64,000 nucleotides of DNA from Lytechinus pictus (taxonomy: Eukaryota). The stretch spans positions 18,664,001 through 18,728,000 of the forward strand of contig NC_087245.1 of the NCBI RefSeq assembly GCF_037042905.1, given 5' to 3'. This document shows positions 1 to 64,000 of the stretch, one piece after another; within the stretch, counting starts at the first letter, position 1; each line of letters opens with the position of its first letter. Position numbers and translations under genes: made by a program. The notes under the pieces are model-generated. The model was not told where the DNA came from, did no database searches, and worked only from the letters and a program-made list of their open reading frames with translations.

Positions 1-367
1 TATGGTGGAGAGGGTAATGAGTCTTTAAAAAGAATGGTCCAAGAGCATGATAGTCAACGTGACACTTTATTTTAATAGTACAGTGATTGGGACAGGTCGG
101 TACCCATCATGAAATTGACAGATCACTATTCACAGCTGACAATTAATAGGATCTTTTAGGGGAAAGTGACACGAAATAGGATTTTCCTCTCGAGATAGGA
201 TTTTTAAACTTGTAAAAAGTAAGATTTTTGGTTGTTTCTCAAAATCGTAGACAAAATTAGGGCTTTAGGCTTGAAAATGGGTTAAAAAGAAATCAAGAAT
301 AGTTATTTTTTTCACAATAAATGTTGGCAGTTCTCACTATTGATGAATATACTTCCTGTATGTCTAG

Positions 368-557
368 GGAACAATCCGCTTCAGTGAGGATACCAAAGCA
401 CAGGAAACGCTGGATAAGGCCAAAGCTGCCAAAGAGGGCGCTCTCCAAGTCCGAGGCTGTGAGATCACATTCCGTGTACTTGAAGGAGAAGAGGAGGAGC
501 AGCACTGGATGAAGGTGTTTGAGGATAAATCAAGGGCTAGGCTAAAGAAACAACAAG
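368..557 (+). CDS. SSB: La/SSB exon (RRM2 C-terminal half)
   Basis: tctag|GGA...CAAG|gtaat; open frame encoding FRVLEGEEE. Confidence 0.9.
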
Positions 558-1888
558 GTAATGATCTGTGTTCATGAAAAAGCAAATATGGGACAATAGA
601 TCTTTGAAGCCTTTATTCACCTCCAGAACAGCAACCACAGTAATAATGATTGGAAAATATGATGTTAATTTCATTCTATGTGAGGGATCAAACTGATAAC
701 CAAGCTCTGCATGCTTGGTTAACATTTAGAACACCATTGCTGGCCAAATAGCATCTGATAAACTGACTCGATTTATTTCTTGCGATAGAATTGCAATCTA
801 ATTCCCTCAATAATGCCAAAAGTACAACATAGTTTCATGATCAGAAAAATGAAATAAAAGCTTGGGCTATTTTAATCCTGACATGGCTCACAGAATTTAT
901 ATAGCTGGTAATAATTTTCAAAGTAACGATTCCATGTTTAAATCAGGGATTTTTTTTTGCAATTGACTATATATCATTGGGGGTTTTCTCTTATATTGTT
1001 TTCAGGGAGGAGAGGTAAAAAGCAGAAGTGGTTTGAGAAGCGAGATAACCGACGAGGAGGAGATCGAGGACATCGGGATAGGGGAGATCAACAACAGATG
1101 GGCAAGAAGACAAAGTTTGAAAGTGACGATGAGGAGGGAAATGGAAATTCAGAAGGTTTGTTTATCATGATTTGATCATAAAGGGGTATTTTTTCTTCAA
1201 AAATGTTGCTGATAATTAAAAAAATATTTTTAAACATCAAGTTCAAGTTAATATACAGGGCTCCATTCTTACAGTCTTTGCTTTTCTTGGGGCAATTCTA
1301 ATCTTTATGCATGTTTGTGCATTGTTTACTCTTGAGTTTTATGGAAAAGAAATTAATTGATATTCGTTTGTTTGTTTTTTCATTTGCTGTTTTAGAAAAT
1401 TATGTGTTTACATTAACTTCAATTTATTCACTATACCATAACATATTTGAGAACACGGTAGTGATTTCAGAATTTAATAGTAGATGTTCACACTATAAAG
1501 AAGGGCGTATGCACCATGGAGTGGGGCCTTAGATAAAAAAAAACAACTAAGTATTTGAATTGATTTAATTTTCATTAGAAATCATGTGCGATAGTGTCAC
1601 TAAGTTCTTTCTTCCTTCTGCATTATTTACTATTGTTTCATTCTTTTCATCCTTCCTCTCCTATCTAGTATGTTTAAGTACTTCCTTTTTACTCAATATT
1701 TTTTTAACCTTTTCATTACCACAATTACTAAATCCTTTCCTCATCAATTTGTTTTTCTCATCCACCTCTTCACTCCAGATGTCAAACCTGAGCAGGATGT
1801 TAAACCTGAGCAGGGTGTCAAGCGACCGGCCGACGATGGAGATGCTGGTCAACCCTCGCCCAAGAAGGAGAAAACAGAAGACTCTTAA
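368..1888 (+). CDS. SSB: Lupus La protein (La/SSB autoantigen), 3' part; coding exons 368-557, 1006-1155, 1779-1888; 5' exons lie outside the window
   Basis: Spliced translation GTIRFSEDTKAQETLDKAKAAKEGALQVRGCEITFRVLEGEEEEQHWMKVFEDK...GRRGKKQKW...GKKTKFESDDEE...GVKRPADDGDAGQPSPKKEKTEDS* resembles the end of La RRM2, the basic region, the GKKTKFxSDDE motif and the C-terminal bipartite NLS; AG/GT junctions, both introns phase 1. Confidence 0.92.
1006..1155 (+). CDS. SSB: La/SSB exon (basic region and KKTKFESDDE)
   Basis: ttttcag|GG...GAAG|gtttg; phase consistent with neighbours. Confidence 0.9.
1779..1888 (+). CDS. SSB: La/SSB last coding exon (NLS, stop TAA)
   Basis: Polypyrimidine tract plus ccag|AT; encodes (D)VKPEQDVKPEQGVKRPADDGDAGQPSPKKEKTEDS*. 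Confidence 0.88.
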
Positions 1889-3396
1889 CCTTCTGCAGTC
1901 TAAGTTGTTCAATCTTGCTGGACTTAAGTTAAATGGACAGTCCTGTGCTGCCATTTTTCAAAGACTCTTTAATCTTGTTTGGAATAGAGACACTCTTGGA
2001 GTACAGTAACAACCTGAATCCAGAAAGGATAGACTTAGCTTGGAATGCATTATGAGGGACCTTCAAGATTCAATGTACAATGGATTGGAAACCCTTCTTC
2101 TGAATGAACTTCTGACATGATGATATGCCTTCGCTACCTTAGTTTAACTAAAAAAATTATAATAATGTAGACTCTCATACCTGATTTCACCAAGGTGATT
2201 TGGTTTAATGATTTACACCTCTCTGCTTTTAAGAGTGTGCATACAGATTTCTGTCTATCAATAATTTTAATTTCAGCACACACCACATGGGTGAAAATGG
2301 GTACATATTCCCGTAAGCTTACAGAAATTTAAATCGTTATCCGTGGTTGAGAGTGCTTCGTGAATTTTGGCCATGAGAATGCAATAAGGTTGCAAGCACA
2401 GCCTCATTGTGTTTATTGGTACCTCTTGCAGGGTCTCTGTTGAACTTGATTCTGCTACCACAAATACAGAATGGCCATATTCTCAGTTCACATTTTTAGT
2501 AGAAACATTTCATATTGATTTATGTTAGCCCGTCCAGGTTAGGCACGTATCTATGAAAATTAGCCTGATGTTTCACACACATCCATGAAGCCAACTCCAG
2601 ACCAATCAAAACCATACATTATTTTCAATGACATACCATCTGTCGGTTTAGAGTTTGTTATGTTGGTTTGAATGCAGCATTTATTCCTCACTAGTGAAGT
2701 CCATCTTTAAATGTATCACATTCACAGTTCATTTAGAATAACCCGATTGAGGTAAGCCTTCTTTTGTGAACTAATTTCATCACCGTTATCAGACTTAACG
2801 CCCCTTTTTTGTTTTCCTGTAGCAGGTTCATAATTTCATTAATTCTGTACTACCTTGGTTTACCTCAATCCCAACAAAATAAACTATGAAGTAGAAAAAA
2901 TAGAATGAAATAATACACATTATATAACAAACAGGCCTTATTTTTCTTCTTGTTTCTGTTTTGTTAATGCATTTGATTCCTTATGTTTGTCAAGAAAAAC
3001 AAAATGTTTAATTGGGACGTGTATAATTTTGTATTTAATTTTTGGCTCCCATTTCATAAAGCCTTACTGTTTTGTAACTCTGCCTTTGTGATAAATACCA
3101 TGGAAATCTTGATTTTTGATTGGGTGCTGAGCCCTGTTACCATGGTAGTTTCTATGACAACAAAGTTACCATGAAATAGGCCCCTGGTAGACATGTATAC
3201 TGACATATGTTCTTAGATGGGTTGCAAGTATTAGAGATAAAATTGCAGCTAAATTATTACAGAACTATCACAACAATTTCTTTATGAAGTTCATGTGATA
3301 TGCTTTTTAAATACAGACATTGCCATGGGAGTTTTATTGGAGACCGATTCCAACTGTCAAATGAGCAGCGAACACCCTATGGTAAAATGATTTTAT

Positions 3397-3402
3397 AATA
3401 AA
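3397..3402 (+). terminator. Candidate polyadenylation signal of La/SSB
   Basis: AATAAA followed 20-45 nt later by GT- and T-rich sequence; alternative AATAAA at about 2878 and 4073. Confidence 0.4.
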
Positions 3403-4837
3403 ATGTAAATTTGCAATTGCTTGTGTGACACGAGTGTTTTTTTTTTCTTCTGTAGCCCATTGAAATTATCAGAAGTGCTGAAACATATGGACCTTTTTTT
3501 CATGTTTGTTTTATACATAGACAATGTATTTTTAATATGACCACAAAAAAGCATTTAGCAACCAGAGGACTTAATGCTTTAGGCCCACTCCAAGGGCCCT
3601 TGGGGCCATTTCATGTACCTATTTGTAAGTTTTGTAGGACTCTTTGCATGACACACAGGGATTCCTTTCTTGTGCTAAATTAGATACTCCAACTCTTTGT
3701 TGAAACAAATCTTGACAAATGATAAACTTTGCAGTCGGATGCTTTATAACAAGAATTTTAATCGAAAAAAAATAATTTGAACTTGAGCACAAATTATCCC
3801 AAGGATACAGTTGATCTGGAGTGATCGCATTGCCTTTTGGGTCCTGTTACATAAATCTTAGCATTGATATCAATGGTTAACTTCAGTTGAATCATTGATT
3901 TTGATTGACTGTTTAGCAGAGTTGCTATTAAAGTTGCCATTTTGGCAGAGTAATTCCTTTAATTGAAAATTTCATGCAATGGAGTCACATGTACGCCATT
4001 TTGTAAGAACTAAATGTCAAATGTTTTTTTTATCAAATTTGGCACTTTTACTCCCATTCTTGACTCTTTATTAATAAAAAATTCATGGGCAAATTTTCAC
4101 AACTAACTGCCTATTAAAATCTGCAAAATTTCATTGAATGGGGATTTCAAGGGCTCCTTTTTTTATAGTTTCCAGAGCTCTTTTGAGCATTTTGGGGGCT
4201 AAATCCCCCCCCCCCCCCATCCCCATCTAAGTGTTTCCCTGCTGCTGAATATATTTGCTTCAGTATAACAATTTATGTTCATTTCAACTGCTTTACATCA
4301 TTCCTTATGATCTTGTATCTCTTCCTTGATAAGTCCTATTCCAATTTCAGAATTTGGCACTTCACAACAAAGTAGCCACAATACATGTTAATCTATAATG
4401 TAATGTGCAACATTTAATGCTCAATTTCACCATATATTATCTGCCAACATTACACCAAAAGCATGATTACTATTAAGTGTAGCACTTACAAAAACATAAC
4501 AGAAACTTCAATATACAATAAGTATCAAATATAATTGCACATAATTATTTAAATGATTTTTTATTTGTTACACAAAATCAAATATTTTCTATATACATGA
4601 AAAATATTAACAACACAATTTAAATGAAAGATGTTGAAAATATAACATATATTACTTGAATATATAACATACATTTCTCAAGAGAAACAATTTTGTGGGT
4701 CTATGAAAACTCGTTGAAACCAATATAGATTGAATCTCTTTGGAGTGCTGAAATTGATATAAAACATAATTTTAATTGAAACGCATAAAGTCTGTACAGT
4801 ATGGAACACTTCACTTAATCTCGAGTGCATTTTGAGA

Positions 4838-5138
4838 GAAGTGTGACGTCATCAAATTTCCATTTTTGCATGTGAATGTTTTTTATACCATACCTTGGTA
4901 AGCATGATGAAAAACCAGCACAACCAAAATTTGGTGGGAATCGGTCCATGGGGCCCCCAAAAAAATGACCTCATGAATAAATAATTAGCCCCACTGAAGT
5001 CGATGTATTTATGAGGTCAGATCTAAGGCCCCCATGGACAGATTCCCACAAAATTTAGGTAGGATTTTTCATCATGCTCTACCAAAATATGGTATCAAAA
5101 ACGCTGAAACGCAAAAAGAGTTTTGTGACATCACTTCG
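4838..5138. mobile_element. Foldback/MITE-like inverted repeat between the two convergent 3' ends
   Basis: Diverged arms of about 145 bp (gaagtgtgacgtca...gcatgatgaaaa...gtgggaatcggtccatgggg / cccccatggacagattcccac...ttttcatcatgc...gtgacatcacttc). Confidence 0.6.
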
Positions 5139-7005
5139 GTACTCTATCTATAGATATTCATTAACAAACTGGATAGTGAAGTTTATGTAAAAAAAGTCCC
5201 TTGGTGCACAGCATGTGCAACAAGAAATAAAAACCCTATCCAACCTAGACAGAAAGCCTGCAATAAACAATTTCATTTACCAAGTACAAAGCCCTGTTTA
5301 CATATATCCCCTACCCCCCCCCCCCATACCAATCATCCCAGCAATTACTATAAATAGAAGCGATGAACAATTGCTACATTTTAGAACTATGGATGAACAA
5401 TATCTACACTAAAATTGCATATACCCCTACTAAAGCAACTATGATTTGAGCCAGCATATACCTTACGATAAATGTATCTCCTAAATTGATGGCAGAAGAA
5501 ACAAAAATATGAATGTTGACATACAGCATATTTCTACAGTCATGTAATATATCACCCTACCGTTTGCTCCACCTCCTTCCCAATAAACCACTGCACGGTG
5601 AAAATAAAACATGGTTAGCACTTCAAAGACGGCCTGTAACATAGGCCTGACAGTTGGGAGCTGACTGCAGTGGACAGAACAAAGTTGCTTTCAGCGGTCC
5701 ACGAAGGCCAATTCATATGAGGCAGACAGAATCACTGCAGTTGGGTAGAAGCAGTGCCATCAAGTCCCCGACAGCTACTACCATCCAATCCAAACTGTGT
5801 CAGAACCTTCCGGGCATGGATTGGTCTGACAAGCCAACTGGGCAATGCTCACCCTTAGAGCTCAACCCACCCATCTACACCCAGGTTGACTAGCTGGTCC
5901 TCTTTGATCTCAATGGATGAAGGTCTAGTGGAAAATAATCTTAATACCTGCACATGTAAATTTATGCCTACAGTGAACTTTCTTGCAATTTAGGGTGATA
6001 ATTCAGGCAAGCAAAGTTACAGGTTAATACACTTGCCATATGAAAAAACTTCACTGAGAGTAAATAATACAAAAATAAGGTTTACCTTGATATATCATCC
6101 ATAAATATAAGCTTCCAGTATATACCTTTCAGCACATGAATATCATGAAACCTTTTACCAATAGGTTTGTTTTCTCAATATTTCACGGCCAATATAGTGG
6201 CTTCGATGTAAATTTTGCTCTTTCAATTTTTATTTTTTATTTCAATTTCACTTGATGCTAAGATAACAGCATAGATATGCAATCTATCTAGACAGTGTAT
6301 AATAAAATTGCTTTCTCTTGAATATATAATTTGGCAGTTTAAATGTGAGATCCATCACATTTTATTAATTAGAAAAAAAATATCATCAGTGACAATGCAA
6401 GCAAATGAAATTCCTACTTAATGCCATGTGTGAGTTGTAATAAGAAAAATTTCATTCACCTACGATGTGTAAAAGCTGAGCAACAGTTTTCACAATGTTC
6501 AGACGCAGTGAGACATCGCCCAAACCATTCTAGTAAACATGAATTATACACTTCAAGTCTTCAAAAAAGTCTGAAGTTATGCAGACTAACTCATGACATC
6601 ATAATGACCCTCATTTTGACGGTGTCTAAATCATTGGTCTTTCATTGTTACAGTAGTCATTTTAAATAATGTCACAATATCTGGCCGACTCAACACAGAA
6701 AATTATTCTGCCATAATTTGCCTACAGATGAAACATTTGAGGGTACCTCATTTCCAACTGATTTTGTACACATAAATTCTGCTAAGCTTTGTTGTGCTAA
6801 GTCTGAACAAGCCTTTATTGACAAAAAAGATGATGGTTTTATACTAAAAAGATGAACATTACAAAAATGAGCAGTGACATTTGGTTACAGATATTCCAGT
6901 TTCAATATGTAAGCATAGCAATCGCATGCATTTGCTAATTAAATAACATAAATACAACACTTTGAGACGATTGCCTTTTATATTGCAACAGTTTATTTGA
7001 CAGGA

Positions 7006-7814
7006 TCACGACTGTTTTGGTTCTGAGCTTTTGCTCTTCATTGACCACATAGGATCCAGGCCACTGAAGGGATCATCAGGATCAGACTTGTCAATGCTGT
7101 CCTTGAGCCCTCCCTTCCCTTCCAAGAAATCAGCCTTGGACACCTTCTGTTTGGTCTGACCTTTCTCCTTCATGGAGAAGTTCTGAGGGGTAAGATCGGC
7201 CAAGATGGACGGAAGCGACGAACTTGGTCCTTCCATTGATCCGGATCCTTCCGAAATGTTGTCCCCTGTGTCCTGTTTGGTGCTGGATTCAACAACATCC
7301 GGTGCTACAAAGTTCTGCAGCGTTTGGGAGAAGACCTCAAGGTTATTGGCCTGAAGCTGGTCAAGGGATTTTGGCTTGTGGCCAGAATGGGCCGGAGAGG
7401 ACGTGAAGGAACTGATCCCTGATGGAGTACTGCTGCCCGTGTTACTGAGCAAGCCTTGGGTGGAGTTACTAGAAGGATCCTGGAGGCTGTCTCCTGTAAT
7501 CTGGTCTGGGATACCCTGGAATACTATGTCTCCATCCACCTTGTCCCTTGTCTCCTGCTGGTCATTACCATCTTGTTCATTGGACCTTGCAGGTGCTGCA
7601 TTCTCTACTTCAACACCCTCAGTTGGGACAACCTCTTCCTGTACTGTTTCAGCAGCGGGAGGCTGGTTGGGCTTGACACTAAACTTGGAGATGCGAGAGA
7701 TGAGGGTGTCTACATTGTCTGTTCCCATGATAACATCAAAAGAGTTGAGCCTCGAGGGTGCAAGTTTGGCGTCAAGGGGAGAGGCAGCTGCTACACTCTT
7801 TGTAGCTACTCCAC
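7006..7814 (-). CDS. PTPN23: PTPN23 exon 23 (C-terminal tail, stop TGA)
   Basis: Open frame to KVSKADFLE...DPDDPFSGLDPMWSMKSKSSEPKQS*. Confidence 0.92.
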
Positions 7815-10800
7815 CTAAACAGAATAAAAAGAGTGTTCTTCAAAAGGTCAGTAGAAAACACACAGTACCATCACTGAATTGAAGGTTTGAGCTATCAGTA
7901 ATTAACTAAACCTTTGCATATTGATTTTTTTTCTTCATAATCATTGATATCAGTAATTACTTTATAGGTATTTCCAAATTTTATCTTGGCAATTCTTGTG
8001 CAAATGGAAGAGGGTCCCCAGCCTGTTCTCAACTAAGCCCCTCTTCTTCCCTAAATCTGCCAATACCTTCAGCTCTAAATACCTGTTTTTTCAGGAGAAT
8101 GGTACAAATCCATTAACACCAAGTAATAAATACTGGAAAGGAATGCAGGGTATTTGGTGATGAAACATGAGAAAAAAATATAATTATTTCAATACTCACG
8201 TTTTGCCAGAGCATGATGAGCATAACACAGAATGGCATCATAGCTAAACTTGAGTTGTTCCTGTGAATGAAAATAATACAGATCAATGAGAATTATGTAC
8301 ATGTATGAACACATTGATTAGATAAAATGTGAATGCTTGCTTCTGCAGAAGTAAGCTATAAAGCTCAACGATCATCTTGTCCAATAAAAAGAACTTTATG
8401 AATTTAAGCTCATAAAGGAACAATGGGTCTTAATATATGATTTCTGTATTATAAAAAATCTCATTTTTATGGGAAAAAAATACTTCACAATAATCTTGAA
8501 TTCACAAATGCATCAATCCAAAAATTGACATTCTGTATTCAAACAAGTGATTCAAATGGGAATAATGGTTCTTTTTGGGTCATAACCAAAATATTTCTTC
8601 TGACAATGGCTTTTTACTAATTCCACTTTTCAAATCACCAATACCTGATAAAGCAATGCACACACTTCTACATTGGCAAGTGCACTGACCCTTAATCCAA
8701 AATTACTATTCTGTTATGTTAAAACCAATCATGTAGACTAAAAATACTGGACTTTTTCCCATTTCTCATTTTATTTTAGAAATAATGATAGAATATGGCC
8801 AGTACGTTACCTTCTCTGTCACCATCCATTTCCTCTGTAGTCGTAGCTTCTTGACTATCTGGGGTATATCAGTGATCCCGTGGCCTTCGTTGATTTCCCG
8901 AGCAGCAGTGTAGACTAAACAGAAGACACCAGTTCTGTCAATACCAGCACTGTTGTGACAAGCAACATGGCACATCAATTCTTAAAGTGAATATTAACAA
9001 TTCTAAAGTGTAATTCATAGAGCATCAAAACCGGTGTGTTGGCTCAGTTGGTAGAGCATCCGTCTCACAACCAGGAGGTCAGAGTTCAAACCTCGGCCGC
9101 GTCAGACCAAAAGACGTTAAAAGATGGGAGTTGCTGCTACCCTGTTTGGCATTCAACATTTAACGGTTAGAGCCTCGTTGATCTGGCGCTGCACAGTGGC
9201 TGCCAGGCCCACGATCAATTGAGCAAAATGAACTTTCTGAATATTTCTATTCTCAGATTTCTATTCTGAACAACAAAACATGGATTTTCATGGATTTCAT
9301 AGAAAAAGAGGGTACAGATATGCAATACAGGCAAGTCACATCTAAGTCACACCCGCATTGGCTCCACAGAAGTTTACAGAAGTTTGTTCAATTTAGAGAA
9401 GAACACATTTGTATAATATGGTTTGAAGAATTTTTGATGGGGGTGATTATTCTACCTACAGGGGTCAACTTAGGCATGTTTAACTGTGCATAAACAAACA
9501 GTGAAAAGGGAAGACAAACGGACATAAAATTAGGTCTTACAAACATGTGAGATGAGTAGAGGTCAATTAAAACAAAAGAAAACAAATTAATATGATAATC
9601 TCCTATATTATCCATCAATATGTAACAAAAGGAATTTTCTTCCTATGAGCAGAGATGCCTCTGGTCATGAAACATTTATTAGTCTTGTGATTCAGAACTT
9701 AATTCCATCCCTCCCTTATCAGCCAACAAACACTCCACTTTATGACAAATCACTGTCATTTGCAAACAAATAAGACCATTATTCAAAAATTCAATTAACT
9801 ACAAATAAAAACTTGCGTTTCAACTCTTTTCTCCACTCTCTTGTTTCTTTTGACCAAATAACCTTCATTCCCAATCCCATCAAGATTTCGCAGACATCCA
9901 AACATTTCTCTTTCCCTCTTCTTTCTATCCTATCCAACACATGTCATAATAATAAAAGTCCAATATCTCACTGTATAATACGACCAAACTATCCTAGACT
10001 ATAGTGTACTGTAAAAGTGGAAATTTTCGCGGATTTCGCGGCAAGATCGGCGAGCGCGAATTTAAAAACACGCAAATTTATGAGCATCTATATTAATGCA
10101 AGTTTTGAACCGCGGTTCATTTGCGTGTATCGTTTTGGCAAAGAGATTGCATAATTTGACCTATAGAGGGCGGCATTCAAGCAAGCAAGCTTGAGCTCCA
10201 AAATCATATGCATCACGAGAATTTGTTCCAAAGCAATGCGATAATTTTTTAATAGTCGCAAATCGGTATTTAAATTAGGATTTTGGTTGAAATATAGATT
10301 GCTTTTGCTGTTTGATTGGTGAGTGTTTAGATCTGTTTAGTTTTTAAGAAGACTTTGGGTCGATCGCCATGTTTCCTGATTGATCCCATGCACTTTGAAT
10401 AGCCGTAATCCCCGGTCCTTACCCGGTGCTCGGCCGTCCATACCAGGCCAGCAGCGCCTCCGTTTTTGCCTTCCCCGATGTCCGCCCAGCAAAGAAAAGT
10501 TGCGCTAAATGTCACAAAAGCTCATGATTGAATCAAAACAATGCTGAATTATGCCACTTTAGAGCTAGAGTTATGATCAGAAAATACAATTTCGTTGCTG
10601 AAATGTTAATTAAAACCATTCACAGATGGGCAAGATTCGCAAGAAGGAAGTGACTTTGTGATTATGGAGTGTGCAGCGCGAATTCAAGAACCCGCGAATA
10701 TGTTTTGAAGTCGTCAAGCGCGAAAAATTAATCCCGCGAAAATAACAGCGTTTACAGTATGTTGCTCACCTGCAATGAACCACAATGGGGATCTGTGTCT

Positions 10801-13800
10801 TGCGTTGTTGAGAATGGTAACTCTGGACTTCATCAATGAACTGCAGCAGTACTCCAGGGCTACTTGGAACTCCACTAGAAAATGACACAGAAGAATCACT
10901 TACAAGCACATACCTAAGACTAACTTACTGAATTTCAGAATCCTTTCACTTCTTACCCTCCCATTTCTGTGCAGACATAGGGATAAGGGAGTTACAATTA
11001 CAAGGGAAAAGACCCCCAGAGTGAAATTCATTCAAAAGGATGTTGTCAAAAGTCCTTCTGATTGTTAGTAAGGCAACTTTCAATATGATGCATCAACATA
11101 ATGAAACTAGAGTATTAAATCAAGATTAGTACCCCATTTATTTCTTAGATAGAACTTACACACCCCAAAAGAAATTGGAATTACTACAGATGGAGTCATG
11201 AGATCATGAGTTCCATTTGCATACAAAAAGAAAAGGTGGAGAGGAGACACCATCTTCGCAGTCATTGTAATGCAAAGATATATATATATTTTTACAAAAA
11301 TATTATGAACATTTTGCGCAATGAGATTTGAAACAACTTACAACTCAGGCCAGGCAGTGAACTGTAGGTGTGTGATGGTTCTCATCTGTCTAGTGGGTAG
11401 ATGGGTTAGATGGATAATCCTCTCTACATGGTAGTCTGTTGTTCGCTTTGATTGTAAGCTGATAGAGATGTCACCAAATTTCTGGGCAGGACCTTTATCC
11501 TCTGGCCAATAGCCGATGAAGCTTGTTGAACCCTGTGGTGAATAGAATAAATGCATTTTATAGTTTGGCATATTATGGTGAGCTTACAAACACGACAGTC
11601 CAGAAAGGTTGTTTGATATTTATGGTTTGACAAAGAATTATTTTGCTCTAATACTTATTTAAAAAATTACGCTCATTTCGTCATCATAATTGTCATCATC
11701 ACACCCATCATTCTCATTATCATCAGCATCCTCAACACTATCATCATCATCATCATCATCATCACTATCATCATCATTATATTTGCATTAAACCCCCTTT
11801 ATCAGTAAACAATTCATGAGCACAAATTTAAGTTAAATCTTCAGTCTTTTTTCCCTCAATATTCCTACAACTTAAACAAAAGCTACATGTAATTTCCCCT
11901 TTTCCTAATCACTCACCTTTCCTGTAGTTGGTTTTGAGAGCAGCATGACAATGAGTGAAGCCTGCTGCTCATACACCATCAACCAGAAATCACTCAGGGA
12001 TGGTTGAAGAGGGGCTTGGGTTGCTATGAAACAAGGACTGGTTGCAACAACATCTTTGACAAAACTAGCATTGATGTAGTCATCCCTGGTGCCTCGAAGA
12101 CACACCCTGTTATGGTCATCTGGTATCAACAGTATGAAATACCATTTACAATTTCATTCACAATAAACTTTTGAACAATCCATAAATAAACGTTACAAAA
12201 GTATGACAGTATACTACTTTATTTCATCAGCAGTAGGATTATCATCCTTGAAAACTAATTTGACGTGTACAATACTAAAATAGAAAACATTATCATGCTA
12301 AAAAACTAATTCTTTATTACATCATTTTGCTGCCAATAGCAAGAGGAAAGATATTTATTTTAAACAAGTGGAACGCCTCTGGCAGTCTCGCCTGCATTAC
12401 GCAATTTAATATAGCAGCAGTGCTAACTTTGAAAACTACTATAAAATAATCATTCACAAAAACATAATTCATATAATGACATAATACCACGTTCATTGAC
12501 CATAAATGACATTTGAACGGAGACTTAAGACTGTCAACTACACCCATGTCCACATTTCATTCACTCTATCCATAAACTTTCAAAGTTATGATGGCACTTC
12601 AACAATTACCCCAACATGGCCTAAGTTTATTGACCTTAACTGACCTTTGACTTGGTTTTGTGACCTGAAACTCACAGGGGATGCTCAGTGATGCTTGATT
12701 ACTCTTATATCCCAAGTTTTATGAACTAGATCCATAAACTTTCACAGTTAGGATGGTAATTCAACAAATACCCCCAACACGGCCAAAGTTCATTGACCTT
12801 TAATGACCTTTGACCATGGTCATGTGACCTGAAACTCGCACAGGATGTTCAGTGATACTTGATTACTCTTATGTCCAAGTTTTATGAACTAGATCCATAA
12901 ACTTTCAGAGCCAAGATTATGTTTACAGAAATGTTTTCATTATGACTATTAACAATAAACATCTCTTTCTTTCCTGTATTTTTTATAAGCTATTAAATTC
13001 TAGACAAGGCCGCAATATATCGTCAAGCAGGCCATGTTCTAAGAAGATCCAAGGCTATAAAAAACAAGAGTTTCTTACAAGGCATGATGTCTGGATGTCT
13101 GTTCTTTACAGAGTAACAACGAGCGATGGCAATGGAAAACTGACGTGTCTCTCGGTCCTGATAATCAGTCAGATCCTATTATGATAACAATAGCAGAGAT
13201 AATAAAACATTTAGGTGTGAGGAACGCACATGGGCGGAATTCCCAGGGGGACAGGGGGGACGCGTCCCCCCTACTCAAAATAGTAGGGGGGACAATACTT
13301 CATTCAAAATCGAAATAAAACATGTATTTTGGTCGAAATGACCTTACATTTGGGGTGATACCCTCTGTTTTTTGTTTTTTTTGCTTGTCAATTTTTCCAG
13401 CCCCTTGTCCCCCTACCTTTTGGGAGAGATTTCTGCCCCTGGGAATACACACACAGCAGCAACACCAATAAGGGAAACGATTAATGCAAATAAAACAAAT
13501 GACAATCTGTTAATAGTACTTCTGTCAGACACCTTTTCAGTATTTGGTCAGGAAATGACATATGTAAAAATAAGTATAGTAGGTTTCACAGAACACCATG
13601 TATCTTTCTTGGGCAAATGTTGGCCCTGAAAAGGACCATCAAAATAAAAACTCCATTTGCCCAAGAAAGATACATGGTGTTCCATGAAACCTCCTACACT
13701 ATTCTTCTTTGCCATGGAAACCTTCAGTTACATGTAAAAATTACTTTTGCGATGTTCATACAAAATTATTCATGTACAGAATGGGGATTGGTGAAAAGCA

Positions 13801-16800
13801 AAAAGATGATTTGGAGAAAACCTATTGGTTATATAATAAAAAAATCACCTGAATACAATGATGCTACAAAACTGAAATATTAAACACGATGAAGGACTGA
13901 TTTTGTACCCCACCTACTGTTCATATTTTAAGAAAAAAAATAAATGCCCAATATGCAGAGAATTGGTTTCTTTTTGGGTAATCTGAGAGGTTTCTATAAA
14001 ATAGTATACAGTTATGAAGATGGATAAAATAGTCAACTATAAATGTGTTTCTAACCTTCCACAATCTTTCAATGACAGTAGGTCCACTGAGCATCTTGCG
14101 ATTCAATCCCTCTACATATTTATCCAGTCTTTCCACCTCCTCCACAAACTTCTCCAGAGATTCCTTATCAGCATATGGATTCTTATCACCGGGCATCTTG
14201 GCTAACACTGGTTGCTGTGTTGTAGAGTCTGGGGTCTTTGTCACTCCTTGTGGTAGTGGTTGTCTGAGGTTGCTCACTGAAGATGGTGTAGAGGTGATGA
14301 CTGGAGGGCTTGAAAGAGCAGGCTGAAGCTTCAATTCTGCCAGTATATCCATGGTGGATGAAGGACCTGTAGTTCGACTTGCACTGGGGGTTGAAGTGGG
14401 CAGTGGTTGACTTTGTGGAGTGCTTTGTGGCTGCACTTCAATGCTGGCAAGAACAGAGACATTTGAATTTGGATCTGTGGCAGGTTGTGTAGCTTCTGAT
14501 TGCACCTCTGCGGTTGATGCAACACTTTGTGGTGCAAGCACATCCTTAAGAGGTTGATTTTGCCTGTCCGGGCTTGTTGATAGAAGATCAGTTGCAGGCT
14601 TTGCACCGGCTTTCATGGGCTGTAACACTGGCTGGGGTAGTCTTTGCTGTTCAAAGCTTTGTTGTTGGGTTATCTGCTGCACTGAACTCATTGGTTGCAA
14701 CAGTTGCTGCAACTGCTGAGGATTTTGCTGGAGTGGTGGTCTGATGTTGGTCTGAGACACAATATTAGAGTTGTGTGCTGGTGGTCTAGGTTGCTGCATT
14801 GGCTGCAGACTTTGTTGTTGTTGAGGAATTGGTTGCTGCTGATAATTTTTTTGCTGGCTCTGAAGTTGCTGAGGATACTGTGGCTGTTGTTGATTAGACA
14901 GATGTTGCTGCTGCTGTGGAAAATATTGCTGCTGGTTGGGATGGTGATGCTGCTGTGTAGGTGGTTGCTGCTGCTGTGTAGGTGGTTGCTGTTGGTGTGT
15001 TGGAGGATGTTGTTGATGTGGTGCAGGTTTTTGTTGCTGTTGCTGCGCAGGATACTGCTGCTGCTGTTGTTGTTGAGGATATTGCTGCTGCATTTGTGGA
15101 CGATGTTGGTTCTGTTGCGGTTGCTGCATTTTCATTTGTTGATTGAACTGCTGGTGATGAGGCTGGTGCGGCATTTGTTGATTCTGCTGATTCAAGGCAG
15201 GTCTAACAGGAACCTGGTGTGGTATGGAACTAGCTACCTGTTGTCCACTTACATTGTTTGCAATATGCGGCGTACCACCCTGTGGACCAGAAGGCACATG
15301 TTTGCTGGGAGAAGACTGATAAGGTGTGCCACCTGATGGTTGCTGATACCCTTGAGGCTGCTGTGCTGGTTGATTTCCAGGCTGTTGTCCTGGTTGGTTT
15401 AAATGTTGTCCTTGTTGGTTTTGAGGTTGTTGTCCTGGTTGGTTTATCTGTTGCTGTTGACCCTGATTATAGCCTTGGTGGTAGACTTGTTGGTGTGGCA
15501 CCTGAACATTTGCAGCGCTCTGCTGAGATATTGGAACTTGACTGGGATGTTGTTGGGGAACAAATCCTTGCTGAGGATGTTGGTTACTTGCTGAGAACTT
15601 CTGTTGATGAGTTGTTGGAACTTGATGTACAGGGTTTACTTGTGGTTCTTGTGGAACAATGCCTTGTTGTGGAACAATACCTTTTTGTGGTTGCTGCTGT
15701 TGTAGTGCTATTTGCTGCCCTTGTTGATGAGAAGCAGCAGATTGTGGATGATACTGCTGAGTAGGCTGGACGTTGTTCCCTGTTTGAGAATAGGTCTGTG
15801 GTGTGTTGAATTGCTGAGGCTGGGATGCCTGGGATTGGAATTTTGGTTGCTGAGGAAACTGCTGTTGATGAGGTCTAATCACTTGAGAGTTCCCTTGCTG
15901 TTGTGGAATTAGACCAGTTCCTGATGATGGTGGTATCATTTGAGTGTCTGGGACTACTGACCTTGCCCCAGAATTGGGTAGTTGCTGACTATAATGCTGC
16001 TGCTGTTGCTGCTGCAAATGTGCTCCTTGTTGACCATGTTGTAATGTTGGCTGATGCTGTGGCATACCAACCTGAGATGGCATTTGAATGTTACTGATTT
16101 TTTGGTTGTTGATCATAGATGCTCCTGGTTGAAGAGCTCTATTTTGGACAGGTTGTCCCCCCTGAGAAGGCGGGATATTTCCTGGTGTGATTTGTTGCTG
16201 TTGTTGGTTCGGTATCTGATTGGGGGCAGAATTTACAGGCATGTGGCTGGGAGTGGTGTTGGTTGCACTTGGCAAATGAGCTGAAGAGTAAGACGAAGGA
16301 GGGGTCCCCTGTGGTGGTACTCCCGGCTGTGTAGGAGCTGATGACATCCCCATACTTGCAGCCTTGGCTCTTGCATGCTGTTCGGAGCCATATGCAGGAG
16401 GCTGCACAGGAGGTTGAAAAGACTGAGGCACAACTGCTTGCTGTTGGGAATGGGAAGGAGCAGATGATGGAATTTGTTGTCCTGAACTCACAACCTGGTG
16501 TGCAGGAAAATGAGCTGGTTGGTGCGGACTCTGGGCTAGCTGAGGTACTTGCTGGACACCAGGGGGCATCATAACTTGGTTAGGTCCAACTTGCTGTTGG
16601 CTGTAATTCTGACTTTGCACAGGAAAATTTGGATGAACAGCACCGGGCTGATGAGCAACAGGCATCTGTGATTGCTGATTAGTTTGACCAGGTTGGACTT
16701 GCACACCTCCAGGACCTTGTTGGGGAACATGAATAGGACTTTGCCTTGAGCTACTTGAAAAACTATCCTCTCTGGTCATAGATGTTGCTGGGTGCTGTGG

Positions 16801-19800
16801 TACCCTACTTTGGTGAACAGGAGATGCATGAGGGCTCTGTGAGATGTTCTGAGATGGCATTCGAACCCCTTGAGGCAAATTCTGGGATGGTGGAGGAAAA
16901 CCTGACTGAGGATGTCCTGTGGGAACAGGTTGCCCAACATTTGATGGTGGCACTGCTGCCACTGGTCGTGCCCCCTGACCACCCGGACTGCCATACTGCT
17001 GTTGTACAGGTACCCGTGGCTGAGCCATGCTGACCTGGGGTGGTACAACTGCAACACTGGCTGGTAGTGGTTGAGCACCAGGTTTTCCAGCTGATGAAAC
17101 TCCAGGTACCATAGCTTGAGAGTAAGGTACCTGACTAGGTCCTTGCATGGACACTGCTGGTGAAGCAGAAGCAGGCATTCCTGGAAACACATGAGGCTGG
17201 CTCGGTGGAGGTTGTGATGCAGACGGTTTGGCTGTCCTTCCTGATTTGGGCTTCCAGTAATCTGAAAGTTTAGGTCCTTGTGGTGCAGAAGAAACAGGCG
17301 CTGGTTCTGTGGGGCCTAGAGGTCCAGCTATTACCAATCCATTTGGACCAATCTGTAAACCTTCCATACTTAGCCCTGGGTAACCAGCTACAGATGGGGT
17401 TGGTTTAGGGGCAGCTGGTCTTTGAGGTGCTGTAGGTAAAAAAGGGAAATAAGTATTGTTAAATTCTTCTTCATAAATTCTAAACTAAAGATTGGCATCA
17501 AAATATTGAAAAAGATCTTGTGCCATCAACATTGACATAAAATTCAAAATATCTTCCTTCACATCAAAACAATGATTTCTGTGTAAAATTGTGTAATTTT
17601 CAACATTCAGAGATGTAACCAGAAATCAATTCCAACTAAAAAAAACATATCTCACATTCCACTATATATGATTGTGCTTATATAAATGGAGTACTGTGAA
17701 CAATAATATCCTATGATAAACAGAAAATACATCTTGATGAAAAAAAATATGGTGTAATATTTGATTGAAAAAATTTGTTTGATTTGTTTAAATTTGAATT
17801 CTTAACAGATCAAACTCAATGGTCCAAATTTACAGTAACGATTAACTAGTATCAGTTTATTAAAGGCCTATGAGCAAAACACCCTGTTAAATTATTCAAT
17901 GATGTTTGTTGGTAATCTTTAATTTTCAAACTTCTGTTGTGAATACTAGACAGTAGTATATTTTCACTAAGGGACATAAAAACCATGCAGAGGTGAAAGA
18001 GAGCTACTTCCAAATGGAGTGTAAAAGCTTGTTAGACAGTCAAAACAGAATCTTTACATCGTAAAAGTGCTACGATTGACTGTGGCTTACACAGAACAGC
18101 TTGTGCAACCTGGATCTTCATTGAAAAAGACTTGGACAATGCCTGTTGCAGATTAGACTTCTAACTAAAACTAAATGTTACCTTCTCCATTTTGGGCACA
18201 AATCTATGTCTGCATTGAGATTGTGAGAACAGCTTTAATAGTATAACCATGTTGACATGATGTTGACATCTTTAAGGGGAGACTTACGATATTTCTTTTT
18301 TATCTTCTCCTGTCTCTCTGCATGGTTTGCTTTCACAACTCCTTTGGTCTTGTTGAGAAGTTTGGTCACAGTCCCTTCCAGTTTCTTATAGAAGCCAATG
18401 CCCTTGTTTGATTTCTCAATTAGATCATCGTATACAGTGTAAGAGCTGATGAGTTCTCCAATCTTCTCCTCACGCCTGGGGGTAGATAAAATTATCATGA
18501 ATTATATTATTACAATAGTATCACACTAGAGCCCTGTTGCATAAGAGTTACTATTATTGTCACATTCGTATCCTATTGTTCCTTTCCTGAAATGCAATAT
18601 TGCAATATTCATTGCTACCATTCGATGGCAAATTTCCTATAATAGCAACATGAATGCCAAAGGGCCCAGGGCTACAAACAGTTCCTACGCTATGACAGAA
18701 GTGATCCATTGCAAAGCTTGCAATGGTGACCAGTGCAGATGGTAAAATATCAGTATGGATTTGAATTTTAGTCTTATCGTAATCATCATCACCCATCATC
18801 ACATCATAAATAGTAAGAATTCTTGTTTTGTATTCCAGTGGCTCTATGTACTTTTTCTGGCCATGTAAATCCTACATACAACATTATCCCTTAAAGCATT
18901 TGTTCTCACTTGCATTTTTTTTCCTACCCATTGCTCTTTGTATATTTGTTTGTTGGCCTTATCAACCTTCATGCTCACATGGAGATGACACTGCTTTTAT
19001 GATATTTCCTTTAAAATCACAAATCTCCCACTGGACAAGAGTGAAGGGATCATCTCTTACTTTGAAGCAATACCAGTTACCATCTTGCGTCTTTCAGCAT
19101 AGGCAGCATTGGCTTCAGTCATTGCCTTGAGGATGTTGTCTTGGGCAGATAGATTCTGTTCAAGGTAGGTGATCAGGGTCTCGTGTTTCTTCAATTCATT
19201 CTGGAAAAACTCCTACAAGAGCATGCAAAGGAAATTAGAAACTTTGGTCTTTTGAAGAATTAATACAGCTTTCAAGGTCACATAATCATAATAATCTGTT
19301 TTTCTACTACTCAAAATATCACGGCTTAGTATCTAAGCACTTTACAAATATATTATAAACCTAGTCCTACATTTTCGCTTTCCCAGACAAGATGTATGCA
19401 CGTTATCCACTCCTCCAAAACTTTTCAGGAGCTGGATTCCAAGCTCAAATTTCTAAGTATAATAAACTGGCTTTCGCATCATACTGGTTACCCAATTAAC
19501 ACATAGGTGGATAGTGGATGAGTGTAGGTTAATGTCTCGCAGATTAATTCGTGCAGAGGTGGACTCATAACCCTATGATTACAAGGCACGAGTCAGAAAC
19601 ACTACAGAACATAAAGATAAGAAAGGCTGTGAGTTAAGAATACCTGCATGCTTCCTTTGGTCCTTGTTACAATGCCTCCTGTTACATCATCATCTCGTAT
19701 GTTATCTCTAAGCTGCTGTTCTAAGGTCTGCCTCTGAGTCTTCATCTCGTCTACCTTAGCGACAAGTTTCTGCATCTTTTTCTCTGCCTCATCATCCTCC

Positions 19801-22800
19801 TCATCTATCAAAAATAGCAATATGAAGTACACTGATCAAACATTGTCCTATGCAACCTTCAAACGTGTGATACCAACAGATCAATGTCTTTCTGATATGC
19901 ATAGATGAGTTGAACTTGATCAAAAGGTTCTTAAATTATCTTATGGTGGAAAAAATGGGAGAAAAACATGCTAATTGTCTCAATCACAATGCCTCTGGCA
20001 CAAACCTTTAGTTAGCATGCATGTAAATGATGATTTTTTTTCCCATTTGAATAGGAATTGGGTAGGACTCTCCTGCAATATTTTCTATCGTGCTTGTCTT
20101 CATGTTAAACTCAACTTTTATCAGTGTATATTCACACATTTAACTTTTTTTTCTTTTAAATATATTTTAGTTTTAATTTGTTTCTTTGGTTTTTTTTTCA
20201 ATACTTTTTTTTTATGTAAGATCGATGTTTTACTTATACATTGAATCTTAATTGTATATACATGTAATGTGTTTTTATTATACACGGACGTTTTGAAGAA
20301 CAGCCTTTGGCTGATGTACGTGTACCTTGTCAAAATAAAATAAATGAAATGAAATTACAGTGATGCACAATAATTAATTATCCTAGGATACCCTCTTGAC
20401 GCCACTGAATGCATCATTATTGCTAAGTTCCAATACCATCCATCCTATTATCAAATGTTCCTCTGAATTTTTTTTTTCTGTATAATCCCTTGACATTACC
20501 ACTTAACTGAATCATTTGTGTCATAGCGAAAACAAGGGAACAACTGTCCTGGGATATAATACACTTAATATAGCCAGTGTGTTTCTAGTGCTTTCCTACC
20601 CTACATGGGAAGGTTAGGTTGATCACTGTGTTCTTTATCACAAAATATGATTTTCCTTGTATATTTTGATGAATATATACTGTCCTTTGTTCTTGTAGTA
20701 TCAGTAAAGCATTCAAAGTCACACTGCATGAGAAATACTATGTGAAGGCCTGGGCTATTGCATAGCTAGAGTGCTTACTTTATATTTAATTTTAAATAAT
20801 AGTTTTCATGAAGGAAAGAGGATATTACAATAATTATACATGTATAGAGGATATAATAACATGAACCATTGCTAGTAACAGGGTCCTCTAGCCTCCCCCC
20901 CCCCCCAATCCAGATTCCCTTAACCAGCATTTTGATGAGCAAGACTTACTTCTTGCTTCCTTAGCAGACGGAAGGGTTGCCTGGAGGGTCTCTACAGGAG
21001 AAGCCAGGAGCTTGATGTTCTCCATGTGGGTTTGCATAGCCTTGTGGAGCTCCGCATTGGACTGGCTAGCTGTGGCATGGAGCTCCCTACATTTTGTCAG
21101 ATCTTTCTTCATTTCTCCCAAAGACTTGGCACTCTTTGTCCCAAACTCCTTCTGTTAAAAGAGCAAGGTGTTTTGAAGGTATTGTGGTAATGAAATTAAA
21201 AAAAAAAATGTTTTGAAAGCATATTATTTGTTTGCATGTTTTAAGTAATTTATAATGCCAAATTCTATGTAAATCATATTGTAATGTCTAAACATTACAT
21301 CTTCTTTATCTAATATGTGTATATCATATAATAGCATTTTGACCCTATAACATAAAGATATATACTGTAGACAATATTTAGAATCTATAGTAACTGTTGA
21401 ACTTATTTTGTCATATGTTGATTTACGATCAATTATTTAATTGATTGTATTTTTTATGTTGCACAGCTCTGATACATGACATCTGTACAAAATGATAAGA
21501 AAATATTTGTACATATGAAAACAATTACTTGTAAAACAATTATTCGAGTATTTTAAAATACGAAAAGGACAGACTCAATCTGGAGATTACAACATGTTCC
21601 TCGTAATATTGAATATCTACTTCCTTTTCTTTCAAGTAATGTACTTAACCAATGCAAGGTCTATATCCTGGAATGCGATGCCATTATAATAATGAATACC
21701 GTATGTTAGAACTAAAAATCTATGTGTTGATATAAGCCAAGATATCTAAACAAGTTAGAATTAAAAGATAATCTGAATACAAAGAACCGTTATAAGTGAG
21801 CATGGCATCACATTACAAACAGGAAAAAATCTTCATAAAGTGGCAGTTTAAAAATAAGAAACAAAACACTCCCTCATAGGCTCACTGACAAAATGATCAA
21901 AATCACTTGAAGTTTTTTTTTAAAGGCTTAAAAGAAAAAGTTATGAAATCTCCAACCAAGAGCTTCAACTGTATTGAAAATGATACAAATTCAGAAAAAT
22001 GGGGTTCATTACAATCAGGCATTTCCTGAATGTATCTATTTACCTGAAACTCTGCCTCTTGTTTTTCTTCCTCTTCAAGGAGTTGTTCAATTTCTTTCAA
22101 TGACGAATCTACATCCATGACCACACCTGACAGCTCTGTGAAGAAAAAAAAAATCATAGACAATTGTAAGGCATTCTGTACCACTGTAAAATTCATTTGA
22201 AACTAGTAAAAGTAAACTCCTTGTATTGTTTGAATGAATGACTGGTTTGTTTTTATTAATAGTTGATCAGTATTGTTGGATTCAAAGGTACAATCTTCCC
22301 TCCCTCTTTTTCTTCTGAAAACTCATTTGGGATGGGCATGTGGAAAGTTTCAAAACCACTTCCCCAACCACCTCATAAAGAAACGGGAGTCCTGCAACCA
22401 AAAGTTTTCAATCTATTGGAAAATAGCAGCGGCCTAACAACATTAATGTTGCATGGGGCTTCAGTTAAAAAAAAGACCTGTTAATAATCAGAATTGTCTT
22501 TACACAATGGTGCTGAATGGCCCTGGTAAGAATTTTATAAAAAGTCTTGACATGAATTTCACTAAAAACTGTGATAAGCTATCAAAATTCTTGTCTCCAA
22601 ATGGTTTTCAGTAAAAACATGCCTCATGAAATCCCTCGGTTCCCATCTAATAGTCAGAAATAGATAAAAAATAATTTTTTTGATATTTTACATATGCATT
22701 ATTCCAATTAAATAATGAGTACCTTGCATGGAGGTGACTAGCGTCTTAATTGGCTCAGTCTTGACACTGAGGGCAGCACACACCTCCAGTAGGACCTGTG

Positions 22801-25800
22801 GAAGTACTTCCGGGTCACTCCCTGGCAGCTTCAGTTGTTCTAGCTGGACTGCAGACAAATATTGACTGGGAAAAAATGACACAAACATAAGCCAGTTGCG
22901 ATAAACAGCCATAAAATTTACTTTTGGTAACATACAGAAAATATTAATTTTTTTAGCTTCAAACTGAAAGTAGATATCATGGTCTCAAGAATACAGGCCC
23001 ATGAGTTTAACTTCTCAAAAGTGAAGATATGAATAATCAATCCAAAGTGGCGTATCGTAAAGCTGTTCATAAGTTGTGTGTGACTTTACACATAACTGAT
23101 GACCTGTTCTACCTACCATGTGACATTTGTGGATAAACAAGCATATGAATGCAAAGTATATTATTTGTCAAAATATGATTGGTGTTGTCTGAAATGCACT
23201 CCAATTCTGATATAACAGGAAAAAAAATAAGGGTATCTTATTTAGCACAAAAACAGGTCACCAAGTGTGCATGATTTATGAACAGCTTCAAGAAATTTCA
23301 TTATTACAGACATTTCTTCTCAAGTGGCAATTTATCTACCTGTGTCACATAGTACAACACTGCTGCCTGTGAAATGGGGAAGGCTGAAACAGGTCAGTAT
23401 TTATCAAAAATATTTATGCAATTGTTCAAATTGCACACTCATGCAGCATTACATCGCCCATATATACAATTCCTCAATCAACACATTATGAAAGAAAGTG
23501 ATATCTATCTAAAACTCATAGGACAAATCGTCAGTGGTCATCCGAACCGTCGTATCACACATACGACGGTGCAAACCCATTTCAGAGAAAATCGACTTCA
23601 AAGTTTACTAAAATTTTCACACTTAGTTCTCCAGCCTTACAACATATTTATTGCTAGAAATATACATGGTTAGAAAGACCAAGACAATTGCTTGACAATG
23701 GTATCCTTATTTTTACACAAAACCAAGGATCAGAGAAAATATCGCAAAAGAGCTGCATGCTTGTAATTTCGGTTTGAGCGTTCCCTCGTACAAAAACACA
23801 ATATGGAATACAACAACCCTGACCGTGATTTCTATGCACGCGGTCAGTCAAAACGTTGTATTGCTTTTCACGTGCATAGTCAATGCAGTGCAGATGGCCA
23901 ATACAACAGTTTGACTGACCGCGAGCATTGAAATCGCGGTCGGTCAAAACGTAGTATCGCTCTGCTACTGTACACGTTTCCAATGGGATTTGCAATTTTT
24001 AAAAAAATTTATACAGCATCGCCGTGAAAATCCTCTCATAACTAAGAAACTAAAAACAAATTGCTGCCTAGAAATTTAGTTATGAATAGAATAGGACTTG
24101 TATTTCATTTTCTGCAAAAATGTTAAAATCAATTTTTTGACCAAAATTGACTGATATGACGCTTCGGATGAATGCCGACGAAATGCCCAAATCCCCAAAT
24201 GCACTCACTCTAATCTCTTATTCTTATCTTCAATTTCATCCACCACTCTCCTTAGCAGTTTTGCCTTCTCCTCACTGTATAGGGACGATGCCTCATGAGC
24301 TTCCATGGGAACAAGCTTCCTGAAGATATCCGGTCCTGCTACTGCTTCATCATACGGTTGGAATGTTAGAGCTTTAACCAATGATGCACCTATTTCATTA
24401 CAAAAATAATTAACATCCAAATCATTAACCACTTTAAGTTATTTGTCGCTAATTTGATCAACTGTTAATCTTCAAACTGGCAGCATTCATTTTCTTCACT
24501 AGAATTTCTTTCACAGGAAGCTTCTTACATTTCATCTATACATTCAGACTCGGAAGGAAAACACAATCATGTATTTATTGTCGCCGAGACAACAGGATTT
24601 TATTTCAAATTTGTGAAAAATCATTCATTTTATTATTATGACCCAAAAATCATCAATTGATGTCCAGCTTTCTGAATCTCTGCTGTCTATCTCAATATTG
24701 AACCTGTAATGTTAACATAATGACTATCCCGCTGGATACAGTGTTATGTTTTGTTTACTCTCCTGAACATATCATTTTTTATTAAGATACAAAGTTGTCA
24801 CCAATCTCAGGCAGGCTCAACAAGGGAAGAATACTTCTGTGGTACACAAAATCATTGTTTTTCACTTTCCTGAACATTACATATTTTTAGATATGTTTTA
24901 GCTTCGGCAACATTACATGACCAACTGTAGTGGTTATATGATATGAAAAAAAATTTGATGGCACTCAAGATCAAATTACCTTTGATTTCATTCAGGTTCT
25001 CACTGCCATGGTAAACCAATTCAATGTTTTTTTATTCTCCTGAACCCTTCATTTTCTTTTTATATAAAAGACTTTGTCTCTGGTAACATTATATTAACAG
25101 CCTTGTTGAGTATACTCAAGATCATATTACCTTGGATTTCAGGAAGGCTCTCAAAAGGAGGCACACATATTCTCAACATTGATGGGTAGAATCAAGATCA
25201 AATTACCTTTGATTTCAGGAAGGCTCTCAAAAGTAGGCACACTGTCATGATATACAAATTCATTGTCTTTCGTGGCAGACTGGAACTTTCCAATCACAAC
25301 ATCCTTGGCAAAGTTGAGGGCCTCCGTAATGCTTTCTGGTTGACCCTGATGAACAAAAACATTATGGTTAGTGATATTGTTTTGCATGAACCCTTGACAT
25401 GCAAAGAAAAGTGAGGTCGGTGTGTGTTAAAAGGATATTCATGTGGTAAGAAAGCTGAAAACAATAATTTCAAGCTTTCAGGTTCTCATAAGCAACCAGG
25501 GAGTCTAAGCATGTATGTCCTCTTTGATTTGGTACCCTGCTCACAGGATAAAAAGGCCACTGCTCACTAAGAAAATCCATTCCCACTCTTCCCTCTATTA
25601 TCCATCTTTGTAGTATTAAAGTAGAAGTATATCTTGGCCCGAATTCACAAAGGTGGTTTTGAAAACCCACTGTTGAGTCCATGGTCTATGCAGATTTCCT
25701 GTATACATTATGCTTATTTTACCGCATATATTAAAAAATTCCAATGCTGATGAGCGCTTTTGTCACAGTGCGCCAAATTGACGCCTGTTGCCATGGTTAT

Positions 25801-28800
25801 CCACTGTTCTAAATTAATGAGTCCTCTCTTCAAACAGTGGACTCATGAATAAAATAGCTTTCTAACCATGGTAACAGGTGTCAATTTGGTGCACTGTGAC
25901 AAAAGCTGCGCATCAGCAGTGGACATTTTTTATACACGTGCCTGATACGCGCTAAATCAAGCATTATTTATACAGAAAATCTGCATAAACCATAGATTCA
26001 CCTTTGTGAATGCGGGCCCTTAAGTTTTTAATTTTTATTTCCCATAAACAAGGATGACTGGATTGACCTTACACTCACAGTAGTCACCCTTTGCAATCCA
26101 TCCTTTTCCTTTCCCCAACTCAAAGAAATCTCCATGTCCATTCCAACCCTCCTCCTCTCCTCCTTCACTTGCTTTTCCCATGTCTTCACAGGTTGTCCCC
26201 TCCTTGGCTAAATCATTTATATTAATGAGTAGATTTTACTCTTCTTAACAATTTCTTTGCACGTGGCTGTAACATGTTAATCAGAATACATCCCATCCTT
26301 AGTCTCTCCCTTCTTCTCTTTTCCCACTACTCCGGATGAAAATTTAAATCTCAAAATAGAGTTACCTTGCTCATCTTGACAGCTTCATTGTGTTTGGTTT
26401 GTGCGTATGTCAGGTATGCAACCCTCTCCCCATACTTCTGCTGTTCTTCAGCCTGGTTACTCATGAACATCTAATAACAAACCAAATATGATCAGGGTTA
26501 CACATATAATCAGCGTAACCCAGCCATTCAATGTTAAGTTCAATAATTTGCTGGGAACAAAAATTTGTGTGAATCAGGTGCTCTAAATCCTTTTAATTTT
26601 GAAATTAGTACTTATTCATTACTCTCTATATGGTATCACTCTCTCATGAAATAGTATAGAGTGAATGAAATTTAATTTAAAAAAATTAAAAAAAATTCCA
26701 CATTCACTCATTCATAAAAAAAAATTATAATAGTGGGTAAATAATAAATATTGTGCAATGTTCTCTTACACAGTCAGAGCGCCACGCGTATGCTAATGAG
26801 CACGATCGCTGAAATTTATTCAGAATCCCATCCGCCCGAAAATCATCTAGCGGGACTCTCGTAGATCGCGAGATATCACGAGAGTCATGCAGGTCTCGTT
26901 CTAATGACGTCATACTCTTCACTGGAAAAGCCAAGATGGAAGAATGCAACCGTAAGTAAATCTTGAAATCTTTAGCTTTATTTTGATATGAAATATGTGG
27001 TAATCCAGAAAAAAATTGAACCTGAAATAATGCTTTAGATCTAGGCAATATTTTAGCCGGATCGGAGATCAAATTTTTCATTAGAATGTTGTTTTTTACG
27101 TCCTGACCCTCCTCAGAATTTTTGGCTTTCGTGAAGCCTCCGATGTTGTAGAATATATTTCAGTGATGAACATGTGTAAATATCTCTGGGACGCAAAATC
27201 TCCTTCGTACTCGTATTTTACGATGAAACTACCTCAAATTTTCCATTTTGTCAACTGCACTGACGCTGATTCTTCTTTTGTACTTGTTTATTTTATTGAG
27301 TGATGACGTCAGCCATGGTCTCGCGCGGAGTAACCAACTGGTGGGTCAGTCCCATTACCATTAGTGTATTTTTGAGTCTTGTTTAAAAAGCTTGGTGCCC
27401 AATTCTCTCACATTGATTGTGTGAGGGCCAAATCATTGCCATGCGAACTTGAAATAAAGATTAGATCTAGTTTGAAATTATTTTGTAATTATTCCATGAG
27501 GTTGCAATCTAATTTTGTGCCTTATATTCTGATGCATTTCATCCAAATCAGACTATTATTTGAGACTGAGATAGAGCTCGAGAGCTGTGACACTAGTGTC
27601 AGTGACATGACACTGTCAACAGTTGTCTAAAAAAAAGGGAATTGACAGATTGAGATTGACTGACTTCTTGACTAGCCATGAGGCTCCTTGAGAGTAAATA
27701 TCATTCATTAACGTGTGCTTACCCTCCTTGGAGCCAGGGATTGCATCCCATACATTTGCGTGTACCGCGAAAAAAAACCCAGAAATTTTACGCTCTCGAG
27801 ATTTCTACTTTCCATATAAATTATAAGAGAGGTAGATCTAGTCCTAAATCATGTGAATGGGATATACAACTTCATCTCTGACATTTTTACATTTAAACAA
27901 GAATTCATTAAAAAGACAGAAAACTTTCAACGATGTTCATGTCACCATCATGTTTTTTTTTTTTTTTTTGCCAAGGCTACAAAACGCCTATTGAGGAAAT
28001 GAAGTTGTATCCCATTTACATGATTTAGGTATAGATCTTTTAGAAGGAAAGTAGAAATCTTGGGGAGAGTATGCATTTTACTCTCTGGGTCAGGAGCCTC
28101 CTGGCTACAGGTATTCTCTCTAGTTGTCGGTACTAATAGATCTCTATTGTAATTGATTATTGAATTAAAGTTATTAAGTAAATTGAAAATGAATTATGGA
28201 AACCTCAATAATAAACCTTGGTTAACAAAGGTGTCATTATAGATTTTTTTTAGAATTCAATTTAATCGTAGAATCTGTTAGATCTAAGCTTGATCTACTT
28301 TCTTTGAAAATTTAAATTCAAGACTCGGGCAATATACTAATCAAGAAGTTAACGTCCATGGGAACTCATTCATTTACTCATATTTTGTGGACTTTGAATT
28401 TTGATGAGACAAAAAGACATTTTAGCCCAAGATTTATTCAAGAAAGTTTGCATTTTTCAGGTGACAATCTGACATAGACTCAGATTTGAATTTTATTGCA
28501 TTTTTAAAAACATGTATCATTACATGATTAATTGTGCAGATGGGTGAGGCCTGAGGGGCCCTGATATGGTGGGGGGGGGGGGGCTTTCATTATCATAACT
28601 GCACTTTTTGCTATAAATTTTATTACAAACAGCTAAAACTTACCATCCAATTATGATTTTTTGCATGATCCCAGGCTATGTTCTGCTCAGTCCTCCCCCT
28701 TCCCACTCCAAAAAAAAAAAAAAAGAAACATTCTGCAGCCTTTGGGTATCCACACAGACAATGTCATTGTACAGATATTTTTAAGAAGTGCCATACTGAT

Positions 28801-31800
28801 ACAGCAACGCTTTGATAATTGAATTGTCACACTGCTGATTTTATTTTCTGGGGGAGCAGCAAAAATATTTTTTGATGGAGATGTGTCCCTCAAACCCTGA
28901 AATGGGAGTTCAAGAGGGAAACATACATGAACATGTATTTGTTTTTAATATAGTTAGGAAATATGAGCAATATTTTGATAAACTAAAATATGAATCTATG
29001 CATTTTATTTATTGTAAATTACTGAGCCTGCAAATTCTTTTTGCTTTGGGCAAAAATATTACTTGGATGGGCGCTTCTATTGCTATTTCAATAGATTTGT
29101 TTGCTATTTTTTCCACCGTGTCCTTCTTCATTAAGTGCTGACAAATTTTTATATGTGAACATTGTAATTTTGCTCTGAGTAAATAAATGATAGGAAGTTA
29201 AATGTTATGTTATTACATATTGCAATTATTTTCTTTGTAATGACATTTAACTCTCTGTCCTTTTGTTTTATTGCTTTCCTAGTTTGGAATTTATTTTGTT
29301 GTAAAAGCAATCTTTTCTTTTTTTTTCTTTACAGATCACCTTCACATCTGGCTGGATGCCAAGTTCTTTTGATAGGAGACTCAATTGTGCGACACGCTGT
29401 TTTTAATGGACCCTTTTCTTCTGAAACTTTGTGCTTTCCAGGGGCTAATGTTACATCGTTAAGATCATCATTCGTCAAATCTTTCAGAATTACTTCGACT
29501 TTTCTACAAAGGCTGTTTTCATCCATATAGGAACAAACAATTTAGAACATAGTGTTTGGGAAAAGGATTCCAAAGCATTTCATAATTTGTATATTAGTGT
29601 TAGAGAGCAATTTCGGTGTGCAAAGATTATTAACTGTTTGGGATAAAGTACAGATTCCCATATACTATTATCCAGACATTGAATTATATGGCTTTGTTGT
29701 ATCCAGGGATGATGGGGAAGTACCGTACATGTAGCATGCCAGTGGGACACAGATGAAAGTATTGAAAAGATTAAATCAAATGTTTTATATCTCACAAGGG
29801 GTTGTTCTTGTGCCAAGAGCAAATGTCATAACCATTTATGTAAATGTAGAAAAGAGGGTAGATTTTGTGGGCCAGGTTGCCGCTGTAGACAGTGCCAAAA
29901 TCTTACTGCTGTAGAGAAACTGGCAAGTGATAGCGACTCCAGTGAAGAAGATTCTGATATTGATCATTTTGATTATGATTCTGATTTTGATGAAGTTCCT
30001 TGTGATAAAACAAATATCGAAGGTACCATTGAAATCGACATTGATGGTGATTTATCTCTGTTTGAAGATTTGCAGGAAGACTGTTCAGATTATGAGTAGG
30101 CATTCTCTGTGTCATGTTCTTGTAGCCCTTTAAAATCATTCATCAGTCATTTAATCAGTCTATTATATGCCAGTATTCATTGGCTGCTGTGAGGGTGAAG
30201 TTTGTTACATTGAATCAATTCATGATAGCTATTACTTTTATATTATGTACATGTTTTTTTTAATGGTTATAATTTTTGTTTAAAGAACATTTATAAGAAG
30301 GCATGACAGGCAATGTGGAAATGTTGGTGAGCATTTACACATGTTTTTTATGCATGTGATACCTTTTTATTTGTATATCATTAAGTGTCTGCAACATTAC
30401 ACTATTTCCACATTATGCATAACAGAAGAAGTTGAACTATTTTTTTTTTCACAAGTATGCACATTTTTCATATATTTAACGTACCTTGTTATGTTTATTC
30501 TTGCTTTTTACTGCAATACATATGAGTCAGTGTATGTATACGTTTCTTGCCAGTTCCATTGAGGTCTTGCAGGTCAATCATTTTGGTAGCTGAAATAATA
30601 GTTGTCGTAGTTGTATGAAACAAATGTGAAGTTTCTTACGACAATTGTGAGGCTTAAGCAGAATACATGATGGTTACATGTATTTTGTTAGATTGGCTAA
30701 TTATTTCATTAGCAATATATAGAGGTGCAGTACCGTACATGTATTTCCTCTTGAACTTTGACGCAGCTTTTTCAATATGTGTGTGATTTACAATATCCTA
30801 TAAAACAGTTGTGTATATTATTATTATTATTTTGCCGTTGTTGCTTTGCTTTTGCTACTTATGATTATGATTATGTAAATGTGTAACTTTTTTTGCTTAC
30901 ATACATGTATTGAACCTTTTGTACAAGTTGTCATGATGGTGAGCATTGAACTACCTTTGTTCCTACTTTTACATGTACATTATATATATTTTCATGATCA
31001 CCTCTTTATAAATTGTTTTTCCTTGTCATTTAGATAGTGCATTGTGGCAGTTTCTTGCAGGTCAATCATTTTGGCAACTCAGATAATAGTTTTTGTAGTT
31101 ACATGTAGGCCTATATGAAACAAATGATAAGTTTCTTACAGCAATTGTGAGGCTTAAGCTAAATACATGATGGTTACATGTATTTTGTTAGATTGGCTAA
31201 TTATTTCATTAGCAATATATAGAGGTGCAGTACATGTATTTCCTCTTGAACTTTGACGCAGCTTTTTCAATATGTTTGTGATTTACAATATCCTATAAAA
31301 CAGTTGTGTCTATTATTTTACCCTGCTGTTGCTGTTCCTACTTATGATTATGTAAATGTGTAAATTTTTTGGTTATGTAAATGTGTAAATTTTTTGTTTA
31401 TATGTTGAAGCACTTGTACAAGTTGTCATGATGGTGAGCATTGAACTACCCTTGTTCCTACTTTTACATGTACATTATGTATATTTTCATGATCACCTTT
31501 TTATAAATTGTTTTTTCCTTGCCATTTAGAGAGTGCATAGTGGCAGTTTTAACATCTCATACACATGTTAACAATGGGGACATTATTACAGTTGGTGATA
31601 CGTATATTGACCCCAGTAATTCCATATATTGTAATATGTATTACCTAGATATACATGTATGTAAACGTATGGCTGAATTATTTCTTTTATGAGGCAGTTT
31701 TGATGGCACTGACTTCTGTATACAAAGATTATTTCACTTGTTTCCTGTCATGACTACCAAAGTAATTTCACTGATGACGGGCTTTCCTAAACGATACATT

Positions 31801-34800
31801 CCTTGTTTATAAAATTGTTTTAACTCATATTTACCTCAACTACTGTCTGCTTGCCAAAGACATTCAGGGAGCATTAGATGTAAAACTGCCTTTATCTTTA
31901 TTAACATGTTTGATTGTAAAACAAAAACAGTATTCACTTATACTCTCTTCATGTACTTGCCTTGAATGATATTAGGTGCCAAAGTTTTTTGCTTGTATTT
32001 ATATGTTTTGTAAACATGAGTTTCAAGAGTTTGATGTTGGAAATAAACTCTTTTTTTCTTGTTAAAATTGATCAGATATTGAACATGCTTTCAATTTTTT
32101 TTCTTTAGGAATATCCATTTACTATGAGCTAGATTTTGAATTCATGCATTGTATTGCACTGGAGATCTGAATATGAGAATATAGAAGAATAAATGAAGAA
32201 AGAAATAGAAAAAAAATCAAGATTTAAAGAAAAAGAAGAGAATATGTGTATGAACTTAAGTTACAGTTACACAACTGTTTAAACACGTTTCTGTGCATGA
32301 CAAAAAGAAAAGATGTGTTCGATTAGAAAGTCGGCTGGATGTGTGAGGAAAATATTACATGTAATATCAAGAGAGAGAGAGACAGACAGAGCAACACTAA
32401 TAGAGAGGGAGAGAGATGGGTGTTTCCCACGGAGAAAGGTGTTTGAAAATGAATAAAAAAACACAGTAGTGGGACAAGATTTGTGAATATGAGGAATTGA
32501 AAATTGAGGAGGAAGACGAGATCTGTTGAACAAATGATATCCAAGTATCCCACTGCACGATGGAATGTAATTGTTCAGAGAAAAGGGTGGATAATGAATC
32601 GTGATAAATAGAAATATACATCGCACCCAGGTGTGGAACCAGGGGGGGGGGGACACGTGCCCCCCCCCCCTTGAGAGTATTGAGAGCAACTTGTCTATTT
32701 TTTTAAATGTAAACATACCGTAAATACACAAGTGTCCCCCCCTTAGAGTGGCAGCAAATATTTTAAATGGGATTATGTGGTTCCTTTACAAGTGAGCCCC
32801 CCCCCCCTTTTTTTGGGGGGGGGGTTGTTAATTTCAAATGTGGCAAAATGTCAGTCATTTTTGGAGGGAAAACTTTTGCTTGTCAATATTTCCTACGAAA
32901 TATTTGCCCCCTCCCCTTTTGGAAAATCCTGGATCTGGCCCTGATCACACCCCCCCCCCAAATAAATAAATAAATAAACAGAAATACTAGTGAATAAAAC
33001 AAAATCAACTAATGGGAGAAAGAAAATTGATAAAATGGATTGATAATGATTTAGAACAGTAAAACAAAACACATGAATTATGGAGGGTGTCTTTGCATTT
33101 TTTATGCTTTTCTAAACTTCCAAGCATGTTGACATTTATTAATTGTTCTATCCATTCTTGTTTGTTTCTGAAAACGGGATGTGTGCATGTATGTAATTCT
33201 TTTCAACAAGTCTTGGCAACAAAACCGGCCGGGGGGGGGGGGGGGCAGCATCAATAAGTTAACTAAGTACATACCGGTACATGTAATTCAGAAAACGCAG
33301 AATTGCATACATGGGACTGAGTTTATTGATAAAACACAAATACGACTCTACTCACTTAGAATGGCTATAATAATGAATGCAGAGATATAAGGAAATATCC
33401 CATAAAATTTCTTGCATTCTTGTCAGTCTTCTATATTGAAAAATCTATCAAAAACAATTTTACGTCTATAAACTTTGTATAAAAGAACAAATACTCTATG
33501 AAAGTAGACGACGTTGTTGTTCGGGGTTTCGCTTCGAAAGTCGATGTGTAGAAAGGTCATGACCTGCGATCACGCGTTGAATCCATGGAATGCGTTGACC
33601 AATCAGATTGCTCTATTTACGTAACTCGTTTGAAGCTCGTTTTGGACAGGCCCTCATAATGACTTGGCGGTATGTTTCCCTGGTTCCTGACTCTCCTCAT
33701 TAATGAAAAACCATGAATTATGTCTCATTTTAAAGAGTGATAATTCAGCTTTACAACTGTTATTAAATTTGAAGGACGCAAGAATTATGAAATGGTATTA
33801 TACGTCGTTAAAGCTGAATGATTTGAATTTTTCCGGGGGCAAAGTTCTAGGGCAGTTTACCTTACTAAGTTAATGAAATATGTCGATAATTATGGTATAT
33901 ATCGAATCCTTGATTCTTCCCCTTTCTATCGATATAATGTTTATGGTTTAAAACAGTAAATTAACCCGGTAAAACGCAGAGAAACTAGACCCTTGCGTTC
34001 CTCATTACGTATTCATGAACCGAGCGGTCACGAATACGAGCTGAATAAATACGTGCGAATTAGCTCGCGCGGCGGAGTGACTGTACACTGTAGTACTTGA
34101 AATAAGTGTATATTCATAAAAGAATAAGACAATTTTTTCTGAACACGTTTTCTCATGGCTAGGCAGTTTTGTGCTTATTTGAATTTGAGACTAAAATAAG
34201 GACTTTCTTTATATTCTGATAATTCTTTGAATTTACATTTTCAACCTGTTGAACAAGATTTCAAATCAGTACATGACATATTTACAATGTGTTCCAGGGC
34301 CCTGAAGTTGAAGGAAATACTATTTAATACCCTTTCAGGCAATATTGCCACTCCCAATAGATAGCACCACCAGGTGGTGATAGATGAGGTCACCTTTTAT
34401 TAAAACATCTGAATGCTCCAAGCTTACCTCGTGATCTATCATCACATGAATAAAAAACAATAACTTCTGCATGGACATGATACTTATTGCTGATACACTG
34501 GGCAGAGATTTGATTGAAATGCCTCACAATGTGCTACTATTTTCATTGTGACGTGTTATACATGTATATCGCAAGTCATTCATAATGTGCTACTGATAGC
34601 CTGTTGCTATCAATTGCAAGTGGTGATAACATGTGAAATGGCTGCAGGACTCACATAAGCAATGCTGGTGAAGTGATGAACCTTGATCTGCAGTGTCTTC
34701 TTCCACCATTTATTCCTCCTAGATCCCATCAGACTACTGATATTAGAATCATCAAGTCCCTTCAGTGCCTGCTTGTAATACTCCACAACCTGCATGCTGA

Positions 34801-37800
34801 TACGGGCCACCAAGGAACTCTTCCGGTTGTCCTGCATTGACTTCTCCAACAGGCACTCCTGGGCTTGACCCTGGGCAGCAGAATATTCAGATACAGGTGC
34901 CGACAGTAAATTAATGACCTATCTGTCAGATCAGCCCTAGTAAACTAAAACTTGGATCAATACTCATATGTTCTGCATGCAAAAGCTAAATTGAAATGAT
35001 TAGGAATGAAATCAGCTCCCATACAAAAATATTATCAATTCTATATTCAGGATGGAAGGATCAATTAAGAATATTTTAATGATTTTGCCCCCATAGTGCC
35101 ACGGTGAACTAAAATGGACTACAATTTCGACTAAGAATTAAGTGTGACTATGTTATGTGTCTGTACTTATGCGCATATGGTACTTAACATGTAATCTAGT
35201 AATCTAGTTAATGGCTAAGCATTTCACATGCTCTGAATATGATATTGGCCATATGATGCTGTATTACATACTGTATTACATTCTGTACACAACCCGGGGC
35301 CGTTTCATAAAGCTGTTCGTAAGTTAAGAGCGACTTTAAGAACGACTGGTGAACCTTTCTTACCTGCTAAACCATCGCCAATGGAGTATACCATTTACCA
35401 AAAGAAAGGATCACCAGTCGTTCTTAAATTCGCTCTTATCTTACGAACAGCTTTATGAAACACCCACCAGGACATTTAAATGTGTTTTGTAATCACTTAC
35501 GCCATGTGACTCAGCCCCTTGACTATAGCTTACTCACCAGCATTGTGTTGATGTACATGTTCATGAGCTCAAATGAGATATCAGGGCTCATGTCACACTG
35601 AAAGTTATCCTTGAGGTAGCTGAAAGCCCCAGCTGCACACTGGAAGTGGGTACATGCTACCTTCATCTCCTGTATGTCAAAGGTGAAATCAAAATCAATA
35701 ATAATCATATTATTATTCAAATTTACCACTCATATATTCTGCAAGCATAATAGAGCCTGGTTCAGTCTAGGTGAAAAAAATCATCCTTTTTCATATTGAT
35801 GAATGTGCATTTTACACATACAATTTCTAAAGATTGCTTGATGTCACATGGAAACTCATACCATCATGATCATTTTATTATGACATCATGGGGTTTTCTT
35901 AGAGTTTGGGGGGGGGGGTTTACAGAAATAATTTTGTCAAATAAATGTCACAGAATTTAATAATGGCCCATAGGTCTTGTAGCTAGCCAAAGAAAACTGT
36001 TCTCCTCAAGTTTTCAGTACTCAATCTGGAAAAAATAAAGGATCCATCAGGTTAGGGTTATCAATTGAAAAGAAGTTCATTATACCAATATCAGCTGGTT
36101 TAATGTGTAAATCTTTCAAATCAGACTCTTTTCCAAGATATTGACAAACAATAAATGGAAGTTTGAATATCTGGAAAACGCTAGTAATGAAATGACAGAG
36201 AATGCAAGGATGTACATCTAAATGGGGCCTGGCATCATTTAACAAAGTATCTGGATAGTTTTTCACTAGCAAATTCACTATTAGTCAATCAGATGAAAGC
36301 ATTTCAGCAGCTTTGAACAAATGTCAAGTAAAAAATCTCTGACAGGATGCTTCATGAAATGCTCCCTCCAGGTGCCTGTAACAGGAAACTTAGCAATTGA
36401 TCGTAACGTTGATTTGTTCACTTGATTGCACATTATGAACAATGTAATCAAGCACAAGATCAGCTCTATGATCAATCCCTAAGCTCTGTGTTACAAGGAA
36501 CTAACCTCTTCTGAAGCACGTGACTCAATAGCTCCCAAGATGGAATGTAGGGTTCCTAGGTTGAACAGGATGCATGACTGCTCAAATAGGATGTCTGTAT
36601 GTGTGTAGGGTTCCTCATCAAATGTATCAATCCTGTAATTAGTCAGAAATAAAGGCAGAATGACTTGTTACTATGCACCCTCACAGGCCTTACTTACTGC
36701 AAGATTAGTATTAACTTTGCAGAAGAGGTACGTACTGTAGCCGGTGAATGCACTCATGTTAAATTCAAATAAATGTATCAAAGAATTGCAATATAACCTA
36801 TTCATTTGTATACACAAGTTTATTTTATTTTATTAACTCAATCATCCTCCGGTGGTATAAGATATGGCATATATACAGTGGTGCTAAAAAGTTAGTGAAC
36901 CCCACCAGAAAATGAACATATTTAAAACCGTTCAAGTTCTGCCATGTTATAGATATTCAATTGTGAAGTCAGGTTATAACAAATTACATTCAATAAAGTT
37001 TGTTCCTCTGGGCTAACCAAACATTGAAGTGCTGTTGTCTACTGTACATTCAACACTCAGCATTAACTTTCTACCACCACTGTATACTGGTGATGGTGTC
37101 CTACTCCCTCTCCCTTCCTCTCGCTCTATCTCCCTCTCCACTTCCATCTTATGAAATCTCAGGTAATCCATGGTGTTAAACAGACTATTAGTCATGGAGC
37201 AAAGGATTATAAATCATGTGCTCCCTTTATACAACCACACAGTATGCATGTAGATGTACATACAATTCAACATTACACATGTACTGATATTATTGAAGGT
37301 TTTATTTATACATATTCCCACCATGATCATGTCTGTAGGGCTTTGAGGAAACGTAATTTGCTTTACCTTTACCACAGTACGCATAATCAGTTTATCTACG
37401 GATAACAGAGCACCAATGAAATCTTTTCAAACATCTAGGTGAAAAAGTATATCAATTCAAATACGCTGGCAAAACACAAGCTTGCGCAAATTTTATATTG
37501 AAATGACACATTTATAGCTAGATGTAATGACATTTCATTTGTTATTGCAGCACTGGCAAGTCAACTAGGATGTCTAACCATAAATGAAAATTCTAATCAC
37601 AGACATGAAATATGGTATACATACATATTATAAAGATAATTTTCTTATTATTCTTGGGAGGAGATAAAAATCAGTATATCTGCTCCAGGAAAAAAAAATC
37701 ACTGGGGCTCGGGACAATTATGCCCCTGAAATTCCCTAAAGAGCACTGGAAATCAAAAAAAGAGCCTCGAAAACTCCCCATTCACTGCTATGTTAAGGCT

Positions 37801-40800
37801 TATCCAATGTATCAGATATACATATAGGTTGTGAAAAGTAGCTACCAAAAATAAAGAAAAAAATAATTTTTTACCTGATCTGCTCTTTCTGTATACAGAT
37901 AATCCACAAGAAAATCATAAACAATCATGCTGCTTTACACTACATAATGTACATTAAATTTCAAAATATGTTTCAATTTTATGTAGCCAAATTATGTGAT
38001 AAATTTATTAATATTATACGATATCAGTCATCATTTTCATAGGTTTCAAAATTCTGTAATAAATTTCAGTTTCCAGAATTAGATTATAATATCTATTGTT
38101 TTCAGATATGAATTTTAAACAAAAACATGAAAACTTTCTTATTTTGTTCAAAACTTCATTTATCTCTGCTTCTCTAAGTTTTCAGTTTTACTTTTAAAAT
38201 GATTTTCCAATTCCCCTTTAATATGCAGAAATTTCTTTGGAGCAATTCGTCACCAGACCAAATAACATGGAATCAATGAAACAAGGGAAATTATGAAAAC
38301 TTGAAACTTACCATGAGAATGTGAAAGCATCAGACGGAAATCGACTAGAGAGGAGATGTAGCTGACCATAATATTTCTTGAGCGTGCTGATGCCATTAAA
38401 GTCTCTTGTTACATTACAAGCATTCTATTGACAAGAAAAGGAAAAAATATCAGTTACATGCATTTTTTTTTAATATTCAAATTAAATTATATGGGATAAA
38501 CTTGATTGTACCGGTTGGAAGACGATTTTCTTCTTGTTGACTGCCCCCTTCCCATTCATGAAATTTATGATTTCTTATATTTATCACATACCATATTTGT
38601 GTATCATGATATGAAAATGAAAACAAATTACTTAAAATATGTTCAGATTGAGAAAGTGGGAAAGATGGAAGACAGATAATGAAAAATCAGCTTCATAATA
38701 ATAATAGTACAGTTCTTAAATACGCATAACACCTACATGTCTCTATTCATTTATCTACTAAATTCAATAAAGCAGTCCTGCTCCCTAAATCTTAAAATTA
38801 AGAATTCAAAACAGTTATTTACACTATATCAGTAAGCAATACAAGGTGAAATGCCCCTGATATTTGATGTTTATAGATCAGCCTTACACAAACTTATTGC
38901 CACAATTTACAACCATTTTACTTTTTGTTCTTTACCAAGAAAGGTTCCCAAAGAGGCACCGATATTCAGGTGTGAACAATACATTATTGCTGACTTCAGA
39001 ATTATCATGAACAGAACTTTATTCAAAGCAAGAACTAGAGTTAATTGGTCAGGCCACTTCACGAAATGCATACATGTATCAAACAAAAAACAAGTGGAAC
39101 GCCTCTGTCAGTCTCGCCTGCATTACGCAATTCGATATAGCAGCAGTGTGACTTTGAAAACAGCTATTAAATCATTATTCACAAAAGAATACTATGTCCA
39201 TTGACCCAAGAAGATGACCTTTGACCATGATCATGTGACCTCAGACATGTGCAAAACAATCATTATACTTGATTACCCTTATGTCTATGTTTCATGAACT
39301 ACATGTGTAGATCCACACACTTTCTAAGTTATGATGCAAATTCAACAAATTAAGTGACCTTTGACCTTGGTCATGTGACCTGAAACTCAGGCAGGATCTT
39401 CAGTTATACACTATCACCCTTATGTCTAAGTTTCATGAACTAGGTCCATATACTTTAGAAGTTATGACGACATTTCAAAAACTTAACCTTGGTTAAGATT
39501 TTGATATTGATTCCCCCAACATGGTCTAAGTTCATTGACCCTAAATGACCTTTGACCTTGGTCATGTGACCTGAAACTCAGGCAGGATGTACAGTAATAC
39601 TTGATTATCCTTATGTCCAAGTTTCATAAACTAGGTCCATATACTTTTCTAAGTTATGATGACATTTCAAAACTTTAACCTTGGTTAAGATTTCAATGTT
39701 GACGACGCCGCCGTCAGAAAAGCGGCGCCTAGTCTCACTCTGCTATGCAGGCGAGACAAAAAACCTGTCTAAATATTAGTAAAGATTCAGCGATGTGACA
39801 GGTACAGGGGCCGCGGAAGCGGGGGGGGGGCTGGGGACTTAAGCCCCCCACTTTTTTCAAAACAATGTACAAAAATGTAAGAATGACCATATGATTGTGA
39901 TTTTTTGCATGGTCAGCCCCTCACTTTTGGCTCAGCCCCCCCACTTTGAAAACCGTTCTGCGGCCCCTGAAGTATAGATCTATCATTTCACTGTTATGAT
40001 CTTATGAAAGTGCAGTGACTATTACATGTACATGTACAGTATATTATCACTGTTCATTGACTACCAGTAATTCTGAATGAAATGTCAATTTTTCTGGTGA
40101 TCAGATTTTGTGCCTTTAAGGGTACGTTTTGGGTTTTTTTTTCTAGAGACTTTTCAAACACTTATCGGTACAAATTTAGTGATTTGCATATTACAACAGA
40201 AAGCTACATGATGATTACATCCTGAATTTGACACCTGTTCCATACATGATACATACTGTATTTTGTAGTGCTGTTGTCGGGAACAAAAATCCATGTCGAC
40301 ATGTCGCTTAAAAATCAATCCCGACATCGACATTGTCGACATGAAAAGGGACTGTAATTTAGCCTAGGGCTAGGCTCCCTAACATAAAAAAAAAATCATT
40401 CGATTGTGGAACATAACACTCTCAATCAAATGTATTCACCTTCACACGAGTGATATCCCCACACTAGATCTAGATCTATATAATACAGGCTCAGTTCGGG
40501 AAACATTTTCACTAAGCTAGAGTGAATTCACCGATTAATCCACATTTTTTTCTGGAGAATCAAGTTTTTGTACCACGATCCAGTCTCGAAAGCATTGCGC
40601 AATAACATTCGGAGCCAATTTGAGAATCACCAATTACAACAGTGATCATTGCGTATTATACGCTGGTACACATGTGCTGCAAACGCAAGCTCCTCAAATT
40701 GACAAAAAAAATGATGAAAATCGACCGATAATTTCAGTATCACTTCCGCGGCGATCCGTGCAACGATCTCCAAACGAAGGAAGGGAAGTTTTCTGTGACT

Positions 40801-43800
40801 TCGCTCAATTCGCTCAATTGCGGCGGTCAAAACTTTGACAAAAACACATGTTCGCAGTGAAAAGTAATGCATTTAGGAGCAACGTATTATCAAGCACAGT
40901 GAATAGCAATGGGTACATATTTCCGTGGATGGGTACGGTGAATGCTACTACGCTACGCTCGCTATAGCGCTAGATATATCGTCGGGATCGAGGGTGGCTC
41001 GATCGGGCAGGCCGGCCTCGCACTGACGTATTTCTGCTGCCGCGCAGCTCGCAGGTATTCTTTTTTCATTTAATGCGCTGCTAAGCTGATAAACCTTTTA
41101 ATCACGCCAATTACTGTGGATAAATGCTTCCAACTTTTCAGCTAAGCTTTACACTCGTAACTTTAGGCTAGACCCCTTTTTATTTTATGTTTACATGTCG
41201 ATGTGGGTGCGTGCATGTCGACATGTCGGAAACATTGAAAATCCTTTGTATGTCGACATCAATGTCAATATGAGGCCTATCGACAACAGCACTAGTATTT
41301 TGTCAGAGACCCAACTTTTACAGCATATGTAATAACAATCATTTTGCATTGTGTTCTGATGGTCCTTAATTATTAATCTACATGGCTTCATACTCACAGT
41401 TCGCAGTTGGTCTAGCTGTCTGATTTCTTCATTATATTTTGAAACATCTTCCATATAATGCTGGGATATGTGCTAAAGAAAAGGAAACAAAAATAGGTAT
41501 CAGGGCAAAGGTGCTGGCTTGCAATGGGCAGAACTCAAAGTTTTACTTGCACTACAAAATTTCATGGTGTAATGCCTTGAATTGTGAAGCAAGACAAAAA
41601 ATATTATTATTAAAGTTATTTAGTTTCTGTCAACAGTAGACCAGTGATAGTGTCATTGTGTTCTGTGGAGAAGATGACATTATATCATCATGATCATTGG
41701 CATCATTATCCTCATCATCATCACCACCACCATCGTCCTCCTCCTCCTCCTCATCACTACCATTATCATTACTACCAATACCATTATTTACAATTATTAC
41801 AAATATTATCATCATCAACCACAATGTAATCACTATACAGGGTGTTTCTTTAAAAAAAAAAAGGTAACAGCAGTTCAAAGGTCAGCTATATAAAAAATAC
41901 ATGATTTAATCTTGTTATTTTGATTCTACGTGACTAAATAAGTCGATCAACTTTTATTTAACACCTCGCTTGCGTCACATTATCACGGGATGCAGAGTAA
42001 TGGTCCTTCGAAGGCGAAGGGTACAAAACCTACTTTTTCCAAATTTTGGTTTTAATGTACAAGCACAAAACCAACTTTGTTGCAAGGTTTTGGTTTCATC
42101 AGAGTTTTCCTTCAAATTTCAGTGAAATGCTATACCCTCTGTTAACTTTTTGTGAGTGACTGGCATTTACATATTGTCTTCCTAGCTTCCATCTCTTTTG
42201 AACATGTCATTCATCACGTAGTGCATAGGTAGGACGTATAATGTCAATGACAATTTAGAGTGCTAATTAACGGTAGTTGAATTGAGTAAGAACAAAATTA
42301 GCACTCTAAACTCGTCATTGACATTAGAACGTCCTACCTATGCACCACGTTGGTCAGGAATCTTGTACTAGCACAAACAGCTACGCATGCGCACCATTTC
42401 TCTCTGTATCTACCTGCGTACGTGCGTCATCACAAAGCGAGTCAAAGGTCATGTCATTTTTTTAAGCGTGGGTACATTTAGTGAGCCAACTGGTAAGAAA
42501 TCTCTCATTTTTCATATTTAAACTAAGAGATTTTTCACATCTTCATACACATTAGGCGTATGAAGGTTTATAGATAAATATAATTAATCAAATGTAGACC
42601 TCTAACTCCAAGCAATTTCTAGTTCTAGACTAAAGATGGATTTCTTAGGGAAATCCATCCGTGTTTACATGTCTCGCTTAGGCATGTACGCGCAGCATGT
42701 CAAGGCTCCATGATGTAAAAGTATATGTAAAAATATTTTGTAAATATCATCATGGAGTCCTCAAGGCTAGATTTGTCAACCCTTCCGAATGTGCTCTTGA
42801 AATAATAAGCATGTCATCAATTAGACCAAAAGCTTCGGTCTCTGTTATGTTGGATGTTCTGCTGAACTCCGTTGGCTCCACTCACCAAATACAGAGACCA
42901 AAGTTCTAGCTCGATCTGTATAACCCAATCTCACTAGATGCGATTCCGCTGCGATCGTAAAAAATCGACAAAGCGTGGTATATCGTAGCTTGATCGTGGC
43001 TTGATCTTTTCAATCTCCTCCGTCGTACCTTGATCTTTTCTGAAGCGGCAAGGATCGCCACCATCTTCCTGGTCGCCACAAAATTTTGAACATGTTCAAA
43101 ACTTACGTAGCAAGAGCGCGGAGGTGCTAAAGCGCATCACAATCGAGTCATGAGCGTATTACAAACGCATAAAAAGCTCCAATGCATAAAGCGTAGTAGA
43201 AGCGCATTAAAAGCGGCACCGATCGCCCGTTCCCAAGAACATACTGCCACGCTGCTTCCGTTTACAAGGCGACTGCCTTGCGCTCGACACGCTTCACACC
43301 ACTTCCACCGCGACGCTTTCTTCTTTGGGTGACATGTGGCGCACGTTCTCAGCCCACTACAGGCATTCACGTTGCGCTTTTGCTGGGCAGCGATTGCGCA
43401 ACGACCGTCCGTGCTGCTATAAAGCGCCGTGACAATGGTGGCGGATTATCACATTTGCAACAGATTACAAGGCGACACCACAACGTTTTCAAACATGCCT
43501 CCCAGAAAAAGGAACAAAAAAGGGAAAGCTGCCCAAGCTACCCCTGTTAAGCCGGTGGTCCAAGAGGTTATGGTGGTGGTAGAGGAGGAGGAGGAAAATC
43601 TTACTGCTGAGCCAGCTGGAAAGAGAAAAAAGACGCTCACATGTCTTGATGATGAACAGGAGGAAAGTATGGTGGGATGGCTTATTGACAATCTGGTCAT
43701 CTACAACAAGAAGATGCGAGATTACAAGGACACATCGATGACAGAGAGACTGTGGACGGCCAAGGTGCTGAAATTGGCAATGAAAAGCATGAGCTTCAGA

Positions 43801-46291
43801 CTTGGTACAAGAGTGTTCGGACCAGATACGGAAGGCTAAAAAAGAAAGCCTGCATGAGGTACATTCCACCTCCTCTGGTTTTCTTGTGCAATCTGACCCC
43901 ATTCTCCTGGTGTTGTTGGACAGGTAATCAACTCATCCTTGATTGATTGACTATTGCCTGGCACACTTCTGGGATGATGCTGCAGATGGTGTTCCTAGCC
44001 ACTCTGAAATTATACTGCAGCATTGGATACTTGTCTCCTGAAACCAGATGCCTGATGGTGATGGCCAGCTTCATACCTGGTTCCAGAGCTCTCCTCATGT
44101 GAGTGTCCTGCTTCTGAATTCTGGGGCCCACTCAAAATTTCATCGTACATCTCTGGTTCCATCCTCAAGAAATTGAAAAATGATGCAGTGTCCTCCATTC
44201 TTAGCGTTGTCATCAACCTGTTGTAATGGCCGAATTCAAGTCTTCTTTCTGCAGACAGCCAGGATCAGACCCAGTATCGTTTTTGGCCTCCTCCTCCTCC
44301 TCCTCCTTCTCCTGTCCTCGTATTCAACTTCTAACTGATGTTGTTGTAGAATGCTAAGGTGTATAAGTCCAACCAAATTCTGGACATCCATCTTGGTCGG
44401 AGGTTGGCAATCGACTGAAGAATGTCTCATGTGCCGCGATTAATATGCCAATTGCTTGAAATCCTTTCAAGAGCCCATCATGAACGTAACACAATCGCTC
44501 CATTCGTAGCACAACTGTAGCGAGGTCCTAATTAGCGTATGAGCCTCGTTGTACAGTCGCTTTGATCGCAGAAGCAGCGCATCACATCTGCCTCGAATCG
44601 TGGCAAGAGAGTGGCAGCGTCGTACTATCAGCGTATTACCATCGCCTTCAGCGCAGGTCGGTCGCAGTGAAGTTGCGGTGCAATCGCCTCGCAGGCTAAA
44701 AATAGAATTCGAGGAAGATTCTGCTACGCTTTGCGGGATTTACACAGATCGCCATGGTCTGTGTGAACACCTTCCTAGTGAGATGGGGGTAGTACAGGGA
44801 CTCAATGGCCATATATTTATGTATTAAGTTCGGATAAAACAGGGAAGTGCAGTTGCACGACAGCCGAATTAAGTCACTGTTTTATCCCCTTTTAAGTTTA
44901 TTTTCCCCGTTTTGGAGCATTTCAGGCCAAAACGGAATAAAATTAACAATCTTTATTTTGGTACAGTTCTTTTTATACATTTATGTTACGATTTTGTTAC
45001 GATTCATAACAAAAATGGCCAATCGAGACGGGGGTAGAAGGAGAGAACTTTTCGTTTTTTTGAAGTTCCAGTCTGTGCCTCGATGTCAGGAAACTGCCAC
45101 TTGTTAGACCTTCATCCATATAATCGTGGTAAGTGCATAATTTCTGTTTTCACAATTCATTTGGAGAAATATTTAGACCATAAATCACGCTAGTCCTGTG
45201 AGTATGGTCAAATACACGGTAAGCCCCTGGGCTCCGGCCCGCACAGCGGGCCGGAGCTCCCTGACCCCGGGGGGGGGGGGGGGGGGCACTCAGTATATAA
45301 TGCATAGTGGGTATGTGCCGCGGAGGGGACCCCCATTTTACACTCAAATTTCCGTTCCAAGGCATAGCATTTTTGTCTTATTGAGAAAAAGAACAAAGAA
45401 AGCCGCTCCAAAGCATAGCATTTTCTTCTTATCGAGAAAAAAAGAAGAAAGAAATCCGCTCCAAAGCTTCGCATATTTTCCGTTACGCCTTTCCGGCCGT
45501 ATTGATCTGCTACAACGAGCCGCAGTTTTGGTGAAAAGCGGCCGCAGAGCGCCGTCCGACCATCGCATCTGCGCTAGCGCATCCGGCGCCCGTGCCGCCG
45601 GGCTATAGCTGCATGCACTTATGCCCGTTCCATAGGGATGAATACGCAATCACACGCAGGCGACCCGTTCCAAGGACCCCCGTTTTCACAAACAATTGTC
45701 GTTCCAAATCCCGTTCCAAGGACCCTCCTTTTTACAATAAGCCCACTCCAAGGCCCCCGTTTTTTGTCTCGCCCGCGGCACATACCCACTACTTTTTTGG
45801 TCGAGTGCCCCCCCCCCCCCCCCCCCCCCCGGTCCCTGACCCTGGGTTATGTTCGTGCATGAATGATGAAGGTCCTTTTTTTTATACTTTATTAAATATG
45901 CACTCAAGTCTCAACTTTAACTACTCTAAGTCTCGCGTTAGGCCCAACTTTAGTTACAATAACTTACATGCAGTTAGGCACACGACAATCAGCATTGAAT
46001 AGGAGAACTCTCAGTCTCAATCACTCATTCTCAGAGACAGAGTCGGACTCATCACACTCCTCATCACTCAGAGTCAGACTCAGTGCAGTGGACACTCCCA
46101 CTCACTCGCCAAACATAAATTTCCTGATACAATAATGTGAAGTTATTAATTATTCAGTGAATGTTTCCTTGCATCACATCTTCACCAACTCTAAACATAA
46201 TTACCTGTTTAATTTCATGTCCGAATTCTACTCTTTCAGCACTTTCTTTTAGCTCAATACTGAGCATTAACATCCGAGGAATAGCCTCCAT
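7006..46291 (-). CDS. PTPN23: Tyrosine-protein phosphatase non-receptor type 23 (HD-PTP); 23 coding exons, 7092 nt, 2363 aa
   Basis: N-terminus MEAIPRMLMLSIELKES, Bro1 motifs ([51 protein letters not shown]), V domain, long Pro/Gln-rich exon, PTP domain (SIAIARCYSVKNRH, DYINAS, FIATQAP, FTAWPE, VHCSAG) and C-terminal DPFSGLDPMWSM all parallel human PTPN23; all 22 introns GT-AG with matching phases. Confidence 0.97.
8200..8260 (-). CDS. PTPN23: PTPN23 exon 22 (PTP domain end)
   Basis: EQLKFSYDAILCYAHHALAK(R); ag/gtgag. Confidence 0.92.
8811..8949 (-). CDS. PTPN23: PTPN23 exon 21 (P-loop end, Q-loop)
   Basis: AGIDRTGVFCLVYTAAREINEGHG...LRLQRKWMVTEK; ag/gtaac. Confidence 0.94.
9030..9300 (+). 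mobile_element. tRNA-derived SINE
   Basis: A box TGGCTCAGTTGG, B box GTTCAAACC, imperfect cloverleaf followed by about 200 bp of non-tRNA body; 3' boundary approximate. Confidence 0.8.
10007..10759. mobile_element. TA-flanked non-autonomous DNA transposon (Tc1/mariner-like MITE)
   Basis: Ends TACTGTAAAAG...TTTTCGCGG and CCGCGAAAA...GTTTACAGTA; repeated subterminal (T)TCGCG motifs. Confidence 0.8.
10770..10874 (-). CDS. PTPN23: PTPN23 exon 20 (PTP domain, catalytic Cys)
   Basis: (F)GVPSSPGVLLQFIDEVQSYHSQQRKTQIPIVVHC(S); ag/gtgag. Confidence 0.94.
11342..11532 (-). CDS. PTPN23: PTPN23 exon 19 (PTP domain, WPE loop)
   Basis: GSTSFIGYWP...HLQFTAWPE; ag/gtaag. Confidence 0.94.
11680..11780. repeat. 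(CAT)n degenerate microsatellite
   Basis: tcatcatcatcatc runs. Confidence 0.85.
11917..12119 (-). CDS. PTPN23: PTPN23 exon 18 (PTP domain)
   Basis: DHNRVCLRGTRDDYINASFV...FIATQAP...DFWLMVYEQ; ag/gtgag. Confidence 0.95.
12362..12910 (-). mobile_element. Helentron-associated non-autonomous element (HINE/DINE-1-like), truncated copy
   Basis: Same terminus as 39085-39763 (aacaagtggaacgcctct...gtctcgcctgcattacgc) and the same TGACCTTTGAC tandem core; other end missing. Confidence 0.75.
13079..13175 (-). CDS. PTPN23: PTPN23 exon 17 (PTP domain start)
   Basis: DLTDYQDRETRQFSIAIARCYSVKNRHPDIMP(Y); ag/gtaag. Confidence 0.94.
13229..13441. mobile_element. Short G/C-run MITE (hAT-like termini)
   Basis: CATGGGCGGAATTCC...GAGATTTCTGCCCCTG imperfect TIRs with internal GGGGGACGCGTCCCCC palindrome. 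Confidence 0.6.
14056..17429 (-). CDS. PTPN23: PTPN23 exon 16 (3374-nt Pro/Gln-rich region)
   Basis: Uninterrupted frame from PQRPAAPKP to FVEEVERLDKYVEGLNRKMLSGPTVIERLWK|gttag. Confidence 0.93.
18288..18475 (-). CDS. PTPN23: PTPN23 exon 15 (V domain end)
   Basis: REEKIGELISSYTVYDDLIEKSNKGIGFYKKLE; ag/gtaag. Confidence 0.92.
19061..19212 (-). CDS. PTPN23: PTPN23 exon 14 (V domain)
   Basis: EFFQNELKKHETLITYLEQNLSAQDNILKAMTEANAAYAERRK; ag/gtaag. Confidence 0.92.
19330..19610 (-). mobile_element. Highly degraded SINE-like fragment
   Basis: Weak resemblance in motif order to the SINE at 47621-47912; boundaries uncertain. Confidence 0.3.
19644..19804 (-). CDS. PTPN23: PTPN23 exon 13 (V domain)
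   Basis: EEDDEAEKKMQKLVAKVDEMKTQRQTLEQQLRDNIRDDDVT; ag/gtatt. Confidence 0.92.
20950..21151 (-). CDS. PTPN23: PTPN23 exon 12 (V domain)
   Basis: KEFGTKSAKSLGEMKKDL...ASQSNAELHKAMQTHMENIKLL; ag/gtaag. Confidence 0.9.
22044..22135 (-). CDS. PTPN23: PTPN23 exon 11 (V domain)
   Basis: LSGVVMDVDSSLKEIEQLLEEEEKQEAEFQ; ag/gtaaa. Confidence 0.92.
22723..22865 (-). CDS. PTPN23: PTPN23 exon 10 (V domain)
   Basis: QYLSAVQLEQL...LLEVCAALSVKTEPIKTLVTSMQ; ag/gtact. Confidence 0.92.
23047..23295. mobile_element. Degraded PIF/Harbinger-type MITE, same family as 35297-35467
   Basis: taaagctgttcataagtt...tgactttacacataactgatgacc / ggtcacc...ttatgaacagcttc arms. Confidence 0.55.
23529..24180. mobile_element. 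Non-autonomous DNA transposon, Sola1-like
   Basis: TIRs CGTCAGTGGTCATCCGAACCGTCGTATCA / CGTCGGCATTCATCCGAAGCGTCATATCA; 4-bp TSD AAAT (23525-23528, 24181-24184) fits the AWWT target of Sola1. Confidence 0.75.
24209..24389 (-). CDS. PTPN23: PTPN23 exon 9 (Bro1 end, V domain start)
   Basis: ASLVKALTF...[30 protein letters not shown]; ag/gtgag. Confidence 0.95.
25207..25345 (-). CDS. PTPN23: PTPN23 exon 8 (Bro1)
   Basis: GQPESITEALNFAKDVVIGKFQSATKDNEFVYHDSVP...; ag/gtaat. Confidence 0.94.
25636..26018. mobile_element. PIF/Harbinger-type palindromic MITE
   Basis: TIRs GGCCCGAATTCACAAAGGTG / CACCTTTGTGAATGCGGGCC; 3-bp TSD CTT; nearly full-length foldback. Confidence 0.85.
26366..26470 (-). CDS. 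PTPN23: PTPN23 exon 7 (Bro1)
   Basis: MFMSNQAEEQQKYGERVAYLTYAQTKHNEAVKMSK; ag/gtaac. Confidence 0.94.
29335..29632 (+). pseudogene. SGNH/GDSL hydrolase (esterase)-like fragment, frameshifted and 3'-truncated
   Basis: Strong acceptor (tttttctttacag); VLLIGDSIVR (block I), CFPGA (block II), then after a frameshift VFIHIGTNNL (block III); DxxH block absent. Confidence 0.75.
29633..30099 (+). pseudogene. C-terminal remnant of a transposon protein with CXC/Cys-rich zinc finger and acidic tail
   Basis: VWDK..YPDIELYGF.. then (frameshift) VACQWDTDESIEKIKSNVLYLTRGCSCAKSKCHNHLCKCRKEGRFCGPGCRCRQCQN + D/E-rich tail, stop at 30099. Confidence 0.75.
30565..31549. repeat. Tandem duplication, two units of about 490 bp
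   Basis: Units start tcttgcaggtcaatcattttgg at 30565 and 31053 and share long identical blocks. Confidence 0.9.
32628..32943. mobile_element. G/C-run MITE nested in the Academ-like element
   Basis: CAGGTGTGGAACCAGGGG...GGAAAATCCTGGATCTGGCCCTG; same right end type as 49407-49593. Confidence 0.6.
34655..34870 (-). CDS. PTPN23: PTPN23 exon 6 (Bro1)
   Basis: [25 protein letters not shown]...HFTSIAY; ag/gtgag. Confidence 0.95.
35297..35467. mobile_element. PIF/Harbinger-type palindromic MITE
   Basis: gtttcataaagctgttcgtaag...aagaacgactggtga / tcaccagtcgttcttaa...cttacgaacagctttatgaaac. Confidence 0.85.
35538..35669 (-). CDS. PTPN23: PTPN23 exon 5 (Bro1)
   Basis: [23 protein letters not shown]...YINTML; ag/gtgag. 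Confidence 0.95.
36371..36501. mobile_element. Degraded PIF/Harbinger-type MITE abutting the exon 4 donor
   Basis: ggtgcctgtaacaggaaacttagcaattgatc / gatcaatccctaagctctgtgttacaaggaac. Confidence 0.55.
36506..36632 (-). CDS. PTPN23: PTPN23 exon 4 (Bro1)
   Basis: IDTFDEEPYTHTDILFEQSCILFNLGTLHSILGAIESRASEE; ag/gttag. Confidence 0.93.
36876..37082. mobile_element. Tc1-type MITE
   Basis: TIRs CAGTGGTGCTAAAAAGTTAGTG / CAGTGGTGGTAGAAAGTTAATG, TA on both sides. Confidence 0.75.
38312..38424 (-). CDS. PTPN23: PTPN23 exon 3 (Bro1)
   Basis: NACNVTRDFNGISTLKKYYGQLHLLSSRFPSDAFTFS(W); ag/gtaag. Confidence 0.93.
39085..39763 (-). mobile_element. Helentron-associated non-autonomous element (HINE/DINE-1-like), complete
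   Basis: On the - strand: T-run, subTIR GTCTCGCCTGCA, short internal IR, GGC/GTC microsatellite, tandem cores of about 140-190 bp with GGTCAAAGGTCA, 3' subTIR TGCAGGCGAGAC, small hairpin, CTTGTTTTTT. Confidence 0.8.
39805..39969. mobile_element. G/C-run MITE (hAT-like termini)
   Basis: TIRs CAGGGGCCGCGGAAGCGG / CCGTTCTGCGGCCCCTG. Confidence 0.75.
40266..41294. mobile_element. Non-autonomous hAT transposon
   Basis: Perfect 14-bp TIR TAGTGCTGTTGTCG; perfect 8-bp TSD GTATTTTG; subterminal GTCGACATGTCG arrays. Confidence 0.9.
41398..41472 (-). CDS. PTPN23: PTPN23 exon 2 (Bro1)
   Basis: HISQHYMEDVSKYNEEIRQLDQLRT; ag/gtgag. Confidence 0.93.
41684..41820. repeat. Mixed CAT/CAC/CCT trinucleotide low-complexity tract
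   Basis: Direct inspection. Confidence 0.85.
42216..42350. repeat. Near-perfect hairpin (arms of about 54 bp, loop of about 27 bp), probable mini-MITE
   Basis: acgtagtgcataggtaggacgt..taatgtcaatgac..tttagagtgctaatt and its reverse complement. Confidence 0.85.
43495..43850 (+). pseudogene. Harbinger Myb/SANT-like (MADF) DNA-binding protein, frameshifted and truncated
   Basis: LDDEQEESMVGWLIDNLVIYNKKMRDYKDTSMTERLW / ELQTWYKSVRTRYGRLKKK. Confidence 0.8.
43851..44391 (-). pseudogene. Harbinger (HARBI1-like) transposase N-terminal remnant
   Basis: RRRRRR..WV..WL, FFNFLRMEPEMYDEIL, IQKQDTHMRRALEPGMKLAITIRHLVSG, FRVARNTICSIIPEVCQAI, RWNVPHA; several frameshifts; ends just before the first catalytic Asp. 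Confidence 0.85.
44995..45265 (+). mobile_element. One arm of the foldback family also found at 56240-56768
   Basis: Closely matches 56495-56768; ends in GC hairpin GCTCCGGCCCGC-ACA-GCGGGCCGGAGC. Confidence 0.8.
45267..45832. mobile_element. Non-autonomous DNA transposon with poly-G/poly-C TIRs
   Basis: CCGG(G)nCACTC..TAGTGGGTATGTGCCGCGG / CCGCGGCACATACCCACTA..GAGTG(C)nGG; 8-9 bp TSD TCCCTGAC(C). Confidence 0.85.
46205..46291 (-). CDS. PTPN23: PTPN23 exon 1 (start codon)
   Basis: aaacATG; MEAIPRMLMLSIELKESAERVEFGHEIKQ|gtaa. Confidence 0.93.
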
Positions 46292-46326
46292 GTTTAGTAT
46301 TGTGTATTTTTGTTGAAAATGAAGAA

Positions 46327-46340
46327 CGCCATCTCGCGTC
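46327..46340 (-). promoter_or_regulatory. YY1-like motif (AGATGGCG) at the putative PTPN23 transcription start region
   Basis: GACGCGAGATGGCG on the - strand about 35 nt upstream of the ATG, a common arrangement in housekeeping promoters. Confidence 0.45.
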
Positions 46341-47620
46341 GTATGATGTCATTGCTCTAAATTTGTCTTTGACATAATCCATTTGATAGCAGGCCTACTG
46401 GGATGGTTTGATATCGAGTCGAATTCGATATGCATACTGGGAAGTTGTAACAATAATTTTAAATCAGCAAGGGGAACTCCTTGATTTTACAGGAGGAGCT
46501 GGGTCGAAATGACAAATCTTTTAAAAATATGAGACACCCTCTCCTCTCTTTAATTTGAACATATTTGAAGAATTTTTTGAGGGACTTTTTGTCTGAATTT
46601 ATCTGTATCTCATTTTTTTTTAAATACAAATACTGAGGAAAAAAAAACGGGGAAAAAAACCTTTAAGCACTATTTGACACGAATGGAATCCGTATCCCAA
46701 CATGTACTGTAATTCAATGAATAAATTAAGTACAGAAAATGAGACATTTCAAACGTTTTCTTTTTCTTAACAATATATTTTTTATATCGACTTGCAAACG
46801 GGATAAGAACCATCAAGCAAACAGACTAAAAGCAACCCGAAGCGCGAGCTTTATTTCTATTCTTATAGTGATGACCTGAAAGTTTTTGCAATTTTCTCAT
46901 CATATTTTTCACTTTAATTCATACTCTCACTTTTCATCTTTTTTTTCTCCTCTCCTTGACCCTTCATTTTTTTTTCATTTGCTTCTTTTTCTCTTGGCCC
47001 TGGGGAAACAAATTAAAAAGTGGCGAGAGAGCGAAAATATTGGCCTTAATAAATGAAAATTTGAATTTTATGATAGAATTTGACATTATACTTTAAAAGA
47101 TATATTTAGTTAACCTCGTTTAATTTTTTTTTAGTTTCTCCTTCGTCTTCTTCTTTTTTTTTTTGTCTTGGAACTTTTGGGGGCAAGTTCCCCAAGCCAT
47201 CTATACGGCAGTAAAATTATTTTCCATTAATTTGACGAATCGACAAATTTGCAATTTTATCATGATAATGGAAGGGGTAACCCCAGACTGTTTTTGTTCC
47301 TAGCTCCCCTCTTTTTCGTGCTTGTTCAAAACTTGCTAGTAATCATTGCACGTCACTTTTTGCCCAAGGGTTTTACACTATATAAATAACGAATAAATAT
47401 ATAAAAGAAATGATGAAAAGTAGGTAAAAAAAAGTTACCCCTTAAACGACCGAGAACAGTAATTGTTCTTTTTTTAAGGCTGGAAAACGCTGTTACCTTC
47501 GGCCCCTTTCCTAGTTTCCATCCTTTGTGCATAATAGAGTGTCCCACTTGAATACTTGATCATATTGGTGGAAAGGAATTCTTATGGCCGAACCTGTCGC
47601 CTTGCCCCCATTCTATTTAT

Positions 47621-47912
47621 AATAATGATAATAATAATATAGGTATATTTACCCAGGGTAGCCACTTCAGTTCCGAAAACTGTTCTCCCAGCGGGCCCTG
47701 CTATTATTACCCCGGCTTTAGCTGAGCTGCCTATATAGGTGCTCAAGCATTCAAGGGATTTCTTCTTACCGGGGGCCCATTCATTTCACCTGGGTTGAGT
47801 GCAGCACAATGTGGATGAGTTTCTTGCTGAAGGAAATTACCCCATGGCTGGGATTCGAACCCACGACCCCACGACCCTCTCGTAAGACTTATCCACTGGG
47901 CCACAACGCTCC
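47621..47912 (-). mobile_element. tRNA-derived SINE with (ATT)n tail
   Basis: A box TGGCCCAGTGG, B box GGTTCGAATCC, core CCTTCAGCAAG...CACTCAACCCAGGTG, tail ATTATTATT. Confidence 0.85.
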
Positions 47913-48117
47913 GTGCTTGCGCCGGTCTTTCGTTAGTCTGCTGTGCAAACCCTTCGAGTTAAGGGTCTGAATTGCAACCTACTCATGCATTGTGTACAGA
48001 GAAACAGCAAGTTTTGTATGTGCTAGTCTTTGCAAGGAGACACATTGTCTTGTTGATCAAAGTTTCGATCAGGGTCTGTGCCTGCAGACTAGTCTTTCAT
48101 TATACCTTTATCTTAAA

Positions 48118-48590
48118 TATACCGAGTGAGTAAAAAAGAAAGAGTATATTCTCCCAGATAATCTGATACCAAATTTATGTGGTATGGATGACCAGGAGGC
48201 AATCTTTGCATTGATGTAAATTTTGATTTGCGCCAAATTAAGGCATGACTGCAATGAATGAATCTAGATGTCAATGATGCCCTAATCTGACAGGGGTTCA
48301 ATAATTAAAATCAATTATCAGCAAATTACATTATTTAATAAACACACTTTGGTATCGATTCTCAAGTTAATTTCATAGAAAATGGATAAACAAGTATGTT
48401 TAGTATCTCATTTTAGGATTATAACATCATTGGCATCTGGATTCATTCATTGCAGTCATGCCTTACTTTGGCGCAAATCAAAATTTACATCCCTGCAAAG
48501 AATACCTACTGATTATCAAAGCATGAATACATACAACATAAAAATGGTATCAAATTATTTGAGAGAAGATACCCTTTCCAGTCATATATA
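48118..48590. mobile_element. Foldback MITE with arms of about 170 bp
   Basis: gatgtaaattttgatttgcgccaaa..aaggcatgactgcaatgaatgaatc and its reverse complement at 48440-48490. Confidence 0.75.
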
Positions 48591-49406
48591 ATTATTGGGG
48601 ATTTGTGAGGTGTCAAGTTTTATTTTTACTAACACAGTATAGACAAAAATTGTATGTTGACAATTTTGGACCAGCATCAAATAAGTAAACGTGTTGTATA
48701 AAATTAAGTTTGTTTGGGCCCAAGTAATCAAAGTAAAATCATGCAATACTCTGCATTTCGATTTATGCCGGAGTATTGGAATTCCCCAATAAAGTGGGCG
48801 ATTTTTGTTGGCAACAAAGATCGACCCCCACACACAAATATAAACACACATACCTTCCGAATCTCAGTCAAAATGACTATAATAGGGTTGTTTTCTTTGT
48901 ATTTATTTCCATCACAATTAATGACAGATAGTAGATAATCTCAGTGACACCCAACTTCCGCATACCACTGTTATGCCATGGTACTATGAAAAGGTAATTT
49001 TATGCATATTAGATATGATAAATCACATAAAATTATTAACAAACAAAAGTAGTCATCAACACACCAAAAATAAAAGAGGAAAGAAGAGCCGGGATAAGAC
49101 GATCGAGATAGACTTTAATGCTGGGATTTTTAAATCCCATGTCAGATTGGCCCAAAACGGGGTCCGATGGTGCCGCACCATGCACTGAATTAAGAATCGG
49201 TGACCACATTCCGTTATATCTCGTTAAATATGACCAGGAATAAAATCCAATGCGACACATCAAAAGGGTCAGATTTAACCCAGATAATAAAGATTATTCT
49301 GTTCACATCAGACTACTTGGTCAGGGTTATTTTTATTATTTTTATTTTTTATTCCGAAACGGGCAGCAACAGAACCGGAATTTTTTTTCTCAATAAAGTG
49401 GCCGTC

Positions 49407-49593
49407 CACTGGCGGACCCAAGGGGGGGGGGGGGGGTGCCCCCCCCCCCTTTGAGAGGCACAATTAACATTTGTAATGTAAAAATGAAAGAAGTGTGCCC
49501 CCCCATTGAAAGTGAAGACCTTTTTTTTTGGCTGTCAAACTTTTTCCTCTGGAAAATGTGCCCCCCTTTTGGAAAATCCTGGATCCGTCCATG
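49407..49593. mobile_element. G/C-run MITE
   Basis: CACTGGCGGACCCAAGGGG...GGAAAATCCTGGATCCGTCCATG. Confidence 0.6.
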
Positions 49594-52169
49594 TGGCCGA
49601 CCCCCTTTATCATGATGCTTTAGAAAGGGAATCATCATCCTACCACATGCGTTTGGAGGAATTAGAAGAAGTCAATGAAATTAACGTCCCACCCCACCCC
49701 TTCTATTTTTTAGGGGGCTGGGGAAACAGCACATCCTGGCGAAATAGCTGGTAATTCAAGTTATGTGGTCAGTCCGACTTGATTTTTAGGCTGAAAAAAA
49801 AAATAATAATTGGTATTATCGGTGCAAAAAAAATACGTCATGACCCTATTTTAAGCTGTCCTAATTTAAGATTTAAAATGCATGTTATTTGTAAAACTTC
49901 AGGCTAAAAAGTTCCCCCAATTCAAAGACATTTTGATCTTTTCTTTCAAATCAAATAATGAGCCCATATACCTTTTCCCAAATTATGTTGATTTATATCA
50001 CGAACCCCACATCCTCCACCATCTCTTTCTCCTCCCCCCTCTCCCTCTCTCTCCCTCCCTCCCCCTCTCTCTTTATCTTTGAACATATAAATAAGTAAAC
50101 GTGTAATTTGGGCGTTTATTTTGTTTGTTCAAATTATGCACAATAATCAATCGTATTGGAATTCCCATATCGTGGGGATTTCCAAAATCACTTATCAGAG
50201 GCTTTAGGTATTGCATGATGCTAATCATCAAAATGTATAAGCCCATGCAAGGACTTGCCATGCATTGAACAATCTCTTTATATTTCAAAAAATTATTAAT
50301 TTGAATGTAGCTCTTTGTTGTTTGTGATGGAAAACGTAAGTCCAATGCAGGAGCAATGATTGTTCAGATGCTAACACAGGAATTTCAGTTCTAATGTTTG
50401 ATGACAATGAGCCATTGCGCAACGTACATTCATTCCACCATAATCAAGGATCGGATATTTCGAAATGCTTTTATCGGAATATTGTCTTACACAAAGTCAT
50501 CGAGGGTAGATAAAAATAACAATCGTAGTGTCCTCTTCCACTTCCGACAATTTGTTTACAAAACGAAGTATGCGAGATGGCAAACACAAGAACATACTTT
50601 ATTTCTCAATATTTTTTAGGCAATACAATAGATGATTGCTGTCATTCCAACGATTTCCTTCACCCTTTTCCCTGCATTTTGAAATTTCATCCATTTTGCA
50701 TTATTTTATGAAATTCATAATTTTTTCCCAAGGCCAATCGCTTTATCTTTTATTTGCTGGTATATATTGCCGTTTATTATTTTCTTTTTAGATTGTAAGC
50801 AGAGAACCAATCGATCTTATCTTAATAAAAAAATTGATTAATTGGTTTGCGTAGAGAGAATGATGTAAAACTATCGAATCAATCGTTTCAAAATTTTAAT
50901 CATTTTTATGTATAAATTTCAAGTGCCCATATAATAAGGCATCTATTTAAACTTGAGTAAACTGTTTTTTCAGAGTAATTTTGCTTTCATGCTATATACT
51001 CTTTCGTAATCGATGCAAATAGTGATTTTTTAATCATTGTTTTTCCCCCTTTCTTGTCATTGTTAAAACGCATAATTACCAATATCAATTTACGGTATCT
51101 TTGAAGTTCGATATCTTAATATATGGGATATGGATTTATTGTATAATTTACAATCATGTTTCAAATAATTTGTACAACTTGTTCATGAAGTGTGAATGTG
51201 TATTTTGATTTGAGAGAATACAATATAAACATCCTTAAAAATCGAAATAACTCGAAAAAAGTAAAGGAGTGTGAAAAATATGAAAATAAGGAATAACGCG
51301 GGGTAAGGACGCGACGGGACGACGACATACGTTTTGTTGCTCGCCTTCCCGCCTTTCATTGCATCATGGATCACCGTCCCAATATAATCTTCATTTTGTC
51401 ACATATACCATGGACCTACCAAATATAGGTCTATAATACGCTCTGACTTGCATCTCTTCAACATCTCGTTCACTTGTGGTCCCAAAAATTTCAAAAGCTT
51501 TGGGGCAAGACCCTTTGGTCATGCATGCCCCCATACCGCATGGAACAGACCCCCCCCCCCCCCCCCTGCTGACATAAAAATAGTATCTCTATGGAGTCTT
51601 TCAAAAATGTTCTTAAAACCTTTCCCTTTTTTTAAATTTCTTTATGCGCCTTGAGCACTCTACAGAGTGGAAAGTTGGCGCTTTATAATACGTCACAAGT
51701 ATAGGCCTATTATTATTCGGGCCATAAAAAAGGGTCTCTTGATAGGCCTATTGTAAAAGAGGATGAACACAATTCTTTGGATTTATTTATAAAGGCCTAA
51801 AAATCAATAATTATAGGACTACAAATCTTCAGTTGACATTTAAAAATAAGGACCAATCTAGTTGTGATGGTCATACTAAATAAAGAAAACTGATCGCCAC
51901 ATTCCTAAAGACTTTACTTGATCGTTGATCATCCGACCGGTGGAACTTCCCCGCCGTGACATCATGGGGAATCCCCATAAACAAATAAGACTTTAGTCTG
52001 GTAGAAGAGACCCTATAGAGATAAATTCATCACTTTCATCACGACGATGGCTGTATAATAGCACTGTAGGCCTACACATCGGCGTATTAGTCTGAACAGG
52101 GATGCATTCTCCATGGTTGCTGGGAGGGCCTAAAGGCCTTTCCCCCAACATGGAATATATAGGTATTTT

Positions 52170-52500
52170 TTTAATAAAACAAATTAGAGATAAATCGATA
52201 GATAAATAAATAATTAAATAGACGAATAGATAAATTAATGAATAGATATATAAATAAATAGATAAATAAATAAGTAAATAAATAGATAAATGAATAAGTA
52301 AATAGATAGATAGATAAATAAATAAGTATAGAAATAAATGAATAAATAAACAAATGATGAGATAGGCCTAAATAAACAAGTAGATAAATGGACAAAATAG
52401 ATAAATGATATAAATTATATGAATTACAAGAATAAAAATAAAGATAAAATAAAATTGAATTCAATTGCTGATAAATGAATACAAAATAACGAATAAATTT
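52170..52500. repeat. (ATAA/ATAG)n low-complexity tract
   Basis: Direct inspection. Confidence 0.85.
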
Positions 52501-52718
52501 GTTTCCCTCTCGTCTCTCGATTTAGAAAACTATATTGCAACAAAGACACAAATGTAGCACTTCCAAATTCTCAGGATGAATTTACTTTCAATCGTCCCCT
52601 CAAGTTTTGCTACCTTATACGTCACTGCATATAGGCTTCTAAATCAGATCAGATGAATCGGAGAGAGAGAGAGAGGGGGTAGACAAGTAAAAAAAAAGTT
52701 TTTAGATCAAGACTACTA

Positions 52719-52884
52719 ATACCTTGGTCACATTTGCTCTACGGCGGCCGTACGGCGAGTCGAAACCAGCCGTTTTATTAATTTTAATACAAACAACCTA
52801 TATATATAGTTGGTACAAAAAATGTTAAAACGGCTGTTTTCGACTCGCCGTACGGCCGCCTTAGAGCAAATGTGACCAAGGTAT
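52719..52884. mobile_element. Fully palindromic MITE
   Basis: ATACCTTGGTCACATTTGCTCTA.GGCGGCCGTACGGCGAGTCGAAA and its reverse complement; centre tatatata. Confidence 0.9.
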
Positions 52885-55787
52885 CAGGCAAGAAATGGGC
52901 CTTTGTTGCAACGACGTAGCTGTATTGTTGTTGGTATATAAAAACAGCATTATTTTCTTCTTGGCTCACATTTTTCGCGCAAATCGTCATCGGCTTTGGG
53001 TTGCATGTTTAACCTTTTAATATCTATTTCTTTATTCTGCAAACTTTCCATCGAAGATCTCTTTTTTTCAATCATAGGTCGTCTTGTTTATTTATTATGA
53101 CAATAGGAGTTGTCAACAGAGGAGAAATTAATTTAATATTTTTTCAAGGTAAGCATGGTTCTACTTTGTCTCATCTTTTGTTGAGATTCTATCACATTTT
53201 GCATCATGAGTGTAACCAAGTTTATCCCCAGTTACTTTTTTGCCTTGGTGACATCCATGGACTGGTATATAGGCCGCTTAATAATACAAAAGTCTATTTG
53301 ATTTTACATTTTTCTTCAAAATGATCCAATACTTTAATTTTCAGGTATAAGACACCTTCATAGTTTGCTCCTTTTAGCCAATCTTTTCCCTTATTTTAAT
53401 ATGAAATGTATAGCCCCCCGTGCACTGGTAGGCCCTGTAAATTGCTTAAAATGAAATCAATCTTCATTATTGTAACCAATGTAACTGACTACAAACTGTT
53501 CGGTATATGACATTGTTATACCACCAAGGAAAGAATTCTTGGGAAGGGGGAGAGAACACAATGAAGGAAAGCATCATAAACACGTTAGTAATTCTTGTAT
53601 AATATTTCATGTGTAAGAAATAAAGAAACCTTCATTTAAAGTAGAAGAAATTAAATTGGCAGCATTAAGGGAAACACTGACTCTCCATTTTTTTTCTAAA
53701 TGGGAAAACCACATTATTAAATGAATCCAGATCAAGTCATACATTGGTTAAAAGGAAGGGAGGGAGGTCAGAATTGGTGAAAAGGGAACACAATTTATTT
53801 CAGGATAACCAGGGAGACCAGGCGCGAATCGGGGGGGGGGGGGTGGCAAGGTGTGGGCGCACCCCGTAACTTAGATAACTTTTTTTTTCCTGTCAAGTAT
53901 TTTGGGAGGCAAAATGGGCCTCATGTTAAATCGATGATAATAATATACTTTTTTGTGCTTGTCAAAATTTTTGGGACAAGACGCATCCCCTTAAACAAAA
54001 AAAAAAAAACTGGCTCCGCGGGAAACTCCAGTCTGCCTTGTGAAAAAAAGGCAACGGAAATGAATACCATTACGAATGAGAATATTAAATTACAATTGTT
54101 AACAATTCATTCATGATAACTAGACTAATTAATGTCTTAAAAATAATTGTACATCTCTAATGCATCTGTGTCATAAAGAATTTCTCAAATTTTAATGATT
54201 TATAATTATGATAATGTATTTGATTTATGAGTGAAAATCAAACCAAAAAAGTTAGAACAATAAAAAAAAAATAATAGCTTTGATCGGCAATGGTATTGCT
54301 TTTATGACCGTCACATGATTGTTGTGCACAACTTTGTTTCATTTTAATGAATAAATTCATTTTCGAAATTTTATTTGATTTATTATATAGGTCTACATTA
54401 TTTTTTAAAAGTGAATTATCTCTATGGAATGTCTGTTAATCTAAACTGCTACATTTTGCATTGTACTATCCTTTGTATGATTTGAACTGAATGAGTTAAA
54501 TAAATATTCCTACTTTTTACCAAAAAAAACGGCATAAGTTACTCTGCGTTATCGATTAGTATCCCCTTTCCCCGGCCCCTTCCAGCTCTCTGTACAAGTA
54601 TCAATTATAGTGCTGAATTCTAATCAGATCAAGGAGAAAAAATATCTTCCATCCCGTCTTCCATACACACGGGATACACAAACAAAAGTGAAACCCCATC
54701 GTCATTGTTATTTGGGTTAGATATTAGTAAAATAGATATATGTATCCCATAGAGATGGATAAAAGCCCCGATAAAAGCTTAATTAGAATACATCTATACC
54801 CCCCCCCCCCCGGATACCCCCCCCCCTTTTTTTTTTTCTTGCGCAGACTGACTTTTCGTAAACACAATTGCCTGTTTGTTGTGCGAATATGCATGCGCAT
54901 GCGGGGAGAGGGTGGGGAATCCCCACTGATAAGAGAGATCAGTGGGAATCCCCGGCAGTGAGGTGCCAATTTCTTCACAGACAAAGTCGTGAGAACTGAG
55001 ATGTGTTTGAATCTTGCGAAATGCGGTTTTATGTTTCATTTAATATTTGTAAGGTTTGCAAATACAAATAATCTACGTGTGATTAATTCAAGTATACAAT
55101 TATTATTCTAAAAAGTATATAACTAGCCTCAATCTCTGACCCCCATCTAACCCCGACCCTTACGGGGCCTTAGTTTAGCTCGGCCACTCTTTCCAAATCC
55201 TGGCGAGTGCGCCCGCGAAATCTGCCCACGTATTACACATGCAAACAAACCGAGCTAGCTCGATCTCGAGTGCGGATGGAAGCGCTGGTACGGTACTGCA
55301 CGCTCGTGTGAAGTTTTTCATGATCAAGACTAAAGAGGATCGATCTGGAAAGAGATTTTACAATTAACCTAGTCTGTATAGACTCCTGATTTCCTAGTAT
55401 TCATTTTCAGAGGAAGTATACTAGATGCCACAGTTTATCAATCAGTGCTCCTCCTTACCTGTCATTTATAAATATTATAATTTAGGTGCGTACCGTATGC
55501 TTTTCCAACTTAAAATTAAATTGCATGCCTGCTGCCTGGCTTTGCCCTTTTTGGTCGGATTTGATTTGCCTTTGGCTTTGTTTTTGGAAATGGAATGTTG
55601 GAGCTTTGGTTGGTCATAACATTGGAAGATCGATGAGTGGTCGGTCGTACTCTTAGTCTTGGGGACTTGGAGCTGGAAATGGAAGGCTGAAAATTTTGGG
55701 TTTTTTTTTAATCCAAATGAATAGACCCTGCTACTAAACTCTAAAGTACTAGTACTACTACTAGTACTAGTACTAGGCCTAACCCAG

Positions 55788-56239
55788 CAGTAGAGGCGCA
55801 CGGCCAATATGGGAGACTCTCTCCAATAGGGGAGACAATCTCCCACATTGGAGACTTGCTTTGCAAAAGGACAAAAGAAACAACACCAATAAAAGCATGA
55901 TTTTTTCCACCCAAAATTTTGTCTCACTGAGGTCACGTCAGAAGCCCATTTGTTTTGTGTGTGATTGACAACAAAAATCCTTATCAAAACAAAAGTAGAC
56001 GGTGAATTTTTAAAGTAGACAGTGAAAGGGGGTAATTTTTCATGAGGAATCTGCTTATCACATTTTTATTTGCCGCCAAGGTAATCCTTTTGCAGCAAAT
56101 GTAAACAAAGGAAATTGGTCTCCAAAACTGGAGACTGTCTCTGAAATTGGATACCCAAATTCTTTACAAAAGTCTCTGATATTGGAGATAATCTCCCACA
56201 TTGGAGACAGTCTCCAATATTGGCCGTGCGCCTCTACTG
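55788..56239. mobile_element. Unclassified MITE with 5-bp TSD
   Basis: Perfect 23-bp TIR CAGTAGAGGCGCACGGCCAATAT; TSD CCCAG (55783-55787, 56240-56244); subterminal GGAGAC..TCTCC arrays. Confidence 0.88.
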
Positions 56240-56768
56240 CCCAGAGAGCTCCCGCCCTTGAGCGGGCGGGAGCCCAGAAGCTTACCGTGTATTTGACCAT
56301 ATTCACCGCCCACCGGACTAGGGTGATTTATGGTCTAAATATTTCTCCAAATGAATTGTGAAAACAGAAAGTATACAATTACCACGATTATATGGATGAA
56401 GGTCTAACGAGTGGCAGTTTCCTGACATCTGGGCACAGACTGGAACCTCAAAAAAACGAAAAGTTCTCTCCTCTACCCCAGTCTCGATCGGCCATTTTGT
56501 TACGATTTTTAACAAAAATGGCCGATCGAAACGGGGGTAGAAGGAGATAACTTTTCGTTTTTTTGAGGTTCCAGTCTGTTCCCAGATGTCAGGAAACTGC
56601 CACTCGTTAGACCTTCATCCATATAATCGTGGTAACTGTATACTTTCTGTTTTCACAATTCATTTGGAGAAATATTTAGACCATAAATCACCCTAGTCCG
56701 GTGAATATGGTCAAATACACGGTAAGCTTCTGGGCTCCCGCCCGCTGCGCGGGCGGGAGCTCTCTGGG
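56240..56768. mobile_element. Foldback element with arms of about 260 bp and CCCAG...CTGGG termini (possibly EnSpm/CMC-like)
   Basis: Highly similar inverted arms separated by a very short spacer; GC hairpin at each end; further partial copy at about 56810-56925. Confidence 0.8.
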
Positions 56769-57951
56769 TTATACTAGGCCTAGATCTAGGTCCTTGCTAA
56801 CCGAAGCTCACTGTGCATTTACCCATACTCACTGGACTAGGGTAGATTGTGGTCAAAATATCTAGCAAAATAAATTGTGAAAACAGAAATTATGCACTTA
56901 CCACGATTATATGGATGAAGGTCTATACTACTAGTACTACTACTAGTCTAACCCAGGGAGCTCTCTGGGTTAGGTCCTTGCAAGCAATGTAACAAACTTT
57001 GATGAAATTGTGTCTTGTGAGTCAGTGTGAGCAAGTCTGACTATAATGATATTAAACTTGAGTTGTGAGATGAATAATTAAACCAAGCAAGATCTAGTTT
57101 TATGTTGGGGCTTGGCTACATGTCGCGAGAATGGTTTATTTTCAATTGGTCTAAATGCCAATTCGTCCAATTGCCAATTGTCCAGGCCTAGACCCTACTA
57201 ATCGTTTGGTCTACCATCAGTTCGTCCACTATCCACACGGTCTAATTGCCTCTTCGTCCACTCACCATTTCATCTATAACCAGTTGAAGTGGTCCAATCA
57301 TGGACCTACATGTATTACATATGGAAAGTCATCAGAAAGTTAATGAATTCACTAAATTGTGACTGTTGTGATCTGAATAGCCTGCTCTTCATATTTTTGT
57401 ACTTTCATCCTACTGTGTTCTGCCATCAATTAGGCCATGAGTTGAAAGAAGCAGTTCGTGATTAGACATTGATTTTGCACAAACTATATGTTCAGTATGC
57501 CTAATGCGCAGAAGATGATATCCAAAATAATTGATGTGCAGTTCTGGTTTACCTTTGGCAATCTTAGTTCCATGTGTTTTATTTTGGAAAATGTATGAAT
57601 ATTTAAAGGACAAGTCCACCCCAACAAAAAATTAATTTGAATAAAAAGAGAAAAATCCAACAAGCATAACACTGAAAATTTCATTGAATTTGGATGTAAA
57701 ATAGAAAGGTTATGACATTTTAAAGTTTCGCTTAATTTCACAAAACAGTTATATAAACATCCTGACTTGTATGCAAATGAGGAGACTATGACGTCATCCA
57801 CTCACTATTTCTTTTGTATTTTATTATATGAAATATGAAATATTCTAATTTCTCATTGTCAAGTGATACAACATGTGGAATTAGCATTGTTTTATACTAC
57901 ATGTATATGGTTCAGTCAAGTTGGTCCTTATTGTCAAATCTATAAAAAATG

Positions 57952-60900
57952 TTGTTGTTGTTGTTGTTCGTTGTGGGTCGTTTCCACACCCAAATGATCT
58001 CCTCGGTATACTCTCAGTGTGTTTGTCACAAGGTTGATGAGCTGCTAGGTACTATTTGCTTAGATACTGGTGCTAGAAGTTGGCATTGGTGCTTTTGATG
58101 AAGCGAGCCAAAGAAGATGCTATTATAGATTGCATTTGGGGTGACAATTTGGGGTTAGTCCCAAGGAGGGAAAAGAGGGATATATCTCGAAGATAGGAGG
58201 GGGTGCTTGTCCTTTGATATCCAACGTCAATGGATTGCATCATCTCCTCTCTATGCGACTTGTGGAGTGGGCAGTGAAGAAGGACATGTTCAATTGTCTG
58301 CCTGTCATGTTCACAGTCGCATGTGGGTGTAGGGCATACACGAGGGAGTACTCTGTGCATATGGTCTCTGAGCTTAGTCTGTCCAGTTAGCATCCTCATG
58401 ATCTTGACCTCTGTTGACCTATCATATTTACTAGAGGCTTTTTTTCTAGTGACATTTGGCTGAAGCTGATTGGTCCATCTACCCTTGGTGGTTATATTCC
58501 ATCGCCTTTGCCAGAGTCTTACAGTGTTCTTCTTGATGTTCTTGGTGATACTTGCATATGAAGTGGATGAAGAGGGAGGTGGAGCATTGCGTGCATGGTA
58601 AGCAGCCTCCTTTGCCAGTCTGTCTGCAATTACATTTCCATGAATTTCAGCATGTCCTGCAATCCAAGTTATAGTTACAGAACTTCCTCTATTGTGTAGA
58701 ATGGAAATGTTCTTGCTAGTATTTGAGACGATTTCAGGAAGTGAGGAAGGGTGTAGTGTGCTAGTCATGGCTTGGAGAGCACTTTGACAGTCAGTCAGGA
58801 TGTGGACTGTTTGGCCATGAAGGATTGGTCTCCGTGATGTGACCTGCTCAACAGCAATGTCAATGGCTGCCATTTCTCCATGAAAACTAGTGGAGTTACT
58901 CGATATTGGAACACTGAGGAGAGTAGGGTTACTGCTGAGTCCTGTCCAGTATATGACAACACCTGCACCACAAGGGCCGGGATTGTTCAGAGCAGAGCCA
59001 TCAGTAAAGATGACAGTGTCAGAGCAGATGTTCAGGAGAAAGTCAGTAGCAAGTTTATGAGCTTTATCCTTTTGCTCACTAGTTCTGCTGGCACTATTTC
59101 CTAATGATTCCCAGCCTATGCAGACTTCCATCATTCTGTGAAGGATGCTCACCACTGACTCTGTGGGTGGAGATCCTGGGCTATCCATGTCCAAGTTGAT
59201 GTTGAAGTCTTTTAGAGCTCTAATCATTAAACATAGAGGTGACAGTCTTGGTCCGAGCATGAAGTCAGGGTCAGACAGGAAACTTTGTACCATCATCTTG
59301 AAACTGTCATTATTCTCTTTACAAAGAATGTAGTAGCAGAGAGTTCTGGCCAAGATTTCTCGAAGTCTGATGTCAAGTGGCACAGTGTGGGAAACAACTT
59401 CAACAGCATCTGATGAGCAGTGCATGATGGTACCTGTGGCCATACGTAGAGCAAGATTCTGAACCCTTTCAAGGGCAGCGATCGATCTTACAGTGCACCA
59501 CACTGGGTATGCAAACTCTAAGTGTGGGCGTACACATGATGAGTACAGGAGGAGCATTAGTTCCATATTGGTGCCAGCTGTATGCGATGTGAGGAAAGAG
59601 ATCTTGCACAAGGCTTTCATAGCTCTGGAAGCTGCCTTTTCAACATGACCTCTGAAGCTGAGTTTCTCATCTAGGAAGACTCCCAGAAGTCTACATTGCT
59701 CTACTTGACTTAGGCAACGGTGATTCATCCTGACTGTTACATTCTGGTGACCGTTTTTAGAGAAACACATGATGTTGGTCTTAGATGTGTTGACAGAGAA
59801 TCGCCAGGTGTGGCACCACCGATCTAGCCTTTGTAGCTTGGCCTCTAAACTAGCAACTGCAGTGTGTAGATCATTGTCAGTTTCCCATAAGGTGATGTCA
59901 TCAGCATATTTCATGTGAGGACCTAGGTGAGGAGATACGTCACTAACGGCAATGATGAACAGAATCGGAGCGATAACTGATCCTTGCGGTACGCCTATCT
60001 TGGTCTCTTGCCAGTCTGAAGTGACAGAATTGACGAGGCATCTACAAAAACGATCAGTGAAGAAGCTAGAAATGTAAAGCAGCAATCTTCCACTGATGCC
60101 AGCTTTGGCAAGTTTGTAGAGTACAGCTTCCCGCCACACATTGTCGAAAGCACCCTCTAGGTCAATGAAAGCAGCGACTGTGCTTTTGTTCTGTTTGAAT
60201 CCCTTCAGGATGGGGACAGTCATACTAAGGAGAGCTTGAGTGATACCACGCCCCTTTAAATACGCAAACTGTTCAGGTTCGAAAAATCCTTGATCATGTA
60301 AGGCTGCAAGTAACCTTCTGGAGATGACTCTTTCGTACAGTTTGCCGACAACGGATGTGAGTCCGAGAGGACGGTATGATTTTTCAGTGTGATAGGACTG
60401 TTTACCAGGCTTTGGAATGAAGATTTTATTTTCTAGCTTCCAAAGTTTTGGTATCTTTCCCTTCTTCCAGCAGAGTTGGAACAGACAGTGTAGAAACCGC
60501 TTAATAGATGATCCAGCATTCTTGATCATCTTAGGATGGATTTGGTCTGGTCCTGGACTGCTGTTTGACTTCATTTGAGAGAAAGCTGCAAGTATTTCAC
60601 CATAAGACAAGTCTGAGTTGTAGGTTTTCACAGACGGGTCGACACCAGTACTGGCAGCCTGAGATTCATGCTCCAAAGTCGCATGAACTGATGAATTTAC
60701 CTCGTCAAACCAGTCATCATCGAATTTGCCTGGAGGAATGGTCCTAGTGATGTGAACAGACTTGAGCCTCTCAGCAATAACTGCATCACTAAAGTCATAG
60801 TCACCATCATCTCTTTCAAGAGGCTGAACAGGTGCAGAGATACCGCCATTTAGTAGCTTGTTAATCATTTTCCATGGATCCTCTCGATGTTCTTTCAGCT

Positions 60901-61460
60901 GCTCACATTTTGCCAGCTGCCACGCTTTGAAAGCTCTTTCATACTCGGACATGAAGTGAGCTACATGACTGTGAAGATTTTCCAAGTTTTGGGGAGTTCT
61001 CCTTGTCTTGTATTTCTTCTTGGCTTGTTTACATACCAGGAGAAGTTTGGTCATATCACCATTCCAGAAAGGTTTGCTGTGATGGCAGATCTTCTTACGC
61101 GGTATATGTGTTGAAGCTAAATCACTCAGTGTGACAGTAAAAATCTCACATGCTGTATCGGGGTCAGTGCATTCAATATCAATACTACTCAGTTTACCTG
61201 ACACCACCTTTTCCCAAGAGGTCCAGTCAACATCAGCAAATGACATACGACTTTTGGTATGGGCAAGGTTGGCACCAGATTTGAGACAAACTAGGATAGG
61301 ATAGTGGTCAGACCACACTGGGTTTTTCTTGTCAACTTGCCATGTTATCATGTTCGGATTGCATCTGGCAGAAAGAGTGAGATCAACTGCACTTAGTCTA
61401 TCATTGAAGTCTCTTGTAGGAGAGCCATTGTTATGAAGATGTAAACCATATTTCAACATG
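57952..61460 (-). mobile_element. 5'-truncated non-LTR retrotransposon with RNase H (I-group: I/Nimb/Ingi-like)
   Basis: (CAA)n 3' tail at 57952-57968; 10-bp TSD ATAAAAAATG (57942-57951, 61461-61470); ORF2 open. Confidence 0.92.
58073..61459 (-). CDS. LINE ORF2: partial APE endonuclease, reverse transcriptase, RNase H, Cys/His finger
   Basis: AVDLTL..WSDHYPI (endonuclease end), SSPGPDQI, YRPLGLTS, FIDLEGAFD, GVPQGSVIAPILF, YADD, FTDGS..GEMAAI..TDCQSAL..WIAGH..GNVIADRLAK, CDC..TIEHVLLHC. Confidence 0.93.
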   Translation of the reverse strand: MLKYGLHLHNNGSPTRDFNDRLSAVDLTLSARCNPNMITWQVDKKNPVWSDHYPILVCLKSGANLAHTKSRMSFADVDWTSWEKVVSGKLSSIDIECTDPDTACEIFTVTLSDLASTHIPRKKICHHSKPFWNGDMTKLLLVCKQAKKKYKTRRTPQNLENLHSHVAHFMSEYERAFKAWQLAKCEQLKEHREDPWKMINKLLNGGISAPVQPLERDDGDYDFSDAVIAERLKSVHITRTIPPGKFDDDWFDEVNSSVHATLEHESQAASTGVDPSVKTYNSDLSYGEILAAFSQMKSNSSPGPDQIHPKMIKNAGSSIKRFLHCLFQLCWKKGKIPKLWKLENKIFIPKPGKQSYHTEKSYRPLGLTSVVGKLYERVISRRLLAALHDQGFFEPEQFAYLKGRGITQALLSMTVPILKGFKQNKSTVAAFIDLEGAFDNVWREAVLYKLAKAGISGRLLLYISSFFTDRFCRCLVNSVTSDWQETKIGVPQGSVIAPILFIIAVSDVSPHLGPHMKYADDITLWETDNDLHTAVASLEAKLQRLDRWCHTWRFSVNTSKTNIMCFSKNGHQNVTVRMNHRCLSQVEQCRLLGVFLDEKLSFRGHVEKAASRAMKALCKISFLTSHTAGTNMELMLLLYSSCVRPHLEFAYPVWCTVRSIAALERVQNLALRMATGTIMHCSSDAVEVVSHTVPLDIRLREILARTLCYYILCKENNDSFKMMVQSFLSDPDFMLGPRLSPLCLMIRALKDFNINLDMDSPGSPPTESVVSILHRMMEVCIGWESLGNSASRTSEQKDKAHKLATDFLLNICSDTVIFTDGSALNNPGPCGAGVVIYWTGLSSNPTLLSVPISSNSTSFHGEMAAIDIAVEQVTSRRPILHGQTVHILTDCQSALQAMTSTLHPSSLPEIVSNTSKNISILHNRGSSVTITWIAGHAEIHGNVIADRLAKEAAYHARNAPPPSSSTSYASITKNIKKNTVRLWQRRWNITTKGRWTNQLQPNVTRKKASSKYDRSTEVKIMRMLTGQTKLRDHMHRVLPRVCPTPTCDCEHDRQTIEHVLLHCPLHKSHREEMMQSIDVGYQRTSTPSYLRDISLFSLLGTNPKLSPQMQSIIASSLARFIKSTNANF

Positions 61461-62652
61461 ATAAAAAATGAAATATTGTACGATTCAAACAATAAAAAAC
61501 AAAAGAAATAGTGAGTGATGGACATCATTGACTGACTCACCAAGTTGTGCATATCACTGTTTTGTGAAAAAAAATAAGCGAAACTTTAAAATGTCAAAAC
61601 GTTCTTATTTTACATCCGATTTTGATGAAATTTTCAGCACTATGCTAGTTTGATTTTTCTTTATTTATTCAAGTCAGCATTTTCCTGGGGTGGACTTGAC
61701 CTTAAAAGATAGAGGCAACATTGTGATTGATTGCCTGTTATTAATTCAAATTCTCCTAATATTCCAGAGATACATGGCTCATGTGTAGAGAGCGTTTAGA
61801 GGTCTATCTATTGCCGAGGTCATTATGTGCGTGCGGAAGTGTGCGGATCAAATAATAACATATTATTTGTCACAAAGTCGTCTGCTTCTTAATTTTGTTG
61901 CTTCAAATCTAAACTTTAAAGCATGTTGATAGAAAAGCATTTTCTAACACATGGCATCAGCCAACAAAAACCAAAACCTGGAATGCTGTGCCTTTGTAAA
62001 TAATCAGATACATATTAGATACAATCAGATACGCTTTGGTAGTCGCTATTGTCAAAACACCTGTAACGGTATGTTCTTATTAAGATGCACATAGTCACTA
62101 AGCGGCAGATCTCATCTCATAGGTCCATGGTCCAATAGCCATTTTAGTCCTGTTTGGGGGTCTAAAAAGACAAATTGTTAATTGGGCGAAATGAATGAAA
62201 GCAAAATGGATTATTAGACCAACTGGTTATGAGACGAAGTGGTCATAGACGAGGTGAACCAAGTGATTGTTAGACAAAATATTGATGGACGGAATGGCAT
62301 TAGATTAATTGGTAGATCTAGATGTAATGAGTGGACGAGTTGACAATTTACCGCAAAAGGCCATTAAGACCATGTTAGGTCTACTAAGTGCAGAGTACAA
62401 TGCACATTTAGCTTATGACGACAGGATCTTATCTTGTCTAGACAATTGATGTGAGCTGACAATTTTTGATGATTTGATCTGAAAAGTGGACAGTTTATAA
62501 AAACACGTTAAAAAAAAAAAGAATAAAGAAAATTAGCATGGAACATGAGCTGAACATTTTTAGCAATTTAGACCTTCAAACAGGACATTCTAGCACTTTT
62601 AATCTTCAAAAGGAAATTAACAAAGATGCAAGCATGAAGCGCGAACTGAAAA

Positions 62653-63929
62653 TTTTTGTCTTGCCTGAACAAAGTTTGGCAGAGACCAAGTGATCACTAG
62701 TCTGTTATAGTCTGATAGTCCATTTGTTTGTTGGTCTGTTACAAATTTTTTTTAAATTTTGATGATGGGTCAAAGGTCATCTAGGGGTCAAAAGGTTAAG
62801 ATTTTGTGTTACTTCCTCTCATTTCTTTATTTGTGCATCAATTATATTCATACTTGTTACATATGATTCCTAGGATAATACCACATGTGACTCATGAGAA
62901 TGATGGGGTCAAAGGTCAAGGGGTCAACAAGTTTTTGTTCAACTTGCTCTCATTTCTTTATTTCGGCATCAATTTTGATCACATTTGGTTCAAATGATCA
63001 TTGGGTAATGCCATGTGTCTGTTATTGAGGATGATGGGTCAAAGGTCATGTGAGGGTCAAAAGGTCAAATTTTGTGTTCAAATTACTCTCATTTCTTTAT
63101 TTCTGTATCAATTGTGTTCACACTTGGTACATGTGATCCTTGGGTAATACCACATCATATGGTACCCAAGGATCACATGGTCCATATGTGTGTTCATGAG
63201 GATGATGTTGGGTTAAAGGTTATCTAGGGGGCTAAAGGTCAAAGGATATGGGGTCATGTCCATCCTTTTTTTGACTCGCATGAACTAAATTCGGCAGAGA
63301 CCGAGTAATCACTTTTCCTGTTGGTCCGTTGTCTGTTCGAAAAATTAATGTTACAAGTTTTTGTTCAATTTGCTCTCATTTCTTTATTTTTGCTTTAATT
63401 ATGTTCATACTTGATACATATGATCCTTGGATAATACCACATGTGTACCCATTGGAATGATGAGGTCAAAGGTAATTTATGGGTCAAAAGGTCAAATGAT
63501 ATGAGGTTATGTTCATCCTTTTTTGAAGTTTTTGTTCAAATTGCTCTCATTTCTTTATTTTTGCCTCAATTTTGATCACACTTGGTTAAAATGATCCGTG
63601 GGTAATACCACATGTGTGTTGTTGAGGATGATGGGGTCAAAGGTCATCTAGGCGTCAAAAGATCATATTGAAAATTTTATTGATCGCGAAATTAGGCATT
63701 AGGCAACACATTCGTGAACCTCCTTGTTTCAAGTTTGTGTTCAACTTGCTCTCATTTCTTTATTTTTCCATCAATTATGTTTATACTCTTATAGATATTA
63801 ATTGGGTAACACCACATGTGTTCATGAGGATAAAGAGGTCAAACGTCATTTAGGGGTCCAAAGATCATATTGCATATTTTGTTGATTGGGAAATCCGACG
63901 AGACTTGTGGTTCGTGAACCACCTTATTT
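62653..63929 (+). mobile_element. HINE/DINE-1-like element with tandem GGTCAAAGGTCA cores (outer copy)
   Basis: TTTTTGTCTTGCCTGAAC..GGCAGAGAC start; 3' subTIR CGACGAGAC, hairpin GTGGTTCGTGAACCAC, CTTATTT end. Confidence 0.75.
63271..63729 (+). mobile_element. Second HINE copy nested in a T-run of the outer copy
   Basis: TTGACTCGCATGAAC..GGCAGAGAC start and TTCGTGAACCTCCTTGTTT end inside the outer element. Confidence 0.65.
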
Positions 63930-64000
63930 CTTTGCCCCCTTTTATTTATTGTTTTGCGCCACCAATGGGGGGGGGGGGGGCACAGCTGCTCCCCCCACCT

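Follow-up and report, generated by a model that had tools for sequence, protein, structure and literature searches.

The phosphatase (PTP) domain of HD-PTP (PTPN23) in the sea urchin Lytechinus pictus is probably a pseudophosphatase or an enzyme with trace activity, since its active site departs from that of classical PTPs at five places. The KNRY Tyr is replaced by His (KNRH), the E-loop Glu by Thr, the WPD general acid by Glu (WPE), the P-loop Gly before the Arg by Asp and the first Q-loop Gln by Thr; the P-loop Cys, Ala and Arg and the second Q-loop Gln (PTP1B Gln266) are kept. HD-PTP serves as an ESCRT adaptor, sorting endosomal cargo by means of its Bro1 and V domains, and it is known as a tumour suppressor and neurodevelopmental disease gene. 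The vertebrate protein is classed as a pseudophosphatase; its activity, and hence whether HD-PTP is a dead enzyme, is disputed. The case for a dead enzyme rests largely on a single Ser that has been described as conserved in orthologues. The initial annotation had proposed that the urchin domain is either catalytically competent or disabled by a different route, and the latter fits both the five departures and the wear at other sites in nearly every orthologue lineage.

The analysed window, a stretch of 64,000 nucleotides, contains the gene on the minus strand with 23 coding exons (Table 1). The encoded protein carries the Bro1 and V domains at its N-terminus (Pfam matches in the exon ORFs and in the protein P0377), followed by a long proline-rich region and one classical PTP domain. 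In the exon map, 2358 of the 2363 residues of P0377 were placed as exact blocks in the window, and both ATG and stop are present. The PTP domain clusters with named PTPN23 proteins with a support of 100 in a quick IQ-TREE analysis (a 72-row clade versus four other PTPs), and the same grouping was obtained with FastTree. By analogy with the family, the urchin protein may also bind ESCRT on endosomes. Gene and spliced protein are already annotated in RefSeq: no difference was found between the PTP domain and that of the L. pictus PTPN23-like protein XP_054753045.2, which spans about residues 1800-2100 of that protein (300/300 residues identical), and 299/300 residues match L. variegatus proteins.

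Table 1. Features of the L. pictus HD-PTP gene (positions in the window).
Feature	Position	Strand	Evidence
PTPN23 / HD-PTP gene, ATG to stop, 23 coding exons	7006..46291	-	exact-block exon map
Exons 1-9, Bro1 domain	24211..46291	-	Pfam BRO1 matches, 7 exon ORFs in order; exon map
Exons 10-15, V (coiled-coil) domain	18289..22864	-	Pfam ALIX_LYPXL_bnd matches; exon map
Exon 16, 1124 codons, Pro/Gln-rich and helices preceding PTP domain	14056..17427	-	exon map
Exon 17, pTyr-recognition loop, KNRH 13106-13095 (His for Tyr)	13079..13175	-	spliced reading
Exon 18, PTP motifs 2-5	11917..12119	-	Pfam Y_phosphatase; RNA contig
Exon 18, Thr codon at expected E-loop Glu place	11928-11926	-	alignment
Exon 19, ending in WPE (11352-11344)	11342..11532	-	RNA contig and reading
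Exon 20, ending in VHC and two Ser-codon bases; catalytic Cys 10774-10772	10770..10874	-	105-letter RNA contig gap
Phase-2 GT-AG intron, 1820 bases, cutting P-loop	8950..10769	-	sequence
Exon 21: Ala 8948-8946, Asp 8939-8937, Arg 8936-8934, Q-loop Thr 8819-8817	8811..8949	-	RNA contig and reading
Exon 22: second Q-loop Gln retained (8257-8255), last PTP helix	8200..8260	-	exon map
Exon 23, coding part, C-terminal tail	7006..7814	-	exon map, RNA contig

The P-loop motif VHCSAGIDRTG is assembled from exons 20 and 21, with VHC at 10780-10772, AGIDRT at 8948-8931 and the intron inside the Ser codon (AG|T); exons 21 and 22 together give RKWMVTEKEQL (RKWMVTEK 8834-8811, EQL 8260-8252). These readings, as well as KNRH in exon 17 and WPE at the end of exon 19, bear out the initial annotation, whose exon numbers (17 and 19-22) are consistent with the 23-exon map. 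Its remark that ORF scans miss the split motif is also true; the spliced protein, however, was already in RefSeq. The 10770/8949 junction, for which RNA confirmation had been called for, agrees with a spliced RNA contig (X1 record 1) by length and coverage, not by a read across the junction: letters 2413-2602 lie on 11342-11531 and letters 2708-2847 on 8810-8949, and the 105 letters between these blocks match in length exon 10874-10770 (105 bases), which itself has coverage from this contig, with a depth of 10.1 at both 10817 and 10826. Between 9100 and 8880 there are nine AG acceptors, three of which leave the frame open to 8811. Alternative exon 21 acceptors (8934 and the 8914 region) were rejected, as they lie inside the exon and would remove the motif; only 8949 keeps it whole. 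It is hardly conceivable that a misplaced splice site or a variant private to this assembly accounts for the motif: none of the RNA junction rows listed shows this joint directly, but the contig arithmetic fits the splice, no competing acceptor retains the motif, and RefSeq has it in the proteins of four species (L. pictus, L. variegatus, S. purpuratus and Diadema). When the RNA runs were placed, high-copy repeats were seen in the introns of the stretch.

Loss of the E-loop Glu was absent from the departures listed initially; no Glu is found within one residue on either side of the Thr, and the site coincides with the lowest confidence of the structural model (residues 127-132). The Q-loop Thr aligns, as had been proposed, with the first Q-loop Gln of solved PTPs (PTP1B Gln262). 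It is not fixed among urchins, and the idea of a conserved special residue was rejected, since S. purpuratus has Ser. The fold is that of a classical PTP, as judged from a model of the near-identical P0123 domain (pLDDT 89; TM about 0.83 versus PTP1B; TM 0.8 versus PTP1B and PTPRS). Every fold or sequence match listed is a classical PTP, and the 60 sequence matches and 50 fold ranks shown include no solved HD-PTP PTP domain. The lost parts would have served in pTyr stacking (Tyr), holding of the Arg (E-loop Glu), general acid catalysis, the P-loop (Gly) and water positioning (Gln), and, going by these residues and their spread, the five losses would sum to no or trace turnover. The P-loop Arg is locked in place by the E-loop Glu (PMC8031367). 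In SHP2, the equivalent changes made singly lower kcat about 80-fold for the Tyr and 15-fold for the Gln (PMC4007598), WPE reduces the activity of PTP1B about 1000-fold (PMC2638020), and Gly-to-Ala at the place of the P-loop Gly is net-negative (PMC13714419). In PTPRU, single reversions did not restore activity (PMC7320164). A caveat for the dead-enzyme reading is that these mutational precedents come from other enzymes.

Wear of the active site is widespread among HD-PTP orthologues. The survey comprised 133 complete domains, 6 of 139 with a gap at a scored site being left out; domains of fewer than 150 residues were omitted from the alignment, and two receptor domains above the cut-off were excluded from both sets, as were the high-scoring P0318 and P0271, which fail the Cys column rule. 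The catalytic Cys is present in 133/133 domains, and Tyr, Asp, Ala and Gln occur all together in none (0/133). The 72 non-redundant orthologue domains meet at most four of six consensus features (68 meet one to three), while 82 of 121 first domains of receptor PTPs meet all six; in consensus score, HD-PTP orthologues resemble the second and not the first domains of receptor PTPs. Each animal lineage wears the site in its own way: the Arg is gone in tunicates and the WPD acid in arthropods and molluscan-type rows, and amphioxus carries Asp for Ala. The E-loop Glu is missing in all nine echinoderms and present in 58/64 other non-redundant orthologues; among other PTPs it is present in 113/120 first domains and 54/55 single domains. 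Vertebrates have Ser for Ala in all 60 complete rows, and Ser at this position is mainly a vertebrate state. The P-loop Ala alone was rejected as a predictor of an active enzyme.

It had been reasoned that the urchin motif would be unremarkable if the same residues were common across invertebrates. This holds in part: in invertebrates, departure from the human motif as well as from the consensus is the rule, and CSAGIDR is common to three urchin genera, but P-loop Ala (7/133) and Asp (4/133) are uncommon overall. The acorn worm Ptychodera flava has CSAGVDR (XP_070570355.1) and the sea cucumber Holothuria leucospilota the canonical CSAGVGR (KAJ8019804.1). Since crinoids, starfish, brittle star and sea cucumber have Gly, two gains of Asp would be the shortest history; the order of the gains rests on the accepted animal tree, as the quick IQ-TREE did not settle the deep forks. 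All four Asp-bearing orthologues also carry Ala and WPE, and the acorn worm departs only at WPE and Asp, with Tyr, E-loop Glu, Ala and both Gln kept. Among the other classical PTPs compared, this position is Gly in 116/121 first domains, and Asp occurs in 7/124 later, 0/121 first and 0/56 single domains, so that outside HD-PTP it was found only in second (D2-type) domains. With exon 21 alone, a very short query, none of 25 candidate homologues was significant, and a coral protein in the protein atlas fell into generic PTP clusters only.

Vertebrate HD-PTP shares with the urchin protein the Bro1-V-proline-rich-PTP order, KNRH, WPE, Cys and Arg (about 42-50% domain identity). It has Ser for Ala, mostly keeps the Gly, the E-loop Glu and the first Q-loop Gln, and has lost the second Gln, whereas the urchin has Ala, Asp for Gly and the second Gln and lacks the E-loop Glu and the first Gln. 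The D2 domains of receptor PTPs (PTPRA, PTPRS, LAR) resemble the urchin domain in their Ala-containing P-loop, WPE and missing KNRY Tyr, and have negligible activity (PMC2638020); the urchin domain, however, is a single cytoplasmic domain behind Bro1 and V and belongs to a separate clade.

That the domain works as a genuine, if slow, protein tyrosine phosphatase on a few endosomal substrates appears unlikely. Here Cys, Ala and Arg would perform the first step, the WPE Glu would be a poor acid, the second Q-loop Gln would aid hydrolysis, and tethering via Bro1 and V would offset the low rate. The classical fold and the invariant Cys favour such an activity, as does the human Ser-to-Ala revertant (Ser1394Ala), which is measurably active despite His and WPE (kcat 0.1-0.2 per s on DiFMUP, abolished by Cys-to-Ser; PMC2661844). 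Human wild-type HD-PTP was reported to dephosphorylate FYN pTyr420; Ser-to-Ala, however, left the activity on FYN unchanged (PMC5710140), and the competence initially considered gains little from a revertant that is slow on one substrate and unaltered on the other. PTEN Gly129Glu, a change at the same P-loop place as the urchin Asp, retains peptide activity and loses lipid activity (PMC4322731). The fixed Cys, the human activities and the second Q-loop Gln, kept in urchins and lost in vertebrates, also count against a dead enzyme. Against slow turnover stand three departures lacking a vertebrate counterpart (E-loop Glu, P-loop Gly, first Q-loop Gln) and the many orthologues that have lost the WPD acid or the Arg and still hold the domain, which argues that catalysis is not what the family conserves. 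It is less probable still that urchins and acorn worms independently gained the P-loop Asp as a substitute for the WPD acid, making the ESCRT adaptor a phosphatase of endosomal phosphoinositides on a classical PTP fold. A conserved catalytic Asp occupies the same P-loop position six in myotubularins (HCSDGWDR) and in MptpB-like enzymes (HCXXGKDR), yet the MptpB group requires a P-loop Lys for lipid binding (PMC3091653), which at position five is Ile in the urchin; the urchin protein also differs from both groups in domain make-up, and the sequence and fold of its domain are those of a classical PTP. In PTPRQ the lipid preference is set by WPE, and PTEN carries Thr in place of the first Q-loop Gln (PMC4322731). 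PTPRQ likewise combines the classical fold with WPE, P-loop Ala and no KNRY Tyr, but it is a receptor and retains the Gly, E-loop Glu and both Q-loop Gln. The constant company of Asp with Ala and WPE, the otherwise intact acorn worm site and the putative double gain would suit a lipid phosphatase; the loss of lipid activity in the PTEN mutant, the D2-type association of the Asp within the classical fold and the Ser of S. purpuratus speak against it, and human wild type and Ala revertant were inactive on four phosphoinositides (PMC2661844; see also PMC2638020). If true, this reading would place a myotubularin-type mechanism within the classical PTP fold and provide a natural example of a pseudoenzyme that became active again in a new way.

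That the enzyme is dead or very weak thus remains the preferred reading, and the urchin domain may be retained as a binding or scaffold module. It is under selection for something, which also counts against a dead enzyme, because CSAGIDR is constant across three genera with up to 15% divergence between their domains and the differences listed from RNA runs in the PTP exons (at least nine) are all synonymous. The fixed Cys would perhaps allow the domain to hold phosphate or sense oxidation. In the fly, the Cys-to-Ser protein rescues as well as the wild type does, according to work cited in PMC2661844. The Ala would be an ancestral state never lost by urchins, and the vertebrate Ser one of many lineage-specific drifts of an already crippled site; as Ser is mainly vertebrate and lineages wore the site differently, a non-catalytic family role is favoured. 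Taken by itself, the urchin motif is a modest variation that the clade shares, in a gene already annotated; together, the sea cucumber (canonical P-loop), the acorn worm (WPE and Asp only) and the urchin (five departures) form a natural allelic series.

The exons of the PTP region lie on the minus strand of the HD-PTP gene, all have AG and GT ends and, when joined, form a single open frame; Pfam Y_phosphatase matches fall on four of them in profile order (14-76, 86-144, 146-176 and 178-221). Their codons read KNRH, WPE, VHC-S-AGIDRT, with the P-loop Ser codon divided by a 1820-base intron, and RKWMVTEK-EQL, as the initial annotation had claimed. Its Gln-to-Thr change in the Q-loop is likewise borne out by the alignment to solved PTPs, in which this Thr occupies the first Q-loop Gln position and the Gln of EQL the second. 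RNA evidence comes from four sequencing runs mapped to the window. The X1 contig (4098 letters), guessed to be RNA and intron-free, lies on five exons in order. It supports the proposed 10770/8949 junction by length and coverage: it covers the exon ending at 10770 and has 105 letters, the length of that exon, between the pieces ending at 11342 and starting at 8949. In two stranded raw RNA runs, coverage of exon bins is low and comes from one strand, and several intron bins have none; all 9 of the listed PTP-exon differences in the RNA data are synonymous. The observation is real and was correctly read.

Upstream exons match BRO1 and the V domain (Pfam; 298 of 321 listed ORFs scanned). The spliced PTP domain is identical to that of XP_054753045.2, a Lytechinus pictus PTPN23-like protein (300/300), and nearly so to that of L. 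variegatus (299/300); 2358 of the 2363 residues of XP_054753045.2 are placed on 23 exons from 46291 to 7009. The gene is the annotated sea urchin HD-PTP, and its protein is already in RefSeq. Its Pro/Gln-rich exon is much longer than the corresponding vertebrate region, with 93% identity between two Lytechinus species and 45% to Diadema.

Features of the HD-PTP locus in window coordinates
Feature	Position	Strand	Remarks
PTP-region exons	13175-13079, 12119-11917, 11532-11342, 10874-10770, 8949-8811, 8260-8200, 7814 onward	minus	AG/GT ends
Pro/Gln-rich exon	14056-17427	minus	one exon, 1124 codons
LINE-like retrotransposon	58076-61585	minus	1170-codon open frame, upstream of HD-PTP gene
High-copy intronic repeats	12334-13074, 8876-9369, 13075-13815		
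Cys-rich open frame	29713-30096	plus	within intron 6
Short frames	43140-44264	minus	
Three-base microsatellite	11705-11785		imperfect, in intron 18

Three orthologue sets were drawn on: a Bro1-exon search unselective for the PTP motif (120 of 608 matches listed), a crinoid PTP domain search (120 of 153 listed) and HMMER over cluster representatives (best 150). The sample, 72 rows at 90% redundancy, is vertebrate-heavy, with few cnidarians and sponges. Vertebrates carry CSSGVGR in 60 of 62 rows, the other two being incomplete. CSAGIDR and WPE are found in Lytechinus, Strongylocentrotus and Diadema, whose Q-loop residue is Thr, Ser and Thr, respectively; the P-loop reads CSAGVGR in sea cucumber, CNSGVGR in starfish, CNCGVGR in the brittle star, CNGGVGR in crinoids and CSAGVDR in the acorn worm. 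Amphioxus (P0005, P0006) keeps WPD and has CSDGVGR, with Asp at the Ala place as in IA-2, tunicates have His at the catalytic Arg (P0156, P0157, P0159), and arthropod and other protostome rows have no acid at the WPD place. Among 133 complete orthologue domains, Cys is present in 133, Ala in 7, Asp preceding Arg in 4 and the first Q-loop Gln in 95; none keeps Tyr, Asp, Ala and Gln jointly. Echinoderms have the first Q-loop Gln in 0/9 and the second in 9/9. Urchin PTP domains are 84-100% identical to each other, comparable to the V domain, and selection on this domain, as judged from sequence, is real. What stays constant in the family is the fold and the Cys; the acid, the residue that partners the Arg and the Gln are not conserved. 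The CSAGIDR site represents a clade-wide variant of an already known pseudophosphatase. Conservation of the Ser among orthologues, as stated in the accessible text of PMC2661844, fails in this sample beyond vertebrates, starfish and some insects.

Classical PTPs carry a Glu six residues past the motif-5 Met, which pairs with and locks the P-loop Arg (PMC8031367 and PMC12728608, accessible text). This E-loop Glu is kept in 113/120 first domains, 54/55 single domains and 58/64 non-echinoderm orthologues, and in 0/9 echinoderms; the window has Thr there, a loss overlooked in the initial annotation. The AlphaFold model of P0123, a domain 298/300 identical to the window's, has a classical PTP fold (pLDDT 89), in which the E-loop is the sole very-low-confidence stretch and confidence is reduced at the pTyr loop; the low confidence hints at disorder and is no proof of it.

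P0128 from Ptychodera flava (XP_070570355.1, PTP domain 1799-2029) keeps KNRY, the E-loop Glu, Ala, Arg and both Q-loop Gln and departs only by WPE and the Asp preceding Arg; from its sequence, it would be the top candidate in the set for an active bilaterian HD-PTP. The Holothuria leucospilota cluster (P0378, P0125) has a fully canonical CSAGVGR. Its other motifs are KNRH and WPE, it lacks the E-loop Glu, and its first Q-loop Gln is replaced by Ala; it amounts to a naturally occurring counterpart of the human Ser-to-Ala revertant. The coral protein P0318 (Oculina patagonica, KAL9958457.1; 906 residues) lacks Bro1, and its PTP domain (128-418) has all catalytic motifs intact. A FastTree analysis with receptor PTPs as the only outgroup places this domain as the sister group of the bilaterian PTPN23 domains as a whole; the protein may reflect the ancestral, active condition, or else be a paralogue or a split gene model.

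The precedents that follow are taken from the accessible parts of the cited papers. The wild-type human domain is inactive, with zero lipid activity; Ser1394Ala reaches a kcat on DiFMUP of 0.1-0.2 per s versus 17-28 for PTP1B, Glu-to-Asp by itself has no effect, and a fly Cys-to-Ser protein is cited as achieving rescue (Gingras 2009, PMC2661844). HD-PTP was also inert toward peptides, DiFMUP and lipids, and WPE lowers PTP1B activity by three orders (Barr 2009, PMC2638020). Wild-type HD-PTP dephosphorylates FYN, on which Ser1394Ala is not above wild type and only a triple reversion brings improvement (Zhang 2017, PMC5710140). In SHP2, kcat is 80-fold lower in Tyr279Cys and 15-fold lower in Gln506Pro (PMC4007598), and Gly464Ala is net-negative (PMC13714419); residue 464 is the place before Arg because the P-loop is numbered 458-464 with Cys459 (PMC4007598). 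PTPRU, with several departures, is not revived by any single reversion (PMC7320164). Therefore, Ala lifts one brake, and the urchin domain adds three and regains one Gln. We consider it probable that the urchin domain is a pseudophosphatase or trace enzyme, which would act as a binding module for the ESCRT adaptor; the sequence, splicing and distribution are observed, and the inactivity and scaffold role are inferred. A slow pTyr phosphatase is rather unlikely.

It is tempting to speculate that the P-loop Asp acts as catalytic acid in a lipid phosphatase, as it sits at position six, the catalytic Asp place of myotubularins and MptpB-like enzymes (PMC3091653, accessible text), the lipid preference of PTPRQ comes from WPE and, in PTEN, Thr occupies the Gln place (PMC4322731, likewise), and P0128, the acorn worm protein and the cleanest test case, combines the Asp with an unaltered Tyr, Glu and Ala and both Gln. 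However, the urchin P-loop has no Lys, PTEN Gly129Glu loses lipid activity (PMC4322731), the human Ala revertant has none (PMC2661844), and Asp preceding Arg follows a D2 pattern, all 7 cases among 301 other classical PTP domains being later (D2-type) domains. Such a lipid phosphatase is thus highly improbable.

The urchin site is of modest interest, and an inexpensive, decisive assay is possible. A literature search, with most subscription papers outside its reach, turned up no publication dealing with the active site of echinoderm HD-PTP. A 2006 sea urchin PTP survey and a 2017 phosphatome survey may already mention it.

Among the other elements of the window, the LINE-like frame encodes reverse transcriptase and RNase H domains. 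The short frames, presumably fragments of a Harbinger-type transposase, gave zero Pfam matches at E 0.01, and the Cys-rich frame is followed by an acidic tail and resembles a CRC/tesmin-like transposon piece. The intronic repeats show very high RNA depth originating at other loci, and the first of them contains internal rearrangements of 150-390 bases.

Follow-up and report, generated by a model that had tools for sequence, protein, structure and literature searches.

AcademX transposons end in YAG termini, and their transposase has a DDE-type core, an XPG-like nuclease and a terminal Cys finger. Their target-site duplications (TSDs) are given as 3-4 bp (PMC10045372). SGNH esterases, in turn, are a recurrent and unexplained cargo of retroelements. 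ORF1p esterases are described from CR1/L2, RTEX and Penelope-like retroelements, for example that of ZfL2-1 (PDB 4C1B; PMC3905857), and the retroelement enzymes have been proposed to assemble or move RNA-protein particles at membranes (PMC3905857, PMC5408684). A GDSL ORF3 is reported in bdelloid LTR retrotransposons and Terminons (PMC5408684, PMC6431247), and SGNH genes named texim are carried by fish Helitrons (PMC4021074).

The window analysed here, a 64,000-nucleotide stretch of Lytechinus pictus DNA, contains a 7313-bp element at 26771..34083 that is non-autonomous and very probably derives, by internal deletion, from a two-gene echinoderm DNA transposon of the AcademX type. This degree of confidence applies to the architecture and not to the role of the esterase. 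The parent was pieced together, none being read end to end, from the element ends, the target duplication, both gene remnants, the splicing and a RefSeq locus shared by the two genes in a close relative, all of which were observed.

The CAG..CTG termini and the 4-bp TSD named in the original prediction were found on inspection of the window sequence, where TACA/CAGTCA...TGACTG/TACA frames the element at 26771 and 34083, with TACA at 26767..26770 on the left and at 34084..34087 on the right. The left terminal inverted repeat (TIR; 26771..26823, plus strand) is about 53 bp long and imperfect, with an outer CAGTCA block and an inner ATTTATTCAG block at positions 44-53. The right TIR (34041..34083, minus strand) is about 43 bp long, and its inner ATTTATTCAG block, at positions 34-43, sits 10 bp nearer the terminus than on the left. 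The inverted-repeat alignment of the terminal 60 bp scored 36, a value equalled in 0 of 2000 shuffles, and no further TIR arm turned up in the roughly 600 bp next to the ends; imperfect TIRs were thus present as predicted, and the great length attributed to them was ruled out. The left end (26771..27270, plus strand) was CpG-rich, with CpG o/e values of 1.39 and 1.14 compared to 0.34 and 0 in two flank bins, and is a probable promoter, with TGACGTCA at 26905-26912; the spliced transcript begins inside it. The right subterminal region (33271..34083) was CpG-rich as well (CpG o/e 1.0-1.5). A contig of sequencing run X1 matched 33232-34084 with one difference, followed by 29 unaligned letters. 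In run X9 the depth at the right end was 128.8 in 33816-34106 and 0 in 34107-34397, the left end was covered from about 26834 with no alternative flank shown, and depth was next to nil on the immediate flanks and in the host exon bin at 34689-34950. The X9 records are filtered, so this flank depth says nothing on the empty site; no empty TACA site was seen in the runs searched, whose filters remove records. No relative was found in the metagenome contigs, viral contigs and prokaryotic genome contigs scanned.

The host is an HD-PTP/ALIX-like gene with BRO1, V-domain and proline-rich regions (Pfam BRO1 and ALIX_LYPXL_bnd on the flanking exons), of which four upstream exon candidates only were located. 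The element sits between two BRO1 exons in a minus-strand intron of 8184 bp that spans 34654 to about 26471, and it fills approximately 89% of this intron, in agreement with the original prediction. Its transcription is antisense to the host gene.

The first exon of the esterase gene, which had been overlooked in that prediction, lies 174 bp inside the left terminus. Its 3' end (26936..26951, plus strand) carries the esterase ATG at 26944 (MQP; the relatives P0003 and P0004 start with MQP and MQS), preceded by an out-of-frame ATG at 26936 that opens a 17-aa frame once spliced, and is followed by a donor at 26952. The phase-2 intron (26952..29334, plus strand; 2383 bp) was delimited by the splice joint, depth and loose ends; high-copy repeats are nested in it near 27743-28065 and 28570-28670. 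In run X1, which is not recorded as RNA, the splice joint 26951-29335 (GT..AG) was found at a depth of 45.6, and the junction contig had 30 letters on its short side, one below the bridging threshold. The spliced transcript comes from this one run; the RNA run X21, of which about 6% was read, had zero depth across 28869-30032 and did not show any splice joint, and run X17 was left out as it gave short low-depth pieces only. Transcripts of the deleted copy seem to arise, and to be spliced, in antisense orientation inside the host intron. The predicted acceptor-led exon with GDS/PGA/GTNN blocks was recovered as exon 2 (29335..29631, plus strand), with the acceptor at 29334 and GDS, PG and GTNN blocks. 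It encodes the N-terminal half of an SGNH esterase (blocks I-III, to residue 102) and was identical to P0003 and P0004 at 98/101 and 95/101 residues, respectively. The S, G and N blocks are retained and the catalytic D/H block is gone. A 1-nt loss near 29487 causes a frameshift that breaks the esterase piece in two, and the frame from the ATG at 26944 ends at 67 aa after splicing.

The large deletion proposed near 29632 was located at 29631..29632 by homology breakpoints and run contigs: esterase homology ends at 29631 and transposase homology begins at 29633, one X1 contig begins exactly at 29632, and two X9 contigs lose alignment at 29631. Compared to P0003 and P0168, some 5.5 kb or more of the coding sequence is missing at this junction. 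The sequence that follows (29632..30099, plus strand) is the C-terminus of an AcademX-type transposase and comprises the end of the 5'-nuclease region, of which the last ~30 aa alone are left in the window, a CXC (TCR) finger, an acidic tail and a stop. The YGF..WD..CXC finger and acidic tail had been correctly recognized; Pfam TCR matched the finger with E 3.4e-7, and the transposase piece was 72% identical to P0168 over 58 aa. The tail is interrupted at 29720 by an insertion of 5 nt that is particular to this copy, being absent from X1 and from most of the X9 depth. The claim that the esterase exon runs directly into the finger stood at the level of DNA adjacency and failed at that of a single frame, as the junction is out of frame relative to the preceding esterase frame. 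An in-frame esterase-finger fusion protein is ruled out in this copy by the frameshifts and the out-of-frame junction, and the window copy encodes only a 67-aa dead fragment. Downstream, the transcribed 3' region (30100..33244, plus strand) is rich in AT. It contains a tandem duplication of 500 bp (30565-31549, 85%), and a high-copy repeat is nested in it at about 32640-32945. The remaining long frames of the element (32279-32785 and 26725-27159 on the minus strand, 28839-29141 on the plus strand) had no Pfam match, and no RT remnant was found in the element.

The relatives of the tail were transposases of 1,700-2,100 aa containing DUF6589, presumably the Academ transposase core, followed by a 5'-nuclease and CXC. 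DUF6589 was detected in 25/25 and TCR in 22/25 related transposases, and invariant acidic motifs were present in the relatives with DUF6589. No DDE enzyme was found among the best 50 fold matches to a related transposase, and a PDB sequence search with the transposases matched only the LIN54 CXC. The nuclease domain of the relatives was not detected by sequence search alone; the fold matches of the relative P0181 were XRN1 (E 4.7e-5), then XRN2, EXO1, FEN1 and Rad2, and no helicase family was found in the 25 transposase members. An XPG/FEN1-type nuclease without a helicase, as in AcademX, is thus present in the relatives, and the window itself has the 4-bp TACA TSD, TIRs with CAGTCA ends and C-terminal Cys-rich finger of that lineage. 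The originally tentative Academ call is supported by the TSD, the TIRs, the finger and the homology of the tail to transposases with DUF6589, nuclease and CXC. An esterase located inside a full-length transposase polypeptide was rejected, the esterase-family profile having matched only P0042 among 41 transposase-side proteins.

A parent transposon encoding an esterase, as had been proposed, was borne out by relatives in which both genes occur together. At the Lytechinus variegatus RefSeq locus LOC121405715, isoform X3 is P0004, the nearest intact esterase, and isoform X1 is P0196, a truncated DUF6589 transposase of 1063 aa with no nuclease motifs; the two proteins showed no similarity (best E 0.19). 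The esterase P0017 and the transposase P0006 are on contigs of equal size (both 24,657), as are the esterase P0013 and the transposase P0168 (both 20,595), pairings that are drawn from equal size alone. They represent 2/5 ENA esterases with contig size known, the other three being on contigs under 1.6 kb, and the chance of both size matches is about 4e-6 or less. Two apparent fusions are independent of that in the window: P0042 consists of an esterase (10-189) and a transposase tail (212-364; 60% to P0006, E 4e-59), and P0063 has a 24-aa piece of the transposase core at its end (E 6e-5); both are predicted proteins and could be gene-model joins. A family of sea urchin and sea star genes known as 'uncharacterized', with many paralogs per genome, is hereby reassigned as probable transposon genes.

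The parent would have been at least about 13 kb long, with the left TIR and promoter, the esterase gene, the transposase gene and the right TIR on one strand. Its esterase gene would have been spliced, encoding an active-site domain and then a conserved, very basic tail, and its transposase of about 1,750 aa would have had a DDE-type DUF6589 core, a FEN1/XPG-type nuclease and a CXC finger. Both genes may have been driven by the left-end promoter, through alternative splicing or a two-gene transcript. A single deletion probably took the catalytic half of the esterase and the transposase except for its last ~150 aa, and the shortened copy would have been mobilised by transposase in trans, leaving the 4-bp duplication.

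In 43 aligned members of the esterase family the catalytic residues were S in 32/32, G in 37/37, N in 42/42, D in 41/43 and H in 43/43. The model of P0003 had a pLDDT over 90 at residues 11-180 and an SGNH fold, with 4C1B as its best structure match; 176 PDB matches were obtained at E 0.001 or better, and those listed were all SGNH-type. P0003 has 8 residues N-terminal of the domain and 351 C-terminal of it, and its basic, NLS-like tail contains 39 K+R compared to 7 D+E in 150 aa. The family would share ancestry with the LINE ORF1 esterases and would have been kept active beside the transposase in sea urchins as well as sea stars. The most likely role, put forward tentatively and in line with a proposal for the ZfL2-1 ORF1 esterase, is that the esterase binds acidic membranes and the basic tail binds element RNA or DNA, so that the transcript or the transposition complex may reach the germ line or some membrane compartment. 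That intact relatives carry the esterase gene suggests that the enzyme aids mobile DNA independently of RNA copying; since DNA transposons of the DDE type form no reverse-transcription particle, the presence in one of a conserved esterase that is apparently active uncouples the role of the enzyme from reverse transcription. A bolder and doubtful extension is that an old echinoderm-wide, perhaps deuterostome-wide, cut-and-paste lineage took up the esterase as an ORF1-like accessory protein. The enzyme would bind membranes and its tail nucleic acid, and the element would use it to package its transcript or its excised DNA for passage through membranes, be it from soma to germ line or from one animal to another. 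If true, the retrotransposon esterase would serve mobile elements in general as a transport module and would not be part of reverse-transcription particles.

With the same architecture, the esterase may possibly, if somewhat against expectation, counter silencing by stripping host proteins or chromatin of acetyl or fatty-acyl groups, with the basic tail steering it to nucleic acid. The conserved catalytic residues and the NLS-like tail are consistent with this, deacetylation and depalmitoylation are named as options in PMC3905857, and weak OTU-protease matches in 6/25 related transposases (best E 8e-5) suggest that the lineage collects modifying enzymes. In contrast, the ZfL2-1 esterase is described as inactive in a histone deacetylation assay and as binding liposomes (PMC3905857). 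That the esterase is a passenger, benefiting the host or itself and dispensable for transposition, is improbable. The texim esterase is described as absent from most fish Helitrons (PMC4021074), and most Academ-type transposases here were not tied to an esterase: only 3 were (2/36 matches and the query P0006), and the remainder may stand alone. However, the catalytic residues and the tail were kept across over 30 clusters (50% identity), and such conservation in mobile copies is hard to explain without element-level selection, which counts against a passenger.

For the two-gene parent itself, it is very unlikely that an esterase-free Academ element gained a host esterase gene, or that it arose by fusion of two adjacent elements whose ends were similar, leaving a family-specific pairing. 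Such an origin would agree with the recovery of just 1/12 named esterase-family loci among the transposase matches (11/12 unmatched), with the Branchiostoma member P0090, possibly a host gene, which bears additional domains, and with the fact that no intact element was seen. Against it, the pairing repeats in esterases only 33-41% identical mutually (P0004, P0013 and P0017) and in a distant subclade other than that of the window gene (P0042, which adjoins a Patiria protein, and P0063), and the first exon of the esterase lies 174 bp from the terminus. Secondary insertion of a CR1/L2 LINE into an Academ copy, which would have left an ORF1 esterase fragment and which the original prediction had held up as the finding that would speak against it, can be practically dismissed: the nearest solved structure is indeed a LINE esterase, and 49/151 proteins classified have an ORF1-like layout, but the esterase gene is interrupted by an intron and begins with a first exon of its own in the left end of the element, its N-terminal domain and basic tail are the opposite of the ORF1-like layout, its clade of 54 sequences (SH-aLRT 99, in a quick tree with SH-aLRT only, built from 130/151 rows with 21 left out for cores under 120 aa) includes 0/49 ORF1-like proteins, and the esterase of intact relatives is encoded at one locus with the transposase.

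The two-gene AcademX-type transposon can be set beside the known esterase carriers. It resembles the ORF1p esterases in the SGNH fold, the catalytic S/G/N/D/H set, the best sequence and structure match and a position upstream of the main enzyme gene, and differs from them in its DNA transposon carrier, the intron in the gene, the N-terminal domain with a conserved basic tail and the separate clade. CR1/L2 ORF1p has a long N-terminal region and a C-terminal esterase, is encoded without introns and is followed by ORF2, a layout that P0003 and the window element do not show. The texim genes of fish Helitrons, compared by description, are likewise intron-containing SGNH genes upstream of the mobility gene of a DNA element; Helitrons are rolling-circle elements, whereas the present element is cut-and-paste. 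The same paper also describes texim-like genes of sea urchin (PMC4021074). The bdelloid GDSL ORF3 is similar in that an SGNH/GDSL enzyme, apparently active, was independently captured as an accessory gene, whereas its carriers are retroelements and the gene is downstream, as ORF3. No published description of an Academ transposon with an SGNH esterase was found by whole-word searching, which misses plurals and did not cover Repbase Reports and Kojima 2020, where one could be recorded. With the AcademX lineage of the Academ superfamily the element has in common the 4-bp TSD and the TIRs, and its relatives the presumed DDE-type core, the FEN1/XPG-type nuclease fold and the terminal Cys finger. 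In contrast to it, the TIRs here are short and bipartite with an offset of 10 bp, the window copy is without the whole transposase core, and an additional, spliced SGNH esterase gene lies upstream of the transposase.

The element at 26771-34083 is directly flanked by TACA on both sides in the window sequence, opens with CAGTCA at 26771 and closes with TGACTG at 34083; the predicted CAG..CTG termini and TACA target site duplication (TSD) were thus borne out. The terminal 60 bp form inverted repeats (TIRs) with an alignment score that was matched by 0 of 2000 shuffles. The original prediction of long imperfect TIRs held for the repeats and failed for their length, as they extend approximately 53 bp at the left end and 43 bp at the right end, and no longer arm was found within about 600 bp. 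An inner block, ATTTATTCAG, is located at positions 44-53 of the left end (26771-26823) and at positions 34-43 of the right end (34041-34083), and occurs once per strand across the whole window. The block lies exactly 10 bp deeper at the left end than at the right, about one helical turn. As anticipated, the element occupies approximately 89% of an 8.2-kb intron; the host is a minus-strand gene (7006-41500) with BRO1, a V-domain and a 3.5-kb Pro/Gln-rich exon.

Nested high-copy short repeats were found within the element at 27743-28065, which has inverted arms, 28570-28670 and 32640-32945; their summed depth in X9, a DNA run from another organism, reached 19,525 and 9,339. Two palindromic MITE-like repeats lie outside the element (25636-26018 and 35302-35461). 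Elsewhere in the window, an apparently intact LINE ORF2 on the minus strand (58073-61585) has a 1170-aa open frame with reverse transcriptase and RNase H. A GC-rich block (43163-44300) contains a plus-strand frame (43423-43839) that is presumably Myb/SANT-like and a minus-strand frame (44077-44248) that we take to resemble the start of a Harbinger transposase; neither frame gave a Pfam match.

The esterase fragment was identical to the nearest intact esterases in RefSeq, P0003 of L. pictus and P0004 of L. variegatus, at 98 and 95 of 101 residues, respectively, which places the window in a sea urchin near Lytechinus. The ATG at 26944 lies 174 bp inward from the left end, and its splicing to 29335 yields the first three residues of both proteins; in run X1, which is unlabelled and behaves as RNA, this joint was seen with GT..AG borders at a depth of 45.6. 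The esterase gene therefore begins within the left end of the element. Its homology ends at 29631, ahead of the catalytic D and H, and transposase homology starts at 29633, which agrees with the deletion predicted near 29632. Owing to the loss of 1 nt near 29487, the spliced frame of this copy breaks off after 67 aa, and the 29631/29632 junction is out of frame; therefore no esterase-finger fusion is made from it, and a reading of the joined exon as one fusion protein does not hold for this copy.

An X1 contig at 29352-29661 showed the same frameshift, with 0 differences from the window, and passed the junction by 30 letters, one fewer than the bridging threshold; the next X1 contig begins exactly at 29632. 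X1 depth was 41-108 across 29451-32360; in two bins of the intron it was 0. Two X9 contigs align only as far as 29631, beyond which 3 and 17 letters remain. The X1 contig matching the right end had 1 difference in 853, and its 29 unaligned letters past 34084 suggest a near-identical copy of the element elsewhere, so that the X1 transcript may originate from another locus. In the RNA run X21, of which approximately 6% was read, no reads fell on the coding part of the element. A 5-nt insertion at 29720 was missing from X1 and from most of the X9 depth. A second copy at 30730 was also missing from X1, and both precede the TACATGTA motif, which is found 22 times in the window compared to approximately 2 expected; as a side observation, these insertions mark a recurrent hot spot of mutation or assembly.

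At 29713-30099, the Cys-rich frame matched Pfam TCR (E 3.4e-7), and a search with it found a 1730-aa Diadema protein carrying DUF6589. With a relative as query, 36 proteins were recovered; they are 1063-2206 aa long, and those with a named source belong to echinoderms and an annelid. From 29633 onward the window aligns to transposase C-termini, best to P0168 (72% over 58 aa). DUF6589, which we take to be the Academ transposase core, was present in 25 of 25 aligned relatives, and TCR in 22 of 25. The predicted fold of one modelled relative matches XRN, EXO1, FEN1 and Rad2 nucleases (best E 4.7e-5); no DDE enzyme was among its top fold matches, and sequence search of the relatives did not show such a nuclease. 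These features were compared with the known layout of the AcademX family. Together with the 4-bp TSD, which is 3-4 bp in AcademX according to passages of PMC10045372, they fit AcademX and support the Academ type originally proposed. OTU-protease matches were seen in 6 of 25 aligned relatives (best E 8e-5), and 3 were flagged in the 36-protein set. Several transposases of the OTU-related subset (P0179, P0180, P0182, P0185, P0189, P0192, P0193, P0194 and P0200) carry 200-300 additional aa inserted into their N-terminal half.

Four lines of evidence indicate that the esterase and transposase genes travel together, supporting the predicted esterase-encoding DNA-transposon parent, which is pieced together from parts. 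First, the two share one locus in a relative: isoform X3 of LOC121405715 is esterase P0004 and isoform X1 is a 1063-aa DUF6589 transposase (P0196, itself truncated), and the two proteins are unrelated in sequence. Second, esterase P0017 and transposase P0006 have the same longest contig size (24,657 bp), as do esterase P0013 and transposase P0168 (20,595 bp), pairings made by equal contig size only, with a chance of both matches of approximately 4e-6 or less. They account for 2 of 5 ENA esterases of known contig size, the other 3 being on contigs below 1.6 kb. Third, P0042 is a distant family esterase joined to a transposase tail at a different breakpoint, and a short piece of transposase core forms the end of P0063. 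Fourth, equal-depth rows (34.3) in X9 connect the left end with the final stretch of the esterase intron, and the two X9 contigs mentioned above leave off at 29631. The truncation of P0196 counts against the pairing, as do the match of a transposase to only 1 of 12 named esterase loci, the esterase ties seen for only 2 of 36 transposase hits plus the query, and four scans of metagenome, viral and prokaryotic contigs in which no relative was found.

The profile search matched 731 esterase proteins, of which the best 150 were listed; among 151 classified, 44 had an N-terminal SGNH domain with a conserved basic tail, 49 were ORF1-like and 58 were fragments or other. A quick tree (midpoint root, no bootstrap) was built from 130 cores after 21 short ones had been left out; in it, all 34 tail-bearing rows fell within a single clade of 54 (SH-aLRT 99), with named members from two Lytechinus species, Patiria and Branchiostoma. 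An inserted LINE fragment as the esterase source, including the secondary CR1/L2 ORF1 insertion raised with the original prediction, was rejected, as the clade is separate and contains 0 of the 49 ORF1-like rows. The catalytic residues are almost invariant across the family, the fold is SGNH and, among solved structures, the ORF1 esterase of zebrafish ZfL2-1 comes closest; with the separate clade, these findings indicate that the esterase is a relative of LINE esterases. Three near-identical clade proteins (P0090, P0115 and P0055), one named from Branchiostoma belcheri, have a SAM-like C-terminal domain in place of the basic tail and are possibly domesticated.

A parent of at least approximately 13 kb would have lost its middle portion, and the shortened copy would have moved in trans; both parent genes may have been driven from the left end. 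By analogy with the ZfL2-1 esterase, which binds liposomes (passages of PMC3905857), we tentatively favour a role of the esterase surface and basic tail in membrane targeting of element RNA or the transposition complex. Counter-silencing deacylation, one of the main rivals as a putative role, seems somewhat unlikely, and a passenger gene, also among the main rivals, is distinctly improbable.

In the papers covered by the literature search, no Academ element with SGNH or esterase was found. Elements reported to carry SGNH genes are CR1/L2, RTEX and Penelope-like elements (PMC3905857), LTR elements of bdelloids as well as Terminons (PMC5408684, PMC6431247), and Helitrons of fish (PMC4021074). 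The proposed esterase-carrying AcademX lineage would be a new form.
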